NCBI GenBank assembly: GCA_037439965.1 | Contig: JBBIVB010000001.1 | Span: 31,895-95,894, forward strand | Length of the DNA stretch: 64,000 nt | Source: Candidatus Veblenbacteria bacterium | Lineage (GTDB): Bacteria > Patescibacteriota > Patescibacteriia > Veblenbacterales > UBA10138 | Direction: 5' to 3' | Shown: in pieces, positions 1 through 64,000 of the stretch | How the letters are laid out: the number at the start of each line of letters is the position of its first letter | Numbering within the stretch: position 1 is the stretch's first letter | Position numbers and translations under genes: made by a program | Notes under the pieces: model-generated | Told to the model about the DNA's origin: nothing | Database searches by the model: none | Seen by the model: the letters and a program-made list of their open reading frames with translations, nothing else

Positions 1-317
1 TTGGTAAATTTATTCGTTCCTGGAGTCTTGATGAACTTCCTCAATTTTTTAATGTACTCTTAGGGCAAATGAGTTTAGTAGGCCCAAGGCCTCACGAACC
101 GCAAGAGGTGGCAAAATATCAAACTAATCATAAAAAAGTACTAAGCATTAAGCCCGGTATTACTGGATTGGCTCAAATTTCTGGTCGTTCTAGTTTAAGT
201 TTTATTGATGAGGTACGCCTGGATAGCTTTTATATAGAGAACTGGTCTTTATTTTATGATTTATTTATCTTGCTTAAAACAATAGTAGTAATTTTTCAAA
301 GGAAATATGCAGCATGA
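1..317 (+). CDS. Bacterial sugar transferase (polyprenyl-phosphate hexose-1-phosphate transferase, WbaP/PglC-like), C-terminal part; 5' end lies outside the window
   Basis: Frame 3 from position 3 translates KFIRSWSLDELPQFFNVLLGQMSLVGPRPH..., the canonical C-terminal catalytic motif of the bacterial sugar transferase family. The reading frame is open to the window edge. Confidence 0.8.
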   Translation, partial: GKFIRSWSLDELPQFFNVLLGQMSLVGPRPHEPQEVAKYQTNHKKVLSIKPGITGLAQISGRSSLSFIDEVRLDSFYIENWSLFYDLFILLKTIVVIFQRKYAA

Positions 318-1414
318 ATAAAAATTTATCTATTGCTTTAGCTCATGATCATTTAAACCAGTTTGGCGGCGCTGAACAGGTTTTAGCACAATTGCATAAA
401 TTATTTCCCCGAGCTCCTGTTTATACCGTGATGTTTGATGCAAAAGTAGTAGGTAAGGGGTTTGCTAATTGGGATATCCGTACTTCTTTTTTGCAAAGAG
501 TGCCAGCTGTTACCAGATGGTTTAAATGGTATCTAACTTTTATTCCGGCGGCGGTAGAGCACTTAGATTTATCTAACTATAATTTAGTTATTAGTTCCTG
601 TTCTGCTTTAATTAAAGGTTTGGTGTTAAAACCAGATGCTACCCATATTTGTTATTGCCATACACCTACCAGATACCTTTGGAGCGATACCCATCAATAT
701 ACAGAGGATTTAGAGCAGCCGAAAATCATTAAAAAAATCTTGCCAATGATTTTAACTAAACTACGACAATGGGATCAATTAGCAGCGCAAAGAGTTGATT
801 ATTTTATTGCTAATTCTGAATTTGTAGCGCGTCGTATAAATAAATACTATCATCGGCAGGCTGAAGTGATTTATCCGCCGGTTAATTTAGCTAACTTCAA
901 ACCTAGCTCTAAAATAGAAGATTATTATCTAGTAGTATCAAGGTTACGACCTTATAAACGGGTAGATCTAGCTATTAAAGCATTTAATAAATTAGGTATT
1001 CCATTAAAAATAATTGGTACAGGTCAACAATATCAAACCTTAAAAAAAATAGCTAAAGGTAATATAGAATTCTTAGGCCAAGTATCAGAAGCAGAAAAAG
1101 CGCATTATCTAAGTCATGCTCGAGCTTTAATTTTTCCACAAGAAGAAGATTTTGGTATTACAGCGGTAGAATCTTTAGCCTCTGGCAGACCAGTTATAGC
1201 TTATGCTGCTGGAGGCGTTTTAGAGATTTTAAAAGATGGTATTAGTGGCAAATTTTTTACTGAACAAACCTGGCAAGCTTTAGCCGACACTGTAATTAGA
1301 TTTAAGCCAGAAAATTTTGAGACAGACCGAATACTGTCTGAATCGTTAAAATTTGATAGTAAGGTTTTCTCTGATAAATTAAACACTTTTATCAATAAAG
1401 TTACAGCTAAATGA
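314..1414 (+). CDS. Glycosyltransferase family 4 (GT-B, retaining)
   Basis: C-terminal EEDFGITAVESLASGRPVIAYAAGG motif typical of GT4 enzymes. ATGA overlap with the next gene suggests translational coupling. Confidence 0.75.
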   Translation: MNKNLSIALAHDHLNQFGGAEQVLAQLHKLFPRAPVYTVMFDAKVVGKGFANWDIRTSFLQRVPAVTRWFKWYLTFIPAAVEHLDLSNYNLVISSCSALIKGLVLKPDATHICYCHTPTRYLWSDTHQYTEDLEQPKIIKKILPMILTKLRQWDQLAAQRVDYFIANSEFVARRINKYYHRQAEVIYPPVNLANFKPSSKIEDYYLVVSRLRPYKRVDLAIKAFNKLGIPLKIIGTGQQYQTLKKIAKGNIEFLGQVSEAEKAHYLSHARALIFPQEEDFGITAVESLASGRPVIAYAAGGVLEILKDGISGKFFTEQTWQALADTVIRFKPENFETDRILSESLKFDSKVFSDKLNTFINKVTAK

Positions 1415-2559
1415 AGTTAGGAGTTGATATTAGATGTTTACAAGACCGCCATTGGACCGGTGTAGCTTTGTATACCAGAAATATTTTAAAACAATTTACG
1501 GTCATACTAGGACAAGATTTAGAAATTGGCTTATTTGCCAATGCTTTAAAGCTTACTTGGGGTGGTAAAGTTGATGATTTAGGTTTAATAGCTTGCTCGC
1601 ATTTGCCCAATAGCTTGTTAAATTCTTTATGGCAAGTTAATTTAGGCCCCGCATTAGACACTATTTTAACAAAACATAATTTTAAACCACGAATCGTCTG
1701 GCTGCCTAATTTACATTTTTTCAAATTATCCCCACAGGTTATCAAGGCGGTTACTATTCACGATTTATCTTTTATCCATTTTCCACAATTTTTTTCCTGG
1801 AAAAAACGAGTTTGGTATCTAAATTACATTACTAAACAGGTTAGGTATGGCTTAAAAGATTTTTCTTTAATCTTGACAATATCACAACACACTGCTGATG
1901 ATTTTAGTAACCTACGTCCAGATTTAGCTAAAAGGGTGGTAGCAATTAAGCTTGGAGTAAACAAAGAATTTTTTATTTCTCAAAACCCAACACAAATACA
2001 AGCAGTTAAAGCTAAATTTAATCTACCAGATAATTATTTATTAACCGTAGGCACATTAGAGCCCAGAAAAAATCATTTATTGTTACTTAAAGTATTTGAA
2101 GAATTATGCCGGCAGGACAACTCTTTATCTTTGGTTATAGCTGGTGTTCGCGGTTGGCAATGGAAACCTATTATAAATTTCTGGCAAAAAATGGTATACA
2201 AAGACAAAGTGCATTTTATAGGCTATGTGGCGCACAGCGATAAGGCCGCTTTGTATGCCGGAGCGCAGCTGTTTCTTTATCCTTCTTTTTATGAAGGTTT
2301 TGGTTTTCCTCCACTTGAAGCTATGGCGTGCGGCGTTCCCACCTTAGTTTCCTCAGTGAGTTCGTTACCAGAAGTGGTACAAGATGGTGCAGTTCTTCTT
2401 GATCCTTGGATTCCAGATGAATGGTTGTATACTATAAGATATATCTTGGATAATAAAGACTACGCTAGTAAATTAGCTAAACGCGGCCAAGATGTAGCCC
2501 GGGGTTACAGTTGGGCTGATACAGCCAATAAAATTTTAACTGAATTCAATAAATTATGA
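1411..2559 (+). CDS. Glycosyltransferase family 4
   Basis: FYEGFGFPPLEAMACGVPTLVSSVSSLPEVV motif (E-x7-E region of GT4). ATGA overlaps with both neighbouring genes. Confidence 0.75.
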   Translation: MKLGVDIRCLQDRHWTGVALYTRNILKQFTVILGQDLEIGLFANALKLTWGGKVDDLGLIACSHLPNSLLNSLWQVNLGPALDTILTKHNFKPRIVWLPNLHFFKLSPQVIKAVTIHDLSFIHFPQFFSWKKRVWYLNYITKQVRYGLKDFSLILTISQHTADDFSNLRPDLAKRVVAIKLGVNKEFFISQNPTQIQAVKAKFNLPDNYLLTVGTLEPRKNHLLLLKVFEELCRQDNSLSLVIAGVRGWQWKPIINFWQKMVYKDKVHFIGYVAHSDKAALYAGAQLFLYPSFYEGFGFPPLEAMACGVPTLVSSVSSLPEVVQDGAVLLDPWIPDEWLYTIRYILDNKDYASKLAKRGQDVARGYSWADTANKILTEFNKL

Positions 2560-3656
2560 AAATAGCTTTTGATGCTAGATTATTTGGTATAAGGCATAGG
2601 GGTATCGGCATGTATACCGAGAATCTATTAATTACTTTAAAAGAGAAGGATCAAACTAATAATTATTATATTCTAGGAGGAGAGAATGCTAATTACCTAG
2701 CGTCAGCTAATTGGCAATTAATTAAAGCTGATTGTAGAGTTTATAGTTGTCGGGAGCAAATATTAATACCTAAGTTAATAAATAAATTAAAGCCAGATTT
2801 AGTTCATTATCCGCATTTTAATGTACCGCTTTGTAGTCAGCGACCGTTTATAGTTACAGTGCATGATTTAATACTTCATCAATTTCCTAATGAACGGGCT
2901 TCTACTTTACCTAAGTGGCTATATTGTTTTAAATTAGCTATCTATCATCTGGTAGTAAAGCGCGCGCTTACTAAAGCTCTAGCTATTATTACTGTTAGCC
3001 AGAGTGTTAAAGAGGATATTATTAAGTATTATCCACAAGTAGCTTCTAAGATTAAGGTAATTTATGAAGCTCCGGCTTTATTACCTAAAGATATACCTAA
3101 AGATCGAAAGGAACGTTTAATTAAAGAGGATTATTGGCTTTATGTTGGTGCTGCTTATCCTCATAAAAACTTAAGTTTATTGCTAAGAGCTTTTACTAAA
3201 GCCAAAAAGGGTAATAGGCAATTGGTATTGGTTGGTAGACAAGATTATTTTTATCAACAGTTAAAATTATTAGCTAAAAAAGAAAAGTTAACCAAAGGAG
3301 TTATATTTTGGGGTGAAGTCAGTCAAGTTAGTCTAGCTAATTTATATGCTAACGCGGCAGGTTACTTAAGCCCTTCTTTAGCAGAAGGATTTGATTTAAG
3401 TGCTTTGCAAGCAGCTTTTTTTCATAAGCCTATTTTAGCCAGTAATATAAAAGTTCATCAAGAAATCCTTAAAGAGGCCGCGATATTTTTTGAACCACAA
3501 AACTTAGAAGACTTAACTTGCAAATTAGAGCAATTTTATCAATCACCTCCAAAATTTAATTATCAAAAACTTGAGCAAGACTTAGCAGCTAGTTTTAATT
3601 GGCAAAAAACAGCCCAAGAAACTTTGTGTTTATACCAAAACTTGAAATTGTTATAA
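2556..3656 (+). CDS. Glycosyltransferase family 4-like
   Basis: LAEGFDLSALQAAFFHKPILASN motif, N-terminal GT4-like fold, same operon frame as the preceding GTs. Confidence 0.65.
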   Translation: MKIAFDARLFGIRHRGIGMYTENLLITLKEKDQTNNYYILGGENANYLASANWQLIKADCRVYSCREQILIPKLINKLKPDLVHYPHFNVPLCSQRPFIVTVHDLILHQFPNERASTLPKWLYCFKLAIYHLVVKRALTKALAIITVSQSVKEDIIKYYPQVASKIKVIYEAPALLPKDIPKDRKERLIKEDYWLYVGAAYPHKNLSLLLRAFTKAKKGNRQLVLVGRQDYFYQQLKLLAKKEKLTKGVIFWGEVSQVSLANLYANAAGYLSPSLAEGFDLSALQAAFFHKPILASNIKVHQEILKEAAIFFEPQNLEDLTCKLEQFYQSPPKFNYQKLEQDLAASFNWQKTAQETLCLYQNLKLL

Positions 3657-3674
3657 GATAACCTTAAAATTAAA

Positions 3675-6215
3675 TTGATGACTAAAGCTAAAATAGAAAT
3701 TAATCCCAAACCAAAAGCCGGCAACCAATCAAAAACTTGGCAATTCAAATTAAACAGCAAAAAAAAGCTTTTGGCTGTAGAAGGTTTTAGTAATGTAATT
3801 TCCCGTCATGTAATTAATTTGCGTCAACCTAAAGTTAGTAAAACACCGCAATCATCAGAAACTACAGCTTCTTGCCTTACTGCTACTTTTAATAAACAGA
3901 CTATAAAGTTTACTAAGGCAGATGTTAAACCGGTTAACTTTTTAAATGCCCAAAGTAGCTTATGGTATGTACCGTGGGTAAAATTAGAAAAGAAATTTCC
4001 TTTGCTTAGAGGTTTAACTATTCTTTTTTTAGCTGAGGTAGTTTATTGGTTTATTTATCACTGCTTAAAGTTTTTTGTTATTATCAGCTGGAAGTTATAT
4101 TTACAAACCAGCCACATTGTTAAAAGTATTTTAGAGGATTTAGCTTATTTTTTTGAATTATTAAGTTGCTCTTTAAAATTTTTAATTACACCCTGGTCTG
4201 CTTTGAAACCACGGCCTCAAAAGATTAATACTCATTTTATAGTGCCGCAACTTAAACAAATTACTGTTTTTATATTTATTCTATTTTTAATATTAGCGCC
4301 ACTTAAAATTTTATCTTTATGGAGATCACTTACCAGTGTCAAAGGATATTTAACCTCCTATGCTAACGCGGCTTTAGGAACTTTTACTAGCGCTAGTGAA
4401 AATTTATTTTCCGGAGAATACCTTAAAGCCCGCGAAAATTTTATAACGGCGGCTAAATATGTTAATGAGGCGGTTACCAATTTAGATAAAGCGACTGAAG
4501 AAATAGGTGTGCTATTAAACAATCCTTTAATTTTAGGGGCCAAGCTTAATTCCACAGAAAAATTATTAGCTGCTGCTAAAGAATTAAGTGAGGTAGGAAT
4601 TATTTTTAGCCATACTTTTGATGTTTTATCAGAAGCATCAAACAAACAATTAAATGATATAGAATTAGCTAATAAGACCTTAGTTTTAAAACAAGCTTTA
4701 TTAGATACCCAACTAAAAATATCGCAAAGTTACTTATTATTGCAAGAAGTTAATCCTAAAGAATTCCCTAGTGACTTAGCTCAGCAAGTTACTGAACTTA
4801 AATTATTATTAGCTGATTTACAGAAATTTATCCGTAATTTTTCAGCTGTACCAGAACTGATTAGTGTCTTAGTTCCTCCAGTAGGTCAAAAAACCTACTT
4901 ATTAGTATTTCAAAATTATTCAGAATTAAGACCTAGCGGCGGATTTATTGGCAGCTTAGCTTTTATTTATTTACAAGATGGTAAAATCACTAAGATTCAG
5001 ATTCCTGGCGGAGGACCTTATGATTTACAAGGACAGTTGCCGTATAAACTTATACCCCCAAAACCCTTGACTCTAATTAATCCACTTTGGCAATTACAGG
5101 ACAGTAATTGGTATTTCGATTTTCCTAAATCAGCACAAAATATCGCTTGGTTTGTTGAACAAAGTTGGCAAATTAAATTAGATGGGGTAATCAGCCTTAA
5201 CCCCGATGTAATAATTGAATTGTTAAAATTCACCGGCCCTATTGAGTTTACTAAATATAATAAGATAATTACTGCCGAAAATTTTATTCGCGAAACACAA
5301 GAAGCGGTAGATTTAGAATATGAAAAAACCCAAAATAGACCTAAAAAATTTATTGCTGATTTAGCGCCTCTCATCTTAGATCGTTTGCTTAAAAATAATT
5401 CAAAAAATATTTTTACTATTTATCAAACACTAAGCGAGATGTTAAAGAAAAAAAGTATTCAGCTTTATGTTACCGATACAACTGCAGAACAATTAATTAC
5501 CGATTTAGGCTGGGATGGGAGAGTGGCTCAATACGGCGGTGATTATTTAGCTATCGTACGTACTAACATTGGCGGCGGCAAAACTGATTTAGTCATAGAA
5601 GAAAAAGTTAACCATCAACTAACCATTAATCCAGATGGCCGATTAATAGCCACAATTAATTTTACCAGACATCATTTAGGCGATCCTTTTGATATATTTT
5701 ATCAGCGGCAAAATGTTTCCTGGCTTAAATTTTATGTACCCCAGAATAGTATTTTATTAGAAGCTAAAGGCTTTGATACTATAGAGGCCAATCGTTTTAA
5801 AACTGTGCCAGCAGAAGCTTTTGAGCACAATCTTTTTTCTGACGATCAAATAATAGAGCAGGTTAATAATTCTTCTACCACCATCGGGCAAGAATATGGC
5901 AAAACTTATTTTGCTAACTGGTTAACTTTAAAACCTGGCGAAAGTAAAACTGTTACGCTTACTTATCAACTACCATTTACTTTAGCAGACTTAACAGATG
6001 ATAATAAATTTTATAATTATCAAATATTTTTTCAAAGACAATCAGGAGTGAAGCCTCTATCTTTTACTACTACTGTTAATAAACCAGTTGATTTAATAGT
6101 TAAATGGCAAGAAGCATCTGGAAATTTACAGGTAATGGGAAAGCCGTTTCACTGGCAGGGTGATTGGCAAACCGATAGCTATTATGCTCTATTATTAGAG
6201 AAAATTAAGGAGTGA
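3675..6215 (+). CDS. Large membrane-anchored DUF4012-like protein of unknown function
   Basis: 846 aa ORF with hydrophobic helices near residues 110-220. Central ELRPSGGFIGSLAFIYLQDG segment matches the conserved RPxGGFIGS core I recall for DUF4012 proteins, which often sit in cell-wall polysaccharide clusters. Confidence 0.5.
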   Translation: MMTKAKIEINPKPKAGNQSKTWQFKLNSKKKLLAVEGFSNVISRHVINLRQPKVSKTPQSSETTASCLTATFNKQTIKFTKADVKPVNFLNAQSSLWYVPWVKLEKKFPLLRGLTILFLAEVVYWFIYHCLKFFVIISWKLYLQTSHIVKSILEDLAYFFELLSCSLKFLITPWSALKPRPQKINTHFIVPQLKQITVFIFILFLILAPLKILSLWRSLTSVKGYLTSYANAALGTFTSASENLFSGEYLKARENFITAAKYVNEAVTNLDKATEEIGVLLNNPLILGAKLNSTEKLLAAAKELSEVGIIFSHTFDVLSEASNKQLNDIELANKTLVLKQALLDTQLKISQSYLLLQEVNPKEFPSDLAQQVTELKLLLADLQKFIRNFSAVPELISVLVPPVGQKTYLLVFQNYSELRPSGGFIGSLAFIYLQDGKITKIQIPGGGPYDLQGQLPYKLIPPKPLTLINPLWQLQDSNWYFDFPKSAQNIAWFVEQSWQIKLDGVISLNPDVIIELLKFTGPIEFTKYNKIITAENFIRETQEAVDLEYEKTQNRPKKFIADLAPLILDRLLKNNSKNIFTIYQTLSEMLKKKSIQLYVTDTTAEQLITDLGWDGRVAQYGGDYLAIVRTNIGGGKTDLVIEEKVNHQLTINPDGRLIATINFTRHHLGDPFDIFYQRQNVSWLKFYVPQNSILLEAKGFDTIEANRFKTVPAEAFEHNLFSDDQIIEQVNNSSTTIGQEYGKTYFANWLTLKPGESKTVTLTYQLPFTLADLTDDNKFYNYQIFFQRQSGVKPLSFTTTVNKPVDLIVKWQEASGNLQVMGKPFHWQGDWQTDSYYALLLEKIKE

Positions 6216-6269
6216 AGTAATAAAGTCTTGACAAAACGTTACTTTGGGTGTAGTCTAATAAGTTGTCAT

Positions 6270-6428
6270 ATATTGTCAAAAGATAAATGGAGGAATTTGG
6301 GAATGTACGGGAAGCCTGTACGATTAAAATCAACATAGATTTAAATTGTACTCTTCACTAGTTTGAACACCACTTTAATTAGGTCACTTCAAGCCTTTCT
6401 CAAACCTCCAGTTATCTTTTGACAATTT
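6270..6428. repeat. Pair of 24-bp inverted repeats (22/24 match) flanking a 111-bp core, in the murJ upstream region
   Basis: 6270-6293 atattgtcaaaagataaatggagg; the reverse complement of 6405-6428 is aaattgtcaaaagataactggagg. Confidence 0.55.
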
Positions 6429-6493
6429 TTATTAGTCAAAACCCCACCCGGCTATCAAACTAACGGGTACTCCAATGCTCTTTATTTCATAAT

Positions 6494-6513
6494 TTTCCTG
6501 TAAATACAGGAAA
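6494..6513. promoter_or_regulatory. Perfect 20-bp palindrome TTTCCTGTA-aa-TACAGGAAA, candidate operator
   Basis: 9-bp arms are exact reverse complements. Located about 160 bp upstream of the murJ start. Confidence 0.3.
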
Positions 6514-6550
6514 CTCGTCTAATTTATTTTAGGCGAACAACTCTCTTCTC

Positions 6551-6571
6551 AATTCTATTAAAAATAGAATT
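6551..6571. promoter_or_regulatory. Perfect 21-bp palindrome AATTCTATT-aaa-AATAGAATT, candidate operator or hairpin
   Basis: 9-bp arms are exact reverse complements. About 100 bp upstream of the murJ start. Confidence 0.3.
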
Positions 6572-6671
6572 AAAGAATGAAGTAATTAGTATTAAGAGTT
6601 CTTCTGTTAATTGGTAGCCAGGTGTGGTTTTGTATTCATTTTTTAAGAAAAAACGCTATAATTAATTTGTT

Positions 6672-8261
6672 ATGGATACAGCAACTGTACCATCGGTACC
6701 TAAATTTAGTGTTAGCACTAATGCATTAATTATTGGTTTCTTTTCTGTAGTTTCCAGAATTTTAGGGCTGTTGCGCGATCGTTTATTAGCTTCGCATTTT
6801 GGTGCTGGCGATGTATTGGATGCTTACTATGCTGCTTTTAAGCTACCTGATTTTATTTTTAATATATTTATTTTAGGGGCTTTGTCGTCTGCTTTTATTC
6901 CGGTATTTATTGAAGCCAGAAAACATCAAGGGGAAAGCATGGCTTGGCAAATAACCAATACTGTTTTGAACTTTCTTTTGTTGGTAATGTCTATTTTATG
7001 TTTGCTGAGTATCATCTTTGCTCCGCTATTTGTACCGGTCTTAACACCTGGATTTAGTCTAGCCAAACAAGCCCTAACTATTAATTTAACGCGTTTAATG
7101 ATGGTGGCCATAATTTTTTTGGCAGTAAGTAATTTATTTGGCGCCGTACTTAACTCCTATAAAAGATTTATTGCCTATGGCTTAGCTCCTGTGCTATACA
7201 ATATTGGCATTATCTTGGGTTTATTTATCTTGGTGCCGTTTTTTGGGCCATCTGGCTTAGCTGGTGGTGTATTATTAGGTGCTATACTTCATACTGCCTG
7301 TCAATTACCAACTATACGCCGTTTAGGTTGGCGTTGGGGTCTTAAATTTTTTCTGGCTGACTATTATTTCCAAAAAATCATTCGTTTAATGATTCCTCGC
7401 ACCTTAGGACTTGCTGTTTACTCTATTAATCAACTAGTGATTACTTATTTTGCTTCACTTTTGGCTAGTGGTAGTCTAGCTGCCTTTGTTTTAGCTACCA
7501 ACTTACAAAGTTTTCCTATTAATGTTTTTGGTGTGTCATTGGCCATAGCAGTTTTTCCTATCTTTAGTGAGTCCTTTGCTAATAACAAAAAACAAGAATT
7601 AATAGAACATTTAGCTAATTCTCTTAAAAGGGTATTGTTTTTCACTATACCTTTAAGCGTACTATTTTTAGTACTAAGAGCCCAAGTAGTTAGAATAATT
7701 TTAGGCAGTGGCAATTTTGATTGGGGAGATACTATTAACACCGCTAATGTTTTTGCCTTCCTCTCATTATCTTTAGTAGCAGAAAGTTTATTACCTCTTA
7801 TAGCTCGCGCCTTTTACGCTCAACACGATACTAAAACTCCAGTCATGGTTAGTATCTTAAGTGTCTTTTTAAATTTAACCTTGGCAACCTTTTTAATTAA
7901 GCCTTTGGGTATCTCCGGACTAGCTATAGCTTATGTTTCTTCTACCATCATCAACTTTTTAATCTTAACTTATTTATTAAGTAAACGTTTAAGCTATATG
8001 AATGCTAAAAGTATTGTTAATTCAGGCTGGCAGATGTTACAAGCCAGCTTGTTAGCGGGGATGGTCTGTTATGGTATTTTACATTTACTAGCACCCTTGG
8101 TAGATATGCATTCCTTTGCGGGGATTTTTATTCAAGGCGTATCAGCTGGTTTGGCCGGTTTATTAACCTATCTGTTTGTGGCTCATAAACTAAAAATTCA
8201 GGAGGTGTGTTTTGTTAAAAAATATCTTAATCTAATTTTAGCTAAATTAAAATTAGCTTGA
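6672..8261 (+). CDS. murJ: MurJ/MviN family lipid II flippase (MOP superfamily)
   Basis: N-terminal ILGLLRDRLLASHFGAGDVLDAYYAAFKLPDFIFNIF is the hallmark MurJ signature. The protein is about 14-TM and 529 aa. Confidence 0.8.
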   Translation: MDTATVPSVPKFSVSTNALIIGFFSVVSRILGLLRDRLLASHFGAGDVLDAYYAAFKLPDFIFNIFILGALSSAFIPVFIEARKHQGESMAWQITNTVLNFLLLVMSILCLLSIIFAPLFVPVLTPGFSLAKQALTINLTRLMMVAIIFLAVSNLFGAVLNSYKRFIAYGLAPVLYNIGIILGLFILVPFFGPSGLAGGVLLGAILHTACQLPTIRRLGWRWGLKFFLADYYFQKIIRLMIPRTLGLAVYSINQLVITYFASLLASGSLAAFVLATNLQSFPINVFGVSLAIAVFPIFSESFANNKKQELIEHLANSLKRVLFFTIPLSVLFLVLRAQVVRIILGSGNFDWGDTINTANVFAFLSLSLVAESLLPLIARAFYAQHDTKTPVMVSILSVFLNLTLATFLIKPLGISGLAIAYVSSTIINFLILTYLLSKRLSYMNAKSIVNSGWQMLQASLLAGMVCYGILHLLAPLVDMHSFAGIFIQGVSAGLAGLLTYLFVAHKLKIQEVCFVKKYLNLILAKLKLA

Positions 8262-8271
8262 TATTTTATTT

Positions 8272-10077
8272 ATGGATTCATCTTTAATTCGTAACTTTTG
8301 CATTATTGCACATATTGATCATGGTAAATCAACTTTAGCTGATAGATTTTTAGAATTAACTGAAACAGTGGCTAAACGAGAAATGAAGGAACAGGTTTTA
8401 GACCAAATGGATATAGAAAGGGAACGGGGGATTACTATTAAATTAACGCCGGTATTAATGAAATGGCAAAATTATTATTTAAATTTAATAGATACCCCAG
8501 GTCATGTTGATTTTAATTATGAGGTTTCTCGCTCGCTTGCTTGTGTTGAAGGGGCTATACTCTTAGTCGACGCTACACAAGGCATTCAAGCACAAACTTT
8601 AGCTAATTTGCATTTAGCACAAAACGCTGGTTTGGTAATTATTCCAGTGATTAACAAAATTGATTTACCTAATGCTCAAATAGAACAAACTGCCGAAGAA
8701 ATAGCTAATTTATTAAATATAAATAAATCAACTATTCATCAAATATCAGCTAAAACCGGCACTGGGGTTAAAGAATTGTTAAATAGTATTATTAAGCTGG
8801 TACCACCACCAAAATCAATTAATAATCAGTTTGCGGCTTTGATCTTTGACTCGCATTATGATGAATGGCGCGGGGTTGTAGCCTCTGTTAGAATTATGTC
8901 TGGTAGTATTAAAGCTGGTGATAAATATTGGCTAACAGGCAGTAAAATTACCGGTGAAGTATTGGAAGTAGGAATCTATAATCCTAAAAGCCAATCAGTA
9001 AAAGAACTAACCAGCGGTCAGATAGGCTATTTAGTTACTGGAGTAAAAAAAATTGAATTAGTGCGAGTGGGTGATACAGTAGCAAAAGAACAAGGGCAGA
9101 GAGTTTTAGCTGGTTATCAAGAGCCAAAACCAATGGTTTTTGCTGGTTTTTATCCTGCTGGCAGGGGAGAGAGTAAAAATTTACGAGATAGTTTAACTAA
9201 ATTAAAACTCAATGATGCTAGCCTAATTTTTGAACCTGAAAATTCTCAAGCATTAGGTTTTGGTTTTAGAGTTGGTTTTTTAGGCTTACTACATTTAGAA
9301 ATCACCAAGGAGCGGCTAAAGCGAGAATTCGCTATACAGCCAGTAATTACCTCGCCTTCTGTGGCTTACCAAATAGAACTGAATGATAACCAACGTATAA
9401 CAGTTAAAGGTGCGGCTGAATTACCGCCTGAATATAAAATTAAAAAAATATACGAGCCATATGTCATTATGGAAATTATCTGCCCGCAAATATATTTAGG
9501 CAATGTGATGACGTTAGTGCAAGAATATCGTGGTGTTTGGCAAAATACTAACTACCTATCTGCTGGAGTTAATAAAAAATCCGACCGCGCTATCTTAAAA
9601 TATTACGCTCCGTTATCTACTTTGTTATTAGATTTTTATGACCAGTTAAAAAGCGTTAGCCAAGGTTATGCCTCGTTAAATTATGAATTTTTAGAATACC
9701 GTCCTTGCTGTATTAAAAAATTAGATATTCTTATTGCCGACGAAATAGTTGAATCACTAGCTACGTTAGTTTATGAAGATGAGGCTTATTTCAGAGCGCG
9801 AGCCATAGTTACCAAATTAAAAGAAATAATCCCCAGACAAATGTTTGAAGTAAAGATTCAAGCTAGCCTAGGGGGCAAAATAATAGCTGCTGAAAGATTA
9901 TCTGCTATGCGTAAAGATGTATTAAAACGCGCTTCTTCTGGCGGTGACGTAACGCGTAAAATAAAATTATTGCAAAAACAAAAAAGAGGCAAAAAGCGAA
10001 TGCGGGAACAAGGCCACGTCACTATTCCCCAAGAGGCTTATCTTAGTTTATTAACCAAACAAATTAAAACTGAATAG
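8272..10077 (+). CDS. lepA: Translation elongation factor 4 (LepA)
   Basis: IRNFCIIAHIDHGKSTLADRFLELT G1 motif, DTPGHVDF G3 motif, 601 aa with a LepA C-terminal domain. Confidence 0.9.
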   Translation: MDSSLIRNFCIIAHIDHGKSTLADRFLELTETVAKREMKEQVLDQMDIERERGITIKLTPVLMKWQNYYLNLIDTPGHVDFNYEVSRSLACVEGAILLVDATQGIQAQTLANLHLAQNAGLVIIPVINKIDLPNAQIEQTAEEIANLLNINKSTIHQISAKTGTGVKELLNSIIKLVPPPKSINNQFAALIFDSHYDEWRGVVASVRIMSGSIKAGDKYWLTGSKITGEVLEVGIYNPKSQSVKELTSGQIGYLVTGVKKIELVRVGDTVAKEQGQRVLAGYQEPKPMVFAGFYPAGRGESKNLRDSLTKLKLNDASLIFEPENSQALGFGFRVGFLGLLHLEITKERLKREFAIQPVITSPSVAYQIELNDNQRITVKGAAELPPEYKIKKIYEPYVIMEIICPQIYLGNVMTLVQEYRGVWQNTNYLSAGVNKKSDRAILKYYAPLSTLLLDFYDQLKSVSQGYASLNYEFLEYRPCCIKKLDILIADEIVESLATLVYEDEAYFRARAIVTKLKEIIPRQMFEVKIQASLGGKIIAAERLSAMRKDVLKRASSGGDVTRKIKLLQKQKRGKKRMREQGHVTIPQEAYLSLLTKQIKTE

Positions 10078-10247
10078 CTGGGGCAATCGTTAAAATAACC
10101 ATTGTCAAAGCTACGATGATTGATAAAATTATCCAGAATCTTCTTATGGTTTTGGAGCGCATAATATAAGAATATCTTTTTTATAATAAAAAGAAAAGAG
10201 TTAAATTATATTTTAAGAAATAGTGTTAATATGTTATAATTTAATCT

Positions 10248-10628
10248 ATGGAAAAACAGCGCTGGTGGAGCCTATTAACCTCAAATTTATTTATATTAAT
10301 AGCGCTGACGGCGGTGCTTATTATAGCCATAGCGTTAGTTAAAAGCTTCATTCGTCGCCAAGAGTTAGCTCAAGAAATAGCTAAGATTAAAAATGACATT
10401 TCTGTTTACCGAACTAAACAAGAGGAACTGTCTAATTTAATTACTTATTTACAAAGCAGTGAATTTAAAGAAAAAGAAGCTAGGTTAAAATTTAATTTAA
10501 AAAAGCCAAATGAGCATGTAGTAGTACTGCCAAACGATGAGCAAAATAAAAAAATCGTCAACGAACCAACTACCTCAGCTAACCTAGCTAATTGGCAAAA
10601 ATGGTGGAATTATTTTTTTAACAAATAA
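10248..10628 (+). CDS. Septum formation initiator family protein (FtsB/DivIC-like)
   Basis: Single N-terminal TM helix, then a coiled coil, then the KEKEARLKFNLKKPNEHVVVL motif typical of FtsB/DivIC. An extended -10 (TGtTATAAT) lies 11 nt upstream of the ATG, with no obvious SD. Confidence 0.5.
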   Translation: MEKQRWWSLLTSNLFILIALTAVLIIAIALVKSFIRRQELAQEIAKIKNDISVYRTKQEELSNLITYLQSSEFKEKEARLKFNLKKPNEHVVVLPNDEQNKKIVNEPTTSANLANWQKWWNYFFNK

Positions 10629-10657
10629 CAATATTTTAACAAATAACAATATAAAAT

Positions 10658-11791
10658 ATGACATCTAAAACTACGCCTAACAGTAAAAAAATTCTACAGG
10701 AATTAAATCAATATACCGAGCAAAAAGAAACCTCTCATGATATTGAACGCTTTGTTAAAGAAGAACCTATTAAAAAAGTTGTTAAACCAAAATTCTGGGA
10801 CGGTAAAATAAAAAAATTAGCTGAGACTATAAAATCAGCAACTACTGATAAAACTAATGATAAATCTACTAGCAACGCTACTAAACACAAAATCCATTAT
10901 ACTAAATATTTAACTTATGCTTTGGTAATAGTGGTATTGCTATTTATTGTTTACAGTTGTTTATTCTTACTATTTAGAATAGATAGACAATATCCTAAAA
11001 GTTCGCAGTTTAATGTTTTGCCTATTGGTTTAGTAGATGGTGAGATGGTGTGGTTTAATGATTTAAATCAAGACGTTAGAACACTTTTGGCTTTTTATCA
11101 AAAAAATTATGACAACGGCACTTTAACTCAAATACCCCCTCAAGCTGAAATAGAAAAAGCGGTTTGGGAAAGAATAGTCAGTGAAATAACTATTAAACAT
11201 TTTGCTCAGCATAATAATATAGCAGTCACCCCTGTTGAAATTACTAATGAAGTAGAAAATATCATTAGGGAGTTCGGTAGCCGAGGAGAGTTAGAAAATT
11301 TTATTAAAAAGAATTATATTTGGAATCTTAATCAATTTGAGAAAAAAATTATTGCTCCATATCTATTACGTAATAAGGTAATTTTATGGTTTGAACAGAA
11401 AGAATCTGTTAAAACTTCAGTGACACAACTAGCTGAACAAATTTACCAGGATATAATTGCTAACAAAATAACTTTTAGTGAAGCTAATGATAAATATTCA
11501 AAAGATTCAGCTGCCAAATCAAGAGGTGGTAGTTTGGGAACATTTACGTGGGGAACAATGGTGCCGGAGTTTGAACAAGCCTTAAAACAACTAAAAGTAG
11601 GGGAGATTAGTAAACCGGTGCAAACTGAATTTGACTGGCATATTATCCGCCGAGATCCATTGCCAGCTGAAGAAACAGACACCACTAAAGTAGCGGCCAG
11701 TCATATTTTAATTACTGCTTTTGATTTCGATGAATGGCTAAAAACTGAACGTGGCAAAAATAATGTCGTCCTTTGGCTACGTATACCTTAA
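10658..11791 (+). CDS. Membrane-anchored PpiC-type (parvulin) peptidyl-prolyl cis-trans isomerase, PrsA/SurA-like
   Basis: TM helix near residues 85-105. C-terminal SKDSAAKSRGGSLGTFTWGTMVPEFEQA...WHIIRR matches the parvulin rotamase domain. Confidence 0.6.
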   Translation: MTSKTTPNSKKILQELNQYTEQKETSHDIERFVKEEPIKKVVKPKFWDGKIKKLAETIKSATTDKTNDKSTSNATKHKIHYTKYLTYALVIVVLLFIVYSCLFLLFRIDRQYPKSSQFNVLPIGLVDGEMVWFNDLNQDVRTLLAFYQKNYDNGTLTQIPPQAEIEKAVWERIVSEITIKHFAQHNNIAVTPVEITNEVENIIREFGSRGELENFIKKNYIWNLNQFEKKIIAPYLLRNKVILWFEQKESVKTSVTQLAEQIYQDIIANKITFSEANDKYSKDSAAKSRGGSLGTFTWGTMVPEFEQALKQLKVGEISKPVQTEFDWHIIRRDPLPAEETDTTKVAASHILITAFDFDEWLKTERGKNNVVLWLRIP

Positions 11792-11821
11792 AATTATGGA
11801 CTTATATAATCAACTTTAATC

Positions 11822-11895
11822 TGGAGCCCCCTGCCAGAATCGAACTGACGTATGTGGTTTACGATACCACTGTTCTGCCACTGAACTAAGGGGGC
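11822..11895 (-). tRNA. tRNA-Thr (anticodon CGT), CCA encoded
   Basis: The reverse complement folds as a cloverleaf: acceptor GCCCCCT/AGGGGGC, anticodon stem GTGGT/ACCAC with loop ATCGTAA, T-arm GTTCGATTC, 3' UCCA. Confidence 0.8.
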
Positions 11896-12003
11896 TATTA
11901 ATGATATCAGCCTTAGTTTGATTTGCTCTTCGGGCGAAAGAAGTGGAATATTAAGTTCAAAGACTGGACACTTCTTACTTAGCCGTTCCCTTTAAGAAGT
12001 AGA

Positions 12004-12077
12004 TGGAGCGGGTAACGGGACTCGAACCCGTCTATCAACCTTGGGAAGGTCGCGTAATACCCCTATACTATACCCGC
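12004..12077 (-). tRNA. tRNA-Gly (anticodon CCC), CCA encoded
   Basis: The reverse complement has acceptor GCGGGTA/TACCCGC, U8-A9, anticodon stem CGACC/GGTTG with loop TTCCCAA, T-arm GGTTCGAGTCC, discriminator U plus CCA. Confidence 0.8.
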
Positions 12078-12202
12078 CTGTGTCTACTTTACTGGATGGA
12101 AGAAGCGAACATACTAACTAATTATACTAATTTCCTTCCCCTAAAAAATAAACCAGTCTAACAGGATTATAATCAATAAATCATAAATAAGCAATACTAA
12201 AA

Positions 12203-12889
12203 ATGCCTTTGATCGACTTTAGGAATGTAAGTAAAATATACCTAGGCAACCTAGAGGTTGTTAAGGGTGTTAATTTATCTATTGAAGATGGTGAGTTTGT
12301 TTCTATTGTTGGCCAATCTGGGGCTGGTAAAACTACTTTAATTCGTATGTTGATTGTTGAGGAAAAAGTAAGCCGGGGTCGTATTGTAGTAGGGGATTGG
12401 GATATTACTCATATTAAAAATCGGGAAATTCCTATTTTACGCAAACAAATCGGCGTAGTATTTCAAGATTTTAAATTATTGCAGCGCAAAACCGTTAGCG
12501 AAAACGTAGCCTTTGCTTTAGAGGTTTCAGGAGTGAAAACTAATAAAATAAAAGCCTTAGTGCCACAATTATTACATATTGTAGGTTTAGAGGATAAAGC
12601 TTCACGTTGGCCTAAAGAGCTGTCGGGCGGCGAACAGCAACGGGTCGCTATAGCACGCGCTTTAGCTCACCGCCCTAAAATTTTAGTAGCTGATGAACCA
12701 ACCGGCGATCTTGATTCTATTAACACCAAAGAAATTATAGTCCTTTTGCAAAAAATCAACGAATTTGGCACCACTGTTATTTTAGTAACCCACAATAAAG
12801 AGGTGGTTAATATGCTAAAAAAACGAGTGGTTACTATGGATCATGGAGAAATTATCTCCGACCAAGAGCGTGGTCGTTATCTTATTTAA
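12203..12889 (+). CDS. ftsE: Cell division ATP-binding protein FtsE
   Basis: 228 aa ABC ATPase with Walker A GQSGAGKTT, LSGGEQQRVAIARAL signature, and FtsE-typical size and N-terminus. Confidence 0.85.
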   Translation: MPLIDFRNVSKIYLGNLEVVKGVNLSIEDGEFVSIVGQSGAGKTTLIRMLIVEEKVSRGRIVVGDWDITHIKNREIPILRKQIGVVFQDFKLLQRKTVSENVAFALEVSGVKTNKIKALVPQLLHIVGLEDKASRWPKELSGGEQQRVAIARALAHRPKILVADEPTGDLDSINTKEIIVLLQKINEFGTTVILVTHNKEVVNMLKKRVVTMDHGEIISDQERGRYLI

Positions 12890-12892
12890 TTT

Positions 12893-13810
12893 ATGTTATT
12901 ATTATCTTTTTATCGCATTTTAAAATTCGGACTGCAAAATTTTGTCCGTAATTTTTGGTTGTCCTTAGTAACTATCACTATTATTACTTTAAGTTTGTTG
13001 TCGGTTAGTATTTTAGGATTGATAACAATTATCTCACAAAAAGCGCTGGATAACTTAGAGCAAAAAATAGATATTGGCGTATATTTAAAACCAAAATTAA
13101 CCGAAAGGCAAATTTTAGATTTAAAAAGCGAAGTAGAATCATTGCCCGGTGTTAAAGCTGTAGCTTATATTACAGCTGATGAAGCTTTGCAAAAATTTAA
13201 AGAAAAATACCAAAACAATGAACAAATAGGGGAGGCGCTGATACTTTTAGGTGTAAATCCTTTGGGTGCCAGTTTGCGCATTAAAGCCTTTTCTGATAAA
13301 GATTACCAAACTGTGCTAGATACTTTAGAAAACGAACGCTACCAAGATTTAATCCAAGAAGCTAGATTTGAGGATTATCGCCAAGTGATTAGTGGCCTTA
13401 ATGAACTAACCTTAAAGGTTAAACGTGCAGGGATATTTACTAGTTTGATTTTCTTGATTATTGCACTATTAGTTGTCTTTAACACCATTCGTATTAATAT
13501 TTATACCCAACGCGAAGAAATTGAAATAAAACGCTTAGTAGGCGCTACTAATGCTTTTATTCGCGGCCCCTTTACTATAGAGAGTATTTTGTATGCTTTA
13601 CTTGCCACTCTTTTAACCGCGTTGATTTTCTGTATTTCCTTGCGCTGGATAGACCCTTATGTCAGTACACTTTTTAACGGTTCTGACTTTAGCCTAACAA
13701 CTTATTTTCAACAATATGGCTTAATATTTTTCGGCACGCAGTTTTTAAGCGCCACTATTTTAAATATCCTAGCTTCTTATGTTGCTATGCGGCGGTATTT
13801 AAAAGTATAG
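12893..13810 (+). CDS. ftsX: Cell division permease FtsX
   Basis: Directly downstream of ftsE, 305 aa, four TM segments with a large periplasmic loop, and the KRLVGATNAFIRGPF motif. Confidence 0.75.
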   Translation: MLLLSFYRILKFGLQNFVRNFWLSLVTITIITLSLLSVSILGLITIISQKALDNLEQKIDIGVYLKPKLTERQILDLKSEVESLPGVKAVAYITADEALQKFKEKYQNNEQIGEALILLGVNPLGASLRIKAFSDKDYQTVLDTLENERYQDLIQEARFEDYRQVISGLNELTLKVKRAGIFTSLIFLIIALLVVFNTIRINIYTQREEIEIKRLVGATNAFIRGPFTIESILYALLATLLTALIFCISLRWIDPYVSTLFNGSDFSLTTYFQQYGLIFFGTQFLSATILNILASYVAMRRYLKV

Positions 13811-14038
13811 GTAAATCTTTATAAATAAAATTCCCAGGCTGATTATAAACCAGGAAATTTTGATTTTCATTTTATTTCAAAAAAGCTACATAACAAAGGA
13901 TAATCAAAACTACGGTTATAATTATTATCATCTTAAACTCCTAATTGTTAATTTTTCGATTTTTATTATTTTTAAAATATTATGATATCTTACTTACTAG
14001 AGTCAAGTTAAACTTTTTGTTATTATTTATTTAGCCAC

Positions 14039-14067
14039 CTTGACGTGAAGTCTAAATTAAATTATCA
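14039..14067 (+). promoter_or_regulatory. Sigma70-like promoter for tRNA-Gln (TTGACG-17-TATCAT)
   Basis: -35 TTGACG at 14039-14044, a 17-nt spacer, and -10 TATCAT at 14062-14067, placed 17 nt before the tRNA 5' end. Confidence 0.35.
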
Positions 14068-14084
14068 TAAGCACGTTATTTTGG

Positions 14085-14158
14085 TGGGGGATCGTCTAAA
14101 GGTAGGACACCACCCTTTGGAGGTGGGTATCGTGGTTCGAGTCCACGTCCCCCAGCCA
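14085..14158 (+). tRNA. tRNA-Gln (anticodon TTG), CCA encoded
   Basis: Acceptor UGGGGGA/UCCCCCA with a U1:A72 pair and G73 discriminator (known GlnRS identity elements). Anticodon stem CCACC/GGTGG with loop CTTTGGA, T-arm GGTTCGAGTCC, 3' GCCA. Confidence 0.8.
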
Positions 14159-14170
14159 ATTAGTAAAGTT

Positions 14171-14260
14171 TCGATTTTTCGCCTCGCCCGAATGTTTCGC
14201 ATTTTGCGGGATCAGAAATCAGCGTCCGGATTTTCGCGGAAAAAAGTTCGGATTTTGTTC
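14171..14260 (+). repeat. Array of four direct repeats of a 13-14 nt motif (TCG-N-ATTTT-SCGS) immediately 3' of tRNA-Gln
   Basis: tcgatttttcgcc (14171), tcgcattttgcgg (14197), ccggattttcgcgg (14226) and ttcggattttgttc (14247), spaced 22-29 bp apart. Confidence 0.5.
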
Positions 14261-14292
14261 AAGAGACACAGCCTTTTACTGTCTAGGGCTAT

Positions 14293-14509
14293 AATAAAAG
14301 ATAAGGAGGAAAAAATTTTAGTTTGCCGCAACAAGGGCAAGGATTATTATTTTTTCCATGGCGGTCATATAGAATTTGGTGAATCCTCAAAGCAAGCTTT
14401 ACAACGCGAACTTAGGGAGGAGTTGGGTTTAACTGCGGATAGCTTTACCTTTTTTATCAAACACAGGTTCGCGAAATTACTACTAAAAGTTTGGAAATCT
14501 GATATATAA
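14293..14509 (+). pseudogene. Nudix hydrolase remnant (Nudix box only)
   Basis: Translates KILVCRNKGKDYYFFHGGHIEFGESSKQALQRELREELGL, the GX5EX7REUXEEXGU Nudix box. No in-frame canonical start follows the AGGAGG upstream. Only about 27 aa follow the box. The annotated upstream ORF portion overlaps tRNA-Gln. Confidence 0.45.
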
Positions 14510-14748
14510 TAAATAAAAAATATGACAGAAAATAATGAAACTAAACCAAAATGTTGCCGATGTGACCAAATATGGTAAATTCTACCAAAAATATTTTCAT
14601 CTGCTTTAAAGCGCTGGTAATCTCAAGTGTTACATACTAACCATTATTTTATTAATTTATATTTTATTAATTTAGTTTATTACTATAATGTAGCTTATTT
14701 TAAATTAAGCAAGGTTGATTTTTGTATAGGGAGACGTAAAATAGGGGT

Positions 14749-15006
14749 ATGAACGAGACCGAAATTTCCAAAGAAATAGAATCCATCAAGGAGCGTAATA
14801 GAAAAGTGGAGTTAGATAAAGCTTGGGAATTATCATGGACTAGACGGTTGTTAATTCTTATTGGCACCTATATTCTGGCAGGAGTATGGCTTGAGATAAT
14901 TAAAGCTAATAATCCGTGGCAAAATGCCTTTGTACCAACATTTGGGTATTTATTATCAACCTTTACTATACCAATTGTTAAAAAGTGGTGGGTAAAAAAT
15001 AGATAG
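14749..15006 (+). CDS. Small hypothetical membrane protein (two predicted TM helices)
   Basis: 85 aa ORF with a charged N-terminus followed by two hydrophobic stretches. No family recognised. Confidence 0.4.
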   Translation: MNETEISKEIESIKERNRKVELDKAWELSWTRRLLILIGTYILAGVWLEIIKANNPWQNAFVPTFGYLLSTFTIPIVKKWWVKNR

Positions 15007-15237
15007 AATTATTTTTACTAAAAGCGGATAGAGGAACCCGCCAAAGGCGAATATTTCGGGGCGCAACGTGCCAAGCAGTGCATATATTTTATGTACTAAT
15101 TTTAACTTGACTTTTATTTATAATGATATAAAGTTATGATAGCTGAAATAAACAAAAAATCGTAAATTTGGCTAAAAACCTAGTTTTTTGTACTTTAATA
15201 ATTCATTAAAACCTTAACAAACTCCTTGGAGGATATA

Positions 15238-16704
15238 ATGAAAAATATATTCTTTGTAATTGTTTTGCTGTTTTTATTAAACTCGCTGGTCCTAGCCCAA
15301 GATCCGGCTGTTAATTACATTCAGGCCTTTCCGGAAAAAAGTATGGTAAAAACAGGACAGGAATTTGATGTACTGGTTCGTATTAATACCGGTAAGCTAT
15401 CTGTATATTCCGCCAGCTTTATCCTGGATTATGGCGATACTTATAATCTGGATGTCGTCAGTGTTTCAGGGGGCGATTTCCTGGGCAGTGATACATTATT
15501 TGCAGCTATTATCAAAGAAGCAAACAGTGATGTTCATATTTCTATCTCTCAAAAAGGTGAGGCTTCAGGTAATGTTGGCATCGGCACTTTGGCTATAGTA
15601 AGATTCCGCGCCAATAACGCCGCTAATATGGATATACGAACAGTTAATCTTTATTGCTTTGAGTTAGACATACGTGATCCCAATACTAAAGTTCTTAATA
15701 TTAGTAATACTTCTAGCCAACTGACTATTGCCGAGACTTTTGTCTGGCCAGGTGATGCTGACAACAACGGTATGGTTAACGAAGCAGATATTCTGCAAAT
15801 TGGTTTGCATTTTAACCAAACCGGTAATGCACGACCTAATGCTAGTTTTGATTGGAAAGCTCAACCAATGTCGTTTTGGAATGATACTACAGCGATGTAT
15901 GTTGACGCTACAGGGGACGGCAGAATCAAAATAAATGATATGCCAGCAATAGGATTTAATTACGGATTAACACACTTTAGTATAATGCCTATAACTTCCC
16001 CTTTGATACTACTAGACAAAATCGCGGCGGATAACAAGCTTTATGCTATTGCTAATCGTGTTGGTAATGAGGTTACCGTTTCAGTAATTGCTAAGGCGGC
16101 GCAAGATTTATTCGGCATCTCCTTTAAGATATTTTATAATCCTGCTGAGCTTTCCTTTATTGACGCTTATAATGGCGAATATATGCCCGGCGGTATCTTT
16201 TTTAAACATGTGGACACTAATCAAGGTTTACTAGCTTCTGCCGTAACTTTGACCAGAGGTGAAGATGGGGTAACAGATACTAAAAGCGTAATGATAGCGC
16301 GATTTAATATGCTAGACAATGATCTGAACTTACATTTCCAGGATGTTGTAGCGTATAACACTGCGGGTAATCGTATAGAATTTGAAGTTACTGATTTATC
16401 CGAAGTATTGGGGGTAAAAGATGAGATAGCGCCGACTGAATATTCATTGGCACAAAATTATCCCAATCCGTTTAATCCCACTACAACAATCAGGTATACA
16501 TTACCACGGGCTTCAACAGTAACGTTGATCATCTATAATGTTCTTGGTCAGAAAGTAATTTCTTTGGTAAATAGCCACCAAAATCCTGGAACTTACACAG
16601 TTCCGGTTAATGCTTCAGAACTATCTGATGGTATATATTTCTATACTTTGAGTGCCGGAGCCGGAACATTCACACAAACAAAAACAATGATGTTGGTTAA
16701 GTAA
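15238..16704 (+). CDS. Secreted cohesin/dockerin-like protein with a type IX secretion system C-terminal sorting domain (Por_Secre_tail-type CTD)
   Basis: GGAGG RBS 6 nt upstream of the ATG at 15238. Signal peptide MKNIFFVIVLLFLLNSLVLAQDP. Dockerin-like DADNNGMVNEADIL and DATGDGRIKINDM repeats. C-terminus LAQNYPNPFNPTTTIRYTLP...LIIYNVLGQKV...SDGIYFYTL matches the T9SS CTD consensus. Codon usage is visibly richer in CTG/CCG/GGC/GCC than in flanking genes. Confidence 0.7.
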   Translation: MKNIFFVIVLLFLLNSLVLAQDPAVNYIQAFPEKSMVKTGQEFDVLVRINTGKLSVYSASFILDYGDTYNLDVVSVSGGDFLGSDTLFAAIIKEANSDVHISISQKGEASGNVGIGTLAIVRFRANNAANMDIRTVNLYCFELDIRDPNTKVLNISNTSSQLTIAETFVWPGDADNNGMVNEADILQIGLHFNQTGNARPNASFDWKAQPMSFWNDTTAMYVDATGDGRIKINDMPAIGFNYGLTHFSIMPITSPLILLDKIAADNKLYAIANRVGNEVTVSVIAKAAQDLFGISFKIFYNPAELSFIDAYNGEYMPGGIFFKHVDTNQGLLASAVTLTRGEDGVTDTKSVMIARFNMLDNDLNLHFQDVVAYNTAGNRIEFEVTDLSEVLGVKDEIAPTEYSLAQNYPNPFNPTTTIRYTLPRASTVTLIIYNVLGQKVISLVNSHQNPGTYTVPVNASELSDGIYFYTLSAGAGTFTQTKTMMLVK

Positions 16705-16728
16705 CAAGTGCTTAACATAAATTTCAGG

Positions 16729-16771
16729 CACCTTAATACAATTCTAATACAATTGTATTAGGGTGTTTTTG
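16729..16771 (+). terminator. Intrinsic terminator (15-bp stem, 7-nt loop, TTTTTG) after the T9SS-CTD gene
   Basis: CACCTTAATACAATT-ctaatac-AATTGTATTAGGGTG followed by TTTTTG. Confidence 0.55.
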
Positions 16772-16839
16772 TAAACTTTAAGTAGTTTCCTTCGTTTAAT
16801 TAATTGACTTAAATTACAAAAAACTATATAATTATCTCT

Positions 16840-17790
16840 ATGCTAAAATTTAATAAAACAATTATTATAGTTATCGTGTTAATAGTTGGTATCAGTTTAG
16901 CTGATTATTTTATTTTTAACAGCAAAATCGCTGAATGGGAAAAAAAATTAAACCAAAGTATTAAAGAAAACCAAACTCTGGCTAATCAAATAGCTTCATT
17001 AACCGAAGCTTATAATAAACTACTAGCTACCTCTACGCAAACTACTAACACTAATAACACTAATAAAGTTAATAAAGAAAAAACACAGGAGCAGCTTTTA
17101 ACCGAAGCTGTTAGTAAAGTGGCACCGGCAGTAGTTTCTATTGTTATTACCAAAGATGTACCACAACTTGAAGTAGTATATATTAATCCTTTTGGTGATG
17201 ACCCATTTTTTAAAGATTTTAATATCCGTGTGCCGCAATATAGACAAAAAGGCACTGCTGAGCAAAAAGTAGGAGCTGGCACTGGTTTTATTGTTAAATC
17301 TTCTGGCTATATTATTACCAATCGCCATGTGGTTAATGATCAAAATGCGCACTATACTGTACTGTTAACTGACGGCAGCCAAAAATCAGCTCAAGTTATA
17401 TATCGTGATAATGATCTTGATTTAGCTATTTTAAAAATTGAGGGCAATAATTATTCTACTGTGACTTTTGGCAATTCCGACACCTTAAAACTTGGTCAGT
17501 CAGTTTTTGCTATAGGCAACGCATTGGGAGAATATAACAACTCGGTTTCGGTAGGTATTATTTCTGGTTTAAATCGTGACATTACTGCTTTTGGTGGCAG
17601 TAAATCAGAAAAATTACAAGGAGTTATTCAAACTGATGCTGCTATAAACCCTGGAAATTCTGGCGGACCATTAGTTAATTTAAACAGTGAAGTGATTGGT
17701 ATTAATGTGGCTATGGCTTCAGGAGAAAACATTGGTTTTGCTATTCCGATTAATGCTGTTAAAGCCATTATTAACTCTCAAATAAAATAA
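16840..17790 (+). CDS. Trypsin-like serine protease, S1C (HtrA/DegP-like) catalytic domain without PDZ, membrane anchored
   Basis: N-terminal TM helix, catalytic triad contexts ITNRHVV, DLDLAILKI and GNSGGPL, 316 aa. Confidence 0.75.
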   Translation: MLKFNKTIIIVIVLIVGISLADYFIFNSKIAEWEKKLNQSIKENQTLANQIASLTEAYNKLLATSTQTTNTNNTNKVNKEKTQEQLLTEAVSKVAPAVVSIVITKDVPQLEVVYINPFGDDPFFKDFNIRVPQYRQKGTAEQKVGAGTGFIVKSSGYIITNRHVVNDQNAHYTVLLTDGSQKSAQVIYRDNDLDLAILKIEGNNYSTVTFGNSDTLKLGQSVFAIGNALGEYNNSVSVGIISGLNRDITAFGGSKSEKLQGVIQTDAAINPGNSGGPLVNLNSEVIGINVAMASGENIGFAIPINAVKAIINSQIK

Positions 17791-18136
17791 CCATCTAAAG
17801 CACCTTGTATAAAAACTCCGCTGGAGATTATTACCCAGGGAGTGAATATTTGATTATAATTTTTCATTAATTTAATAAACCAGCACAAAACAATTATTAT
17901 CAGATAAAACACATACCAAAAGCAAGCACAAAAATTCTTAGCAATCAAGTCGTGTAATAATACTGGCTGAATAAATAGTATTTCAAATAATAAATTACCA
18001 AGTCAAATTAAAAGGTAAGCTGCCAAAGCCAAATCAACAATTCATTAATTTTTATTATTTTTCCTTATTCATTGTTTGTTTTATAATTAATTTTGTTTAG
18101 CTATCTTTAGTAATTAATATTTATCTAGTCAAAAAA

Positions 18137-18296
18137 ATGGCCTATAAGATTTTTAAATTAATATTAGCTATTGTGTTATGTGAACTAGCGGTGGTTGTTG
18201 GTTCATTTTTTTACTAACCTTAATATTGCAAGTTGGTATGCTGAATTAATTAAACCAAGTTTTAATCCGCCTAATTGGTATTTGACATTATCTTAA
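18137..18296 (+). pseudogene. TspO/MBR (tryptophan-rich sensory protein) N-terminal remnant, frameshifted and truncated
   Basis: Frame a gives MAYKIFKLILAIVLCELAVVVGSFFY-stop. The next frame gives NLNIASWYAELIKPSFNPPNWYLTLS-stop. The WY..L.KPSFNPPNW motif is the conserved TspO N-terminal signature and the remaining ~100 aa are absent. Confidence 0.5.
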
Positions 18297-18355
18297 TCTT
18301 ACTTGGATAAATTTTATTGCAGTGCTTAATTTTGTTATTTGGTAAATAAATTAAT

Positions 18356-18628
18356 ATGAAAAAAAATTTTTATCTGGCGGCTTTTACTTTTTTAGGTTTC
18401 TTGTGTCAGTTTTTAATCCATGCCGTTCTCGAAATTTGGTATATTAAATTATTACTTTTGGATTTTAACCGTTATGGTTTTGGCTGGTCTTGGACTACCT
18501 GGTACCATATTCACGCAACAGCTACTTGGGTTTTAATAATTTTAGGATTAGTGCTAGGCTACGTTCTGGGAAAATATGGATGGGGTAAAGTTTATGAAAG
18601 CAGCCGGAAAAATAATTTTAGCAAATAA
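18356..18628 (+). CDS. Hypothetical small membrane protein
   Basis: 90 aa ORF with two hydrophobic helices. It overlaps the 5' end of the following GT2 ORF in another frame, and it may be non-coding. Confidence 0.3.
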   Translation: MKKNFYLAAFTFLGFLCQFLIHAVLEIWYIKLLLLDFNRYGFGWSWTTWYHIHATATWVLIILGLVLGYVLGKYGWGKVYESSRKNNFSK

Positions 18629-20123
18629 AATGGTATTTCTTAGTAAAAAAATAATTTACCGTTTATGGGAAATGCTACCTGGGTTTTTAACTTGGGCAAC
18701 TCTCTTAGGGTGTGTGGTTATTTCTATAGTTCGCCCGATGTGGGCTATTTATTTTATTATTATTTTTGATTTGTATTGGCTATGGCGGGTGATATACTTA
18801 GCAATTTATATTTTAATCTCCTGGCATAAATACCGCAGGGATGTAAAAATTAACTGGTTTTTGGAAGCAAAAAAACTGCCGCGCTTTAATGAAATCTATC
18901 ATATAGTTTTCTTACCTACCTATAAAGAACCAATAGAAGTAATTAGATTATCTTTAAAATCATTAGCTCATAATAACTATCCTTTAACCAGAATGATAGT
19001 TGTCTTAGGTGGAGAAGCAAGAGATAAGGAAAAATTTCAAGTTACTGCCGAGACATTAAAGCAAGAATTTGCTGGAACTTTTTATAAATTTTTAGTAACC
19101 CTACACCCCGACGATATAGTGGGGGAGTTAGCTGGTAAGGGTTCTAATATCCATTGGATGGGATTACGTGCCAAAGAATTAATAGACCAATTACAAATTC
19201 CTTATTCTAATATTATTGTCTCCACTTTTGATGTAGATACCTGTGTATCTCATCACTACTTCTCCTATTTAACCTATAAATATCTAACTCATCCACATCC
19301 AGAACGTTCAAGTTTTCAACCGGTAGCTATTTATAATAATAATATTTGGGAATCATACTCTTTGAATAGAATTATTGCTTATTCCACCACCTTCTGGTTA
19401 TTTTCTGATATGGCCCGCTTAGACCGACTTTGTACTTTTTCCTCGCATTCTATGTCTTGGCGGACTTTAGTTGAGGTGGGTTTTTGGCAAAATGATGTGG
19501 TGTCGGAGGATTCGCGTATTTTCTGGCAATGCTTTACTCATTATCATGGCAACTACTCAGTAACGCCACTTTTTTTACCAGTGTCTATGGATACTGTTTA
19601 TACAGGCAAATTATGGAGCACGATGGTAAATCAATATAAACAACAGCGACGCTGGGCTTATGGTGCAGAAAATATACCCTATGTAGCAATACACTTTTGT
19701 TATGATAAACAAATACCGCTGGGTAAAAAATTAAAGCAGTTTTTTAATTTAGTGGAGGGTTATTATTCCTGGGCTACCGCGCCAATTATTATTTTCCTGC
19801 TCGGACGCTTACCTTTATATTTCTTAAGTGGAGAAGAAGAACAAAGTTTAATAGCCCATAATGCCCCAATTATTCTTAACTGGTTGATGATTTTAGCTAT
19901 GATTGGTTTGCTTTTAAGTGCTATTTTGTCAGTGATTTTACTACCACCCAAGCCTCAACATCACCCAAATTTAAAATATGTGGTAATGATTTTGCAGTGG
20001 CTATTATTCCCTATAGCTATGTTATTTTTTAGTGCCTTGCCGGCTATTGATGCCCAAACTAGATTACTTTTAGGAAAATATATGGGCTTTTGGGTAACGG
20101 CTAAACAGCGGAGTAAAACTTAA
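18576..20123 (+). CDS. Processive family-2 glycosyltransferase (cellulose/chitin/hyaluronan synthase-like), integral membrane
   Basis: N- and C-terminal TM bundles flank a cytoplasmic GT-A domain. QQRRW (QxxRW) processivity motif at NQYKQQRRWAYGAENI. An alternative in-frame start ATG at 18630 follows the stop of the upstream small ORF. Confidence 0.65.
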   Translation: MDGVKFMKAAGKIILANKMVFLSKKIIYRLWEMLPGFLTWATLLGCVVISIVRPMWAIYFIIIFDLYWLWRVIYLAIYILISWHKYRRDVKINWFLEAKKLPRFNEIYHIVFLPTYKEPIEVIRLSLKSLAHNNYPLTRMIVVLGGEARDKEKFQVTAETLKQEFAGTFYKFLVTLHPDDIVGELAGKGSNIHWMGLRAKELIDQLQIPYSNIIVSTFDVDTCVSHHYFSYLTYKYLTHPHPERSSFQPVAIYNNNIWESYSLNRIIAYSTTFWLFSDMARLDRLCTFSSHSMSWRTLVEVGFWQNDVVSEDSRIFWQCFTHYHGNYSVTPLFLPVSMDTVYTGKLWSTMVNQYKQQRRWAYGAENIPYVAIHFCYDKQIPLGKKLKQFFNLVEGYYSWATAPIIIFLLGRLPLYFLSGEEEQSLIAHNAPIILNWLMILAMIGLLLSAILSVILLPPKPQHHPNLKYVVMILQWLLFPIAMLFFSALPAIDAQTRLLLGKYMGFWVTAKQRSKT

Positions 20124-20471
20124 TTTAATCTTGACCTAAAAACCACCAAATTAGTTAAACAGATTTTTTTAAGATATTATCGCTTCTTCTTCATTAACTA
20201 GGCGCGGCTGAAAATAATCTTCAATAATTACAGGTATCAATCGTAGTTCGGCGATGCTGATTTCTTTGCTTTTAACCAAAGTTACTCTTTCAACATTAAA
20301 CCTTCGCGTGTCTCCTGGCTATACATGTGGTAGCTAACTGCTTTTTTAATACCACTGGCGTCAAGACTATATCAACCGACTGTTCAAGCCACAAAAACAG
20401 CAGCAAGAAAAACGGCATTACTGAATAAATTATGAGTAAAATAAAAATCAACCAAAGATAACGTAATATAA

Positions 20472-21404
20472 TTAACCAAGCTTACTACTAATAAAATTTT
20501 TGTGGCCTAAAATAAAATTCTGAGCTGATAACGCTTTACCGCCAGCTAATTGTAATTCTTTAATTTCCAATGCCATATCTTGAGCATCGACTAATAATTT
20601 ACCATTTTGATAACGAACCAATCCGGTTGAGACGGCTGGTTCCTGACTTAATGAAATTTTTGATAATTTAACACGCTTTTTTTGCCAAAAAGTATAAATA
20701 CCAGGCCATGAAACATACGCCCGCCATTGGTTATAAATTGTTTGTGCGTTTTGCTGCCAATTAATCTGCCCGTCTTCGCGTTTAATAATTTTACAAAAAG
20801 TAGCTTGGGTGTGGTCTTGGGGTAATAATTTAATTTCTTGGTTTAAATACTTAGGTAGATTTTCAACGAGCAATCTGGCAGCCGCTTTGGCTGATTTAAT
20901 TTCTAATTCATTTATTGTTTCGTCCAACGTTAGATTAATTTTAGTTTGGGCAATAATCGGACCATGATCAACTTCATTATCTAACTTGATTAAAGTTACA
21001 CCGCTTAGCTTCTCGCCAGCTAATAATACTGCTTGCAGAGGAGATGGGCCTCGCCATTTTGGTAAAAGCGAAGGATGAACATTAATAATGCCTTGGACAA
21101 ATAAAGAAATAATAGGAGAAGGAATAATTTTACCAAAAGACGCCAAAATCGCTAATTTACAGTTAGTTTGGGTTAATTTTTCTAAAATCGTTTGATTTTT
21201 AAAACTAGTAACTTCTAAATATGCCAAATTATGCTGCTGACAAAAAAGAATAAGTGAGCTTGGTTGGAGAATTTGTTTACGGCCAGAGGGTTTGGTTTGA
21301 GGGACAACGACTAACTTGGGCTGGAAACTTTGACAAACCAATTCTTCTAAAACTACTTGGGAGAAACTACTGGAACCAAAAAAAACATAATCAAAATTTG
21401 CCAT
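20472..21404 (-). CDS. fmt: Methionyl-tRNA formyltransferase
   Basis: 310 aa, N-terminal formyltransferase domain with HPSLLPKWRGPSPLQ and SGVTLIKLDNEVDHGPII motifs. Overlaps def in the usual def-fmt arrangement. Confidence 0.85.
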   Translation of the reverse strand: MANFDYVFFGSSSFSQVVLEELVCQSFQPKLVVVPQTKPSGRKQILQPSSLILFCQQHNLAYLEVTSFKNQTILEKLTQTNCKLAILASFGKIIPSPIISLFVQGIINVHPSLLPKWRGPSPLQAVLLAGEKLSGVTLIKLDNEVDHGPIIAQTKINLTLDETINELEIKSAKAAARLLVENLPKYLNQEIKLLPQDHTQATFCKIIKREDGQINWQQNAQTIYNQWRAYVSWPGIYTFWQKKRVKLSKISLSQEPAVSTGLVRYQNGKLLVDAQDMALEIKELQLAGGKALSAQNFILGHKNFISSKLG

Positions 21405-21912
21405 ATTGACTCAATAAGTCTTGACCGCTGGTTATCTTACTTACTTTATCGGTAAATAAAATACCATTTAAGTGGTCTACTTCATGCTGATAAACTCTAG
21501 CTAGTAAACCAGTTAATCGTTCTGTAATAGTTTTACCAAATTCATCTTGATAATGTGCCGTTACTGAATTAGGTCTTTTGACGATGCCAAATACTCCTGG
21601 TACTGATAAACACCCTTCTTCTATTTTTACCTTACGCCAAGATTTGTTTAATAATTGAGGATTAAAAAATACCCTCGGGCCTTGACTAGTATTAATAACT
21701 ATTAATTTAATACTAAAACCAACCTGCGGCGCGGCTAAACCAATGCCGTCGTGAATCATCATCGCCTTACACATCTCTGGCACTAATTTAACCATCTCTT
21801 GAGTTAAAGGAAAAGTTATCATCTCGGTTTTTTGGCGTAATATCTTATTAGGAACTGTTATAATTTTTAACATATCTAATTTAAGATAAAATAAACCTTG
21901 GCTCTCTGTCAA
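21391..21912 (-). CDS. def: Peptide deformylase
   Basis: GIGLAAPQVG, EGCLSVPG and HEVDHLNG metal-binding motifs. Confidence 0.85.
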   Translation of the reverse strand: MTESQGLFYLKLDMLKIITVPNKILRQKTEMITFPLTQEMVKLVPEMCKAMMIHDGIGLAAPQVGFSIKLIVINTSQGPRVFFNPQLLNKSWRKVKIEEGCLSVPGVFGIVKRPNSVTAHYQDEFGKTITERLTGLLARVYQHEVDHLNGILFTDKVSKITSGQDLLSQYGKF

Positions 21913-23737
21913 TAATTAACTGACGAGGTAGGAAAGGCCACAAACTTTCTATTTTAAATTTTTTAGGACACTTTAATAACAAATGATAAATATACTGTCC
22001 GTGTTCTATTATTCTGCTATCCGCATAAATAGGGGAGAGGACCAACTCACTGGATAAAACTTTAATTAACTGCTGGCGAAGTTTGATGATTGCCTGACGA
22101 GCTTTCAGCTGATTTTTATTTTTAACCGACAAACGCACTAATTGACTAAACGGCGGCCAATAATATAACTGCCGATAAGACAAAAGATAACGATAAAACT
22201 GATTATTGTTAGTTAAATATTTAAGCACGGGCGATTCAGGAAAATTAGTTTCTAATAACACACTAACACTATCAGACTCGCTTAATATTTTACGCAAAAT
22301 AGCCCCAGCGGTTTCTTCAGCTCTAAATTCTGGTGATAATAAATTTTGGTCAAAGGAAGTAATTACTAATAATGCAAAATCAGCTACTTTAGCATAATCC
22401 CAAATCAAAGAGGTACTAATTACTATCTGAGCAGATTTAATCTCTTTGACGGTAATTTTTGTTTTTGTATTATAATCCACTCGACAAATATGAACGTCGG
22501 GATACCGCTGTCGACAAGCATGCTCTATTTCTTGACTACCAACACCTAAAAACTTCCATTGCACATTTTGACACTTAGGGCAACGAGCTGGTAATTCACT
22601 AATAGTTTGACAATTGTGACAAGCTAGCTTTCTTTTATCATGATGCCAAGATAAGGGTTTTAAACATTTTTGACACCGGGGTATATATTTACAATCACGA
22701 CAAAAAACAGCAGTAGATGAACCTAAACGGTTATGCCAAATTAACACTTTTTGTTTACTCTCTAAACTAGCAGTAATTTGTTCCCATGAACTTAAAGCTA
22801 ATTGTTTGCTAACTGTAGGATTAGCCGAGATATCAACTATGGTAAGCCGCCCACTAAACAATAAACCTAGGTTTTGCAATTGCCATTCTTTATTCATTAA
22901 ATAATAATCTTCGGCTCTAGGCGCTGGCGTAACCTGTGCTAGGGAACAACCATAAATTTGTTTAAGCCAACGCGCTACTTCTATACTATTGTAACGAGGA
23001 TTTTGGTCATACTGTTTATAATTTTCATCATCACCATAATCTATAATTACACCACCTAAATTTAACCAGGGTAAAAACAATGCTGATCTGGTGCCGATAA
23101 TTATTTTAGCCTCGCCGGTAAATACTTTTTGCCAAGTTATTCTTTTAGCTGAAGTTTTTAATTCAGAATGCCAGCCAACTATTTGATTAGCTTGGAATAA
23201 TTTATTCTGCCAATCTAAAATTAATTTAATATTAGGCACTAATAATAAAACTTGCTGTTGCCGCCCTATTACTTTATTTATTGCTGCTTGGATAAATTTT
23301 TCTGCCTCTAGTCTTTGCCCATAAGTAATCAACAAAGGTTTTGACGTAGGTAGAGCTTTTTTTATTTTTTGTTGAGGCCTTATTATCACGTGCTCTTTGG
23401 TGGTTACTGGAAATGGTATAAATAATTGACTAGCAGTACTCATAGATACGGCGTAATAGTGAGCCAGTCTAGCTAATAATTTAAGTTGTCCAGAACTTAA
23501 AAACTTAGGCCATTTAATTGTTTGAATATCTTTTAGAGGATAGTTAGGCTTACTGGATTCAAAACCTAAAATTAAACCTAAGGTTTTTTGCTGGCGAAAA
23601 TTAACTTGCACTAAATCTCCAGCTGCTACTTGTCTTATTAGTTTAATTGGAACTTGATAAGAAAAAAAATCTTTATCACGGGGTAGACGGCCAAATAAAG
23701 CTACTCGAGCAACTTTTTTATAATGAGCAGTGTTCAT
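21881..23737 (-). CDS. priA: Primosomal protein N' (PriA) homolog with degenerate helicase ATPase motifs
   Basis: PriA-type Cys4-Cys4 zinc-binding region CRDCKYIPRCQKCLKPLSWHHDKRKLACHNCQ...CPKCQ, with overall PriA architecture. The Walker A position reads TYGQRLEAEKF (no GKT). The DEEH position reads DYGDD. Confidence 0.75.
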   Translation of the reverse strand: MNTAHYKKVARVALFGRLPRDKDFFSYQVPIKLIRQVAAGDLVQVNFRQQKTLGLILGFESSKPNYPLKDIQTIKWPKFLSSGQLKLLARLAHYYAVSMSTASQLFIPFPVTTKEHVIIRPQQKIKKALPTSKPLLITYGQRLEAEKFIQAAINKVIGRQQQVLLLVPNIKLILDWQNKLFQANQIVGWHSELKTSAKRITWQKVFTGEAKIIIGTRSALFLPWLNLGGVIIDYGDDENYKQYDQNPRYNSIEVARWLKQIYGCSLAQVTPAPRAEDYYLMNKEWQLQNLGLLFSGRLTIVDISANPTVSKQLALSSWEQITASLESKQKVLIWHNRLGSSTAVFCRDCKYIPRCQKCLKPLSWHHDKRKLACHNCQTISELPARCPKCQNVQWKFLGVGSQEIEHACRQRYPDVHICRVDYNTKTKITVKEIKSAQIVISTSLIWDYAKVADFALLVITSFDQNLLSPEFRAEETAGAILRKILSESDSVSVLLETNFPESPVLKYLTNNNQFYRYLLSYRQLYYWPPFSQLVRLSVKNKNQLKARQAIIKLRQQLIKVLSSELVLSPIYADSRIIEHGQYIYHLLLKCPKKFKIESLWPFLPRQLIIDREPRFILS

Positions 23738-23740
23738 AAT

Positions 23741-24505
23741 CTACCAGGTAACACTAGTGATTAATTGATGAATTAAACCGTCGTCTTCGTCAGCTAGAAT
23801 TAAAGTTTTAACTTGCGTGTCAAGTAAAATATACATCAAAGATAAGGGTAAAAGACAATTTTCTTGCACCGCTTGACGTAATTTATTATCTAACTCCAAT
23901 AAACGCGAATAATTCGCAGTTTTTAAAATTTTTCTTAAATTAGTAATATAAATTTTATAATCACCTTGTTCTTTTTGGGGAATGTGGGCGGGGATACCAG
24001 CAGCTAGAACTACTATCTTTTCAGGGCGCGAACTAAAAAAATCCTGCATAATTTTTCCTATATGCAATAAATCGTCCATCGGTAACAGGGGCGATAAATT
24101 TATCGGCGCTACTAAGCAATCAATTTGACTATAAAATAAAGGAATAGCAATATCGGTTGGTAATTCAGGGACGGTTCTTAAGGGTACGCTGATTTTCTTT
24201 TCTAAAAACTCTTTTAAAGAATGAATAAAGCCGGTTGCCCCTGAAAATTTTTTATGAGTTACTAAATCTCCTACGGTATGGAAATTTGCTAGATAATCAG
24301 ATTGTTGCCAAAACCACAACGGGATATTATCCCACGTATTGCTTTGGGTAATAATTACTACCACTTCAGGACGGTGTTTTCTTATAATCCTGGCTAATTT
24401 AGCCAAAGCATGGCTAGTAATAGTTAGCTTACTACGAAATTTAGATTTAATACCCGGCAGAAAATATGGTGTGTTGGTAATAAAACCAGCAGCTACGATT
24501 GGCAT
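23741..24505 (-). CDS. Hypothetical protein, possibly LigB/DODA-type (class III extradiol dioxygenase-like) fold with non-conserved catalytic histidines
   Basis: 254 aa. The N-terminal pattern MPIVAAGFITNTPYF...PEVVVIITQSNTWDN parallels the HGSP and SAHW strands of YgiD/LigB-type proteins, but His is replaced by Asn/Thr. This is a low-confidence recollection. Confidence 0.3.
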   Translation of the reverse strand: MPIVAAGFITNTPYFLPGIKSKFRSKLTITSHALAKLARIIRKHRPEVVVIITQSNTWDNIPLWFWQQSDYLANFHTVGDLVTHKKFSGATGFIHSLKEFLEKKISVPLRTVPELPTDIAIPLFYSQIDCLVAPINLSPLLPMDDLLHIGKIMQDFFSSRPEKIVVLAAGIPAHIPQKEQGDYKIYITNLRKILKTANYSRLLELDNKLRQAVQENCLLPLSLMYILLDTQVKTLILADEDDGLIHQLITSVTW

Positions 24506-24507
24506 AT

Positions 24508-25920
24508 TTAAAATGGTTCTCCTATAGCTTCTCCTAATTCATGTGCATTAATGGCTCCATCTGTAGTAACAATAATATTTTTACTCTCATAACCCAATTC
24601 TTGGAAAGCATCCTCGGTTAAAATTGGACGACGTTTACTATTAGAAATTACATAGACTGTGGGATTGGTCTGAGAACGAACTAGGTCACCATCTTTAAAC
24701 AATAGCGGATCACCAGTTGGAAATTTCTCTAACTCTTGAGTGGTCATCTTTTTAGTTACTTTGCGTGAACCAAAGTTAGCTTTAAGTATTTCTCGTGAAA
24801 AAATGGGGTGTTTAATATTATCCTGCACCCAATAAACACCACCTGATTTCTTATCTTGAATTAATTGACCTAAAGGATATATGGACTCTTCGGTAATTGG
24901 TTGACCTTCTTTATACGCCGCTAAATCTTCCCAAGAAACATTAATAATTTCTTCGGGATTAATACCTATTTGCTTTAAAGCTTTTTTAGAAGCAAAGCCG
25001 CGAATTATACCATTAGGCATTAGGATGTAAACTGTGCCACTCGGTGATTTTAAGAAAGAGTAAACCGTAAACTTAATAGGACTACCCTCAGGATATTTTT
25101 GTAATTCTCTCAAACTTACAGTTAATACACGATCAAAATTTGGATAGTAAGATAAATAAACAGCACGCGAACTAAACTTATGACGTTCACCATCTTTAAT
25201 TAACCAAACTTCACGTTTACCTTCTACATTTAATAAACTACCATCTGGATAGATACGAGAAAAATATTTATTCCAAAGATACCACAATAACTCATTACCT
25301 TCTAGATGTGGAGTATAAGTATAAAGAATAGCAGTAGCTTTATTAGCTGGAACAACAGTTTTGCCGTCTACCCGCTTGGCTATCCCTGGGCCAAAACCAA
25401 AAGGGGTTTTGCCGGTAGAGATTAATGCTGGTAAATATTTTTCTCTAATAATTTTAGCTGCCCAAATAACTTGATTAAAAAATCCTTTATATTTAAGCAA
25501 TAAAGGATCATCCATACTGCAAGTATCACATAAAGCGTACCCTGTCGCCCAATCAAATCTTTTATCAGTTGTATTATTACTTTCAATTAAACCTTGTTCT
25601 TTTTGTAGCAAAACTAAAAGATATTTAGGATTGATTTGATAAGTTTGAGAAGCGTAATAGATTATTTTTAAGGCTGACCAATTAGTAATGGGGTCGGTAT
25701 AAGAAAGTAGAGGGCTATTTTTATCTTGCAAAAATTTTTCTATTTGTTCCAAAGTCAAAGATTGATAATCTAAAATATCCTGATCCAATAAAATATAGGT
25801 CGGATCAAATTTAGATTGAGCTATGGCTGATATAGGCCAACTTAGTATGGAAAGTAACAACCAAAGGGCATTAATTTTTGTTACAATTTTTGTTTGTATC
25901 ATATTCAAATTATACAACAA
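24508..25920 (-). CDS. Secreted or membrane-anchored protein with four C-terminal ~47-aa tandem repeats; N-terminal region possibly lysozyme-like
   Basis: N-terminal hydrophobic helix. Repeats begin EVWLIKDGERHKF, GTVYILMPNGIIRGF, GGVYWVQDNIKHPIF and PTVYVISNSKRRPIL. The LLVLLQKEQGL segment is reminiscent of muramidase catalytic Glu context (weak). Confidence 0.4.
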   Translation of the reverse strand: MLYNLNMIQTKIVTKINALWLLLSILSWPISAIAQSKFDPTYILLDQDILDYQSLTLEQIEKFLQDKNSPLLSYTDPITNWSALKIIYYASQTYQINPKYLLVLLQKEQGLIESNNTTDKRFDWATGYALCDTCSMDDPLLLKYKGFFNQVIWAAKIIREKYLPALISTGKTPFGFGPGIAKRVDGKTVVPANKATAILYTYTPHLEGNELLWYLWNKYFSRIYPDGSLLNVEGKREVWLIKDGERHKFSSRAVYLSYYPNFDRVLTVSLRELQKYPEGSPIKFTVYSFLKSPSGTVYILMPNGIIRGFASKKALKQIGINPEEIINVSWEDLAAYKEGQPITEESIYPLGQLIQDKKSGGVYWVQDNIKHPIFSREILKANFGSRKVTKKMTTQELEKFPTGDPLLFKDGDLVRSQTNPTVYVISNSKRRPILTEDAFQELGYESKNIIVTTDGAINAHELGEAIGEPF

Positions 25921-25991
25921 ATAAATAATTTACACAATAAAACTCTGGATTAGAGAAAAGGTTAATAAAATGGTATAATAAATTAACTACT

Positions 25992-26513
25992 ATGAGATTA
26001 TTTTTTGGCTGCTTTTTACCTCCGCCAATAATAGCTGATTTAACCAAATTATATCAGGAACTAGGAACTATTAAGGCTAAATTGGTGGAGCCACATAATC
26101 TGCATCTTAATTTAGTATTTATAGGAGAAGTTAAAGAGAGCGATTTAGCAAAGGTGATAAAAATAGGGGAGTTAGCAGCCAGTCAAAACCATATTTTAAA
26201 AATTAAATTAGCAGGCTATGATTTAATACCAAATAAGCAAAAACCACGGGTACTGGCTATTAAAACTAAGGCAGACCAAGAGTTTAATTTACTGCAAAAA
26301 TGTCTTAGCCAAAACCTAGCCATTTTAGGCTATATTACTAATATCAAACCAGCCCATTTAACCCTAGCTAGATTAAAATCTGCTATTATAAATCCTTTAC
26401 CTGACTTTAATCCATTTTTTGCTAATATTAGCAAATTTTCTTTAATTAAAAGCCAACTTACATTCTCTGGCCCTATTTATACCCCATTACAATCATTTAA
26501 ATTGGCTTCCTGA
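25992..26513 (+). CDS. 2H phosphoesterase family protein (LigT/ThpR-like 2'-5' RNA ligase)
   Basis: 173 aa with two H-x-[T/N]-x motifs (HLNLVF and AHLTLARL) spaced as in LigT. Confidence 0.45.
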   Translation: MRLFFGCFLPPPIIADLTKLYQELGTIKAKLVEPHNLHLNLVFIGEVKESDLAKVIKIGELAASQNHILKIKLAGYDLIPNKQKPRVLAIKTKADQEFNLLQKCLSQNLAILGYITNIKPAHLTLARLKSAIINPLPDFNPFFANISKFSLIKSQLTFSGPIYTPLQSFKLAS

Positions 26514-26593
26514 GTATTGTTCTGGTTTGTGTTATATTTATTTTTTGTTTATTAGGTACCTAAATTAGACTTTTTAAAACTTGGAATCTACTT

Positions 26594-28024
26594 ATGAGCA
26601 TTAGAGTAAGATTTGCACCATCACCCACAGGCGAACTCCATATTGGTGGAGCGAGAACTGCTTTATATAATTATCTGGTAGCTAAAAAAGCGGGTGGACA
26701 ATTTATTTTACGTTTAGAAGATACCGACCAAGAAAGATACATTAAAGGTAGCGAACAAAGACTTCTAGACGATTTATTGTGGCTTGGATTATCTTGGGAT
26801 GAAGGACCTGATATTGGTGGATATCATGGACCATATATTCAATCACAACGCTTAAAAATATACCAAGAACATGCTCAAAAATTACTAGCCAGCGGCGAAG
26901 CTTATTATTGTTTTTGTTCTGAAGACAGATTGCAAACTTTACGGAAGGAACAAACGGCCTCGGGACAACCTACTAAATATGATCGCCATTGTCTTAGTTT
27001 AAATAAAGAACAAATTAAAAATAAAATTAAAGAGGCTGGTAAATATGTTATACGACTAAAGATTCCCGATGGTTTCACTCAATTTACTGATTCCATACAT
27101 GGTCAAATAAAAGTTGATAATCAAACTATTGATGATCAAATATTAATAAAATCTGATGGTTATCCAACTTATCATTTAGCCTGTGTAGTAGACGACCATT
27201 TAATGGAAATAACTAATGTGATTAGGGGGGAAGAGTGGCTACCTTCTACACCCAAACATGTTTTACTATATCAAGCTTTTGGTTGGACCCCGCCCACTTG
27301 GACACATTTACCCAATGTTTTAAATACACAACGTGTTAAATTATCTAAACGTAAAGATGGAGAGACTGTTTGGTTATCAACCTATAGGCGACAAGGTTAT
27401 TTACCAGCAGCTTTAATTAACTTTTTGGCGCTACTTGGTTGGCATCCTCATGATAATCGTGAATTATTTACCCTGGCAGAGTTAGTAAAAGAATTTGATT
27501 TAGCCAGAGTACAAAAAGCTGGAGCAATTTTTGATTTGGATAAATTGTATTGGTTTAACGCTCAATATATTAAAAAGATGGAAATAACAACTTTGGATAA
27601 ATTATTAAAAGATTTTTATCCCCAAACAAAATTTAATACCTTACCCTTAACTCAAATTTTACAAACACGTTTGACTACTTTAGCCGAAGTTAAAACTATT
27701 GCTGAATTTTTTTTTGTAGATCAAGTAAGTTTAACTAAAAATAAATTAATACCAAAAGATAGCTTCCTAGAAGATACAATTAAAGCTCTGGGATTGAGTA
27801 AAGAAAAGCTTAGTAAATTAACTCACTGGGAAATATCGGCTTTGCAAAACTGTTTAACTAATCTAATAGCAGAATATAATTTTACTCGTCGGCAAGTTTT
27901 GTGGCCCATTAGAGTAGCTTTAACTGGTCAAGAGAAATCACCTGATGTTTTTGATGTTTTGTGGGCCTTGGGTAAAGAAAGAAGTTTGGTTAGGATTGAG
28001 CGTGCTTTGAGTTTATTAACTTAA
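26594..28024 (+). CDS. gltX: Glutamyl-tRNA synthetase
   Basis: IRVRFAPSPTGELHIGGARTALYNYL (HIGH motif) and KLSKRK (KMSKS-type), 476 aa. Confidence 0.9.
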   Translation: MSIRVRFAPSPTGELHIGGARTALYNYLVAKKAGGQFILRLEDTDQERYIKGSEQRLLDDLLWLGLSWDEGPDIGGYHGPYIQSQRLKIYQEHAQKLLASGEAYYCFCSEDRLQTLRKEQTASGQPTKYDRHCLSLNKEQIKNKIKEAGKYVIRLKIPDGFTQFTDSIHGQIKVDNQTIDDQILIKSDGYPTYHLACVVDDHLMEITNVIRGEEWLPSTPKHVLLYQAFGWTPPTWTHLPNVLNTQRVKLSKRKDGETVWLSTYRRQGYLPAALINFLALLGWHPHDNRELFTLAELVKEFDLARVQKAGAIFDLDKLYWFNAQYIKKMEITTLDKLLKDFYPQTKFNTLPLTQILQTRLTTLAEVKTIAEFFFVDQVSLTKNKLIPKDSFLEDTIKALGLSKEKLSKLTHWEISALQNCLTNLIAEYNFTRRQVLWPIRVALTGQEKSPDVFDVLWALGKERSLVRIERALSLLT

Positions 28025-28028
28025 AATT

Positions 28029-29228
28029 ATGCACTCTGATTGGAAAATATTGCTTATAGTCTTAAGTCTCTCTTTTTTAATTGGAGGGTGGGGGATAGCC
28101 GCTACTCCAATAGAAGAACTGAACAATAAAATTCAGCAAGAAAAACAAAAACTAGAAGAAACGCAAAAGAAAATTGAGGAATATCAGCAACAGATTGCCG
28201 TCAAACAAGCTGAAGTTAATTCTCTAAAAAAACAGTTAAATGTCTTGGATGATAAAATCTCCCAAGCTGAACTTGATTTAAAAGCTAACGAGCTCAATCT
28301 TAATACTATTAGTTTAGAAATTCAAAGTATCACTTTAGAAATCAAAAATAAGGATGCTCAAATCAATGTGACTAAAGATAAAATAGCTGAAGTTTTACGT
28401 CAGTTATATTTAGCTGACCAAAAAAATTTATTAGAAATTCTCCTGCTCCATGAAAGATTAGGAGACTTTTTTGACCAGTTAAATTATTTGCAGGAATTAC
28501 AAAATACTTTGCAATCTAATGTAGATTATTTACAAAAATTAAAAGTTGAATTAGAAAATCAACAGCAGAATTTATCTAATAAAAAAATAAAATTATTGGA
28601 TATTAAAAAATCATTGGAGATTTCCCAATCTCTATTAACCGCTACTAAGGAGGAAAAAACTTATTTAATTCAACAAACCAAACAATCAGAAAATCGCTAT
28701 CAATTATTATTAGCTCAAGCTATCTCTGAACAAGAATCTGCTAATCTTGATATTCAACGAATGGAATCAGAATTAAGACAAAAAATAGCTAATGAAAAAG
28801 AATATACTCAATTATCCGATGCTAATTTTATTTGGCCCATTAATCCAGCTTTGGGTATCACCGCTTATTTTCATGATCCAGATTATCCTTTTAGAAAATA
28901 CTTTGAACATCCAGCTATAGATATCAGGGCTAAACAAGGTACACCAATTAAAGCTGCTGCTTCGGGTTACGTAGGAAGAGCTAAAGATGCAGGCTATGGT
29001 TATAGTTATATTATGTTAATTCATGGCAATAATTTTTCTACTGTTTACGGTCATGTTTCAAAAATAAATGTTTCCGAAGGAGATTTTGTAACCAAAGGAC
29101 AAATTATTGGTTTAAGTGGTGGGTTACCCGGCACTCCTGGCGCGGGCAGATTAACCACTGGAGCTCATTTACACTTTGAATTACGTTATAATGGTTTGCC
29201 TATTGACCCTTTGGAATATCTACCATAA
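28029..29228 (+). CDS. M23 family metallopeptidase with long N-terminal coiled coil (EnvC-like murein hydrolase/activator)
   Basis: Signal/TM, then about 230 aa of heptad-rich coiled coil, then a LytM domain with HPAIDIRAKQGTPI...GHVS...GAHLHFELRYNG. Confidence 0.75.
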   Translation: MHSDWKILLIVLSLSFLIGGWGIAATPIEELNNKIQQEKQKLEETQKKIEEYQQQIAVKQAEVNSLKKQLNVLDDKISQAELDLKANELNLNTISLEIQSITLEIKNKDAQINVTKDKIAEVLRQLYLADQKNLLEILLLHERLGDFFDQLNYLQELQNTLQSNVDYLQKLKVELENQQQNLSNKKIKLLDIKKSLEISQSLLTATKEEKTYLIQQTKQSENRYQLLLAQAISEQESANLDIQRMESELRQKIANEKEYTQLSDANFIWPINPALGITAYFHDPDYPFRKYFEHPAIDIRAKQGTPIKAAASGYVGRAKDAGYGYSYIMLIHGNNFSTVYGHVSKINVSEGDFVTKGQIIGLSGGLPGTPGAGRLTTGAHLHFELRYNGLPIDPLEYLP

Positions 29229-29778
29229 TAGGGGAGATGTAATGTAAGATAATAACGCGGATTGTTAAAACAGCGATAAAAAGTATATTAATTTATTATC
29301 AGACAAAAAATAATTTAGCATATTTTTGCTATCAAACTGTCCTAAAAATATACCTCTTTGATAAAATGGGAGAGGTTTAAAATTTGAATAATCTTTAATA
29401 TTAAGCGTCGCACAATAAATCTTATACGAAGCATAAGATATGCTATAGTAATCTAAAACTATAAAAGAGTGAAATGCTAGAATTCAGCACATTATTTTTA
29501 TCTTTAGCCTTCTTTTTCAAGAGTTCACGGCGTTTTATATCGTTTCCATAATTAAAAGTAAATACTTAAAAATTATACCTAGCTAGTATTATTATCCAAG
29601 ACCTACTATTAAGCGAAGTTAACTATTATTAGATGATTCATCTTTTGATGATTCGTTTTTGCTTTTATCATATATTGTTGTTGGTTTTATCTTAATAAAA
29701 ATTGATTCATATCGATTTGATCAAATTAATAAAATTTAGTTAATTATATTTAATTTTCAGTTAAGTGTCGTAAAATAT

Positions 29779-30630
29779 TTATTTGAGCTTAATATATGCT
29801 TTGCCAAATCTAACATCAATATAATCAATCTTGTTTCTATCATCTTTATATTTCTGCTCTATAATCTGCTTTAATAAATTAGCTTGTTCATAAACATCAG
29901 TAACGCTAGAAATATAAACCAGCCACCCCTCACTTGTTTTAATATACAAAGTAGGCCAATCTGCTTCTTTAATATCTACATATTCTATACCTCCCGGAAT
30001 TTTTAATTGCTCCCAGTCAAATAAAAATTTTTCCAAAAAATCAATTATTTGTTTAGATGTTACCTGACTGCCAACATTAACAACTTCTATACTACTCTTA
30101 AACAAAGGTAAATCTGGTTCTTGGGTTCTATCAGCAATACTATCTATCACCACTCCCCTCTTATCTAATAGATATAACCCGCTTCCTGCCTGCCAAACAG
30201 CTATTACCGGATTTTCTTTTACCTGCACTCGCAACACACCAGGCCAAGAGCGGAAGAAATTAATTTCTGAAACATACATTTTTTGGGCAATATACTCTTG
30301 GCATGCTTTATGGCTAAAAACTAGTAAATTATTTTGCGGTAGAATATAAAATTTAGGCTGGGCTATACATTCCCACACTAATTGCTCAATTCTATTATTA
30401 ATCAAGCGTGAACTAGTAGCTGAAAGAATTACATTGCGTATTTTAAATAATGGCGAATAAAGTAATAAAGCAATAATTATTAGTAGAGATAATAAAATTG
30501 CTCGCTTAAACCAAACAGTTTTTGGATTAGCTTGTGACACATTATAACTTCTAGCTAATTCAAAGGAAGTGACCGGTAAACGATAAGTTTTTTTAGCAAA
30601 CCGTTTATTAATAATTCTCCGACGTGCCAT
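29779..30630 (-). CDS. ftsQ: Cell division protein FtsQ/DivIB-like (POTRA-containing)
   Basis: Basic N-terminus, one TM helix, a POTRA-like beta-alpha region, and a position immediately downstream of ddl as in dcw clusters. Confidence 0.55.
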   Translation of the reverse strand: MARRRIINKRFAKKTYRLPVTSFELARSYNVSQANPKTVWFKRAILLSLLIIIALLLYSPLFKIRNVILSATSSRLINNRIEQLVWECIAQPKFYILPQNNLLVFSHKACQEYIAQKMYVSEINFFRSWPGVLRVQVKENPVIAVWQAGSGLYLLDKRGVVIDSIADRTQEPDLPLFKSSIEVVNVGSQVTSKQIIDFLEKFLFDWEQLKIPGGIEYVDIKEADWPTLYIKTSEGWLVYISSVTDVYEQANLLKQIIEQKYKDDRNKIDYIDVRFGKAYIKLK

Positions 30631-30633
30631 ATA

Positions 30634-31767
30634 TTATTTATACCATTTCTCTTTTGGTTGATAAGAAGTATGCAGCTTAGATTTCTCCTGAAATCTTTCT
30701 AAAGCTAATTTAATTAATACCTCTAGTAATTTAGAGTAAGGTAATCCTGAGGCTTGCCATAATTTTGGATACATACTAATAGAAGTAAAACCAGGAATGG
30801 TATTAACTTCATTAATATAAATCCGCCAAGGATTTTTTTGCACCAAAAAATCAACTCGCGCCATACCAGATAAATCAAGTGCTTTAAATGCTTGTACCGC
30901 TAATTGGCGTACGCGTAACATTATTTTTTTAGGTAAAGGCGCAGGAATTATAGTTTTAGATTTACCATCAACATATTTAGCATCATAATCATAAAATTCT
31001 CCCGACGGCATTATTTGACCAGCGATTGATGCTTTAGGTTTATCATTACCTAAAACAGCGCATTCTATCTCCATCGCTCGCTCAATACTTTTTTCTATAA
31101 TTAGCCGTCGATCATATTTAAAAGCTAATCTAATAGCAGGTTTTAATTGTTTTTTATTATAAACCTTGCTAATTCCGACCGAAGATCCTAAATTCGCCGG
31201 TTTAACAAAACAAGGAAAATTAATTATTTTCAATACTTTACTTATTATTTTTTTATTGTTTTTATCAAGTGTCGTAAAATATATAAATTTGGGAGTAGGA
31301 ATTTGACAAGCGTTAAAAATTTCTTTTTGAATAATTTTATCCATTCCTACTACCGAACCTAAAACTCCAGTACCGACATAAGGAATACTGGCTAATTCCA
31401 ATAACCCCTGCACTGTACCATCTTCACCAAAAGTTCCATGGAGTACAGAAAAAATAACATCTACTTTACTATTAATTTGGCTGAGTGATTTTAATGTCCT
31501 GGCTCCCCTCTTCCAAGGTTCAGGAACTAAAAAACCACGCAAGTTTTTGGTAATAACTTTTCCATTTTTTAAGTAATCTAAAGATTTGCTGCCAATTATC
31601 CATTCACCAGATTTGGCAACGCCTATAGGCACTACCTGATATTTTTTCCTATCTAAATTTTTTATAACCGATGCCGCCGACACTAACGAAACCTCATGTT
31701 CTACCGACCGTCCGCCAAATAAAACTCCAACTCTTAATTTTCTTTTAGACATAAAAACTTTTACCAA
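30634..31767 (-). CDS. ddl: D-alanine--D-alanine ligase
   Basis: [24 protein letters not shown]-terminus and an ATP-grasp domain, 377 aa. Confidence 0.85.
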
Positions 31768-32009
31768 TTTATTGTATCAAGCTAATTGTTTATTGACAAT
31801 CTTAATTATTTCGTATTAACCTAGCACTAATTGTATAGAGAAAATTCAAAAAAAATAAAAATCAAGTAGTTTAATAATGGAAAAATTTAAAAAATAGTTC
31901 ATTGGTTGATCATTATAATTGGTCCACTTCTCAAATTAATTAAATAAGATGATAAAATTAATATAAAAGAACCATCTTTGTAAGAGATTGTTCTTGTTTA
32001 TAAAAATTA

Positions 32010-33164
32010 TTACACTAGTACTCTCGGTAACTTCGGATTAATTCTGGTGACCACTTCATAATTAATCGTGCCAATTTTTTTGGCTATTTCATCAGCAGTA
32101 ATTTCCTCATTACCTTGTTTCCCAATCAATACCACTTCATCTCCTACTTTTACTTTCTTAACTGCTGTTACATCTATCATAGAAATATTCATACAAATTC
32201 TGCCGATAATAGGGCAACGCTGACCGTGAATTAATACCACACCTTTGTTAGATAATTTTCTATCATATCCTTCCCAATAGCCGACTGGGATGGTTGCCAT
32301 CATGGTTGCTCTTTTGGTTATAAAAGTTCTGGCGTAACCAACTGGTATGCCTTTTGGCAAATTTTGAATTTCTATAATTTTAGTTTTCCAAGTTAAAACC
32401 GGCTTAAGTACAAACCCTGGATGTACTTTTTTTACTAATTGTCGATTCTCTGCTGATGGCCATAAACCATATAAACCAATGCCTAAGCGTGCTAAATTTA
32501 AGTGTGATTTAGGAACACTAGTTATAGCAGCAGTACAAGCAATGTGTTGAATAATATTAGATGGAATATCAGTTTGATTAGTTTTAATAAATCTTTTAAA
32601 ATTAACCAGCTGTTTTTTTAAAAAAGTTTTATCCTGATCTTCGGCAGTAGCAAAATGCGAGACAATACCTTCTAGCTTTAAACATGACGATTTAACTATC
32701 TGCTGCAACAAATCTTTAGCTTGTTTAGGAAAAAGCCCTAATCTGGCCATACCAGTTTCCAGCTTGAGATGTACTAAAGCTGGGCTTCCTGCTATTCTAG
32801 AAGCCTTTTCTAAGGCCTTAATTTGCCCTATTTCATAGACCATAAACGATATATGGCTCTTGATAGCTTTAGCTAAAATAGACGCATTATAGGGCAAATA
32901 ATGGCTTAATATTAAAATTGGTAATTTTTTGGCTAATCTTCGCAATTTTAATGCCTCTTCTAAATAAGCCACTCCCAACCAATCAATTTTGCTAGATTCT
33001 TCACATATTTTGGCCACTAATTCCATACCATGACCATAGGCGTTGGATTTAATAACAGCCATTAATTTTGTTTTTTTAGATAACAAACGACAGTGAGTGT
33101 TAATATTATATAGCAACGCTCTTTTGGAAATTTCCAACCAAGAATAAATGGCAAATGTCTGCAT
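32010..33164 (-). CDS. alr: Alanine racemase
   Basis: PLP-binding AVIKSNAYGHGMELVA motif, 384 aa. Confidence 0.85.
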   Translation of the reverse strand: MQTFAIYSWLEISKRALLYNINTHCRLLSKKTKLMAVIKSNAYGHGMELVAKICEESSKIDWLGVAYLEEALKLRRLAKKLPILILSHYLPYNASILAKAIKSHISFMVYEIGQIKALEKASRIAGSPALVHLKLETGMARLGLFPKQAKDLLQQIVKSSCLKLEGIVSHFATAEDQDKTFLKKQLVNFKRFIKTNQTDIPSNIIQHIACTAAITSVPKSHLNLARLGIGLYGLWPSAENRQLVKKVHPGFVLKPVLTWKTKIIEIQNLPKGIPVGYARTFITKRATMMATIPVGYWEGYDRKLSNKGVVLIHGQRCPIIGRICMNISMIDVTAVKKVKVGDEVVLIGKQGNEEITADEIAKKIGTINYEVVTRINPKLPRVLV

Positions 33165-33167
33165 GTT

Positions 33168-34403
33168 TTAAGCCTTTCCAATTATTACCTTCTTACCATT
33201 CATATAAGGCTGCAGCACTTCGGGAATTTTAATTGTACCATCAGCTTGCTGATAATTTTCTAAAATTGCCAGTATAGTACGACCCATAGCAAACGCCGTT
33301 CCATTTAACATATGCACCAATTCATTTTTACCACTAATAGTTCTATATTTTATATTCAAACGACGGGACTGAAAATCAGTGGTGGTAGAACAAGAATGAG
33401 TCTCACGATATTTACCCTCACTCGGTATCCAGGTTTCAATATCATATTTTCTAGCTGCTGGATCGCCCAAATCTGCTGTACACATTTTAATTACTTGATA
33501 AGGTAATTTTAATCCTTGCATTAATTTTTCCTCTAAACTTAATATCAACTCGTGTTCTTCATCGGACCTATCTGATGTGCTATATATAACCATTTCTAAT
33601 TTATCAAATTGATGTACTCGTAAAATACCTTTGGTATCTTTACCATAAGAACCAGCTTCACGCCTAAAACAAGTAGAAAAAGCTACATAACGAAGGGGTA
33701 AATCTTCTTCACGGAACACTTCGTTCATATGCATCGGACCCACTGATTGTTCAGCAGTGCCAACAAAATACTGCTTATCTTTTTCTAAATAGTAAGTTTC
33801 ATCCTCGCCACCATGCTCTAAATATCCCATAGCACGCATCGATTTTTCATTAATAATAACTGGGGGTAATACTGGTATAAAACCGTTTTTTACTAAAAAA
33901 TCAAAACCATATTTTAACAATGCAAGCTGTAATAATACAGCATCATTTTTTAAATAACCAAAACGCGAACCAGAAACTTTAGCCGCTCGCTCAATATCAA
34001 TTAAATCATGAAGTTTAGCAAGTTCCATATAACTCCTGGGTTTAAAATCAAACTTTGGTAGTTTGCCAACTTGTCTTAAAACTTCATTGTCTGATTCATC
34101 TTTACCAATTTTAACATCAGGCTTTGGCATGTTAGGAATTTCTAAAACCAAAGTTTCCAGTTTTTCAGCTACTGACTTTAATTCATTTTCTTTAGACTTT
34201 AATTCTTCTTTTTGTTTCCGAGCCATTTCCCTATCCTCGCTCTTTTGGTGCCGACCTTGGCGTAAAGAATCCACTTCGGTTTGCAAAGCCCGACGTTTCT
34301 CATCTAATTCTAAAATAGCTTTAATGTCAACTTTACGGCCCTTGTCCCTAGCGCCTTTTTCTACTTCTTTAGGATTTTCACGAATTAATTTTATGTCGAT
34401 CAT
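33168..34403 (-). CDS. serS: Seryl-tRNA synthetase
   Basis: N-terminal coiled-coil arm (MIDIKLIRENPKEV...), class II motifs, 411 aa. Confidence 0.9.
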   Translation of the reverse strand: MIDIKLIRENPKEVEKGARDKGRKVDIKAILELDEKRRALQTEVDSLRQGRHQKSEDREMARKQKEELKSKENELKSVAEKLETLVLEIPNMPKPDVKIGKDESDNEVLRQVGKLPKFDFKPRSYMELAKLHDLIDIERAAKVSGSRFGYLKNDAVLLQLALLKYGFDFLVKNGFIPVLPPVIINEKSMRAMGYLEHGGEDETYYLEKDKQYFVGTAEQSVGPMHMNEVFREEDLPLRYVAFSTCFRREAGSYGKDTKGILRVHQFDKLEMVIYSTSDRSDEEHELILSLEEKLMQGLKLPYQVIKMCTADLGDPAARKYDIETWIPSEGKYRETHSCSTTTDFQSRRLNIKYRTISGKNELVHMLNGTAFAMGRTILAILENYQQADGTIKIPEVLQPYMNGKKVIIGKA

Positions 34404-34406
34404 AAA

Positions 34407-34826
34407 TTAACGATGCTGAAAAAACTTAATTATATTGATAATTTCTTTAATTAATAACAAAATTGCCAAAATTAAAAATATAAATAGTCCCCATGATTCT
34501 CCAGTATGTGCAAATCTCTTAAAAAGAAAATAAGAATATTCATCAAAAATAATTACTGTCAATATATAAACGATACTTCCATAAAAAAATATGTGATCAA
34601 TTAAGTATATCTGTTTATTTGAATTATTATCCAACAATTTATACAGCCCAAAAAGTTTAAATGACAAAATTGATATCAGACCAACAAATAGGGGGGCTAA
34701 AAGAAGAGGATAAAGAATTGCATCCAAACCTACTTCATTTTTAGATTCAATAAAAATTCTAATAAAGACTACGACTAATAAACAATAAAGTATGCTATAA
34801 ATAACAAGTTTAAATCTGCGCCACAT
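34407..34826 (-). CDS. Hypothetical integral membrane protein
   Basis: 139 aa, four hydrophobic helices, no family recognised. Confidence 0.35.
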   Translation of the reverse strand: MWRRFKLVIYSILYCLLVVVFIRIFIESKNEVGLDAILYPLLLAPLFVGLISILSFKLFGLYKLLDNNSNKQIYLIDHIFFYGSIVYILTVIIFDEYSYFLFKRFAHTGESWGLFIFLILAILLLIKEIINIIKFFQHR

Positions 34827-35442
34827 ATTTCTCTAATTTCTTAAGATAAGGTTCAAGTTTTATTATAGCGTTTTTACGGTGATTTAGGTAGTCATCATAA
34901 TTTTTTGTGTCTTTTTGTACTTCCGCTGCTACCTTGCCTAATTTAGGTAAATAAAAAATAGAGCGAAAAGGAAATCTGGGGATTAAAATATCGCTAGGTT
35001 TTAGAGTTATAAAACCATCAACAGAAAATTTGGCGATATGTAACTCGTCAGGCGAAATCATCAAGGCCACTGCCGCGGTCATATGAGCGGTTCTCTTTTC
35101 TTCCGGCACGCCTTCCAACCGCCTTAAAGCCTCGTTAATCAACTCCTGATCAGTCGCTTCTGGTTTATCTGGACCAAAGATGCGCCTAGAATAAACTCCC
35201 GGCCAACCATTTAAAACATCAATTTCTAAACCTCCATCATCAGCCAAAACTGGAAGACTAATAAGTTTAGCATAATGACGCACTTTTAATTCAGCATTTT
35301 CTTCAAAAGTTTTACCAGTTTCTTCTATGGATGGTAAATTTAAATCGGCTAAAGATAATAATTCTAAATTATATCGCGCTAAAATTCTTTTAAAATCATT
35401 GAACTTCGCTTGGTTTCTAGTGGCAATTAGCAATTTATTCAT
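34810..35442 (-). CDS. rdgB: Non-canonical purine NTP pyrophosphatase (RdgB/Ham1 family)
   Basis: LLIATRNQAKFNDFKRIL N-terminus and Ham1 fold motifs, 210 aa. Confidence 0.8.
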   Translation of the reverse strand: MNKLLIATRNQAKFNDFKRILARYNLELLSLADLNLPSIEETGKTFEENAELKVRHYAKLISLPVLADDGGLEIDVLNGWPGVYSRRIFGPDKPEATDQELINEALRRLEGVPEEKRTAHMTAAVALMISPDELHIAKFSVDGFITLKPSDILIPRFPFRSIFYLPKLGKVAAEVQKDTKNYDDYLNHRKNAIIKLEPYLKKLEKYVAQI

Positions 35443-35500
35443 ATAATATTAACTATTCCACCCTTCGTACGAATTAGGCCAAGATCTATATGTATATATT

Positions 35501-36055
35501 CTATAGTCCTAAGCTAAGGGCAATTTCCTGCATCGCTTTAAGTTCTATCTCTATTAATTGATCAAGAGTTAATCCAATCATTTCTTCGCATTTGGAAATA
35601 ATTTCCCTATTTACTCCGGCGGCAAAAGATTTATCTTTAAATTTCTTTTTAACTGACGATGTTTTAACACTGGCTAATTTTTTATCCGGCTGTACAAAAG
35701 CACAAGCCACTATCAAGCCAGTTAATTCTTCCGCGCACCACAGGGCTTTTTCTAAAAGGGTTTTTGGCTCTATTCCGTGCATATGATTATGCACCCTCAC
35801 CGCCTCTACAATTTCAGGTTGAAAACCAGCTTGTTTTAGCCATTCCGCGCCAATTAATGAATGTTGCTCTGGTGTGGATTCTGTTTGTTCCCAATCAATA
35901 TCATGCACCAAGCCGGTTATTCCCCACACTTCTTCATCTTCACCAAAATGCCGCGCCAGTGCAGCCATAATCGCTTCTGACGCCAAAAGATGCTTCAAAG
36001 TAAAATCTTTGTGTACTTTTTCTTGAACTAATTTCCAAGCTTCCTCGCGGGTCAT
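35501..36055 (-). CDS. HD-domain phosphohydrolase
   Basis: H...HD motif (GLVHDID) plus downstream His/Asp ligands, 184 aa. Confidence 0.65.
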   Translation of the reverse strand: MTREEAWKLVQEKVHKDFTLKHLLASEAIMAALARHFGEDEEVWGITGLVHDIDWEQTESTPEQHSLIGAEWLKQAGFQPEIVEAVRVHNHMHGIEPKTLLEKALWCAEELTGLIVACAFVQPDKKLASVKTSSVKKKFKDKSFAAGVNREIISKCEEMIGLTLDQLIEIELKAMQEIALSLGL

Positions 36056-36441
36056 ACTATATTTTTCTTTGGCTGGACGCGTTTAGTTATCAAAATAATC
36101 AAATACGCAATAAGGGCAGCTAATAATAAATCAATCGATGCTGATTGGAAATCATATTTAGTTGTATTTTCACTACTTAATCTAGATTTTGTTAAATAAG
36201 TAAGTGGAAACCTATAAGTATAATTTTCTTGAAAAAATGGTTCTATTGATTGGTAAGATAATAAATTTGAAGAATCTATACTTGGCTCTACATAATAAAA
36301 ACGTATACCTATAAATTCCACTTCATAACCAGGCGACGAACAATACTGAGTATTAAAACAACCCTCTCCAGTTCTAATACCACCAAAAATAATTAATAAA
36401 ACAACAAAACTAATAATATATACGACTAAATTCTTTTTCAT
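36052..36441 (-). CDS. Hypothetical protein with N-terminal signal/TM and C-terminal TM
   Basis: 129 aa ORF, no family recognised. Lies between two diverged copies of the HD gene 5' segment. Confidence 0.3.
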   Translation of the reverse strand: MKKNLVVYIISFVVLLIIFGGIRTGEGCFNTQYCSSPGYEVEFIGIRFYYVEPSIDSSNLLSYQSIEPFFQENYTYRFPLTYLTKSRLSSENTTKYDFQSASIDLLLAALIAYLIILITKRVQPKKNIV

Positions 36442-36467
36442 ATAATAAAATTAATTTTTAAAATTTT

Positions 36468-36550
36468 TCAAAGTAAAATCTCTATGTACTTTTTCCTGAA
36501 CCAATTGTCAAACCTGATCGCGAGTCATGGTGTATTTTCTTCGAATTGTG
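36468..36550 (-). repeat. Diverged (~80% identity) duplicate of the 5' end plus upstream of the HD-domain gene; second copy at 35994-36075
   Basis: 35994-36075 (...caaagtaaaatctttgtgtactttttcttgaact...cgcgggtcat) aligns with 36468-36550 (...caaagtaaaatctctatgtactttttcctgaacc...cgcgagtcat). The copy encodes MTRDQV-stop QLVQEKVHRDFTL versus the authentic MTREEAWKLVQEKVHKDFTL. Confidence 0.55.
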
Positions 36551-36916
36551 TCTGAATATAATCCATGAAATAAATAATGAAAGTAATGCTACTACTATTA
36601 GATTGCCCAGCGTTCCTAAAACAGAAAAAGGTTGCCCTAATTCATACTGACCACCTGTTACACTAGGCGCAATAATGATGGTGTGCGTGATATAACCAAA
36701 AGGTATTCCGTAAATATAGTGATCTTCACTACCACCAGCTCCCAAACAGGCCAAACTATTTTCTGGGTAGCTGTGCGTTGGAACAGATGATTTAATATCT
36801 TTAAACAAAGGAAATCCTACAAACGAAAGTTGATAATTAATATATTGAAAACCTTCTTTAATACAATCCGTATCAATACTAGTTTTTCTATATTGCCAGA
36901 ATGAAACTGATAACAA
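36482..36916 (-). CDS. Hypothetical secreted/membrane protein
   Basis: 144 aa ORF. A likely ATG start (ATGAGTATAAAAAAG) sits out of frame across a poly-A run, suggesting a frameshift or a non-ATG start. The C-terminus reads through the duplicated HD fragment. Confidence 0.3.
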   Translation of the reverse strand: MLSVSFWQYRKTSIDTDCIKEGFQYINYQLSFVGFPLFKDIKSSVPTHSYPENSLACLGAGGSEDHYIYGIPFGYITHTIIIAPSVTGGQYELGQPFSVLGTLGNLIVVALLSLFISWIIFRHNSKKIHHDSRSGLTIGSGKST

Positions 36917-36965
36917 AAATAAAATTATTGTCGAATATACAAAAACTTTTTTATACTCATAAAGA

Positions 36966-38450
36966 CTAAGATTTAATCTTCATTGGTGGGAAGAGGACAG
37001 TTTCCCTTACTGGTTTATCCATAATAAAAGCAAATAATCTTTCACTAAAACCAAAACCAGCGGCCGGTGGCATACCATATTCTAGCGCCGTGATAAAGTC
37101 TTCATCCAACATTTGTGCTTCACTATCCCCTGCTTCTCGCAATTTAGCCTGCTCTTCAAAACGCGCCCTCTGATCAGCCGGATCATTAAGCTCTGAAAAA
37201 CCATTGCCTAACTCAGAGCCTGCCACAATAATCTGCATTCTTTGCACACGTTCAGGATTTTTTGAATCACGTTTAGCCAAAGGCGAAACCTCTACTGGAT
37301 GATTTATTAAAAACAACGGTCCCTGCACTTTTGGCCTAACTAATTTTTTCCAATATAAATCAATTAAACGCCCTAAACCAAAACCAGGCTCATAACGCAC
37401 ATTGTGCTTATCTAAGAGCTTTTTAAGCTCAGTAAGTTTAATAGTTGATAATTCCACCTTTGTAATCTCCTTTATAAGTTCAAAATAATCTTTTTTAGGC
37501 CACTTACCACTCCAATCAATGGTTTTACCTTGGTAGATAGTTTTAAGTCCACCAGTAATTTTTTTGACAATCTCCTGATACATCTTTTGGCAAAAATCCA
37601 TTAGCATATTATAATCAGTATAAGCCCAATAAAATTCACACATATCATAATCCTGTAAGTGTTCAGTATCTATTCCTTCATTACGGAAAACCTTGCCGAT
37701 TTCAAAAATCTTTTCAAAACCGCCAACTAATAATTTTTTTAACGGCAACTCTAAAGAAATGCGTAAATAAAAATCCTGATTTAATTTATCATGATGAGTC
37801 CGAAATGGATTAGCGTCAGCGCCACCAGCTACAGCCTCTAAAGCAGGAGTATCTACTTCCATAAACCCTGCTTTGGTTAAAAATTCTCGTACGCTTTGCC
37901 AAAATAAAGATTTTTTTACAAATAATTCGCGTACCTCGGGATTCATTATTAAATCCAAATAACGTTGACGTAATCTAGTTTCCACATCTTTAAGCCCGTG
38001 ATATTTTTCTGGTAAAGGATGTAAGGCTTTAGCTAATAACTCAATTTGCGAACATAATAAGGTAAGCTCACCTCTTTTGGTTTTAACTAAAATACCAGTT
38101 ACGCCAATAATATCGCCTATATCCAAAAGGTTAGCTAATTGCCAAACTTTATTTTCACAGCTATTCTCGGTAAAAGCAATTTGCATTTTACCAGATTGAT
38201 CTTGAATATGCGCAAAAATTAATTTGCCATGTGCACGCAAAGTCATTAAACGGCCAGCAGTTGATAATTCCTTGCCAGAAATTTTTATATCATCAGTTAA
38301 CTCTGGTAACTTTCCGCCAGAAGCTTTGGCTAATAAATCGGTAATATTAAATTCTTTATTAAAATCAGCTGGATAGCTAGGGCCTAATTTTTTAGCCTGG
38401 GCAAATTTATCCTGCCTACTTTTAATTTCTTCCTGTTCTCTTAAACCCAT
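36966..38450 (-). CDS. lysS: Lysyl-tRNA synthetase (class II)
   Basis: N-terminal OB-fold anticodon-binding domain and class II motifs (FRNEG..., GLGIDR-type), 494 aa. Confidence 0.9.
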   Translation of the reverse strand: MGLREQEEIKSRQDKFAQAKKLGPSYPADFNKEFNITDLLAKASGGKLPELTDDIKISGKELSTAGRLMTLRAHGKLIFAHIQDQSGKMQIAFTENSCENKVWQLANLLDIGDIIGVTGILVKTKRGELTLLCSQIELLAKALHPLPEKYHGLKDVETRLRQRYLDLIMNPEVRELFVKKSLFWQSVREFLTKAGFMEVDTPALEAVAGGADANPFRTHHDKLNQDFYLRISLELPLKKLLVGGFEKIFEIGKVFRNEGIDTEHLQDYDMCEFYWAYTDYNMLMDFCQKMYQEIVKKITGGLKTIYQGKTIDWSGKWPKKDYFELIKEITKVELSTIKLTELKKLLDKHNVRYEPGFGLGRLIDLYWKKLVRPKVQGPLFLINHPVEVSPLAKRDSKNPERVQRMQIIVAGSELGNGFSELNDPADQRARFEEQAKLREAGDSEAQMLDEDFITALEYGMPPAAGFGFSERLFAFIMDKPVRETVLFPPMKIKS

Positions 38451-38490
38451 AATACCTTTATTTTATGAAATTATGAGTAAAAAGACAACT

Positions 38491-38520
38491 AAAAACCCAA
38501 GGTGCTGTCCGTGGGTTTTA
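38491..38520 (-). terminator. Bidirectional intrinsic terminator after greA
   Basis: AAAAACCCAAGG-tgctgt-CCGTGGGTTTT hairpin flanked by A- and T-runs. Confidence 0.5.
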
Positions 38521-38522
38521 AA

Positions 38523-38990
38523 TTACTTAACTGCTACAATTTTATATCTAACTATACCCTTTGGCACCTGCACCTCTATATTCTCCCCTACTTTATGACC
38601 AATAAACGCTTGGCCTAAAGGCGATTCATTAGAAATACTACCATTAGCAGGATTAGCTTCACTAGAACCAACAATAGTAAAGGTTTGTTGTTTTTTCTTA
38701 TCTTCCTCAAATACTGTAACTTGAGAGCCAATTTTAATATAACCGTCGGTCTTTGAATTATCAATCAGTTCCGCATTTTTCAAAATATTCTCAATTTCTA
38801 TAATACGTCCTTCATTAAATGCCTGAACGTTTTTAGCCTCAGCATACTCCGCATTCTCAGATAAATCCCCTAGCTCTTTAGCATCTTGAATACGGGCAGC
38901 AATATCTTTACGAGCTTGCTTTAATCGGGCCAATTCCTGTTTAAGCTTAGCCAATCCTTCAGCTGTAATATATGTTTGATCTTGTGACAT
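38523..38990 (-). CDS. greA: Transcription elongation factor GreA
   Basis: MSQDQTYITAEGLAKLKQELARLK N-terminal coiled coil and a C-terminal FKBP-like domain. The ORF-track start 39005 adds 5 residues and is probably not used. Confidence 0.85.
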   Translation of the reverse strand: MSQDQTYITAEGLAKLKQELARLKQARKDIAARIQDAKELGDLSENAEYAEAKNVQAFNEGRIIEIENILKNAELIDNSKTDGYIKIGSQVTVFEEDKKKQQTFTIVGSSEANPANGSISNESPLGQAFIGHKVGENIEVQVPKGIVRYKIVAVK

Positions 38991-39187
38991 AAAATCCTCT
39001 AACAAATTTAATAAAAGCTCCCGGCATTAGGGTGGTATAGATAAAAGGCTACTACCTCTTAGTAAAAATGTCAAGGGGATATGTGGGGTTAAACGCGGGA
39101 ATTAAATAGAATCATAGCATCATCCCTCATCCCCTACCCGCCGTAATTCCGATAAAACGGGATAAGGGGGGTTAAGAGAATTTTGGT

Positions 39188-41098
39188 TTATAGTCGATTT
39201 TGGGCATACCAGGAAAAGATTTCCCTAGCTATGGGTACTGCTACTGTGCTACTATCTCCACCGTCTTCTATTAAAACCACTACTACTATAGATGGATCAT
39301 TATATGGTGCAAAACCAACAAACCAAGAATGTGGTGGCTTGCCAGCAGAAGTTTGGGCAGTACCTGTTTTACCGCCAACTTGAATAGGTAAATCACCCAG
39401 CAACCTAGCACTACCCGAAGTAATTGTTTGCCGCATCGCTTTAACTACTATACTGAGATTTTCCTCACTAATAGGAACGGTTTTAATAATTTCTGGTTCA
39501 ATTAAATTTGTTTGCTCACCTTCTACCAGCGCTTTAACTAAATGCGGTTTGAATAATAAACCACCATTAACTAAAGCACTATAAGCCACGCCAAGTTGTA
39601 AAGGGGTGGTTAAAAAATTACCTTGGCCAATGGATAAGTTATAAGTATCGCCCAAATACCACCGCTCGCCAATAATTTTTTCTTTCCAAGCTTCATCTGG
39701 CACTAAACCAGAGGCTTCACCTGCTAAATCAACACCGGTTTTGCTACCAAAATTAAAAGATTTTAAATATTTGGCAATTTTAGTTACTCCCAAACCTGAT
39801 TTATCTTCATAACCGCCACCTATTATATAAAAAAAGGTATTAACGGATTCAGCAATAGCTTTAAAAAGATCAGTTACCCCGTGACCGCCAGCCTTCCAAT
39901 CAGCAAAAAACCTATTTCCCGCCCAAATGCCGCCCGTGGATACAACTGTAGTTTTAGTAGTAATAATACCTTCGTTTAAAGCAGCGGCTGCTAACACTGG
40001 CTTAATAGTAGAACCCGAAGGATATTCTCCGCTAATTGCCCTATTAAATAACGGCTTATTTTGATCTGTTAACAACTTTACTGATTCTTTGGAATGACCT
40101 GGCGAAAAAACTTGGGGATCAAACAAAGGTGCTGAAACTAAAGATAATATTTCTCCGGTTTTAGGATTTAACACTAAAGCCGCTCCTTTACTTTTGCCAT
40201 AATTTTTTATTTGTCTAACTAAACTTTGAGCGACTTTTATTTGTAAATCGCTATCAATAGTTAAAATTAATCTTTTGCCTTCTTGTGGGTCGATTTGAGC
40301 AAAAACTTTTCTAGACTTACCTAAATTATCTACTTCTATCTCACGTTTACCTGGCTTACCTCTTAATTCATCTTCATACCAAGCTTCAATACCTAATCTA
40401 CCTATATAATCAGTTAACAAATAATCTTTGGTGGTTTGCTTATATTCTGCCAAAGTTAAAGGACTCATATAGCCTAAGATGTGCCCGGCATAAGTGCCTA
40501 ATAAATAATTACGACGGGTAGAAATGGTTATATTTACTCCTGGCCACTTAGCTTGTCTGCTAATTAACTGTAAAGCTAAATCGTGAGAAATATTTTCCTC
40601 TAAAACCAAAGGTTGATACGAACGCCAATCTATATCATTTAGCAAAGACTGATTGGTTAAAGTAGGTAAAAAACTTTTAAGCTGTTCCCATTGCTGCAAT
40701 CTAGCTGATTCAGTTTTTGGCCAATCAGCTGGAGTCATAGTTACAATATATTGAGGAACGTTTTCTACCAACTCTTTGCCATTACGGTCGGTAATTATTC
40801 CCCTCTGTGCCGGCAAGGTTTCTAATCTTATTCTATTACCTTCAGCAATAAAACGATATTCTTCGCCTTTTATCACCTGCAGCCATAAAACTCTAAAGTA
40901 TAATAAAGAATAAACTACTATTACTACCCACAAAAAAACTGCTGTTACTCGTAGTTCAATAACTCGCCGTAAACTACCCAACTCTTTTGAGGGAATACCA
41001 GTGCCCTCATATAATCTATCAGAAAAACCAGGCAAAGCACGATCGTTAATTTCGCCGCCTTTTACTTGAATAGTAAAAGGATTTTTATCTCGTAACAT
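39188..41098 (-). CDS. mrdA: Penicillin-binding protein 2 (elongasome D,D-transpeptidase)
   Basis: N-terminal TM, PBP dimerisation domain, transpeptidase motifs (STIKP-like SGSTIKP, SxN, KTGT as KTGTAQ). Positioned after mreBCD. Confidence 0.75.
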   Translation of the reverse strand: MLRDKNPFTIQVKGGEINDRALPGFSDRLYEGTGIPSKELGSLRRVIELRVTAVFLWVVIVVYSLLYFRVLWLQVIKGEEYRFIAEGNRIRLETLPAQRGIITDRNGKELVENVPQYIVTMTPADWPKTESARLQQWEQLKSFLPTLTNQSLLNDIDWRSYQPLVLEENISHDLALQLISRQAKWPGVNITISTRRNYLLGTYAGHILGYMSPLTLAEYKQTTKDYLLTDYIGRLGIEAWYEDELRGKPGKREIEVDNLGKSRKVFAQIDPQEGKRLILTIDSDLQIKVAQSLVRQIKNYGKSKGAALVLNPKTGEILSLVSAPLFDPQVFSPGHSKESVKLLTDQNKPLFNRAISGEYPSGSTIKPVLAAAALNEGIITTKTTVVSTGGIWAGNRFFADWKAGGHGVTDLFKAIAESVNTFFYIIGGGYEDKSGLGVTKIAKYLKSFNFGSKTGVDLAGEASGLVPDEAWKEKIIGERWYLGDTYNLSIGQGNFLTTPLQLGVAYSALVNGGLLFKPHLVKALVEGEQTNLIEPEIIKTVPISEENLSIVVKAMRQTITSGSARLLGDLPIQVGGKTGTAQTSAGKPPHSWFVGFAPYNDPSIVVVVLIEDGGDSSTVAVPIAREIFSWYAQNRL

Positions 41099-41594
41099 TG
41101 TTAAGATAAAAAAATTTATTAATTAACCAATAACTTGGAGCAAAAACCGTCAAAGTAATTAAATAAGTTAAGATAAAATTTAATAAATAATCTAATAAAT
41201 ATAACCAATGCGGATACATAACCTGATCACCCAGATAATATGGCAGCCAAGCTAAACACCAATGAATTAAAAAATAACCAATTAACCAAAAACTTAAACC
41301 AAATATCTTAGCGCCAAAGGTTAAAAGTGTTAAACGCTTAATCACTACTTTTGACCAAATAAAATGAACTAATAATAAAGTTAATAAATTAATAGGTAAA
41401 GATAAAGAATAAATTAAATCCATCACTACTGCCTGTAAATAAATAACGACTAAACCGACAGGTTTGTTGTATAAAAAATAAACTACCACCCCTAAAGCTA
41501 AAAACAAAGCTAGGTTATACGACACCAAACTATTGATAAAACCTTGTAAAGCTAAGCTAAAAACTACTAGTAATAAGGCAAAAATAATTTTCAT
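41085..41594 (-). CDS. mreD: Rod shape-determining protein MreD (putative)
   Basis: 169 aa polytopic membrane protein directly between mreC and mrdA. Confidence 0.45.
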   Translation of the reverse strand: MKIIFALLLVVFSLALQGFINSLVSYNLALFLALGVVVYFLYNKPVGLVVIYLQAVVMDLIYSLSLPINLLTLLLVHFIWSKVVIKRLTLLTFGAKIFGLSFWLIGYFLIHWCLAWLPYYLGDQVMYPHWLYLLDYLLNFILTYLITLTVFAPSYWLINKFFYLNNVTR

Positions 41595-42350
41595 TTACTT
41601 TATCACTACTTGTAAAATTCCTAACTTATTTAAATCAAGAGGAGAAACTACTACTGCTTCCTGAAATAAATCCCCTTCATGATACTCCACCGCCGCAATA
41701 CTGCCCAAAACTATTCCGCGGGGTATTAATTCATCTAAACCGCTAGTTATTACTAACTGGCCAGTTTTAACCTCTTCATTACTTGGTAATAATTTAATTT
41801 TAGTAGCTAAATTAAATTCGCCTTCTGCTAGACCACGAGTAGTTTGATTATTTAAAATTTCTACCGTAGTAGAAAATAATGGGGAGTTAACCAAAATCAT
41901 CTCGGCTACCTGAGGCTGAACTTTAACCACTACTCCAACCAACGTGCCGCCTGATAATACAGGGTAACCTAATTTAATATTACTAGTGCTACCCCTGTTT
42001 AATAAAAATGAAATACCTGTTTCGTCTTGCCTTTTACCAATGATTTCTACTCCCACTGTGGTAAATTCCTGACGAGGTAATAAAGATAATTCGCGCCGCA
42101 GTTGTTCATTTTCTAATCTTAATCTTTTTAATTCTGCCTGGCTTACTACTTCTATATTAGCCGCTTCACTATCCCCCACTCCAGTTTGTTTTAAATCCAA
42201 ACCTGTTTGATAGCCATAATAAACAGGAACAGAAGTATAAAAACTTAAACTACTTAAAATATTCTGCCACCAACTAGTGCGCCAGATAATTAGCCCTGCG
42301 ATAATTGCTAGAAAAATGGCAAGGGGGATTATATATTTGCGAAACCACAT
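41595..42350 (-). CDS. mreC: Rod shape-determining protein MreC
   Basis: N-terminal TM, coiled coil (LKRLRLENEQLRRELSLL), C-terminal beta domain, 251 aa. Confidence 0.65.
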   Translation of the reverse strand: MWFRKYIIPLAIFLAIIAGLIIWRTSWWQNILSSLSFYTSVPVYYGYQTGLDLKQTGVGDSEAANIEVVSQAELKRLRLENEQLRRELSLLPRQEFTTVGVEIIGKRQDETGISFLLNRGSTSNIKLGYPVLSGGTLVGVVVKVQPQVAEMILVNSPLFSTTVEILNNQTTRGLAEGEFNLATKIKLLPSNEEVKTGQLVITSGLDELIPRGIVLGSIAAVEYHEGDLFQEAVVVSPLDLNKLGILQVVIK

Positions 42351-42357
42351 AAAACTA

Positions 42358-43410
42358 TTACCTTATCTCGGTTGATTCCCGCGGCGGCAATAATAAATCT
42401 TTGGTGTGTTCCAAATCTTCTAAAATTATCCCTGCACCCCTGACTACACAAGTTAAAGGATCATCAGTTACTTGCACTGGAATAAACAATTCCGCTGATA
42501 TCAACTTATCTAAGCCTTTTAGCAACGAACCGCCGCCCACCATAATAATTCCACGCTGGTATATATCGGCTGCTAATTCTGGAGGGGTTTGCTCAATAGT
42601 AGACCTAATATTTTCAATAATTAACTTAATAATCTTAAGTAAAGCTTCTCTGATTTCTGTTTCACTTACCATAACCTCTCGCGGTAAACCAGTAATTAAA
42701 TGACGTCCGCGGACATTTATATTTAAAGGTTTGCTTTGTGGTATAGCTGAACCAATTTTTATTTTAACTTCCTCAGCAGTCTTTTCACCAACCAATAAAT
42801 TAAAATTTTCTCGTAAATAATGAATGATGCTATCGGTTAACTCATCACCAGCGACGCGTAAAGATTGCGAAGTAACCACTCCGCCTAAGGAAATTACCGC
42901 AATTTCTGTAGTACCACCGCCAATATCAACCAACATATTACCACTAGGGTCCCTAACAGGTAATCTAGCACCCAAAGCTGCAGCCATTGGCTCCTCTACC
43001 AATAAAACTTCCCTGGCGCCAGCTGATAACGCCGCGTCTTCTACTGCTTTACGTTCTACTTCAGTTACATCTAATGGAATACCAATAACTACTCTTGGCC
43101 TAGCTGCTAATCTAAAACCTTCTTTGTGCACGCGGTCAATAAAATATTTAAGCATTTTTTCTGTTACTTCAAAATCAGAAATAACACCATCTACTAGGGG
43201 TCTGGTAGCAATAATATGCGGCGGGGTTTTACCTAACATTTTTCTAGCTTCTTCTCCTACAGCTAAAATTTGATCCGAACGAGTATTCACCGCCACGATT
43301 GATGGCTCATTAATAATAATTCCCCTATCCTTCACATAAACCAGCGTATTAGCCGTGCCTAAATCTATAGCCATATCACGACTAAAGGCGGCAAATAACT
43401 TCTTTAGCAT
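42358..43410 (-). CDS. mreB: Rod shape-determining actin homolog MreB
   Basis: IDLGTANTLVYVKDRGIIINEPSIVAV phosphate-1 motif, 350 aa, full actin-fold motifs. Confidence 0.9.
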   Translation of the reverse strand: MLKKLFAAFSRDMAIDLGTANTLVYVKDRGIIINEPSIVAVNTRSDQILAVGEEARKMLGKTPPHIIATRPLVDGVISDFEVTEKMLKYFIDRVHKEGFRLAARPRVVIGIPLDVTEVERKAVEDAALSAGAREVLLVEEPMAAALGARLPVRDPSGNMLVDIGGGTTEIAVISLGGVVTSQSLRVAGDELTDSIIHYLRENFNLLVGEKTAEEVKIKIGSAIPQSKPLNINVRGRHLITGLPREVMVSETEIREALLKIIKLIIENIRSTIEQTPPELAADIYQRGIIMVGGGSLLKGLDKLISAELFIPVQVTDDPLTCVVRGAGIILEDLEHTKDLLLPPRESTEIR

Positions 43411-43443
43411 ACGCCTAAAGTTTAACTCTTTTTAATTTTTTGT

Positions 43444-44697
43444 CTAGACCTTGCGCTGAATAATAATTTTATTCAGCAACTCTTTAAGAGTAACGATTTT
43501 AATTTCATCGGTAGCGCGATTCTTTAATTCCACTTTATCTTTGGTTTTTTCACTCACCACTGCACGTAAAGGCAAACCAATTAGATCAGCATCATTAAAT
43601 TTTAAACCAGCCGATTCATCACGGTCGTCATACAATACCTCTATGCCTTGCTTTAATAAAGATTGATATAATTTATCAGCCGCGGTTTTAATTTTTTTAT
43701 CCTGACCTAAAACCAACAAGTGTACTAAATATGGCGCCACACTAGCAGGCCAAATAATTCCTTTATCATCATGGTTTACTTCTACAATAGTTCCCATTAC
43801 TCGCCCCGGACCAATACCATATGACGCCATCACTACTGGATGTTTTTTTCCAGACTCATCAGTATAAAATAAACTTAAAGCTTCGGAAAATTTAGTTCCC
43901 AGTTTGAAAATATTTCCTACTTCCACACTTTTACCATAATGCAAAATTCCTTTATGACAAATTGAGCAGGTTTTGTCTTCTTGACCTTTGGCTAATTCGG
44001 CATTTTGGGCAAAATTACAGTTATCACAATAAATTATAGCGTCCTCACCGGCTTCAGTTAAAACCTGAAATTCGTGGCTATATTTCTTGGTAAAAGCACC
44101 ACCCGAAGCCTCCACAACCAAAGCTTTTAAACCACATCTAGCAAATATTTTAAGATAAGCAACCTTAACTACTTCATAATATTTATCTAAATCATCTTCA
44201 GAGGCGTGAAAACTATATAAATCTTTCATTACAAACTCGCGTGTTCTAATAATACCTGATTTAGCCCGCGGCTCGTTTCTGAATTTTGTTTGCAATTGAT
44301 AAACGTACTTGGGTAAATCACGATATGAGGAAATAAAACGCTTGGCTATCCGAGTTATTGGCTCCTCGTGTGTCCACGCTAAACCAACAGCAGTACCCGT
44401 CTTCTCATTAAACTTATACATTATTTCCTCTGGTGTTACCCAACGATTAGTTGCTTCCCAAAGCTCCCTCGGCTGCAGCGAAGTCATTTCCATTTCTTGT
44501 CCGCCAATAGCATCCATTTCTTCCCGAATAATCTGCTCAATCTTTTTAAAAACGCGCCAACCCAAAGGAAGATAACTATAGGCACCCGCCATTTGTTTAT
44601 CAACAAACCCGGCTTTAATTAAAAGTTGCGCATTAATCGCCTGTTCATCAGCTGGTACGGTTTTAGAAGTTTTAGTAAATAATTCAGATTGTCGCAT
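43444..44697 (-). CDS. proS: Prolyl-tRNA synthetase, short form lacking the INS editing domain
   Basis: MRQSELFTKTSKTVPADEQAINAQLLIKAGF... N-terminus is near-canonical ProRS. Class II motifs are present. The 417 aa length is far shorter than the ~570 aa bacterial-type ProRS. Confidence 0.8.
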   Translation of the reverse strand: MRQSELFTKTSKTVPADEQAINAQLLIKAGFVDKQMAGAYSYLPLGWRVFKKIEQIIREEMDAIGGQEMEMTSLQPRELWEATNRWVTPEEIMYKFNEKTGTAVGLAWTHEEPITRIAKRFISSYRDLPKYVYQLQTKFRNEPRAKSGIIRTREFVMKDLYSFHASEDDLDKYYEVVKVAYLKIFARCGLKALVVEASGGAFTKKYSHEFQVLTEAGEDAIIYCDNCNFAQNAELAKGQEDKTCSICHKGILHYGKSVEVGNIFKLGTKFSEALSLFYTDESGKKHPVVMASYGIGPGRVMGTIVEVNHDDKGIIWPASVAPYLVHLLVLGQDKKIKTAADKLYQSLLKQGIEVLYDDRDESAGLKFNDADLIGLPLRAVVSEKTKDKVELKNRATDEIKIVTLKELLNKIIIQRKV

Positions 44698-44720
44698 AAC
44701 TAAAGGATAACAAATTTTAA

Positions 44721-45206
44721 TTAAGAAACAAGAACCTGACGCTGTCCTTTATATTCGCTATAAATTAAATAAACGATAACTATATCAATCATGGTAAAAA
44801 TGGCTAGCCATACGGAATGTGTATGATAATCTCTAAAAAGCTGATAAATAATAAACAAAGTCATTACAGTACAAGCCATAGGATACGACCATTTTTTATT
44901 TCTCCGTAAGCCACTTACTAAAACTACTTTCACTAAACTATAACTAATCAAATATAAAGCAATAAATATTTTAGTATCAATAGATAGATGATTAGCAAAA
45001 TCAACTAGAGCATTAGCAATTATATCATCAGGATCTTCAATTAATTCATATCTAGTAAAAAAATTAAATACTTTAATTATGCTGCCGGTACTAATAAATA
45101 GAACGACTAAACCACCCAAGAATCCTAAAATACCATCAATGCCTTTAATTAATAAACCCACGCGAAATAATTTGTGTTTGTCTAATATAATTTTTAAATC
45201 TACCAT
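44721..45206 (-). CDS. Hypothetical integral membrane protein
   Basis: 161 aa, four predicted TM helices. Confidence 0.35.
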   Translation of the reverse strand: MVDLKIILDKHKLFRVGLLIKGIDGILGFLGGLVVLFISTGSIIKVFNFFTRYELIEDPDDIIANALVDFANHLSIDTKIFIALYLISYSLVKVVLVSGLRRNKKWSYPMACTVMTLFIIYQLFRDYHTHSVWLAIFTMIDIVIVYLIYSEYKGQRQVLVS

Positions 45207-45209
45207 AGT

Positions 45210-46058
45210 TTATAAAGTTGTAATTGGTCTAAATTGAGTAATATAAAATTTACCAGCACTATAAGCCCATTCAATATCTTGCGGAGATTTATAGTGTTTT
45301 TCTATACTAAGGCATATTTTAGCTAACTCCAGAATTTGCTTACCAGTTAACTTTTGCTTACCAATTTTATCTTTAATAATATTTTTCCAAACATTACCTC
45401 CCTGTACCATGCCTTCTAAATAACGCGATAAGCCATAGCACGCCTTTATAATCATTTGATTTTTATCTTTAGTAACTGGGTAATAGTAAAAGCAATACCA
45501 GCGATTTCTGACTGCATCATAGCCTGCACTACCACGGCCACGGAAACTTTAGCTTTATGTAATTTTTTCTCATGAAGATAGAAAATAGCGCGCGGCGTAA
45601 ATAATGAGGACCAACAATCCTTTACTCTTTTAAGCAAAGTTTTTAATTGGTGTTTAAATAGGTTTCTAACTCCCCTACCCATGAGGCTTGTGAGTAATCC
45701 TCTGCTGTAACACTAGAGCGAACAGCAATCAATTTTACTTTGAGTTTTTTAAATTCTGTTAAAATTATTTTTTGTAAATCTTTTGGCATTTTAGCTTTAT
45801 TTATCATATCCCGAATAACTCGTGAAACTCGTTCTATTGTACTTACTTCATCATATTTTACATTTTTTAGTTAAGCCTCAATATCTACTTCCAAATCAGT
45901 TTCGTGAAAAATCTGTTAAAAGCCGATGTCAATATTACAAACCCCGGCGGCACGGGAATACCAGCTTGAGTCATCTCTCCTAAACTCGCCCGTTTACCAC
46001 CAGCTAAATGAACATCTTTTTTGGAAATTTTAGTAAAAGCTAAAATATGTGTTTCCAT
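45210..46058 (-). pseudogene. Pyruvate phosphate dikinase / PEP synthase N-terminal (PPDK_N, ATP-grasp) domain gene, disrupted by an in-frame stop and two or more frameshifts
   Basis: Minus-strand pieces in different frames are: METHILAFTKISKKDVHLAGGKRASLGEMTQAGIPVPPGFVILTSAFNRF...-stop; EVDIEA-stop-LKN...LIAVRSSVTAEDYSQASWVGELETYLNTN-stop; ...CWSSLFTPRAIFY...VAVVVQAMMQSEIAGIAFT; and ...QDIEWAYSAGKFYITQFRPITTL-stop. Confidence 0.6.
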
Positions 46059-46511
46059 ACATCAAAAGTTTACCAAAGCCTCTTACTCTTGACAAATTTA
46101 CTAAAATTAACGGTTAAAGTGAAAAAATCGTAAATTATAATTAAAATCAATCAAAAAAGCCAATAAAATGTCAAGGAGTTAAAAGTGAAGACTTTAATAT
46201 ACTGGAAACACTTGTAAAAACCTGGCTAACGCTCTGTACAATTATGAGTTCATTAGGTATTATCGCAATCGTTTATGAGATCATCGCGGAAATCGACGAC
46301 AACCAGCTATTCTAAAATTGAAAAAATGTTCGCACTAATGAAAGATGGAGAAACCGGCCTCGTTGTTGGCCACTCTACTTTTGGACCATAAAGACACATC
46401 ACATCTTTACTATTAGTACCTTTGAACAAAGACATCATAAAAGCATCAAAAAGCCGTTCTAACCAAGGTTCCCAATAATAACTCAGACTTTCTTTTTTAT
46501 TTGATTTTTAT

Positions 46512-47339
46512 TCATATCTTCTTAATTATACCTTTATTGGCGTCAACTTCTACCATATCTCTATCTTTTAATACCTCTAAGATACTTTTGATTCCAACAA
46601 TACAAGGCGTCCGCAACTCTCGTGCCACGATGGCAGTGTGACAAATTACCCCTCTATCTTCTGTTACATACAATAGCCGCCGCATTTTTCATGGCTGGTA
46701 CTAGTGCAGGAAAGGTAGTATGAGAAACCATAATATCTCCCTGTTTCATTTTAGGAATATCTCTTCGGGCATATTAATAATCCTAACTAGACCTTTAGCT
46801 AATCCTGGGCAAGCACAGGTACCACTTAAATTACTAATTTTAATCTTTAGCTCCCGCTCAAATTTTTGTTTACCTATAAATTTTTTAGCCTCCTTACTAA
46901 CCAATACCCTTTGTTTACCATTACTAAAATATACCACACTAAATTTCATCCGTTCGTTAGCTAACCGGGAAAAATCTTTCCCTTTAAGAACTAACGGCAA
47001 TTCTTTAGGTAATAAATATTTTGTTTACAATAATGACAATCCAGCACGTCTGCTAATTTCCGCTAAAATAAAATCTAACACAAAACAACCGTGAAAATAG
47101 CAATCTTTACGAAAACCTTTAATCCATATGATATCAGCCATTATATCAAACAGATGCTTTTCCTTATTTGATAATTTAAGTTCTTTGATGATTTTTCTGC
47201 GGACACGAGCAACTTTATTCATTTTGATACGCATTTTCTTTAATTCGGCATCCGGATTAACATCCTCATGCAATAAGCCACGCCAAACCTCTAGATAATA
47301 ATCAAAAGTATAAGCCGGACCCAAATAAGTGTAAGGCAC
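46512..47339 (-). pseudogene. PEP-utilizing enzyme (rifampin phosphotransferase / PEP synthase-like) C-terminal mobile-domain gene remnant, multiple frameshifts; the decayed region may extend to about 48027
   Basis: Fragments LSGTCACPGLAKGLVRIINMPEEI, MKQGDIMVSHTTFPALVPAMKNAAAIV and (next frame) TEDRGVICHTAIVARELRTPCIVGIKSILEVLKDRDMVEVDANKGIIKKI-stop together reconstruct a PEP-utilizing mobile domain (GxxxPG...TE.GG..sH.AIvARE..P.vVG). The ORF track shows only short ORFs here. Confidence 0.55.
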
Positions 47340-48027
47340 CCAACACCACTTTTGATAATGGTTGTATAACCGTTTTTTTATGCTAACCGATAACGAGGGA
47401 AATTGTTTTAATAATTCAGAAGTTGTATTACTAATAAACCAATATTTAACTTTTTTATTTTTTCTTAATACTCTTAAAATTCTAAATGATTCGATTTCTT
47501 CCTACTGTACTAATGACTGTCGCTCGGGTGTGATGAGTAAACTAAAAGTAGACGCTAAATCAATATTATCAGTTGGCGTTATTTTTTTCTCTAATAATTT
47601 CATTTGGCTTAAATATTGATGACGAAATAGCTGATTATGCCATGCTAAAAGTTTTTTATTAGATAAGTTTCAGTTTTTACTTACGATTTTTTTTGACAAA
47701 GGCAAAATATTTTTTATTTAAATCAATTGCATCGTGATGAATTTTATCTATCTTGTTTGGATTATTTATTACCACGTATAAAGTATTTTAATAATTGACC
47801 TTAATTCATCTTTGATAAAATAAGAGCCAGTATTATCCAAATTCTCTATAATCCACAAACAACTTTTTAATACCTTTTTGACTATAAATTTTATCTTGCA
47901 AGTCATAAATACCATGCTGTGATTCAGATATGATATTTAAACCTACCCGCTTAATTTCAAAATTTTTCCGCCAAATTAATTTCATAACTTTTTAGTTGGT
48001 TTAATACACCAAACCAACCTTTATATC

Positions 48028-49140
48028 TTAAAACCTCCATAACTTACTAACCGCCCCCAAAATGGAATTGCCAAATTTAAGTAAATCTTGATAAGTAATT
48101 AAAACTATCAGCAGTATTAAAAACACAAAGCCAATTTGATGCACCATAGCCTCTATTTTTTCATTATTAGGTTTACGTCTAATTTTCTCAATAATTACAA
48201 ATAATAATCGCCCACCATCTAAAGCTGGAAAAGGCAGAATATTAATAATGGCTAAATTTACTGATAGCAGTGCGGCGAACTGTAAAACATAAATCCAACC
48301 TAAATCAACTACTTGCCCGGTTAATACCGCGATACCCACCGGACCCACTACCTCAACTCCAGCTTGATGAGTAACTATTAAATTTCTAATTATCATTACA
48401 AAACCATTGACTATTTCATAAAGCAATATGCCAGTAGATTTAACCCCCATCCATAAAGATTGATACCAAGGATAAGAAATAATACCTGTTTCCACCAAAG
48501 AAACACCCATTACTGCACTATTACCAGACTGCTCCAAAATTTTAGGCGTTACTGTTACTTTTACAGTTTCGTTTCCCCGCGATAACTTTACCTCCATAGG
48601 AATATCTTTATGCCCTGCAATAAAATCCTGCATTACCTGTAAACTCATAAAATCATAGTCATTTATAGTAACCACGACATCGCCTGGTTTAATACCAGCC
48701 TCATGTGCCGGTGAATTAGGCAAAACGCTAAAAATCTGAATCTTCACATCTCTGGCATCTTTAATATTAGTTTCGTCTACTATAGTCGGTAAACCAGAAA
48801 CAAAACCAATAGACAATAAAATAAAGCACAAAACAACATTCATCACTACACCGGCTAATAAAATTATAGAGCGCTGCCAAGGTTTTTTAGCGGCAAAACT
48901 ATCGGGGTCGCGATTCTCACCAGATTCACCTTTTAACTTAACAAACCCGCCTAAAGGTAACCAATTTAAAGAATAACGCGTGCCGCTTTTCCTTAGCGTG
49001 CTTAGCAAGCGGGGTGGAAAACCAAAACCAAATTCCTCCACCTTAACGCCTAAAATTTTAGCCGAGACAAAATGACCAAGTTCGTGAGCTAACACTAACA
49101 AGGCAAGGATAGCAACAAAAACGATGATGGTAGTAAGCAT
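48028..49140 (-). CDS. rseP: Site-2 protease RseP (M50 zinc metalloprotease with PDZ domain)
   Basis: HELGHFVSAKILGV HExxH motif in TM1, a central PDZ domain, LDGG motif, 370 aa. Confidence 0.8.
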   Translation of the reverse strand: MLTTIIVFVAILALLVLAHELGHFVSAKILGVKVEEFGFGFPPRLLSTLRKSGTRYSLNWLPLGGFVKLKGESGENRDPDSFAAKKPWQRSIILLAGVVMNVVLCFILLSIGFVSGLPTIVDETNIKDARDVKIQIFSVLPNSPAHEAGIKPGDVVVTINDYDFMSLQVMQDFIAGHKDIPMEVKLSRGNETVKVTVTPKILEQSGNSAVMGVSLVETGIISYPWYQSLWMGVKSTGILLYEIVNGFVMIIRNLIVTHQAGVEVVGPVGIAVLTGQVVDLGWIYVLQFAALLSVNLAIINILPFPALDGGRLLFVIIEKIRRKPNNEKIEAMVHQIGFVFLILLIVLITYQDLLKFGNSILGAVSKLWRF

Positions 49141-49209
49141 AGTTTCTGGATCCTAGTTTATAGTTCATAGTTCTTTTTTACTAGGAACTAATGGCTAGGA
49201 ACTAATAAA

Positions 49210-49764
49210 TTAAATGGTCATAATTTCTTTTTCTTTCGTCTCCCCTAATTTCTTAATCTGTTCGTTAAAATTATCTACTATTTTCTGCAATTCTTTTTGT
49301 GCACTAAATAACTGGTCTTCGGAGATTTCGCCGTCCTTTTCCTGATTTTTTAAATTTTTATTTATATCTTCCCTAATGTTTCTAATCTGCACTCTAGCTT
49401 TTTCCAAAATACCGTTCATTAATTTAATCAATTCTTTTCTGCGCTCTTCGGTTAATTGGGGTAAATTGACCCTGATTACCTGACCATCTACTTGAGGTGA
49501 TAAATCAAGCGAAGAGGTGGTGATGGCATTGGCTATATCTTTAATAATATTTTTATCCCAGGGTTGAATTAAAATCTGCCTAATTTCCGGGGTGGTAATA
49601 GAAGCCAATTCAATTAACTTAGTTTTAGTATCGTAAGCTTCTACTAAAATATTTTCCACTAAGCTAGGGCTAGCTCGACCGGTACGTAAAGCACCTAATT
49701 CTATCTTTAAATGCTCAATAGTCTTATTAAAACGTTCTTGATCAATACTAGGTATTTGACTCAT
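49210..49764 (-). CDS. frr: Ribosome recycling factor
   Basis: 184 aa with the typical RRF three-helix bundle sequence and conserved C-terminal EKEIMT-type end. Confidence 0.9.
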   Translation of the reverse strand: MSQIPSIDQERFNKTIEHLKIELGALRTGRASPSLVENILVEAYDTKTKLIELASITTPEIRQILIQPWDKNIIKDIANAITTSSLDLSPQVDGQVIRVNLPQLTEERRKELIKLMNGILEKARVQIRNIREDINKNLKNQEKDGEISEDQLFSAQKELQKIVDNFNEQIKKLGETKEKEIMTI

Positions 49765-49775
49765 AAATTTTAAAA

Positions 49776-50804
49776 TTACTTACTTACTCCTAAATACATA
49801 ACACGGGGGTCTTCTGGTTTTATTATCAAAGCGGTAGCAGATTTTTTAGAAGGGATAAACCGCGTAATCCAGGTTTGCCCTGCATCGTTAGAGTAATAAA
49901 TTAGATAACTAATAGCATAAAATATTTCTTTATTGTTTTGGGGGTTAATAGCTAGAGTATTAATTCCTACGGCACTAGGTGGGGTTACTAAATTCATTAA
50001 AGACCAGGTTTTACCACCATCAGTAGTCTTAAACATACCTACTTGCGTAACATAAATAAAACTATCAGTCTCCCCTGGTATAAAACTAAATTGCCTAAAA
50101 ACTCCTGGCCTGCTATTAACTTTTTTGATATTAGGTAATAAATCTTCCCAACTCTGTCCTCTATCAATACTGCGCCATAAAGCTTTGCTGGGCATAGCTA
50201 CGTATAACACACCTGATTTATTTTGAAAAATTCTGGTTACCTCCTTTTCAAAACGAAAAACAGCTTGCCAGCTAATACCTGCATCTAAACTTTTCAGCAT
50301 TGTTCCCTTACTAGTAGTAACATAAACAATATTCGGCGAGTCGATGTCTAAAATAACATCATTTAAACGAGTTTCTGGGGTGGCCTCGGTATAAAGAATT
50401 TGCCAATTCTCTCCTCCGTCTTCAGTTTTAAGTAAACGATTGCTGGCTGCTATATACACTACATCTTTTTTAAATGGATGCAAAGCTACGCTATTAATAG
50501 GCCCTTTATAATATTGCCGCCAATTTTCTCCTTCATCGGAAGTTACATAAAGGCCCGCACCTGCTGAAAAGAGATAGATTGTTTTACTATCCAAAGGTGA
50601 AAAAACTAAACGATGTACATTAACGTTATCTATAGTTATATCTTTATTCTTCGATTTTGCCACAAACGCTTTGTGTTGCCAAGTAATACCTGCGTCTTCA
50701 GAACGAAACACTCCGCCGTCAGAAGGGGTTTTGCTTGCATTAAAGCCGTAACTACAACCAAATAAAACTAATACTAAAGGAATTAAAAACCATATTTTTT
50801 TCAT
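49776..50804 (-). CDS. Lipoprotein with seven BNR (Sxx-D-x-G-x-[TS]-W) repeats, Ycf48/sialidase-like beta-propeller
   Basis: Lipobox LFGC. Repeats SEDAGITWQ, TSDEGENWR, TEDGGENWQ, SLDAGISWQ, SIDRGQSWE, TTDGGKTWS, SNDAGQTWI. Confidence 0.55.
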   Translation of the reverse strand: MKKIWFLIPLVLVLFGCSYGFNASKTPSDGGVFRSEDAGITWQHKAFVAKSKNKDITIDNVNVHRLVFSPLDSKTIYLFSAGAGLYVTSDEGENWRQYYKGPINSVALHPFKKDVVYIAASNRLLKTEDGGENWQILYTEATPETRLNDVILDIDSPNIVYVTTSKGTMLKSLDAGISWQAVFRFEKEVTRIFQNKSGVLYVAMPSKALWRSIDRGQSWEDLLPNIKKVNSRPGVFRQFSFIPGETDSFIYVTQVGMFKTTDGGKTWSLMNLVTPPSAVGINTLAINPQNNKEIFYAISYLIYYSNDAGQTWITRFIPSKKSATALIIKPEDPRVMYLGVSK

Positions 50805-50812
50805 AGGTAATT

Positions 50813-51751
50813 TTAGGATAAATTAATGAATAACCATTCAAAAGTTAATTTAATATTGCTATTAGCTTTGATTTTTTTAATTGCTTCATTTAATAATTTA
50901 ATTATTCTAACTAAATCAGATTCAGTGGTAAATGCTAGTAAACCCTTAAAATCTTCATATAAAGCGTAATACCTTATACGTTCAGATAAACCATACTTAT
51001 ATAATATCAAATCTCGTGCTACTTCCAAAAATACTCCTAATAAACCAAGTGCCTCATCTTGGGATAAAGATTCAAGGTTAATCTTAACCATGGCGCCTGA
51101 TGAAGCTTGTTTTCTTAAGATAACTAGAAATTCCCGAGCTTTCACTAACCTTCCCTGCCACTGCTCTTTGTTTTGCCAAACATCATAAGCCTGCCCTGGT
51201 ATTCCTTGGGCTAAATGTACCAATTCTTCAACTTGCGAAGCAGGAATTTTTAAATTTTTAAGCCATTGCTGCAAATCAACTGTTGACACAGGACCTAAAT
51301 TTATTAATTGACAGCGGGAAATTATAGTGGGTAATAAATTTTTGGCATGTTCGGTAATCAACAATATAACTCCTTTACCTAGAGGTTCCTCTAAAGTTTT
51401 AAGCAAGGCATTAGAAGCCTCCTCATTCATTCTTTCTGCTTCTTTAATTACCACTATCCGATAATTTTTATTCCAAGAATCAAGATGTAAAAAATCTATG
51501 GCTTGTCTAATTTGATCAATAAGAATTTCTTTTTTATCTTCTAGTCTAGCAAGCCAAAGTACATCTGACAATGATTTGTAATTAGTATCAGGGGGAAGAT
51601 TATTAAGCTGCTGAATAAAAAATTTAACCAAAGTGGTTTTACCTACACCCCTAGGCCCAGTAAACAAATAGGCATGTGCTAATTTCTTTTGTTCCACTAT
51701 TTGCTGCAAATACTTTTTAGCTAAATTGTGGCCAATAACTTGCTCTGACAT
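50813..51751 (-). CDS. holB: DNA polymerase III delta' subunit (clamp loader)
   Basis: AAA+ module with YLFTGPRGVGKTT Walker A variant and SRC-like motif, 312 aa. Confidence 0.65.
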   Translation of the reverse strand: MSEQVIGHNLAKKYLQQIVEQKKLAHAYLFTGPRGVGKTTLVKFFIQQLNNLPPDTNYKSLSDVLWLARLEDKKEILIDQIRQAIDFLHLDSWNKNYRIVVIKEAERMNEEASNALLKTLEEPLGKGVILLITEHAKNLLPTIISRCQLINLGPVSTVDLQQWLKNLKIPASQVEELVHLAQGIPGQAYDVWQNKEQWQGRLVKAREFLVILRKQASSGAMVKINLESLSQDEALGLLGVFLEVARDLILYKYGLSERIRYYALYEDFKGLLAFTTESDLVRIIKLLNEAIKKIKANSNIKLTFEWLFINLS

Positions 51752-51843
51752 AGTTTTAATATTGTTTCAGATTAGATCATGAAACAGGTTCAGAATGACA
51801 AACAATAAAGTCTTGGGGGTCTTAATTTTCTAGCTTCTATATT

Positions 51844-52935
51844 CTAACTTCCAGCTTCTAATCTTTCCAATACCTGCCAAGTAATGAAAGCTGTTTTATC
51901 CCAACCAAATTTCCGTAACCTTTCCTTACCCAAAGAAACTAATCTATTTCGTAAATCATTATCATTAATTATAATTTGCATCGCTCGCAGCCAAGCAGTT
52001 TCGTCATGTGAAGACACTAAAATTCCTGCCTCACCAACCACTTCAGGTAAAGCTCCTGCTTGAGCAGCTACTACAGGCACCCCAATTTTCCAAGCATCTA
52101 ATACTGGCAAACCAAATCCTTCTAAATTACTAGGAAATAATAATGCCTTAGCGCTAGCTAAATATTTGGCTAACTGTTGTTCTTCTAACCAACCAAGAAA
52201 TTTAACTTTATTGGTTAGTTGCAACTGTTTTAATTTTTTAAGCAAGCTCTCCCCTCCTCGTCCTAGAGAACCAACTAAATATAGCTTTATCTCATTAGTT
52301 CTATTTTGTTTGACAAAATTAGCATAAGCTTCAAATAACATACTTAAATTCTTTTTAGTTTCAACTCTGCCAATAACTAAAAAATAATCCTCGTTGATCT
52401 TTTGTTCTTGAGTTTCTGATAAAGTAGGGCCCAGAGGTGAAATGAAAATTTTATTTAGAGTAAAGGGATAATATTTTTCTAAATTATCTTTAGTATATTG
52501 AGATACAGTTAAAATAGCCCGAGCTTTATAAGCCGCCCACCAAGTAGTAAGCCGTAAATACCAGCGACTTTTAATACTATAAGATTCTGGAGAAAATTTC
52601 CAACTAACATCATGAATGGTAACTACTGAAGATATTTTAACAAAAAAAGGTAAAATATGGGAAGGAATAAAAAGTATATCTGGTTTATCTTGGTTCACTT
52701 GCCAAGCCAAACGTAATTGGCTCCATAAAAACTTTGGCGGCCATTTTAATATTTTAACTTGCCAATTATTTGGTAATTTTCCTAAGATGTCACCAATATC
52801 GCGACGAGAATACAACATCACCCCAACTTCGGCTGGAATAACTTTTATTAATTCTCTTATTAAACAATAACTATAATACTCTACACCGGTTTTGGCATAA
52901 GGTTCCAATCGCGAAGCATCAATAGCTAATTTCAT
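51844..52935 (-). CDS. Glycosyltransferase family 4
   Basis: FPSNLEGFGLPVLDAWKIGVPVVAAQAGALPEVVGEAGILV motif. Confidence 0.7.
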   Translation of the reverse strand: MKLAIDASRLEPYAKTGVEYYSYCLIRELIKVIPAEVGVMLYSRRDIGDILGKLPNNWQVKILKWPPKFLWSQLRLAWQVNQDKPDILFIPSHILPFFVKISSVVTIHDVSWKFSPESYSIKSRWYLRLTTWWAAYKARAILTVSQYTKDNLEKYYPFTLNKIFISPLGPTLSETQEQKINEDYFLVIGRVETKKNLSMLFEAYANFVKQNRTNEIKLYLVGSLGRGGESLLKKLKQLQLTNKVKFLGWLEEQQLAKYLASAKALLFPSNLEGFGLPVLDAWKIGVPVVAAQAGALPEVVGEAGILVSSHDETAWLRAMQIIINDNDLRNRLVSLGKERLRKFGWDKTAFITWQVLERLEAGS

Positions 52936-52937
52936 AA

Positions 52938-53945
52938 TTAACGCACGGATAAAATACTGCGTTTATATGATTCCAAATTATCCAAAGCAATGGCCGTACC
53001 TTTAGCCACACACAACATCGGTTCATCAGCAACATAAGCCGCCACTCCGGTTGCTTGACTAAACAATTTATCAATATTTCTTAATTGTGAAGTACCACCA
53101 GCTAATATCATACCCTTATCTATAACATCAGCTGACAATTCAGGTGGAGTTACTTGTAACACTGATTTTAATGCTTGAATAATACCCTCCAATTGACTTT
53201 GAATAGCATCAGTAATATCATCAGAAGTGATGGTGATAATTTTAGGTAAACCAGTTACCAAATCACGTCCTTTAACCTCCATGACTAACTTATCATCCAT
53301 ATACATAGCTGAACCAATTTTAATTTTTGCCTCCTCAGCCGTGCGTTCGCCAATTGCTAAGCCGTACTTTTTCTTAATAAAATCCATAATAGCGTAATCA
53401 ATCCTAGTACCGCCGATTCTAACTGAAGTATTAGCCACAATACCGCCTAGGGAAATTACCGCCACTTCGCTGGTACCACCGCCCATATCAACAATCATAT
53501 GGCCGGAAGCCGAACCAATTGGTATATTAGCGCCAATAGCTGCGGCAATCGGTTCTTTAATAATGTAAGCAGCTTTGGCTCCAGCCGCAATAGTAGCATC
53601 AATAACCGCGCGACGTTCAGTAGAAGTAATACCAGCCGGCACCGCGATCATCACCTCGGGTTTAAATATTCTTAAACCACCTAAAGCCTTGCTAATAAAA
53701 TAACGTAACATTGCTTCGGTGGTACGGTAATCAGCAATTACACCTTCTTTTAGTGGTCTAGAGGCTATAATCGTATCGGGCGTACGTCCTAACATCTCCC
53801 TGGCCTCATCACCTACTGCCAAAATTTTGTTATCCGCCACTGAAATAGCCACCACTGATGGCTCATTAATAACAATACCCCTGCCTGGTAAATGCACTAA
53901 AGTATAGGTCGTTCCTAAATCAATACCAATTTTTTTATTAAACAT
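52938..53945 (-). CDS. Second MreB-family actin homolog (MreB/Mbl-like paralog)
   Basis: IGIDLGTTYTLVHLPGRGIVINEPSVVAI phosphate-1 and GGGTSEVAVISLGG phosphate-2 motifs, 335 aa. Clearly homologous to, but diverged from, the mreB at 42358-43410. Confidence 0.8.
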   Translation of the reverse strand: MFNKKIGIDLGTTYTLVHLPGRGIVINEPSVVAISVADNKILAVGDEAREMLGRTPDTIIASRPLKEGVIADYRTTEAMLRYFISKALGGLRIFKPEVMIAVPAGITSTERRAVIDATIAAGAKAAYIIKEPIAAAIGANIPIGSASGHMIVDMGGGTSEVAVISLGGIVANTSVRIGGTRIDYAIMDFIKKKYGLAIGERTAEEAKIKIGSAMYMDDKLVMEVKGRDLVTGLPKIITITSDDITDAIQSQLEGIIQALKSVLQVTPPELSADVIDKGMILAGGTSQLRNIDKLFSQATGVAAYVADEPMLCVAKGTAIALDNLESYKRSILSVR

Positions 53946-53967
53946 AATCCCTTATATACGCGCGTTT

Positions 53968-53996
53968 ACTTTAACTAAAAAAACGCTTCACGTCAA
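53968..53996 (-). promoter_or_regulatory. Candidate promoter for the MreB paralog (TTGACG-17-TAAAGT on minus strand)
   Basis: The reverse complement of 53991-53996 is TTGACG; a 17-nt spacer follows; the reverse complement of 53968-53973 is TAAAGT. Confidence 0.3.
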
Positions 53997-54494
53997 CGCG
54001 CTTAAAATAAATAACAATAAAATTAGCGTAGTTTATTGAATTATAAAAATTGCCTGCCAAATAATTATCTATAATTTTTCTGCTATGAAAAATACGTTAC
54101 TAGGTAAATTTTTTAAATTAAACCACCGCCACTCCACTATCTTTTCTGACTCACAGGCCTTTAGTTCTCCATAAAAAGTTACACAATAAACCATGAGCGT
54201 TAGTGGTCATACATTACTTAAAGAAAATACTCGAACTATTTTAGCTACCAACGTTGTTTCCTCCTGAAATTCTCTTATTGCCGCCTGTTTAGAAGTTTCA
54301 CTAAAACGAATTTTGCCCATTTAAACCTAATAAAATTTTACTATCTTTTAAGACCATATTTTGGTAAACTATATAAATAGGCATATCCAGATGATACTCA
54401 AAAAGATAGAATGACATCTCCACGCATTAAAACTTTAAAATGTCTCGGTATAATCTCTAATTTAGCTTTATCTTTCCTCATAGAATCAAGTTGA

Positions 54495-55325
54495 TTATTT
54501 TTCTTCACTCGCCGGATGAGGCACTTGCAAACCCCATTTGTGGAAATATTTAAGCCAAGAGGTAATATGAATCCAAGTAGTTTTATTAAATAATCCCCAA
54601 AACGAGGCGCCGGCTGATTGACGTTGATGATAATGCACCATCGCAACATCAGCCACATAATAAACCTGCCAATCTTTTTGCCAAAAGCGCCGACACCAAT
54701 CAGTATCCTCTACATATAAAAAGTAACGTTCATCTAAAAATCCCACTTGCTCCAAGGCTTCTCGTCTGATAATCAAACAAGCGCCTAAAAGCCAATCCAC
54801 AGGACGATTGTCTTTATGGTCCCAATCTAACATTAAATAACGAGTTAAAGCTTTTTGAGCACGCGGCAAATAGCCTAAAGGTGTACGCCGAAAAATCGGC
54901 ATCCAGAAACGCGGAAAAGTATAAGCCGAAATTTGCACCGTACCGTCAGGATTAATTAATTTAGGTGCGGCAATGCCTACTTTAGGATGAGTATCCATAA
55001 AATCAATTAATTTATCTAAAGTATCTGGCATCACTGCTACATCAGGATTTAAAATCATCACATAATCACCTTGAGCTCTTTTTAATCCAAGATTATTACC
55101 AGCGGCATAACCACGATTTTCTTTTGCTACTAAAGTTATGACTTGCGGCCAATTGTTTTTAACTATTTCCAAACAATTATCATGTGAATTATTATCCACC
55201 ACAATAATTTCTAAAGGCACTTTACTAGGATTATTCAACACACCTTTAACACACTGCTTAACCAAACCAGCATTTTTATAATTTAAAATAATTAATGATA
55301 ATTTAGGCTTGTTCATAAAAACCAT
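54495..55325 (-). CDS. Glycosyltransferase family 2
   Basis: LSLIILNYKNAGLVKQCV...IIVVDNNSHD...ENRGYAAGNNLG GT-A motifs (DxD region), 276 aa. Confidence 0.7.
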   Translation of the reverse strand: MVFMNKPKLSLIILNYKNAGLVKQCVKGVLNNPSKVPLEIIVVDNNSHDNCLEIVKNNWPQVITLVAKENRGYAAGNNLGLKRAQGDYVMILNPDVAVMPDTLDKLIDFMDTHPKVGIAAPKLINPDGTVQISAYTFPRFWMPIFRRTPLGYLPRAQKALTRYLMLDWDHKDNRPVDWLLGACLIIRREALEQVGFLDERYFLYVEDTDWCRRFWQKDWQVYYVADVAMVHYHQRQSAGASFWGLFNKTTWIHITSWLKYFHKWGLQVPHPASEEK

Positions 55326-56395
55326 TTTCTAATTTCTTTACTAGTTATAATGCGTTGACTTTTACTTTGGCGTCGACGAGATAAAGTTTTAGGTGCGAGT
55401 TTAAAAAATTGGCCAAGAGATTTTATTAGCACGATTGGTTCAAATAGCAAACGATAAATAAATTTTTTGAATTCATACCATAAAATATATGGTAAATGCC
55501 TTATAAAATTATTAAGGTAATCATTTTTTAATAAAGTTAGCCAGTGATTGCGGCAAGAATAAACTCGCAAAAATGAAGGCCATTTGCGGCGACTTTGCCA
55601 AATAGATTTAAAACCATCACGTGGTGATAAGCTTCTATCATGCCAAGCTACGCCGCTGGTTACTAACCACGATTCCCAACCAGCCAACCGCAGACGCCAA
55701 GCTAAATCTACATCTTCTTTATAACTAACAAAACTTTCATCTAAAACCTCACCGTTCACACTAACTGATTCTAAAGCCAAGCGCCGATATAATGGCGCTG
55801 CACCATCTACACCAAAAACCTCTATCGCTTCTTTAAATTCATCTTGATTTACCTCGCCTTCCCGAAAGCGATAAACATAGCGACTTTTTTTAATAGCTAA
55901 TCCACCGCTATCAATAATGGCTTGCTTAAATTGGGGGGGCATAATTAAATGTTCATTAATATTTTCTCGCCAGCGAAAAATTTTACCTTGCACCGCGCCT
56001 ACTTGCGGCGAGGCTTCTAGACACTCTTTGAGTCGGAATAAATAATCATGATGTAAAACCACATCTTGATTTAAAAACATTACATAATCACTATTAGTCC
56101 ACTGCAATGCCTGATTATGCGCCCTACCAAAACCTAAATTTTTATTATTGCGCACTATCCTAGCATGCCTAGAAAGCGTTGGGTGTAAATATAAAAATTC
56201 GTCAATAATTTTACGTGAGTTATCTATTGAGGCGTTATCTATAATTAAGAGAAAAAAATCACGCTCTGTTTGGTTAATTAACCCAGTTAAACAATAGGGT
56301 AAATATATTTCCCCATTATAAACAATTAGGTGTACAGAAATTTTATAATCCGATTTATTGTTCATTACTTCCATTATGATAAAGATACAAACCAA
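55313..56395 (-). CDS. Glycosyltransferase family 2
   Basis: SVHLIVYNGEIYLPYCLTGL...LIIDNASIDNS...KNLGFGRAHNQAL motifs, 360 aa. Confidence 0.65.
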   Translation of the reverse strand: MVCIFIIMEVMNNKSDYKISVHLIVYNGEIYLPYCLTGLINQTERDFFLLIIDNASIDNSRKIIDEFLYLHPTLSRHARIVRNNKNLGFGRAHNQALQWTNSDYVMFLNQDVVLHHDYLFRLKECLEASPQVGAVQGKIFRWRENINEHLIMPPQFKQAIIDSGGLAIKKSRYVYRFREGEVNQDEFKEAIEVFGVDGAAPLYRRLALESVSVNGEVLDESFVSYKEDVDLAWRLRLAGWESWLVTSGVAWHDRSLSPRDGFKSIWQSRRKWPSFLRVYSCRNHWLTLLKNDYLNNFIRHLPYILWYEFKKFIYRLLFEPIVLIKSLGQFFKLAPKTLSRRRQSKSQRIITSKEIRKWFL

Positions 56396-57869
56396 TTACT
56401 AGCCAAGCACCAATTCCTAAAGGATGATTTAAATAAGGTGTGGTAATGTTAGTTATAGCTAAAGAGAACAAACACATTAATCCTAATAATAAAATTGGTG
56501 AGATATTTTTAAGTTGTCTTAAATTTTTTATTGCCAATTTAAAGAAAAAATATAAGTAAACCGTTAAAGCTAATAAACCAAACTTTAACCACATATCTAA
56601 ATAACCCCATTCAAAAGCATAAGTAGTATACCAAGATTGACCTACGATTGATTGGCTTACTATCATCGGATCAGTAGTAAGATAAGTAACGGTGGTACCA
56701 AAACCACTACCAAGCAACGCGTGCGGTGCAATTTTTTGCCACAATGGCGCTAAAAGCTGCAAACGAGCAATGCCAGCTGCTTCTCCTATACTTCCCGTTA
56801 AACGATCTATTAAAATATTTTGTCCAATATACGCTATGGGGCGAGGTAAAGGAAATTGTGCTACACCAAAATATAAACCTATAGCTATTGCGATTAAAAA
56901 TAAATTTACTAAAACACCTTTAATTAATCTTATAAAATTATGCCTAGATCTAGATAATAATAACCAGAGTAAAGCTACTAGCCAGGCCACTACAAATCCT
57001 AGCCAAAAACTGCGCGACAAACTAATAACCAAAGCTAATAGTTGAAAAATAATAAACAAACACAAATTTGTTTTAGTTTTTAAAAAAGTGGTAATTGATA
57101 AATTATCTTTAATAAAAATAAAGCAAATATATAGCAAACCTAATAAAGAGGATAGTAAAACAAAAATCTGCGATTGCGAAAATATTCTAAAAAACGGCCC
57201 ATAAAAATAACTAATTTCTCCAAATCCCGTATCTCTAAACCAATGATATAAAGGGCTAAGATCTAAAGAAGTAAAGTGGCTATAAAAGTAAAAAAAGATA
57301 ATAGTTTTGAAAGCTAAATAGCTAAGCGTTGGCCACAATACTAGCTTTAATTTATGCCAAAACTCCGACCAGCAAAGTAAAAGTGGCAAAAAGATAGCTA
57401 AATAAAAATAAGCATTTAAATCTAAAAACCAATCAGCAAAATTATTGTGCCAAAACCCTAAAATTGCAGCCCAAAGTATAGCCAAAATTGACAAAAGCCA
57501 AGCGTAAAATAATTTATGGTGTCGTAAATTTTGCCGCCAAGTTAAACCTGCCTCGGGTGATAATAACTTAATTACAAATACTGCCATTAGAATAAGAAAC
57601 CAAGCTATACGGATAGATATTTGTCCGCCATTCAAAGTTAAAAAGAATAAATAACCTTTAGAACCTAAGATTAATTCGGTAAAAAATACTACTAAGGCCA
57701 AAGGTAAGGAATTAAAACTTAAAATTAAAAATCCTGTCACTAATATTATAAAAATTACATTCCCTAATAATTGGTTTTGGAACGCCAGTAAAGATAATAA
57801 ATCGACTACTAAAAAAATCAAAGCAAACCACAAATATTTTTCTAATATTGTTTTGTTTCCAAATGCCAT
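56355..57869 (-). CDS. Polytopic membrane protein, O-antigen ligase/polymerase (Wzy)-like
   Basis: 504 aa with more than 10 TM helices and a larger external loop near the C-terminal third. Sits in a GT/flippase cluster. Confidence 0.4.
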   Translation of the reverse strand: MAFGNKTILEKYLWFALIFLVVDLLSLLAFQNQLLGNVIFIILVTGFLILSFNSLPLALVVFFTELILGSKGYLFFLTLNGGQISIRIAWFLILMAVFVIKLLSPEAGLTWRQNLRHHKLFYAWLLSILAILWAAILGFWHNNFADWFLDLNAYFYLAIFLPLLLCWSEFWHKLKLVLWPTLSYLAFKTIIFFYFYSHFTSLDLSPLYHWFRDTGFGEISYFYGPFFRIFSQSQIFVLLSSLLGLLYICFIFIKDNLSITTFLKTKTNLCLFIIFQLLALVISLSRSFWLGFVVAWLVALLWLLLSRSRHNFIRLIKGVLVNLFLIAIAIGLYFGVAQFPLPRPIAYIGQNILIDRLTGSIGEAAGIARLQLLAPLWQKIAPHALLGSGFGTTVTYLTTDPMIVSQSIVGQSWYTTYAFEWGYLDMWLKFGLLALTVYLYFFFKLAIKNLRQLKNISPILLLGLMCLFSLAITNITTPYLNHPLGIGAWLVIGLYLYHNGSNEQ

Positions 57870-58708
57870 AATTTAGAAATTAAATCTAAAATCCAAGCTT
57901 GCGTCAAGGCTACTAAACAACAAATTTTAATAATTAACCAAGTTAAAATAGAGTGGTGTTTGCGGAAAAAATAACTTACACTGTGGTTAAAAATCAGTTG
58001 ACGTTTAGTATGGCTTAACTGTCTAAAACTAGCTCCGGCTATATGGGTAGCAGTAACCTCTGGTACATACCAAATTTCCCAGTCAGTATCTTGAGCTCTT
58101 TTACAGTAATCTACTTCTTCAAACCATAAGAAGAAATTTTCATCCATCACACCAATATCTTTTATTAATTTACGATTGATAAAAAAATAAGCACCACTCA
58201 CCTGCTCTACTATTTGTATCTTTTCATAATCAAAATCCTGAGCAAGATAATTATTTAACAATCGTGGTAACAAATAACCTAACTTTAACAAAACTACAAC
58301 TTGCGAAAATAAAGTAGGCTGACGCCTAACTGATTTTTGAATACTGCCATTACTATTAAATAGCCTGCCGCCTACTATACCAGCTTTTTGGTGTTCTTTA
58401 AAAAATAAAATCGCCAGTTTCAAAGCACCTGGTTTTACTTCGGTATCAGGATTTAATAATAAAATAATCTCTTGAGTAGAGCGAATGATCCCTTGATTAA
58501 CTGCAGCAGCAAAACCAAAATTAATTTCCTTGGCTAATAAAATTACTTGGGGAAATTCTTGCCTTACTATCTGAGGGCTTCCATCTGCCGAATTATTATC
58601 CACTACTATAATTTCTTGCACCTCTTCGGCTAATAAAGATTTAAGACATAATCTTAATTTATCTTTTACATTCCAAGAAACTATGATAACTGAAATTGGT
58701 AACGCCAT
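57842..58708 (-). CDS. Glycosyltransferase family 2
   Basis: ISVIIVSWNVKDKLRLCLKSL...IIVVDNNSADGS GT-A motifs, 288 aa. Confidence 0.7.
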   Translation of the reverse strand: MALPISVIIVSWNVKDKLRLCLKSLLAEEVQEIIVVDNNSADGSPQIVRQEFPQVILLAKEINFGFAAAVNQGIIRSTQEIILLLNPDTEVKPGALKLAILFFKEHQKAGIVGGRLFNSNGSIQKSVRRQPTLFSQVVVLLKLGYLLPRLLNNYLAQDFDYEKIQIVEQVSGAYFFINRKLIKDIGVMDENFFLWFEEVDYCKRAQDTDWEIWYVPEVTATHIAGASFRQLSHTKRQLIFNHSVSYFFRKHHSILTWLIIKICCLVALTQAWILDLISKLWHLETKQY

Positions 58709-58712
58709 AAAA

Positions 58713-59966
58713 TTACAACTTAGCTAATATTTTATCCATCATAAAAGCTAAACGACTTTGCCAGCTTTGCTCACGAGCAAATTCTCTCCTTTGAAGTCTT
58801 AACTGCTCATTGTCCTGTGCCAACTCTTCAATTATTGCCTGATTAAATTTTTCTGCCGTATCAGCTATTTTAATCAAATTGCCCAATTTATCCGTACCAG
58901 CTGTGGGTGTAGTGACAACCGGTTTACCTAACGCCAAATATTCAAAAATTTTAAGCAAACTAGTGTATTTACCAAAATCATTAACTAAATGAGGCACTAT
59001 TGCCAAATCAAACTGATTGATATAAGAAGGAACTTCCTCGTAATGCTTTCGCCCTAAAAAATAAATATTATTATAAGCTCTTAATTTATCTTTTACCTGC
59101 TGTCTAAAATTGGCCCATACCGGACCTACCAGCACTATTGATTTTTTAGGATTTTCCCGAGCCAAATAAGCTATTAAATCCAAATCAATTCTATCCTGTT
59201 GGATAATACCCACATAACCAATAATCGGACGAGGCAGAGTAGCAATATCGCGATTAACTAATTTTGGTATTTGAGCAAACTCCTCCCAGCGCACGCCGTT
59301 AGGTAAGTAATAAATGTCCTGTCCACGCCCAAAAAATTTAACCAACTCTTCAGCAGTAGTAAAGATTAAATCGGCGTTCTTGGCAATATATTTATAATTA
59401 TTTTTTAAGCGTTCTTTAATTTTCTGATAAGCTGAATGCTCTAACCAATTATCCACTGCGTCAAAAACCTTAACACGTGCTGGTAAAATATCTAAATACT
59501 TGGTAAAAGTAGGCAGGTAAGACCAAATGATAATATTTTTCAAATTAAGTTTCTTAATCTGTCGGCGTAACTCAGCCATCATTAAATTTTCGCTAAAATA
59601 AGAAAGATAACTAGATAAAACAAATAATTTATAACTGACTTCTTGGGCAGAACCTGTAGTTTTAAAAATTGTTTTATTAATTTCCCAATTACTGATGGCA
59701 GTTACACGAGTATGTGGACACCAATGCATTAACTTACCTTGTGGTCCGCGCAAGATATTTTGTACTAATACTTTTACTGCTCTTTTTAAGGTAAAAGGCA
59801 GATAATCAATAGACACTATTTTACGAACATTGGGGTGATTTAATAAACCATGCAAAATATGGCTGTTACGATTAACAAAGCCGGACTGCCATTCGCTGTA
59901 GGCTGACATATTAAACATCACTATATCCACCTTGGCCGCTGTTTTTTTTGCATCAACACTAATCAT
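58713..59966 (-). CDS. Glycosyltransferase, GT-B fold (GT4-like)
   Basis: C-terminal ...LGRKHYEEVPSYINQFDLAIVPH...GKPVVTTPTAG resembles a GT4 nucleotide-sugar binding region. The family assignment is uncertain. Confidence 0.45.
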   Translation of the reverse strand: MISVDAKKTAAKVDIVMFNMSAYSEWQSGFVNRNSHILHGLLNHPNVRKIVSIDYLPFTLKRAVKVLVQNILRGPQGKLMHWCPHTRVTAISNWEINKTIFKTTGSAQEVSYKLFVLSSYLSYFSENLMMAELRRQIKKLNLKNIIIWSYLPTFTKYLDILPARVKVFDAVDNWLEHSAYQKIKERLKNNYKYIAKNADLIFTTAEELVKFFGRGQDIYYLPNGVRWEEFAQIPKLVNRDIATLPRPIIGYVGIIQQDRIDLDLIAYLARENPKKSIVLVGPVWANFRQQVKDKLRAYNNIYFLGRKHYEEVPSYINQFDLAIVPHLVNDFGKYTSLLKIFEYLALGKPVVTTPTAGTDKLGNLIKIADTAEKFNQAIIEELAQDNEQLRLQRREFAREQSWQSRLAFMMDKILAKL

Positions 59967-59971
59967 ATATT

Positions 59972-61051
59972 TTAACGAATGGTAAAGATAACCGATGTTT
60001 GGTCTTGAAGATTTAAATAATAATTAAAACGTTGCTGACTTTTGCTAGCTAACTCCTGCCTTAAATTATCATTACTTAAAAGCCTTTGTAAAACATTCAC
60101 TAATTCAAGGTGGGTATCAGCATATAATCCAGCTTCACCTACTGCCTCAGGTACGCCACCTACCCTACTTGCTACCACTGGTTTGCCAAAACCCATAGCT
60201 TCTAAATACACCATACCAAAACCTTCTATATCTATTTGATTATTAAGGGGTGTTAGCACAAAGCAATCACATAAATTATACCAAGATACTAATTCTTCCT
60301 GAGATACTCTGCCTGTCATAATAACAGGCAGATTTATTTGTTTAGCTTGTTGTTCTAATTTATCATATTCTGGACCTTCGCCCACTATCACATAAACCCA
60401 ACTATGATCAGATTTAGCAACTTCGGCCAAAGCTTCTAATACCCTAGCAATTCCTTTTCTGGCAACTAACCGCGAAACTGTTAAAATTACTCGCCGCTGT
60501 TTTAAATTATATTTTTTTACCAAAGCACCTTGGATAGCAGTGGTGGATTTAGCTGGTTCTAAACATAAAGGATATAAACAATTAATTTTATTTTTAGCCA
60601 AATTAAAATCAGCTAATAAACTAATAGTAAACTGACTATTGGCTACCACTTTGGAAGCCTTTGTTAAAATTTTACCAGCCAACCATTTTTTCCACCTAGA
60701 CACTTTAGCTAACTGAACATCTAAACCATGAACTGAAACTATATATGGCACTTTAATAAAATAATTTAACAACCAAACGGCGGTACCTATTGGCAATAAA
60801 TTACCAACTAAAACTCCTTGAGCTTTGGCTATTTTTAAATATTTTGGTATTAACCATAATAAAGGCAACCATTTAGGCCAAATAACAGAGCTATAAAAAT
60901 TTTTCCGATAAATGCCGTGCTCCTCTGAACCTGGTACACAAGTTAATACAGCTAAATGCGGTTGCAAATGTTGTACCAAGCGAGCATAATAATTAGCCAC
61001 CCCTCCAGTATGAGGCAAATAATCAACTGTTACTAATAATAAACGTTCCAT
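59972..61051 (-). CDS. Glycosyltransferase family 4
   Basis: EGFGMVYLEAMGFGKPVVASRVGGVPEAVGEAGLY motif. Confidence 0.7.
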   Translation of the reverse strand: MERLLLVTVDYLPHTGGVANYYARLVQHLQPHLAVLTCVPGSEEHGIYRKNFYSSVIWPKWLPLLWLIPKYLKIAKAQGVLVGNLLPIGTAVWLLNYFIKVPYIVSVHGLDVQLAKVSRWKKWLAGKILTKASKVVANSQFTISLLADFNLAKNKINCLYPLCLEPAKSTTAIQGALVKKYNLKQRRVILTVSRLVARKGIARVLEALAEVAKSDHSWVYVIVGEGPEYDKLEQQAKQINLPVIMTGRVSQEELVSWYNLCDCFVLTPLNNQIDIEGFGMVYLEAMGFGKPVVASRVGGVPEAVGEAGLYADTHLELVNVLQRLLSNDNLRQELASKSQQRFNYYLNLQDQTSVIFTIR

Positions 61052-61054
61052 AAG

Positions 61055-62503
61055 TTAAATTTGTTGGCGTTTAAAAACTATTTTTAAAAAATCAGATAAC
61101 TCGCGGAGCGCCAACGCGCGCAACAACAAAATAGCTAAAGCATAAACTACTGCACCTATTATCACTAATAAAAAAAGATTAACTAAGGGTAATAAAATAT
61201 AAATAACTAATGACATAATCACTGCTGCCAAAAAAATCTTACCGGTTGCCCAACCTATCGCCCCAAAATCAACCTTTATCAAACTAGGTACCACTACCAA
61301 ACCCAATAGGAAATATATTATTGAACTAGCTAGAGAACTGATAGCCGCGCCCACTGCGCCATATTTGGGTATTAAAATAAAATTCATAATAATACTAACT
61401 ATCACAGTGATGGCTAAATTACTAGTGTTACGACGCTGCTTGTTACCTGCGCTTAATAGCGAGCCGACGGGAAAAGTCAAAAATAAGAAAATTAAACTTA
61501 ACATTAATATCTGCAATGGCAAAATAGAATGACCATATTTTGGATAAATAATAGGAATTACCGAGGGCGCTAAGACTATTATCCCAGTAGCCAAAGGAAA
61601 AGAAATTAAATTTAAATAGTGAATAGATTTAGCAAAGGTTTTATATAATAGCTCCTGGGAAGAAACAAAAAAGGCACTAAAACCAGCTAAAAGTGAAGCG
61701 GCGAAGGCTGAAGGAATAAATTGAAAAGCAAAAGTAATTTTATAAGCCACACTATAAAAACCAACTTCCCTATCACCTGCTAACAGAGACAATAAGACGG
61801 TATCTAAATAACTATAAATTCTTGTCAGGATTAAAGTCAAACCAAAAGGCCAGGCTAAAATTAATAAATATTTAATAACATCTTTATCAAATTTTGGCCA
61901 TAAATTAATTTCATATTTAACTTTTAATTTATACCAAGAATAAATCAAATTAACCAAACCGCCAATAATTAAGGCTAGTATCAGCCACCTTAAATCACGG
62001 CTTAATTGGAGAATAGTAAAACCAGACAAAGCTACTACTATTTGAAACAAAACCGTCCCCAAGCTTTCCCACAATAAATTTTGAAAAGCACGAATTAAAG
62101 AATAAGCCGAGAACACTAAAGAATCTAAAACCGTCATTATTGAAGCAATATAAACCAATTGTCTAGTTAATAAAGGATAATTTAATAAATTAATCAATAA
62201 AAATATCAAACCCACAGCTACTAATAAAGCTATTATTTTAAAACCGATTACATTTTGCCAATAACTTTGGGCTTTAAATTTATCTTTAGATACTTCAGTG
62301 ATTAAGACATATCCCAAACCCACATCAATCAATACTGAAAAAATAGCAGTAAAAGATAAGGTAAAAACATATTTACCAATATCTTCTGGTAAAAATATTC
62401 TAGCTAAATAAGTAAAATATAAAAACGAAATTACTTTTTGAGTAATCAATGCTAAGACAAAATATGTGGTATTGCGGGCAAGTACTCGCGGCTCTAAATA
62501 CAT
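61055..62503 (-). CDS. Wzx-like polysaccharide flippase (MOP superfamily)
   Basis: 482 aa with 12-14 predicted TM helices. Located at the head of the minus-strand GT cluster. Confidence 0.6.
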   Translation of the reverse strand: MYLEPRVLARNTTYFVLALITQKVISFLYFTYLARIFLPEDIGKYVFTLSFTAIFSVLIDVGLGYVLITEVSKDKFKAQSYWQNVIGFKIIALLVAVGLIFLLINLLNYPLLTRQLVYIASIMTVLDSLVFSAYSLIRAFQNLLWESLGTVLFQIVVALSGFTILQLSRDLRWLILALIIGGLVNLIYSWYKLKVKYEINLWPKFDKDVIKYLLILAWPFGLTLILTRIYSYLDTVLLSLLAGDREVGFYSVAYKITFAFQFIPSAFAASLLAGFSAFFVSSQELLYKTFAKSIHYLNLISFPLATGIIVLAPSVIPIIYPKYGHSILPLQILMLSLIFLFLTFPVGSLLSAGNKQRRNTSNLAITVIVSIIMNFILIPKYGAVGAAISSLASSIIYFLLGLVVVPSLIKVDFGAIGWATGKIFLAAVIMSLVIYILLPLVNLFLLVIIGAVVYALAILLLRALALRELSDFLKIVFKRQQI

Positions 62504-62935
62504 AATAATATTATATTTAAAAAAAAATATTTAATCAATAAAAAGAGTTGATTCTAGATTTTCTAAAACCAACCCTTATTGTTTTTATTTTATTGAATAC
62601 AAACGAGCCCAGGACCACGCCAGAATTTAAGCTCTAGAATATAATACCATTTCTGGTAATTTATATTTTCCAATAATAAATAATTTCTCAGTGTGCGTTC
62701 GGTATAATTTGGTACATGAAGATTATATTCTACTTTGTTTTTCATGATAATTCCAAAAAATCTATATTTGTTTTATTTTATCAAAAAATAACAAGAAAAG
62801 ATATACTTATTCCCAAAAATAGCCAGCTTGATTACTTTAGAAAATTTTCCAAAAAAATATAAGAACAATAATTGTAAATTTATAATGACAATTTTTGTAT
62901 TTAGTAACATTTTAACAATTTACAAGTTTTTAATC

Positions 62936-62962
62936 AAAACCCCGAGGTAAACTCGGAGTTTT
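62936..62962 (-). terminator. Intrinsic terminator downstream of rplM-rpsI
   Basis: AAAACCCCGAG-gtaaa-CTCGGAGTTTT. In minus sense the stem is followed by TTTTGATT. Confidence 0.5.
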
Positions 62963-63071
62963 GAAATGAATTATCTCTTTTACCATCCTCTTTCGACAAA
63001 ACTACGGAAGGATTTAACAGAAAAACTAAAACGCTTCTATCTATACAACAGGATAAGATACTAAAAGTATT

Positions 63072-63602
63072 TTATCGTTTCTGCCACTGCGGGGCACGAC
63101 GAGCACGTTTTAAACCTGGTTTTTTCCTTTCTTTTACTCTAGCATCTCTAGTTAAAAATCCCAAAGGCTTTAATATCTTCCTTAAAGACGGATCCATTAA
63201 TATTAAAGCTCTAGCAATGCCATGCCTCACGGCTTCAGCTTGACCTGATTTGCCACCACCTGCAACCTTAACACTAACTTTAACCCCACTTTCCAAACCG
63301 CTTGCTTGTAAAGGCTGGCGAACAATAAATTGGTGTTCAAAAATAGGAAAATATTGATTAAAAGGTATATTATTAATTATTATTTCACCAGTTCCGGAAT
63401 TTAAGCGAACCCTCGCTACTGCTTCTTTACGTCGACCAACTGCTACAAAATAACCAACTTGTTTAGATTTTTTAGTTTGTTCTAGTTTAATACTCTCTGA
63501 TTTGTTGATTACTGCTACCACCGGCGTTTTACTTTTTGTCTTGCGAGTTAATTTAGCCGGCTTTTTAGCTGATGATTTTTTAGTTGCTTCTTTATTAACC
63601 AT
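63072..63602 (-). CDS. rpsI: 30S ribosomal protein S9 with ~45-aa lysine-rich N-terminal extension
   Basis: GYFVAVGRRKEAVARVRL...GGGKSGQAEAVRHGIARAL...RDARVKERKKPGLKRARRAPQWQKR is canonical S9. 176 aa versus ~130 typical. Confidence 0.9.
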   Translation of the reverse strand: MVNKEATKKSSAKKPAKLTRKTKSKTPVVAVINKSESIKLEQTKKSKQVGYFVAVGRRKEAVARVRLNSGTGEIIINNIPFNQYFPIFEHQFIVRQPLQASGLESGVKVSVKVAGGGKSGQAEAVRHGIARALILMDPSLRKILKPLGFLTRDARVKERKKPGLKRARRAPQWQKR

Positions 63603-63605
63603 ATA

Positions 63606-63974
63606 TTATTTACTACTGCGATAAATTTCTAAATTTTTTATCATTTTAGCGGCTAAACGATTCTTAGGTAACATATGTCTAACAACTTTTCTAAATAATC
63701 TAACAGGATTTTTAATAAATTCTCTTTCTAAAGTAGTAATTTTTAGACCACCAGGATAACCGGAAAAATGATAATATTTTTTATTTCGGAATTTAGTTCC
63801 AGTAAAAATTAATCTATCGATATTCTCGACTTTAACTTTTATCTGTGGTAAAATATTTGGTTGAAAAAATACACTACTCTTACCGCGCAACACCGCTGCT
63901 ACCTCAGAAGCTAAACGACCAAAAACCTTACCATCAGCATCAAAAGTTACTACTATTTGTTTTCCTTTAATCAT
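63606..63974 (-). CDS. rplM: 50S ribosomal protein L13
   Basis: GRLASEVAAVLRGK and HMLPKNRL motifs. Immediately upstream of rpsI as in the conserved rplM-rpsI operon. Confidence 0.85.
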   Translation of the reverse strand: MIKGKQIVVTFDADGKVFGRLASEVAAVLRGKSSVFFQPNILPQIKVKVENIDRLIFTGTKFRNKKYYHFSGYPGGLKITTLEREFIKNPVRLFRKVVRHMLPKNRLAAKMIKNLEIYRSSK

Positions 63975-64000
63975 ATTATTTATACTAACTCAATTAAGAC

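Follow-up and report, generated by a model that had tools for sequence, protein, structure and literature searches.

The window, a 64,000-nucleotide stretch of a Candidatus Veblenbacteria contig (GenBank assembly GCA_037439965.1, JBBIVB010000001.1), contains a 2.8 kb block (45210-48027) between rseP and proS that holds three pseudogenes and zero long open reading frames (Table 1). Long stretches lacking ORFs of 90 aa or more are limited to the interval 45207-48027, in which an earlier note on this DNA had seen only short or antisense ORFs; such ORFs cover 87% of the remaining window. Frameshift-aware alignment revealed 12 point lesions within the 2.8 kb (eight frameshifts and four nonsense codons), and the larger losses comprise two multi-codon in-frame deletions (25-31 codons) and a third gene that is mostly deleted. 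Both flanking anchors are intact, as is a DUF2127 membrane-protein gene next to proS for which tblastn against 171 loci found no counterpart at related loci. The other long ORFs of the window, about 55 in number, show no interruption. The single further exception seen among the window genes is a small candidate NUDIX pseudogene at ~54.1-54.4 kb. An alternative genetic code for the block was rejected, the flanking genes being translated without interruption using table 11.

Table 1. Features at the rseP-proS junction, in positions of the window
Feature	Position	Strand	Description
proS	43444..44697	-	intact; downstream anchor
DUF2127 membrane-protein gene	44721..45206	-	intact; PF09900, E 2.5e-28; between pseudogene B and proS
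Pseudogene B	45210..46058	-	stand-alone ATP-grasp (PPDK_N, I-type) component of dikinase
Gene B deletion site, ~93 nt (31 codons)	45429..45446	-	invariant GLGEAVVSGxxTPD... ATP-grasp segment lost
Gene B frameshifts	near 45911/10, 45645/44, 45481/80	-	frameshift-aware alignment
Gene B in-frame TAA	45871..45873	-	in place of Gln, P0121 position 63
His_Phos_1 (histidine-phosphatase-superfamily) remnant	46185..46376	+	three fragments in different frames
Pseudogene A	46512..47985	-	H-type (substrate-binding + phosphohistidine-swivel) component; ATG at 47985, stop at 46512
Gene A swivel catalytic motif	46617..46664	-	window TEDRGVICH vs family T-x-x-G-G-x-x-x-H
Gene A frameshifts	near 47886, 47789/88, 47670, 46763/62, 46671	-	frameshift-aware alignment
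Gene A in-frame TAA	47025..47027	-	in place of Gln342, family-invariant
Gene A in-frame TAG	47502..47504	-	in place of Gln, P0001 position 183
Gene A in-frame deletion site, ~25 codons	47574..47621	-	near-invariant LPTTWFVDSDGEDF motif lost (P0001 residues ~133-160)
Gene A in-frame TAA	47677..47679	-	P0001 position 103; frameshift-aware alignment
rseP	48028..49140	-	intact; Peptidase_M50 + PDZ; conserved upstream anchor of module

Pseudogene A is spread across six frame segments and is damaged by five frameshifts, three in-frame stops and a ~25-codon deletion. Its reconstruction spans 100% of a ~510-aa family and aligns over the full length with its best match, P0001, at 66% identity (E 4.5e-211; 73.5% over matched codons). 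Two fragments at 46749-46512 match the PEP-utilizers mobile domain (PF00391), one at profile positions 2-30 (E 3.5e-5) and the other at 27-72 (E 2.7e-14). The catalytic His of the swivel domain is retained, while invariant G464 has become R, T467 has become I and A470 has become T; the losses in gene A amount to 2 of 16 invariant and 17 of 79 near-invariant positions.

Pseudogene B carries three frameshifts, one stop and a 31-codon deletion. Its four ORF fragments all match Pfam PF01326, with E values from 1e-10 to 5e-16, and follow one another along the profile (2-38, 71-129, 129-189 and 253-311); its reconstruction is 71% identical to the intact 314-aa protein P0121 at 100% coverage (E 1.2e-133). 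At the deletion, positions 722-832 of the related locus L006 face only 18 nt of the window in blastn alignments. Measured against 119 homologues, gene B has lost 15 of the 80 invariant positions and 16 of the 83 near-invariant ones, and five invariant residues are substituted.

The third pseudogene lies on the plus strand between the other two. Its fragments are 63-71% identical to the protein encoded at L001:7909-8487(-) (summed E 4.9e-16, tblastn), which itself matches PF00300 (E 6e-5). Only residues ~1-14, 45-85 and 118-137 out of 192 are kept; the limits of this remnant are those of the tblastn fragments, since the lenient frameshift-aware alignment was too noisy.

The earlier note had described two minus-strand remnants between rseP and proS, and both are present where it placed them. 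It gave the upstream one as a mobile domain at 47339-46512 reconstructable from three frames; the swivel domain stands, but the gene extends over 47985-46512. The downstream one had been read as a PPDK_N gene with an in-frame TAA and at least two frameshifts, which agrees with the TAA at 45873-45871, the three frameshifts and the PF01326 matches. The two genes are adjacent and decayed, as that note held, but they are two different components of one enzyme and not tandem copies. The note's count of two overlooked the His_Phos_1 remnant, which sits in the 450-bp "spacer". Searches for similarity to PEP-utilizing enzymes, which had been proposed as a check, returned the PF01326 and PF00391 matches.

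Comparison with orthologous loci, also proposed earlier, located intact copies: the whole module in L087 and L172/L005, and the ATP-grasp gene in L006. The intact order is rseP, four to eight paralogous swivel genes, HAD, His_Phos_1 and one ATP-grasp gene, an architecture seen in L087, L172/L005 and L001. In each array protein (~500 aa) a helical substrate-binding domain is followed by a phosphohistidine swivel domain at the C terminus. The module also encodes a HAD phosphatase and the single 314-aa ATP-grasp protein, and has one or two histidine-phosphatase-family genes that run divergently from the ATP-grasp gene on the other strand. L006, L168 and L169 have an intact ATP-grasp gene a short way upstream of proS-mreB-mreC; among the close-relative contigs fetched, none reaches from rseP to proS across an intact module. 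The places of orthologues within the array (sw1, sw2 and so on) are kept across lineages. The nearest paralogues of gene A are the sw2 copies G2 (70%), S2 (59%) and K2 (50%), with other paralogues at ~30%, and pseudogene A is by its sequence assigned as the orthologue of array position 2 (sw2).

The three pseudogenes are thus very probably the broken remains of a two-component kinase module, resembling rifampin phosphotransferase (RPH), that is still intact in relatives. Their status as pseudogenes follows from the eight frameshifts, four stops, two large deletions and lost invariant residues, all relative to intact orthologues and beside undamaged neighbours. That the genes are intact in the organism, with the lesions being sequencing or assembly errors (homopolymers, or a mis-polished low-coverage patch), is very unlikely. 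Three of the eight frameshifts do coincide with A or T runs of 4-5 bases, but four lesions are base substitutions creating TAA or TAG (three of these four nonsense codons at Gln codons), the in-frame deletions of 25 and 31 codons take out invariant motifs, substitutions affect invariant residues of gene B and the three residues by gene A's catalytic His, 5-9 kb of the module is gone entirely, and the other long window ORFs are unbroken. It is likewise very unlikely that the fragments are still in use, whether as pieces of a split polypeptide, by way of programmed frameshifting or readthrough, or in a new role as small proteins or RNAs. Several fragments retain ATG-initiated ORFs of 50-104 aa and the catalytic His codon is kept, but such use would need recoding of two different stop codons and of eight shifts in both directions beside flanking genes that use the standard code, and an ATP-grasp segment and a gene A invariant motif are deleted. 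In the block, scans against Rfam and for promoters and terminators gave no signal above background, and a Pfam search of its antisense ORFs gave no matches. The block shows ordinary gene loss under way and no new kind of element.

The direct succession of rseP and proS, taken as the usual state in the earlier note, was found in 73 of the 96 ProS-anchored Patescibacteria loci in which both genes were found (spacing below 600 bp). Inserts of other kinds of at least 600 bp occupy the junction in 23 loci, and loci with the module after rseP are confined to a single clade (window, L087 and L172). Neighbour-joining trees on one or two proteins, with bootstrapping on Kimura distances, gave support of 100 to both the window with L007 and the window with L007, L087 and L172. 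L006, whose contig ends upstream of the ATP-grasp gene, was joined to this clade through the ProS tree (98 for the window and L006, and 100 with L007 added to the pair). It is the closest relative (ProS 86% identical) and came from a protein look-up; scanning genome and metagenome collections with ProS brought up no match nearer than 78% (L007) and 72%. The adjacency in the majority of loci, together with the restriction of the module to a clade with a bootstrap of 100, marks a lineage-specific insertion. The earlier view of the block as an eroding insertion is upheld by this distribution, together with the point lesions and deletions.

The insertion is old, and "recent" fits the decay only, because the module is common to a clade in which RseP shares only 52-56% identity with the window protein, and there is no compositional break. 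A recent horizontal insertion in this genome alone, or independent insertions at a hot spot, is an unlikely alternative that draws on the variability of the junction. Apart from the loci with other inserts, the gene between the ATP-grasp gene and proS varies (DUF2127 in the window; HTH and SDR genes in L169), and in L170 and L171 the ATP-grasp gene has an IS1595 transposase immediately upstream. Against this, gene order and orthologous array positions after rseP are common to the window, L087 and L172 despite the divergence of RseP, and gene B is as diverged from L006 in DNA (77-80% identity) as the flanking core genes proS-mreB-mreC (78%). Signs of recent mobility were not seen: GC content shows no break at the block, flanking direct or inverted repeats were AT-rich chance matches only, and no transposase remnants were found in the window.

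Trees and synteny suggest that the module entered the ancestry of this Patescibacteria clade at the rseP-proS junction, which is conserved elsewhere. The original module would have measured 9-12 kb, most of it already deleted. In the window, the first array gene and all genes between array position 2 and the histidine phosphatase would have been deleted. The three genes that remain, sw2, the ATP-grasp gene and the one for the histidine phosphatase, are dead pseudogenes, so that the window copy can no longer perform its function. The sister lineage L007 would have completed the same loss and brought rseP beside proS again; its rseP-proS spacer measures 175 bp, and a search of it for module remnants found none. 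The related loci thus form a series of states, intact in L087 and L172/L005 (ATP-grasp only in L006), decayed in the window and fully deleted in L007.

Recent relaxation of selection had been proposed in the earlier note; recent decay holds, recent insertion does not, and rate tests are equivocal on relaxed selection. In amino-acid relative-rate tests, gene B showed an excess of unique changes with outgroups L087 and P0126 (35 vs 9 and 34 vs 15, respectively) and no excess with P0151 and P0123, and gene A showed little excess. Relative-rate and divergence-ratio outcomes depend on the outgroup and were left out of the evidence for decay; taken by themselves, the substitutions are thus no proof of a long period of neutral evolution.

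From their homologies, A and B are assigned as the two components of a split RPH-like small-molecule dikinase of the HpeHI/CreHI/PpsAB type. The gene A family profile matches RPH residues 701-866 (E 1e-21), and the ~400-residue N-terminal domain of that family finds its match in the RPH rifampin-binding domain rather than in PpsA, so that an RPH-type substrate-binding domain is followed by a swivel domain in a separate component. The other component is a stand-alone PPDK_N protein (gene B, P0121) resembling the RPH ATP-grasp domain; the intact orthologue P0121 aligns with it end to end (5fbs residues 1-316, E 8e-60). The GG-x-x-x-H core is present in the family and in all 17 array paralogues examined, with T three residues upstream in 16 of these and a one-residue insertion in K8. 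Judged against this family, the ancestral gene A carried the T/S-x-x-G-G-x-x-x-H motif, which the present sequence lacks, its first Gly having become Arg.

Of the two phosphotransferase functions suggested earlier, the antibiotic-phosphotransferase-like one stands and PEP synthase does not. Remnants of a central-metabolism PEP synthase or PPDK, whose decay would mean loss of gluconeogenic PEP formation, might be read from the Pfam names of the matched domains (PPDK_N, PEP-utilizers) and from the labels "pyruvate, water dikinase" or "phosphoenolpyruvate synthase" given to homologues in some sources. This option is wrong in all probability, because the PEP-utilizers_C TIM barrel (PF02896) was absent from scans of the window fragments and of intact P0001 and P0121. 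The RPH-like N-terminal domain of the gene A family and the split genes in arrays of four to eight divergent paralogues also speak against it. Taken at face value, such names of homologues would wrongly add a gluconeogenic step to metabolic reconstructions of CPR bacteria.

By homology with RPH, HpeHI, CreHI and PpsAB, the ATP-grasp protein of the RPH-like module would bind ATP and phosphorylate the swivel histidine, and the swivel domain would transfer this phosphate onto a small molecule bound by the N-terminal domain of the same protein, the overall reaction being ATP + substrate + H2O -> AMP + Pi + phospho-substrate. Tentatively, the intact module may be a phosphorylation system of Patescibacteria, so far undescribed, that acts on multiple substrates and is anchored to rseP. 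One ATP-grasp "charger" would serve up to eight divergent acceptor proteins of differing specificity, together with HAD and histidine phosphatases, and the window and L007 would show the system to be dispensable and repeatedly lost. If true, such a system might, for example, inactivate antibiotics of hosts or competitors or scavenge small molecules. An apparently empty 2.8 kb is explained here as gene remnants, and a dense, small Patescibacteria genome can carry such remnants midway between inactivation and deletion. The uncharacterised intact RPH-like array beside rseP is a more interesting lead than the decay, and a reasonable target for biochemistry on antibiotic or small-molecule modification in CPR bacteria.

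In reduced genomes of obligate symbionts and pathogens, dispensable genes gain inactivating point lesions and then deletions. The window resembles these cases in the same succession, with the sister lineage L007 as the fully deleted end state, but differs in belonging to a free-standing Patescibacteria MAG-type genome with otherwise dense coding, and in having only one other candidate pseudogene in 64 kb. PpsA and PPDK share with the module the ATP-grasp (PPDK_N) and swivel (PEP-utilizers) domains and, by analogy, would share a three-step phosphohistidine chemistry, whereas their PEP/pyruvate-binding TIM barrel was not found in the module proteins scanned. RPH (PDB 5fbs, 5hv1) has ATP-grasp, helical substrate-binding and His swivel domains like the module, but as one polypeptide in the order ATP-grasp, binding, swivel, whereas the module consists of two genes with the swivel gene or genes upstream of the ATP-grasp gene. 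The binding domains are just 17% identical, hence no rifampin specificity is implied. RPH proper was rejected as an identity for the remnants, the domains lying on two genes in the window and in all intact relatives. The closest systems are HpeHI, CreHI and PpsAB (phenylphosphate synthase), which likewise have a separate ATP-grasp component (~35-40 kDa) and a second component that joins a substrate-binding domain to a swivel domain at the C terminus; the latter bears T/S-x-x-G-G-x-x-x-H, defined as the swivel catalytic motif (PMC12167813). Both of their components are homologous to the corresponding RPH domains, and HpeH and HpeI bear the same homology to these domains as the A and B families (PMC12167813). 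In contrast to HpeH (71 kDa), the Patescibacteria H-type proteins are shorter (~510 aa), and they occur as an array of four to eight divergent paralogues with a single ATP-grasp gene. The Patescibacteria module is linked to HAD and histidine-phosphatase genes and not to aromatic-catabolism genes, and all of its copies in the window are pseudogenes.

The window has a G+C content of 34%, non-overlapping ORFs of 90 aa or longer take up 87% of it, and the block between rseP and proS is its sole multi-kilobase stretch free of such ORFs (G+C 0.27-0.37, resembling the flanks). Only short or antisense ORFs had been described there, and indeed sense ORFs reach at most 104 aa, the longest in either orientation being an antisense one (124 aa, no Pfam match). 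The DUF2127 gene starting 4 nt past the gene B stop has no counterpart among 171 related loci, and the PPDK_N/proS junction varies, being empty in relatives L006 and L168 and holding HTH and SDR genes in L169. Outside the block, NUDIX hydrolase fragments (54069-54417, minus strand; joined match to PF00293, E 3e-9) lie within an ORF-free gap (53946-54494) and are disrupted by a frameshift (around 54300-54320) and an in-frame stop (around 54207-54209); this candidate pseudogene suggests that more than one gene is decaying in the genome. Four further gaps of 550-716 bp without an ORF of at least 90 aa (14510-15225, 17791-18355, 29229-29778, and 62504-63071) had no Rfam match; the first contains an 85-aa ORF (14749-15006, plus strand) without a Pfam match, and in the third no ORF reaches 35 aa.

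Coordinates of genes, remnants, and lesions in the window and of modules in relatives
Feature	Position	Strand	Remarks
holB	51751-50813	minus	first listed gene in transcription order around the block
BNR-repeat protein	50804-49776	minus	between holB and frr
frr/RRF	49764-49210	minus	between BNR-repeat gene and rseP
rseP	49140-48028	minus	directly before the block in transcription order
Block	48027-45207	minus-strand neighbourhood	rseP on one side, DUF2127 gene on the other
Gene A (swivel pseudogene)	47985-46512	minus	73.5% identity to P0001 over matched codons; deletion of ~25 codons
Gene A frameshifts (approximate)	47886, 47789, 47670, 46763, 46671	minus	
Gene A in-frame stops	TAA 47679-47677; TAG 47504-47502; TAA 47027-47025	minus	
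His_Phos_1 remnant	46185-46376	plus	three out-of-frame fragments, 63-71% identity, summed E 4.9e-16 (tblastn)
Gene B (PPDK_N pseudogene)	46058-45210	minus	79% identity to P0121 over matched codons; deletion of 31 codons (93 nt)
Gene B frameshifts (approximate)	45911, 45645, 45481	minus	
Gene B in-frame stop	TAA 45873-45871	minus	
DUF2127 membrane protein, intact	45206-44721	minus	between block and proS
proS	44697-43444	minus	followed in transcription order by mreB, then mreC
Module, L087 (128-kb Logan contig)	L087:8479-18246		holB-frr-rseP, four tandem ~500-aa swivel genes, HAD, two His_Phos_1 (opposite strand), PPDK_N
Module, L172 + L005 (GCA_018817715.1)	L172:6481-17548 with L005:1-10948		holB-BNR-frr-rseP, seven swivel genes, HAD, eighth swivel gene, two His_Phos_1, PPDK_N, Rrf2-SOD-suf
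Module, L001 (GCA_043824205.1)	L001:247-8487		five swivel genes, then His_Phos_1

Both minus-strand remnants of the earlier note were found where it had placed them, Pfam PPDK_N being matched by four consecutive fragments (46058-45210) at successive profile positions and the PEP-utilizers mobile domain by two (46749-46512). Each gene was reconstructed by visually joining the frames of a three-frame translation and then searched. The swivel domain had been recognized correctly but its extent (47339-46512) was too short, as gene A, read from its ATG to its stop, aligns along its entire length (100%) with a Patescibacteria family of ~510-aa proteins (best match P0001, 66% identity, E 4.5e-211). 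Gene B matches stand-alone PPDK_N proteins of 312-315 aa (best match P0121, 71% identity, 100% coverage, E 1.2e-133).

Lesions were called by frameshift-aware protein-to-DNA alignment to P0001 (gene A) and P0121 (gene B), and the in-frame TAA and at least two frameshifts reported for gene B were recovered, the frameshifts numbering three. Deletion has removed the near-invariant LPTTWFVDSDGEDF motif from gene A and the invariant GLGEAVVSG..TPD segment from gene B, the latter confirmed at the DNA level against L006. The last gene A stop sits at the family-invariant Gln342, and three of the four stops occupy positions that are Gln in homologues, which fits the expectation for C-to-T changes. Compared with 119 homologues, gene B lacks 15 of the 80 invariant positions and 16 of the 83 near-invariant ones, of which family members keep at least 72; gene A lacks 2 of 16 and 17 of 79, respectively, and its swivel motif T-x-x-G-G-x-x-x-H, beside the catalytic histidine, now reads TEDRGVICH. 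Homopolymer sequencing error is an unlikely explanation for this damage: A/T runs of 4-5 bases underlie only three of the eight frameshifts, and such error is unable to yield nonsense substitutions, deletions, or missing genes and would not leave the window's other ~55 long ORFs untouched.

Mapping of fragments by tblastn, as had been proposed, was run across the whole window with every protein from two related, intact loci as query and raised the count from two pseudogenes to three, adding the plus-strand His_Phos_1 remnant; no further copy of any module gene was found in the 64 kb. In relatives the full protein (189-192 aa) is a member of the histidine phosphatase superfamily (PF00300, E 6e-5), and its gene sits close upstream of PPDK_N in divergent orientation. 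Comparison with orthologous loci, also proposed, found intact copies in L087 and L172 + L005 and an intact PPDK_N gene in L006. Intact arrays consist of 4-8 divergent RPH-like "substrate-binding + swivel" genes with one HAD, one or two His_Phos_1, and one stand-alone ATP-grasp gene. Identity among the paralogues of an array is ~30%, and array positions are orthologous across genomes (sw1, 45-51%; sw2, including gene A, 50-70%; a third group, 45-67%), with sw1 immediately upstream of sw2 in all three arrays and, in those with a known upstream flank, immediately following rseP. Because positions are orthologous and their order conserved, the window has lost sw1 and all genes between sw2 and the histidine phosphatase, and a module of roughly 9-12 kb is now 2.8 kb. 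NCBI and ENA gene calls for the swivel array differ strongly on identical DNA (421, 365, 341, and 168 aa in L004 vs 415, 508, 516, and 523 aa in L005), and public counts and lengths of swivel genes are thus unreliable.

The history of the junction was examined by ProS-anchored sampling (80 loci each from GTDB species representatives and metagenomes, with L006 giving 161 ProS-positive loci). The rseP gene is found no more than 600 bp upstream of proS, the adjacency threshold, in 73 loci and farther away with unrelated inserts in 23, while in 65 the fetched stretch has no detected rseP. Adjacency is spread over many named candidate phyla and is thus ancestral. A PPDK_N gene placed directly upstream of proS-mreB-mreC was found only in the window's closest relatives, L006 (ProS 86% and MreB 93% identical), L168, and L169. 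Neighbor-joining trees group the window with L007 and both with L087 and L172 (RseP+RRF, bootstraps 100 and 100), and the window with L006, then L007 (ProS, 98 and 100). L007 is nested among module-bearing genomes, and no module remnant is detectable in its 175-bp rseP-proS spacer. Most parsimoniously, the module was acquired once at this junction in the clade ancestor, then lost fully in L007 and reduced in the window by partial deletion and pseudogenization. The acquisition is old, since window RseP shares only 52-56% identity with its L087 and L172 counterparts, gene B and core genes are equally diverged from L006 at the DNA level, and the block has neither flanking repeats nor a break in G+C. 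Relative-rate tests gave answers that changed with the outgroup, and substitution rates were left out of the evidence. The earlier view of an eroding insertion is supported, with the insertion old, clade-level, and now mostly deleted.

All contigs of close relatives with intact PPDK_N (L006, L168, L169, L170, and L171) end 100-470 bp upstream of it and none spans rseP to proS, suggesting that these assemblies break at the paralogue array or an IS copy; two breaks fall inside an IS1595 transposase gene. On two short contigs an IS1595/ISXO2-like transposase gene (L170:2-433 and L171:2-346) lies immediately upstream of intact PPDK_N (P0123), and in L169 (GCA_003543055.1) another gene, oriented oppositely, occupies the upstream position. 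L007, L009, L011, and others have typical Patescibacteria synteny and similarity under GenBank titles of "uncultured Gammaproteobacteria bacterium" or "Saccharibacteria", labels that are hence unreliable for taxonomy.

The earlier observation and interpretation were essentially right; as a case of gene decay the block is ordinary and only modestly interesting. The conserved dikinase array of multiple paralogues from which it derives is uncharacterized, a full-text literature search having found no description of its architecture, and is a better lead than the decay itself.

The gene A family profile matches PDB swivel domains and RPH residues 701-866, reaching beyond the swivel domain (E 1e-21), and a full-length alignment pairs the intact gene B orthologue with the RPH ATP-grasp domain (5fbs 1-316, E 8e-60). 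The PEP-utilizers_C TIM-barrel domain was not found in the window fragments, P0001, or P0121. Based on these matches and this absence, A and B are predicted to be the two components of one split RPH-like small-molecule dikinase rather than tandem copies; of the two functions offered earlier, RPH-like stands and PEP synthase is rejected. Public names include "pyruvate, water dikinase" for 312-315-aa ATP-grasp-only proteins and "phosphoenolpyruvate synthase/pyruvate phosphate dikinase" for some swivel proteins; examples from the two sets of matches are P0131, P0134, P0028, and P0068. Precomputed Pfam assignments for the gene A and B matches are PF00391 or PF01326 only, and the PEP-binding domain was not found in the two orthologues checked (P0001 and P0121). 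Metabolic reconstructions of CPR bacteria could therefore be misled by such names. In CPR genomes, RPH-like genes have been tallied as "resistance-like" on homology alone (PMC8651080). By homology to HpeHI, CreHI, PpsAB, and RPH, the ATP-grasp component would phosphorylate the swivel histidine, and the swivel domain would then deliver this phosphate to a small molecule that its own protein binds through the N-terminal domain. Exactly this relationship between two components has been described in HpeHI, CreHI, and the phenylphosphate synthase PpsAB, all two-component kinases (PMC12167813).

Follow-up and report, generated by a model that had tools for sequence, protein, structure and literature searches.

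Beside its canonical mreB (mreB1), Candidatus Veblenbacteria carries a second MreB gene, mreB2, whose product belongs to one of two old lineages of patescibacterial MreB, and we found that a glycan gene lies directly downstream of this second copy in most of the relatives sampled. Judged from this gene order, MreB2 may be a scaffold that couples GT4a/Wzx/Wzy-type glycopolymer assembly to peptidoglycan insertion, and we give this reading a probability of roughly 45%. The window, which is the whole stretch of DNA analysed, comprises 64,000 nucleotides of contig JBBIVB010000001.1, and its features are collected in Table 1. All of the open reading frames named in the original prediction were present where it had placed them on the minus strand, and the mreB-mreC-mreD-mrdA operon that it had put at 39-43 kb was confirmed, with mreD recognised by its position.

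Table 1 Features of the 64,000-nucleotide window around the two MreB genes
Feature	Position	Strand	Evidence and remarks
WbaP-like phosphoglycosyltransferase, C-terminus	3-314	+	tblastn, Pfam; truncated by window edge
Three GT4 genes, second glycan module (3-6215)	314-3656	+	tblastn, Pfam
DUF4012, second glycan module (3-6215)	3675-6215	+	tblastn, Pfam
Canonical rod-complex block proS-mreB1-mreC-mreD-PBP2/mrdA-greA	38523-44697	-	Pfam, NCBIfam
greA	38523-39005	-	Pfam, NCBIfam
PBP2/mrdA	39188-41098	-	Pfam, NCBIfam
mreD	41085-41594	-	By position; without Pfam match
mreC	41595-42350	-	Pfam
mreB1	42358-43410	-	Pfam MreB_Mbl 473.8 bits
Backbone downstream of mreB2-GT4a (next four genes)	48028-51751	-	
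rseP	48028-49140	-	Pfam
frr	49210-49764	-	Pfam
BNR/Sortilin-like lipoprotein	49776-50804	-	Pfam
holB	50813-51751	-	Pfam
GT4a (GT4, GT-B, retaining-type, cytoplasmic)	51844-52935	-	Pfam Glycos_transf_1 107.7 bits and Glyco_transf_4
mreB2, second MreB-family actin homolog, 335 aa	52938-53945	-	Pfam MreB_Mbl, NCBIfam
Promoter-like element TTGACG-N17-TAAAGT, upstream of mreB2	53968-53996	-	Consensus scan
GT2a	54495-55325	-	Pfam Glycos_transf_2 88.3 bits
GT2b	55313-56395	-	Pfam Glycos_transf_2 78 bits
Wzy/O-antigen-ligase-like polytopic membrane protein	56355-57869	-	Pfam Wzy_C 24.1 bits (cut-off 31.7)
GT2c	57842-58708	-	Pfam Glycos_transf_2 89 bits
GT4b, TuaH-like	58713-59966	-	Pfam Glyco_trans_1_4 45.2 bits; NCBIfam TuaH 109.6 bits (cut-off 550)
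GT4c, TuaC-like	59972-61051	-	Pfam Glycos_transf_1 120.5 bits; NCBIfam TuaC 80.9 bits (cut-off 550)
Wzx-type (MOP family) flippase	61055-62503	-	Pfam Polysacc_synt 100.6 bits (cut-off 28.2); NCBIfam Wzx_EPS 82.6 bits, below cut-off

The gene at 52938-53945 encodes a genuine full-length MreB. Its product matched the Pfam profile PF06723 (MreB_Mbl) with 427 bits (cut-off 27) over profile positions 2-326 of 327, and it matched the NCBIfam models NF010539 with 438.6 bits (cut-off 293) and TIGR00904 with 425.7 bits (cut-off 365.75). The closest solved structures were the MreBs of Geobacillus (7zpt, 364 bits), T. maritima (1jce, 335) and Caulobacter (4cze, 296), and the next matches after the MreB structures were Hsp70 proteins with 54 bits or less. 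Profile scores and structure matches agreed that the paralog is an MreB rather than FtsA, ParM or MamK. The other NCBIfam models all scored below their cut-offs, namely MreBH (NF010540; 358.5 bits, cut-off 515), MamK (62.6, 400), FtsA (51.8, 175.85), BeeR (48.3, 530) and PilM (25, 133), and the ParM models gave no match at all in the profile search. MreB2 was 46% identical to MreB1 of the window and 46-54% identical to the canonical MreBs of E. coli, Caulobacter, T. maritima and Geobacillus. The description of the gene as a diverged MreB held only against the MreB profiles of Pfam and NCBIfam and the Gram-negative reference MreBs; within Patescibacteria, MreB2 is better conserved than MreB1.

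In a neighbour-joining (NJ) tree the MreB2 clade had a bootstrap of 100/100 and the MreB1 clade one of 97/100. Takahashi et al. 2020 (bioRxiv 10.1101/2020.05.13.095042) reported that the MreBs of CPR bacteria form two clades, both of which occur together in some Parcubacteria and Microgenomates, and this by description fits the two MreBs of the window; glycosyltransferases and operons are not mentioned there. Over the same 33 genomes the mean identity was 83.4% for MreB2 and 71.6% for MreB1, with MreB2 the better conserved of the two in 528 of 528 genome pairs, and purifying selection is stronger on MreB2 than on the mreCD-linked MreB1. The lineage was present in every candidate phylum sampled, and its orthologs were 73-96% identical across named candidate phyla. 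Such identities could also come from a recent horizontal spread of mreB2, and PMC12455944 lists MreB among the genes transferred only among Patescibacteria. However, MreB2 diverged in step with other proteins of the same genomes, its pairwise identities giving a correlation of r = 0.91 against MreB1 and of r = 0.87 against frr plus rseP, and the backbone flanking mreB2 was conserved. Purifying selection accounts better for the high identity than transfer does. MreB2 is inherited vertically, and we consider it highly improbable that the gene spread recently by transfer or that its adjacency to glycan genes is accidental; against accident stands the recurrence of a glycan gene beside mreB2 in 64 of 73 loci.

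These 73 loci are the related genome loci with a readable downstream gene, and about 160 loci were surveyed for neighbours. The downstream glycan gene was on the same strand as mreB2 and was a GT4a homolog in 43 of the 73, of which 33 lay within -4 to +12 nt of mreB2 (counted from the neighbour table). Co-localisation is not unique to this genome, and it is specific to the MreB2 lineage: among 31 MreB1-like control loci none had a glycosyltransferase or MurA neighbour, and mreC followed in 16 of the 23 that could be assessed. The mreB2-GT4a pair was retained in two chromosomal arrangements, upstream of holB as in the window (arrangement A, where GT2a orthologs lie upstream of mreB2) and downstream of PBP2-greA (arrangement B, about 29 loci), where mreB2 begins 0-8 nt after PBP2-greA and the WbaP-like/GT4/DUF4012 module that the window holds at its edge directly follows mreB2-GT4a. 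Depending on the lineage, the slot next to mreB2 was filled by GT4a, another GT4, an O-antigen-ligase-like gene, a WbaP-like phosphoglycosyltransferase, a GT2 or WecG/TagA, and the neighbours of mreB2 almost always encode enzymes for UDP-sugar or undecaprenyl-linked intermediates at the inner membrane face, MurA of the deeper lineages among them. A deep relative with 49% identity also had a GT4a-like neighbour 5 nt away, and other deep relatives had WecG/TagA or MurA beside the MreB gene. The backbone order holB-lipoprotein-frr-rseP was common to loci L001-L080 and the deep lineages.

Within the window, Pfam confirmed the three GT4 genes, the three GT2 genes and the Wzx-like flippase that the original prediction had listed, and a Wzx (MOP) flippase as expected of a Wzx/Wzy-dependent cluster was found. 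The Wzy-like polymerase stood in part: the window protein stayed below the Wzy_C cut-off, but 14 of its 15 orthologs matched Wzy_C (best E-value 1.3e-12), a profile that does not separate polymerase from ligase. Neither an initiating phosphoglycosyltransferase nor a chain-length regulator lay within 51844-62503; the WbaP-like gene is about 46 kb away, at the edge of the window, and no Wzz/PCP-type protein was found among the window ORFs scanned. As equivalogs, TuaH and TuaC (Table 1) were rejected on their scores, and so were TuaG (49.1 bits, cut-off 400) and TuaB (32.3 bits, cut-off 580). The claim that mreB2 lies inside this cluster held on one side, where GT4a starts 2 nt past the mreB2 stop, but on the other side the GT2 and Wzx genes are cut off by a 549-bp gap (53946-54494) with a NUDIX pseudogene. 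This gap with its decayed gene counts against the scaffold reading. GT4a itself gave only generic family matches (MshA, BshA, PimA and PglJ, all below NCBIfam cut-offs), which assign it no substrate and count against this reading as well.

The predicted promoter of mreB2 corresponded to a promoter-like site, TTGACG-N17-TAAAGT. The number of such sites in the scan as a whole was at chance level (55 found, 46.8 ± 8.6 expected), yet this element was conserved in four of six close relatives although the rest of the upstream DNA was unalignable; the window shares it with L001, L003 and L005, in which the upstream genes differ. Here, mreB2 probably has a promoter of its own and is probably co-translated with GT4a.

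A serious rival, possible in our judgement, is that MreB2 is a second elongasome isoform like Bacillus Mbl or MreBH, which co-polymerises or shares work with MreB1 in peptidoglycan elongation, and that its glycan adjacency reflects how envelope and housekeeping genes generally cluster in compact CPR genomes rather than a dedicated partnership. Both MreB genes do belong to a single conserved block on one strand, (murA)-mreB2-holB-frr-rseP-proS-mreB1-mreC, and in the window the canonical operon shares the strand of mreB2 and lies about 9.5 kb downstream of it. In the about 29 genomes of arrangement B, mreB2 sits at the very end of the mreB-mreC-mreD-PBP2-greA operon, though still not beside mreC; mreC/mreD adjacency was likewise absent for mreB2 in the window, where mreC is 9.5 kb away, and present for MreB1. 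Lineages 52-67% identical to MreB2 had mostly murA (upstream) and holB rather than glycosyltransferases as immediate neighbours, and in one deep lineage mreB2 and holB overlapped by 10 nt. The product of murA is a peptidoglycan precursor enzyme, and the original link of the gene may have been to the supply of peptidoglycan precursors and not to a secondary polymer. Functionally unrelated housekeeping genes (holB, frr, rseP and proS) are also packed tightly in this block, so tight spacing is no proof of a functional link. These three observations, namely the end-of-operon position, the murA and holB neighbours and the unrelated genes in the block, weaken the exclusivity of any tie between MreB2 and the polysaccharide pathway. 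It counts against the isoform explanation that several different glycan genes fill the adjacent slot in different lineages, that mreB2-GT4a shifts as a unit between arrangements, that MreB1-like genes never have glycan neighbours, and that MreB2 has its own predicted mode of membrane binding and a changed adenosine motif.

For the actin fold we checked the phosphate 1 (DLGT), connect (EP..AA.G), phosphate 2 (D.GGGT) and adenosine (GGG) motifs. The first three were kept in at least 90% of the MreB2 clade, but the third glycine of the adenosine motif was T or S in 80 of 80 MreB2 proteins, compared with GGG in 32 of 33 MreB1 proteins, and this change to GGT/S is clade-wide. In MreB1 the N-terminus carries an E. 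coli-like extension (MLKKLFAAFSRD), and sequence comparison showed that MreB2 lacks the N-terminal amphipathic helix of MreB1. The MreB2 loop G-G-(L/M/V)-(R/K)-(I/L)-F, with F in 79 of 80 proteins, aligned with the hydrophobic loop L93/F94 in subdomain IA of T. maritima MreB, so the predicted membrane-binding element of MreB2 is a T. maritima-type hydrophobic loop without the N-terminal helix.

Some MreB paralogs in Spiroplasma or Myxococcus have roles unrelated to the wall, and CPR cells are episymbionts. MreB2 might likewise act in cell contraction or motility, in pilus or host-attachment organisation or in DNA segregation, and the very strong constraint on it and its changed nucleotide motif could fit a specialised mechanical role. 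We regard such a role as improbable, because no motility, pilus or partition genes were conserved beside mreB2 in about 160 loci and the recurrent neighbours all belonged to envelope synthesis. No result of the analysis supported the proposed tie to appendages or host attachment.

In the scaffold reading that we prefer, MreB2 filaments would bind the membrane via the hydrophobic loop and would recruit GT4a and its associated Wzx/Wzy-type assembly enzymes or hold them in position. A secondary glycopolymer of the cell wall or surface would in this way be made in spatial coupling with the insertion of peptidoglycan, which MreB1-MreC-MreD-PBP2 direct. The original proposal of an actin homolog dedicated to the organisation of this polysaccharide pathway gained a conserved and lineage-specific linkage, but its exclusivity was weakened and its basis is gene order; synteny hints at, and does not prove, a filament devoted to cell-surface building. 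We consider it rather unlikely that MreB2-GT4a is a dedicated cytoskeleton-glycosyltransferase module widespread in Patescibacteria, with glycopolymer templating rather than the guiding of peptidoglycan synthases as its main job and MreB2 as the most constrained and possibly primary actin.

To our knowledge, the MreB isoform genes of Bacillus are not adjacent to tag genes, and an MreB gene has not been described within a Wzx/Wzy cluster. The scaffold model resembles B. subtilis, where several isoforms (MreB, Mbl and MreBH) occur per cell, and it follows the same logic of a filament that would couple a secondary wall polymer to peptidoglycan growth; the MreB-associated complexes tabulated in PMC6126333 include TagA/B/F/G/H/O and the ligases TagT/U. 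It differs in that the CPR glycan genes are of the Wzx/Wzy and GT4/GT2 type. With Wzx/Wzy clusters and the B. subtilis tua operon the window shares a Wzx-type flippase, a Wzy_C-like protein and several GT2 and GT4 genes, and the best NCBIfam resemblances include TuaB, TuaC, TuaG and TuaH, but these scores were far below cut-offs and the cluster contains no initiating transferase or chain-length regulator. Compared with the MreB of canonical mreBCD-mrdA operons, MreB2 has the same family, fold and three conserved motifs, and it differs in its gene neighbourhood, its membrane element and its adenosine T/S. In Chloroflexota-like and other uncultured lineages (clusters P0128 and P0126) murA lies directly upstream of mreB, as in the CPR relatives 52-67% identical to MreB2, but glycosyltransferase neighbours are mostly lacking. 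In the NJ tree these MreBs fell on the side of MreB2, but deep-branch bootstraps of only 0-36% mean that common ancestry is no more than suggested. A literature search found no report of the glycan gene linkage; the present analysis contributes the GT4a/murA/wecG linkage, the higher conservation of MreB2, the membrane-element difference and the GGT/S motif.

Very few ultra-small CPR bacteria are cultured, and there is almost no experimental knowledge of how they build and shape their envelope. A second MreB lineage, better conserved than the canonical copy and persistently linked to glycosyltransferase or murA genes, provides a testable handle on this question, with the caution that identity-based screens may misread the highly conserved mreB2 as horizontally transferred. 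If the link is functional, the retention of two MreB genes in reduced genomes would be explained, and bacterial actins would have a role beyond the guidance of peptidoglycan synthases, in the organisation of other glycopolymer pathways.

Profile searches showed that the second MreB paralog of the window (MreB2) is an MreB, as it had been taken to be from the sequence alone. It matched the Pfam MreB_Mbl profile over its whole length with 427 bits and exceeded both NCBIfam MreB cut-offs (438.6 bits against 293, and 425.7 bits against 365.75), and its nearest solved structures were all MreBs, from Geobacillus, T. maritima and Caulobacter, beyond which only Hsp70 proteins followed. MamK (62.6 bits, cut-off 400), FtsA (51.8 bits, cut-off 175.85) and MreBH (exception model, 358.5 bits, cut-off 515) were rejected as identities, and so were ParM on profile scores and BeeR and PilM with scores far under their cut-offs. 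Identity between MreB2 and MreB1, the mreCD-linked copy, was 46%, and the two were no closer to each other than either was to reference MreBs of other phyla (46-54%).

The window has a G+C content of 33.9%, and its best protein matches were metagenome-assembled genomes (MAGs) of Patescibacteria (CPR). Every element of the glycosyltransferase (GT), Wzx and Wzy cluster named in the original prediction was present where it had been placed. Rfam and tRNA scans gave no match within 51.8-62.5 kb.

Gene order around mreB2 in the window, in the direction of transcription
Feature	Coordinates	Strand	Remark
rplM, rpsI		-	first in order, then Wzx
Wzx	61055-62503	-	
GT4c	59972-61051	-	
GT4b	58713-59966	-	TuaH-like
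GT2c	57842-58708	-	
Wzy-like	56355-57869	-	
GT2b	55313-56395	-	
GT2a	54495-55325	-	
549-bp gap	53946-54494	-	decayed NUDIX hydrolase gene, between GT2a and mreB2
mreB2	52938-53945	-	
GT4a	51844-52935	-	start 2 nt past mreB2 stop
holB, BNR-repeat lipoprotein, frr, rseP		-	after GT4a
3.3-kb stretch		-	DUF2127 gene and decayed genes, between rseP and proS
proS		-	
mreB1	42358-43410	-	
mreC, mreD, PBP2, greA, lysS		-	end of the order

Some neighbouring genes are in decay. The NUDIX remnant keeps its REFQEETTL box in a frame broken by stops, and it shared about 50% identity over 87 aa with the intact NUDIX genes (148 aa) that occupy this position in the related loci L003 and L005; the identical sequence was found in an independent assembly (L088), so the decay is not an assembly error specific to the window. 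The distance between rseP and proS is 3.3 kb in the window (44721-48027, minus strand) versus 170-300 bp in relatives. This insert comprises a gene for a DUF2127 membrane protein (44721-45206) and a stretch of about 2.8 kb without any ORF of at least 105 aa, in which blastx recovered what is left of two genes, one with a PPDK_N domain and one with a PEP-utilizers domain; tandem copies of this family occur in related loci. The presence of three pseudogenes inside about 10 kb suggested that gene decay is ongoing. The BNR/Sortilin-Vps10/Ycf48-like beta-propeller lipoprotein gene (49776-50804, minus strand) was conserved in most related loci, with holB on one side and frr on the other. Elsewhere in the window, a 492-aa protein (15226-16704, plus strand) combines a Cohesin domain with a type IX secretion sorting domain (Por_Secre_tail) at its C-terminus, an unexpected find in a monoderm-like CPR genome, where no type IX system would be expected; four ORFs of 254, 470, 129 and 144 aa (23741-25920 and 36052-36916, minus strand) had no Pfam match. 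Further division and wall genes (ftsE, ftsX, M23 peptidase, ftsQ/divIB, ddl and alr) lie at 12203-13810 and 28029-33164. Envelope genes are strongly clustered in this genome, which bears on the weight of the synteny evidence.

To follow the neighbourhood of mreB2, 80 species-level genome loci picked by MreB2 similarity, which are phylogenetically non-independent, were compared, and the same-strand downstream gene was readable in 73 of them. It was a GT4a homolog in 43, a Wzy_C/O-antigen-ligase-like gene (Pfam 60.8 bits) in 10, another GT4 in 6, a WbaP-like phosphoglycosyltransferase in 3, a GT2 in 2, holB in 3 and something else in 6, so that a glycan gene directly followed mreB2 in 64/73 loci. 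The GT4a homologs began -4 to +12 nt from the mreB2 stop in 33/43 loci, and searches of NCBIfam and PDB for the substrate of GT4a gave generic GT4 matches only. The genes next upstream of mreB2 included greA (29 loci), DUF4012 (17) and GT2a (6). Two arrangements were seen. Arrangement A, the one present in the window, reads rpsI, Wzx to GT2a, a variable gene or DUF4012, mreB2, GT4a, holB, BNR, frr, rseP, proS, mreB1, mreC, mreD, PBP2 and greA; arrangement B, found in genomes with the labels Komeilibacteria, Parcubacteria or Nomurabacteria, reads holB to proS, mreB1, mreC, mreD, PBP2, greA, mreB2 and GT4a, then one gene, a phosphoglycosyltransferase, three GT4 and DUF4012. Since A and B differ, mreB2-GT4a and the glycan genes moved jointly relative to the housekeeping backbone. 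Thus the co-localisation is kept across related genomes, and with 160 related loci in all, chance or a peculiarity of the window genome was ruled out. The taxon labels of many of these MAGs are unreliable; L001, L002, L010 and others are titled "uncultured Gammaproteobacteria bacterium" (TPA) despite Patescibacteria-like gene content and synteny, and these titles look like a placeholder or mislabel.

In the main rival to a dedicated role in glycan synthesis, MreB2 would be a second isoform of the elongasome, and its neighbours would reflect how envelope and housekeeping genes are packed in general; we regard this reading as only somewhat less likely than the dedicated role. It is favoured by the equally conserved neighbours holB, frr, rseP and proS, and by arrangement B, which places mreB2 within the mre operon. 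However, the mreB2-GT4a pair relocates as one unit, and distinct glycan genes were recruited into the same mreB2-adjacent slot in separate lineages, both of which favour MreB2 as a scaffold for glycan enzymes.

DUF4012 proteins (650-870 aa) were the commonest upstream neighbours of mreB2 outside arrangement B, in 17/80 genome loci and 10/13 close metagenome loci (for example L013:8047-9990, L049:7835-9979 and L027:17749-20373), and elsewhere DUF4012 ends the glycan module. The window also has the phosphoglycosyltransferase, three GT4 and DUF4012 module, on the other strand (3-6215, plus), followed by murJ for the lipid II flippase (3-8261 with murJ); its WbaP-like gene is cut by the window edge and its DUF4012 protein (3675-6215) has 846 aa. 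In other lineages this module directly follows mreB2-GT4a. DUF4012 proteins are candidates for a third component of the MreB2-GT4a unit.

The original prediction had also given mreB2 a candidate promoter of its own. A site TTGACG-17-TAAAGT (53996-53968, minus strand) matched 9/12 consensus positions, but a consensus scan found such matches at chance density in the AT-rich window DNA, not above shuffled expectation, so the weight of the site comes only from its conservation across genomes. TTGAC(G/T)-N17-TAAA(G/A)T was kept in the window, L001, L003 and L005, where the upstream genes differ and the remaining upstream DNA is unalignable, and this supports a putative dedicated promoter in the sub-lineage of the window. 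In arrangement B, mreB2 is probably transcribed as part of the mre operon, because the greA stop abuts its start.

In a neighbour-joining tree (the only tree method used) of 230 sequences, namely 80 MreB2 and 33 MreB1 orthologs, 113 sequences representing clusters at 50% identity and the E. coli, Geobacillus, T. maritima and Caulobacter references, the MreB2 orthologs formed an exclusive clade (bootstrap 100/100). MreB1 with two extra representatives was supported by 97/100, and the two clades lay at opposite ends of the tree. Deep nodes had 0-36% bootstrap, which makes the branching order with respect to the MreBs of Firmicutes, Chloroflexota and others suggestive only, and we therefore make no claim on the origin of MreB2; the taxon labels available for the nearest representative clusters were few, namely Patescibacteria, Chloroflexota, Brachyspira and Synergistota. 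One representative, P0121 (1010 aa), joins a Ser/Thr-kinase-like region at its N-terminus to two tandem MreB domains, an architecture that to our knowledge is not a recognised one. Across the same 33 genomes, mean identity was 83.4% for MreB2, 71.6% for MreB1 and 49.6% for frr plus rseP, and MreB2 was the more conserved MreB in 528/528 genome pairs. MreB is among the genes exchanged within Patescibacteria according to one study (PMC12455944). Recent horizontal transfer as the cause of the 73-96% MreB2 identity was rejected, since MreB2 identities correlate with those of MreB1 (r = 0.91) and with the frr plus rseP values (r = 0.87); the high conservation reflects purifying selection under vertical descent.

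A broad metagenome MreB sample added 80 further loci among the matches listed and served as the MreB1 control. A Patescibacteria MAG protein (P0144 type), 49% identical to MreB2, has a GT4 5 nt downstream whose best match was GT4a (32% identity, 98% coverage), then two more GT4; P0125-, P0132- and P0126-type genes have WecG/TagA (GT26) downstream and murB nearby. In CPR lineages 52-67% identical to MreB2 and in the P0123 type, the order was murA, mreB2, holB, (BNR), frr, rseP, proS, mreB1 and mreC, with MurA upstream in 9/18 and 3/4 loci, respectively; Chloroflexota-like MreBs (P0128 type) had murA upstream in 8/13 loci, among the matches listed. MreB1-like genes had mreC downstream in 16 of 23 assessable loci and a glycosyltransferase or MurA neighbour in 0/31, among the matches listed. 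From these contexts and the control, the MreB2 lineage and not MreB1 persistently adjoins enzymes handling UDP-sugars or lipid-linked intermediates at the membrane. The association with murA in these deeper relatives, and a 10-nt overlap of mreB2 with holB in one deep lineage, favour the second-isoform reading as well. The loci with murA directly upstream (L082, L092, L098, L102-L105, L110-L113 and L138-L162) may represent an old murA-linked MreB lineage that includes the deep CPR relatives and the Chloroflexota-like MreBs; Firmicutes mbl likewise has a murA/spoIID/spoIIID neighbourhood.

The two copies also differed in predicted membrane binding and in one nucleotide-binding motif. MreB1 has an N-terminal extension, MLKKLFAAFSRD, matching the E. 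coli MreB amphipathic helix MLKKFRGMFSND in length and pattern. MreB2 begins, like T. maritima MreB, four residues ahead of IGIDLGT, and its hydrophobic loop ALGG-L-R-I-F-KPE aligns with the membrane-insertion loop of T. maritima MreB and retains the phenylalanine in 79/80 orthologs. In the adenosine motif, the third glycine is replaced by T in 62 and by S in 18 of the 80 MreB2 clade members; GGG was found in 32/33 MreB1 sequences and 91/113 other MreBs. The phosphate-1, phosphate-2 and connect motifs of MreB2 are intact.

That CPR MreBs fall in two clades, with both in some species and different roles suggested, was already known (Takahashi et al., bioRxiv 10.1101/2020.05.13.095042), with no discussion of gene context there; in the other CPR papers found, MreB figures only as a rod-shape marker. 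In the searched literature we found no description of the glycosyltransferase/murA linkage, the higher conservation of MreB2 or its adenosine-motif change. What the analysis shows for MreB2 is its family membership, its clade structure, the constraint on its sequence, its differences in membrane-binding elements and motifs, and a conserved, lineage-specific adjacency of its gene to those for glycan and precursor enzymes; it is an MreB paralog whose enzymatic neighbour is conserved. The original prediction that it may organise the polysaccharide pathway has a precedent in B. subtilis, where TagA/B/F/G/H/O and TagT/U, teichoic-acid enzymes, are listed among the MreB-complex-associated proteins (PMC6126333), a situation we liken to the proposed MreB2-GT4a link. 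With a probability of roughly 0.45, MreB2 filaments would recruit GT4a and the linked assembly machinery, so that the synthesis of a secondary polymer, in the wall or at the surface, would be coupled to the rod complex that MreB1 directs.
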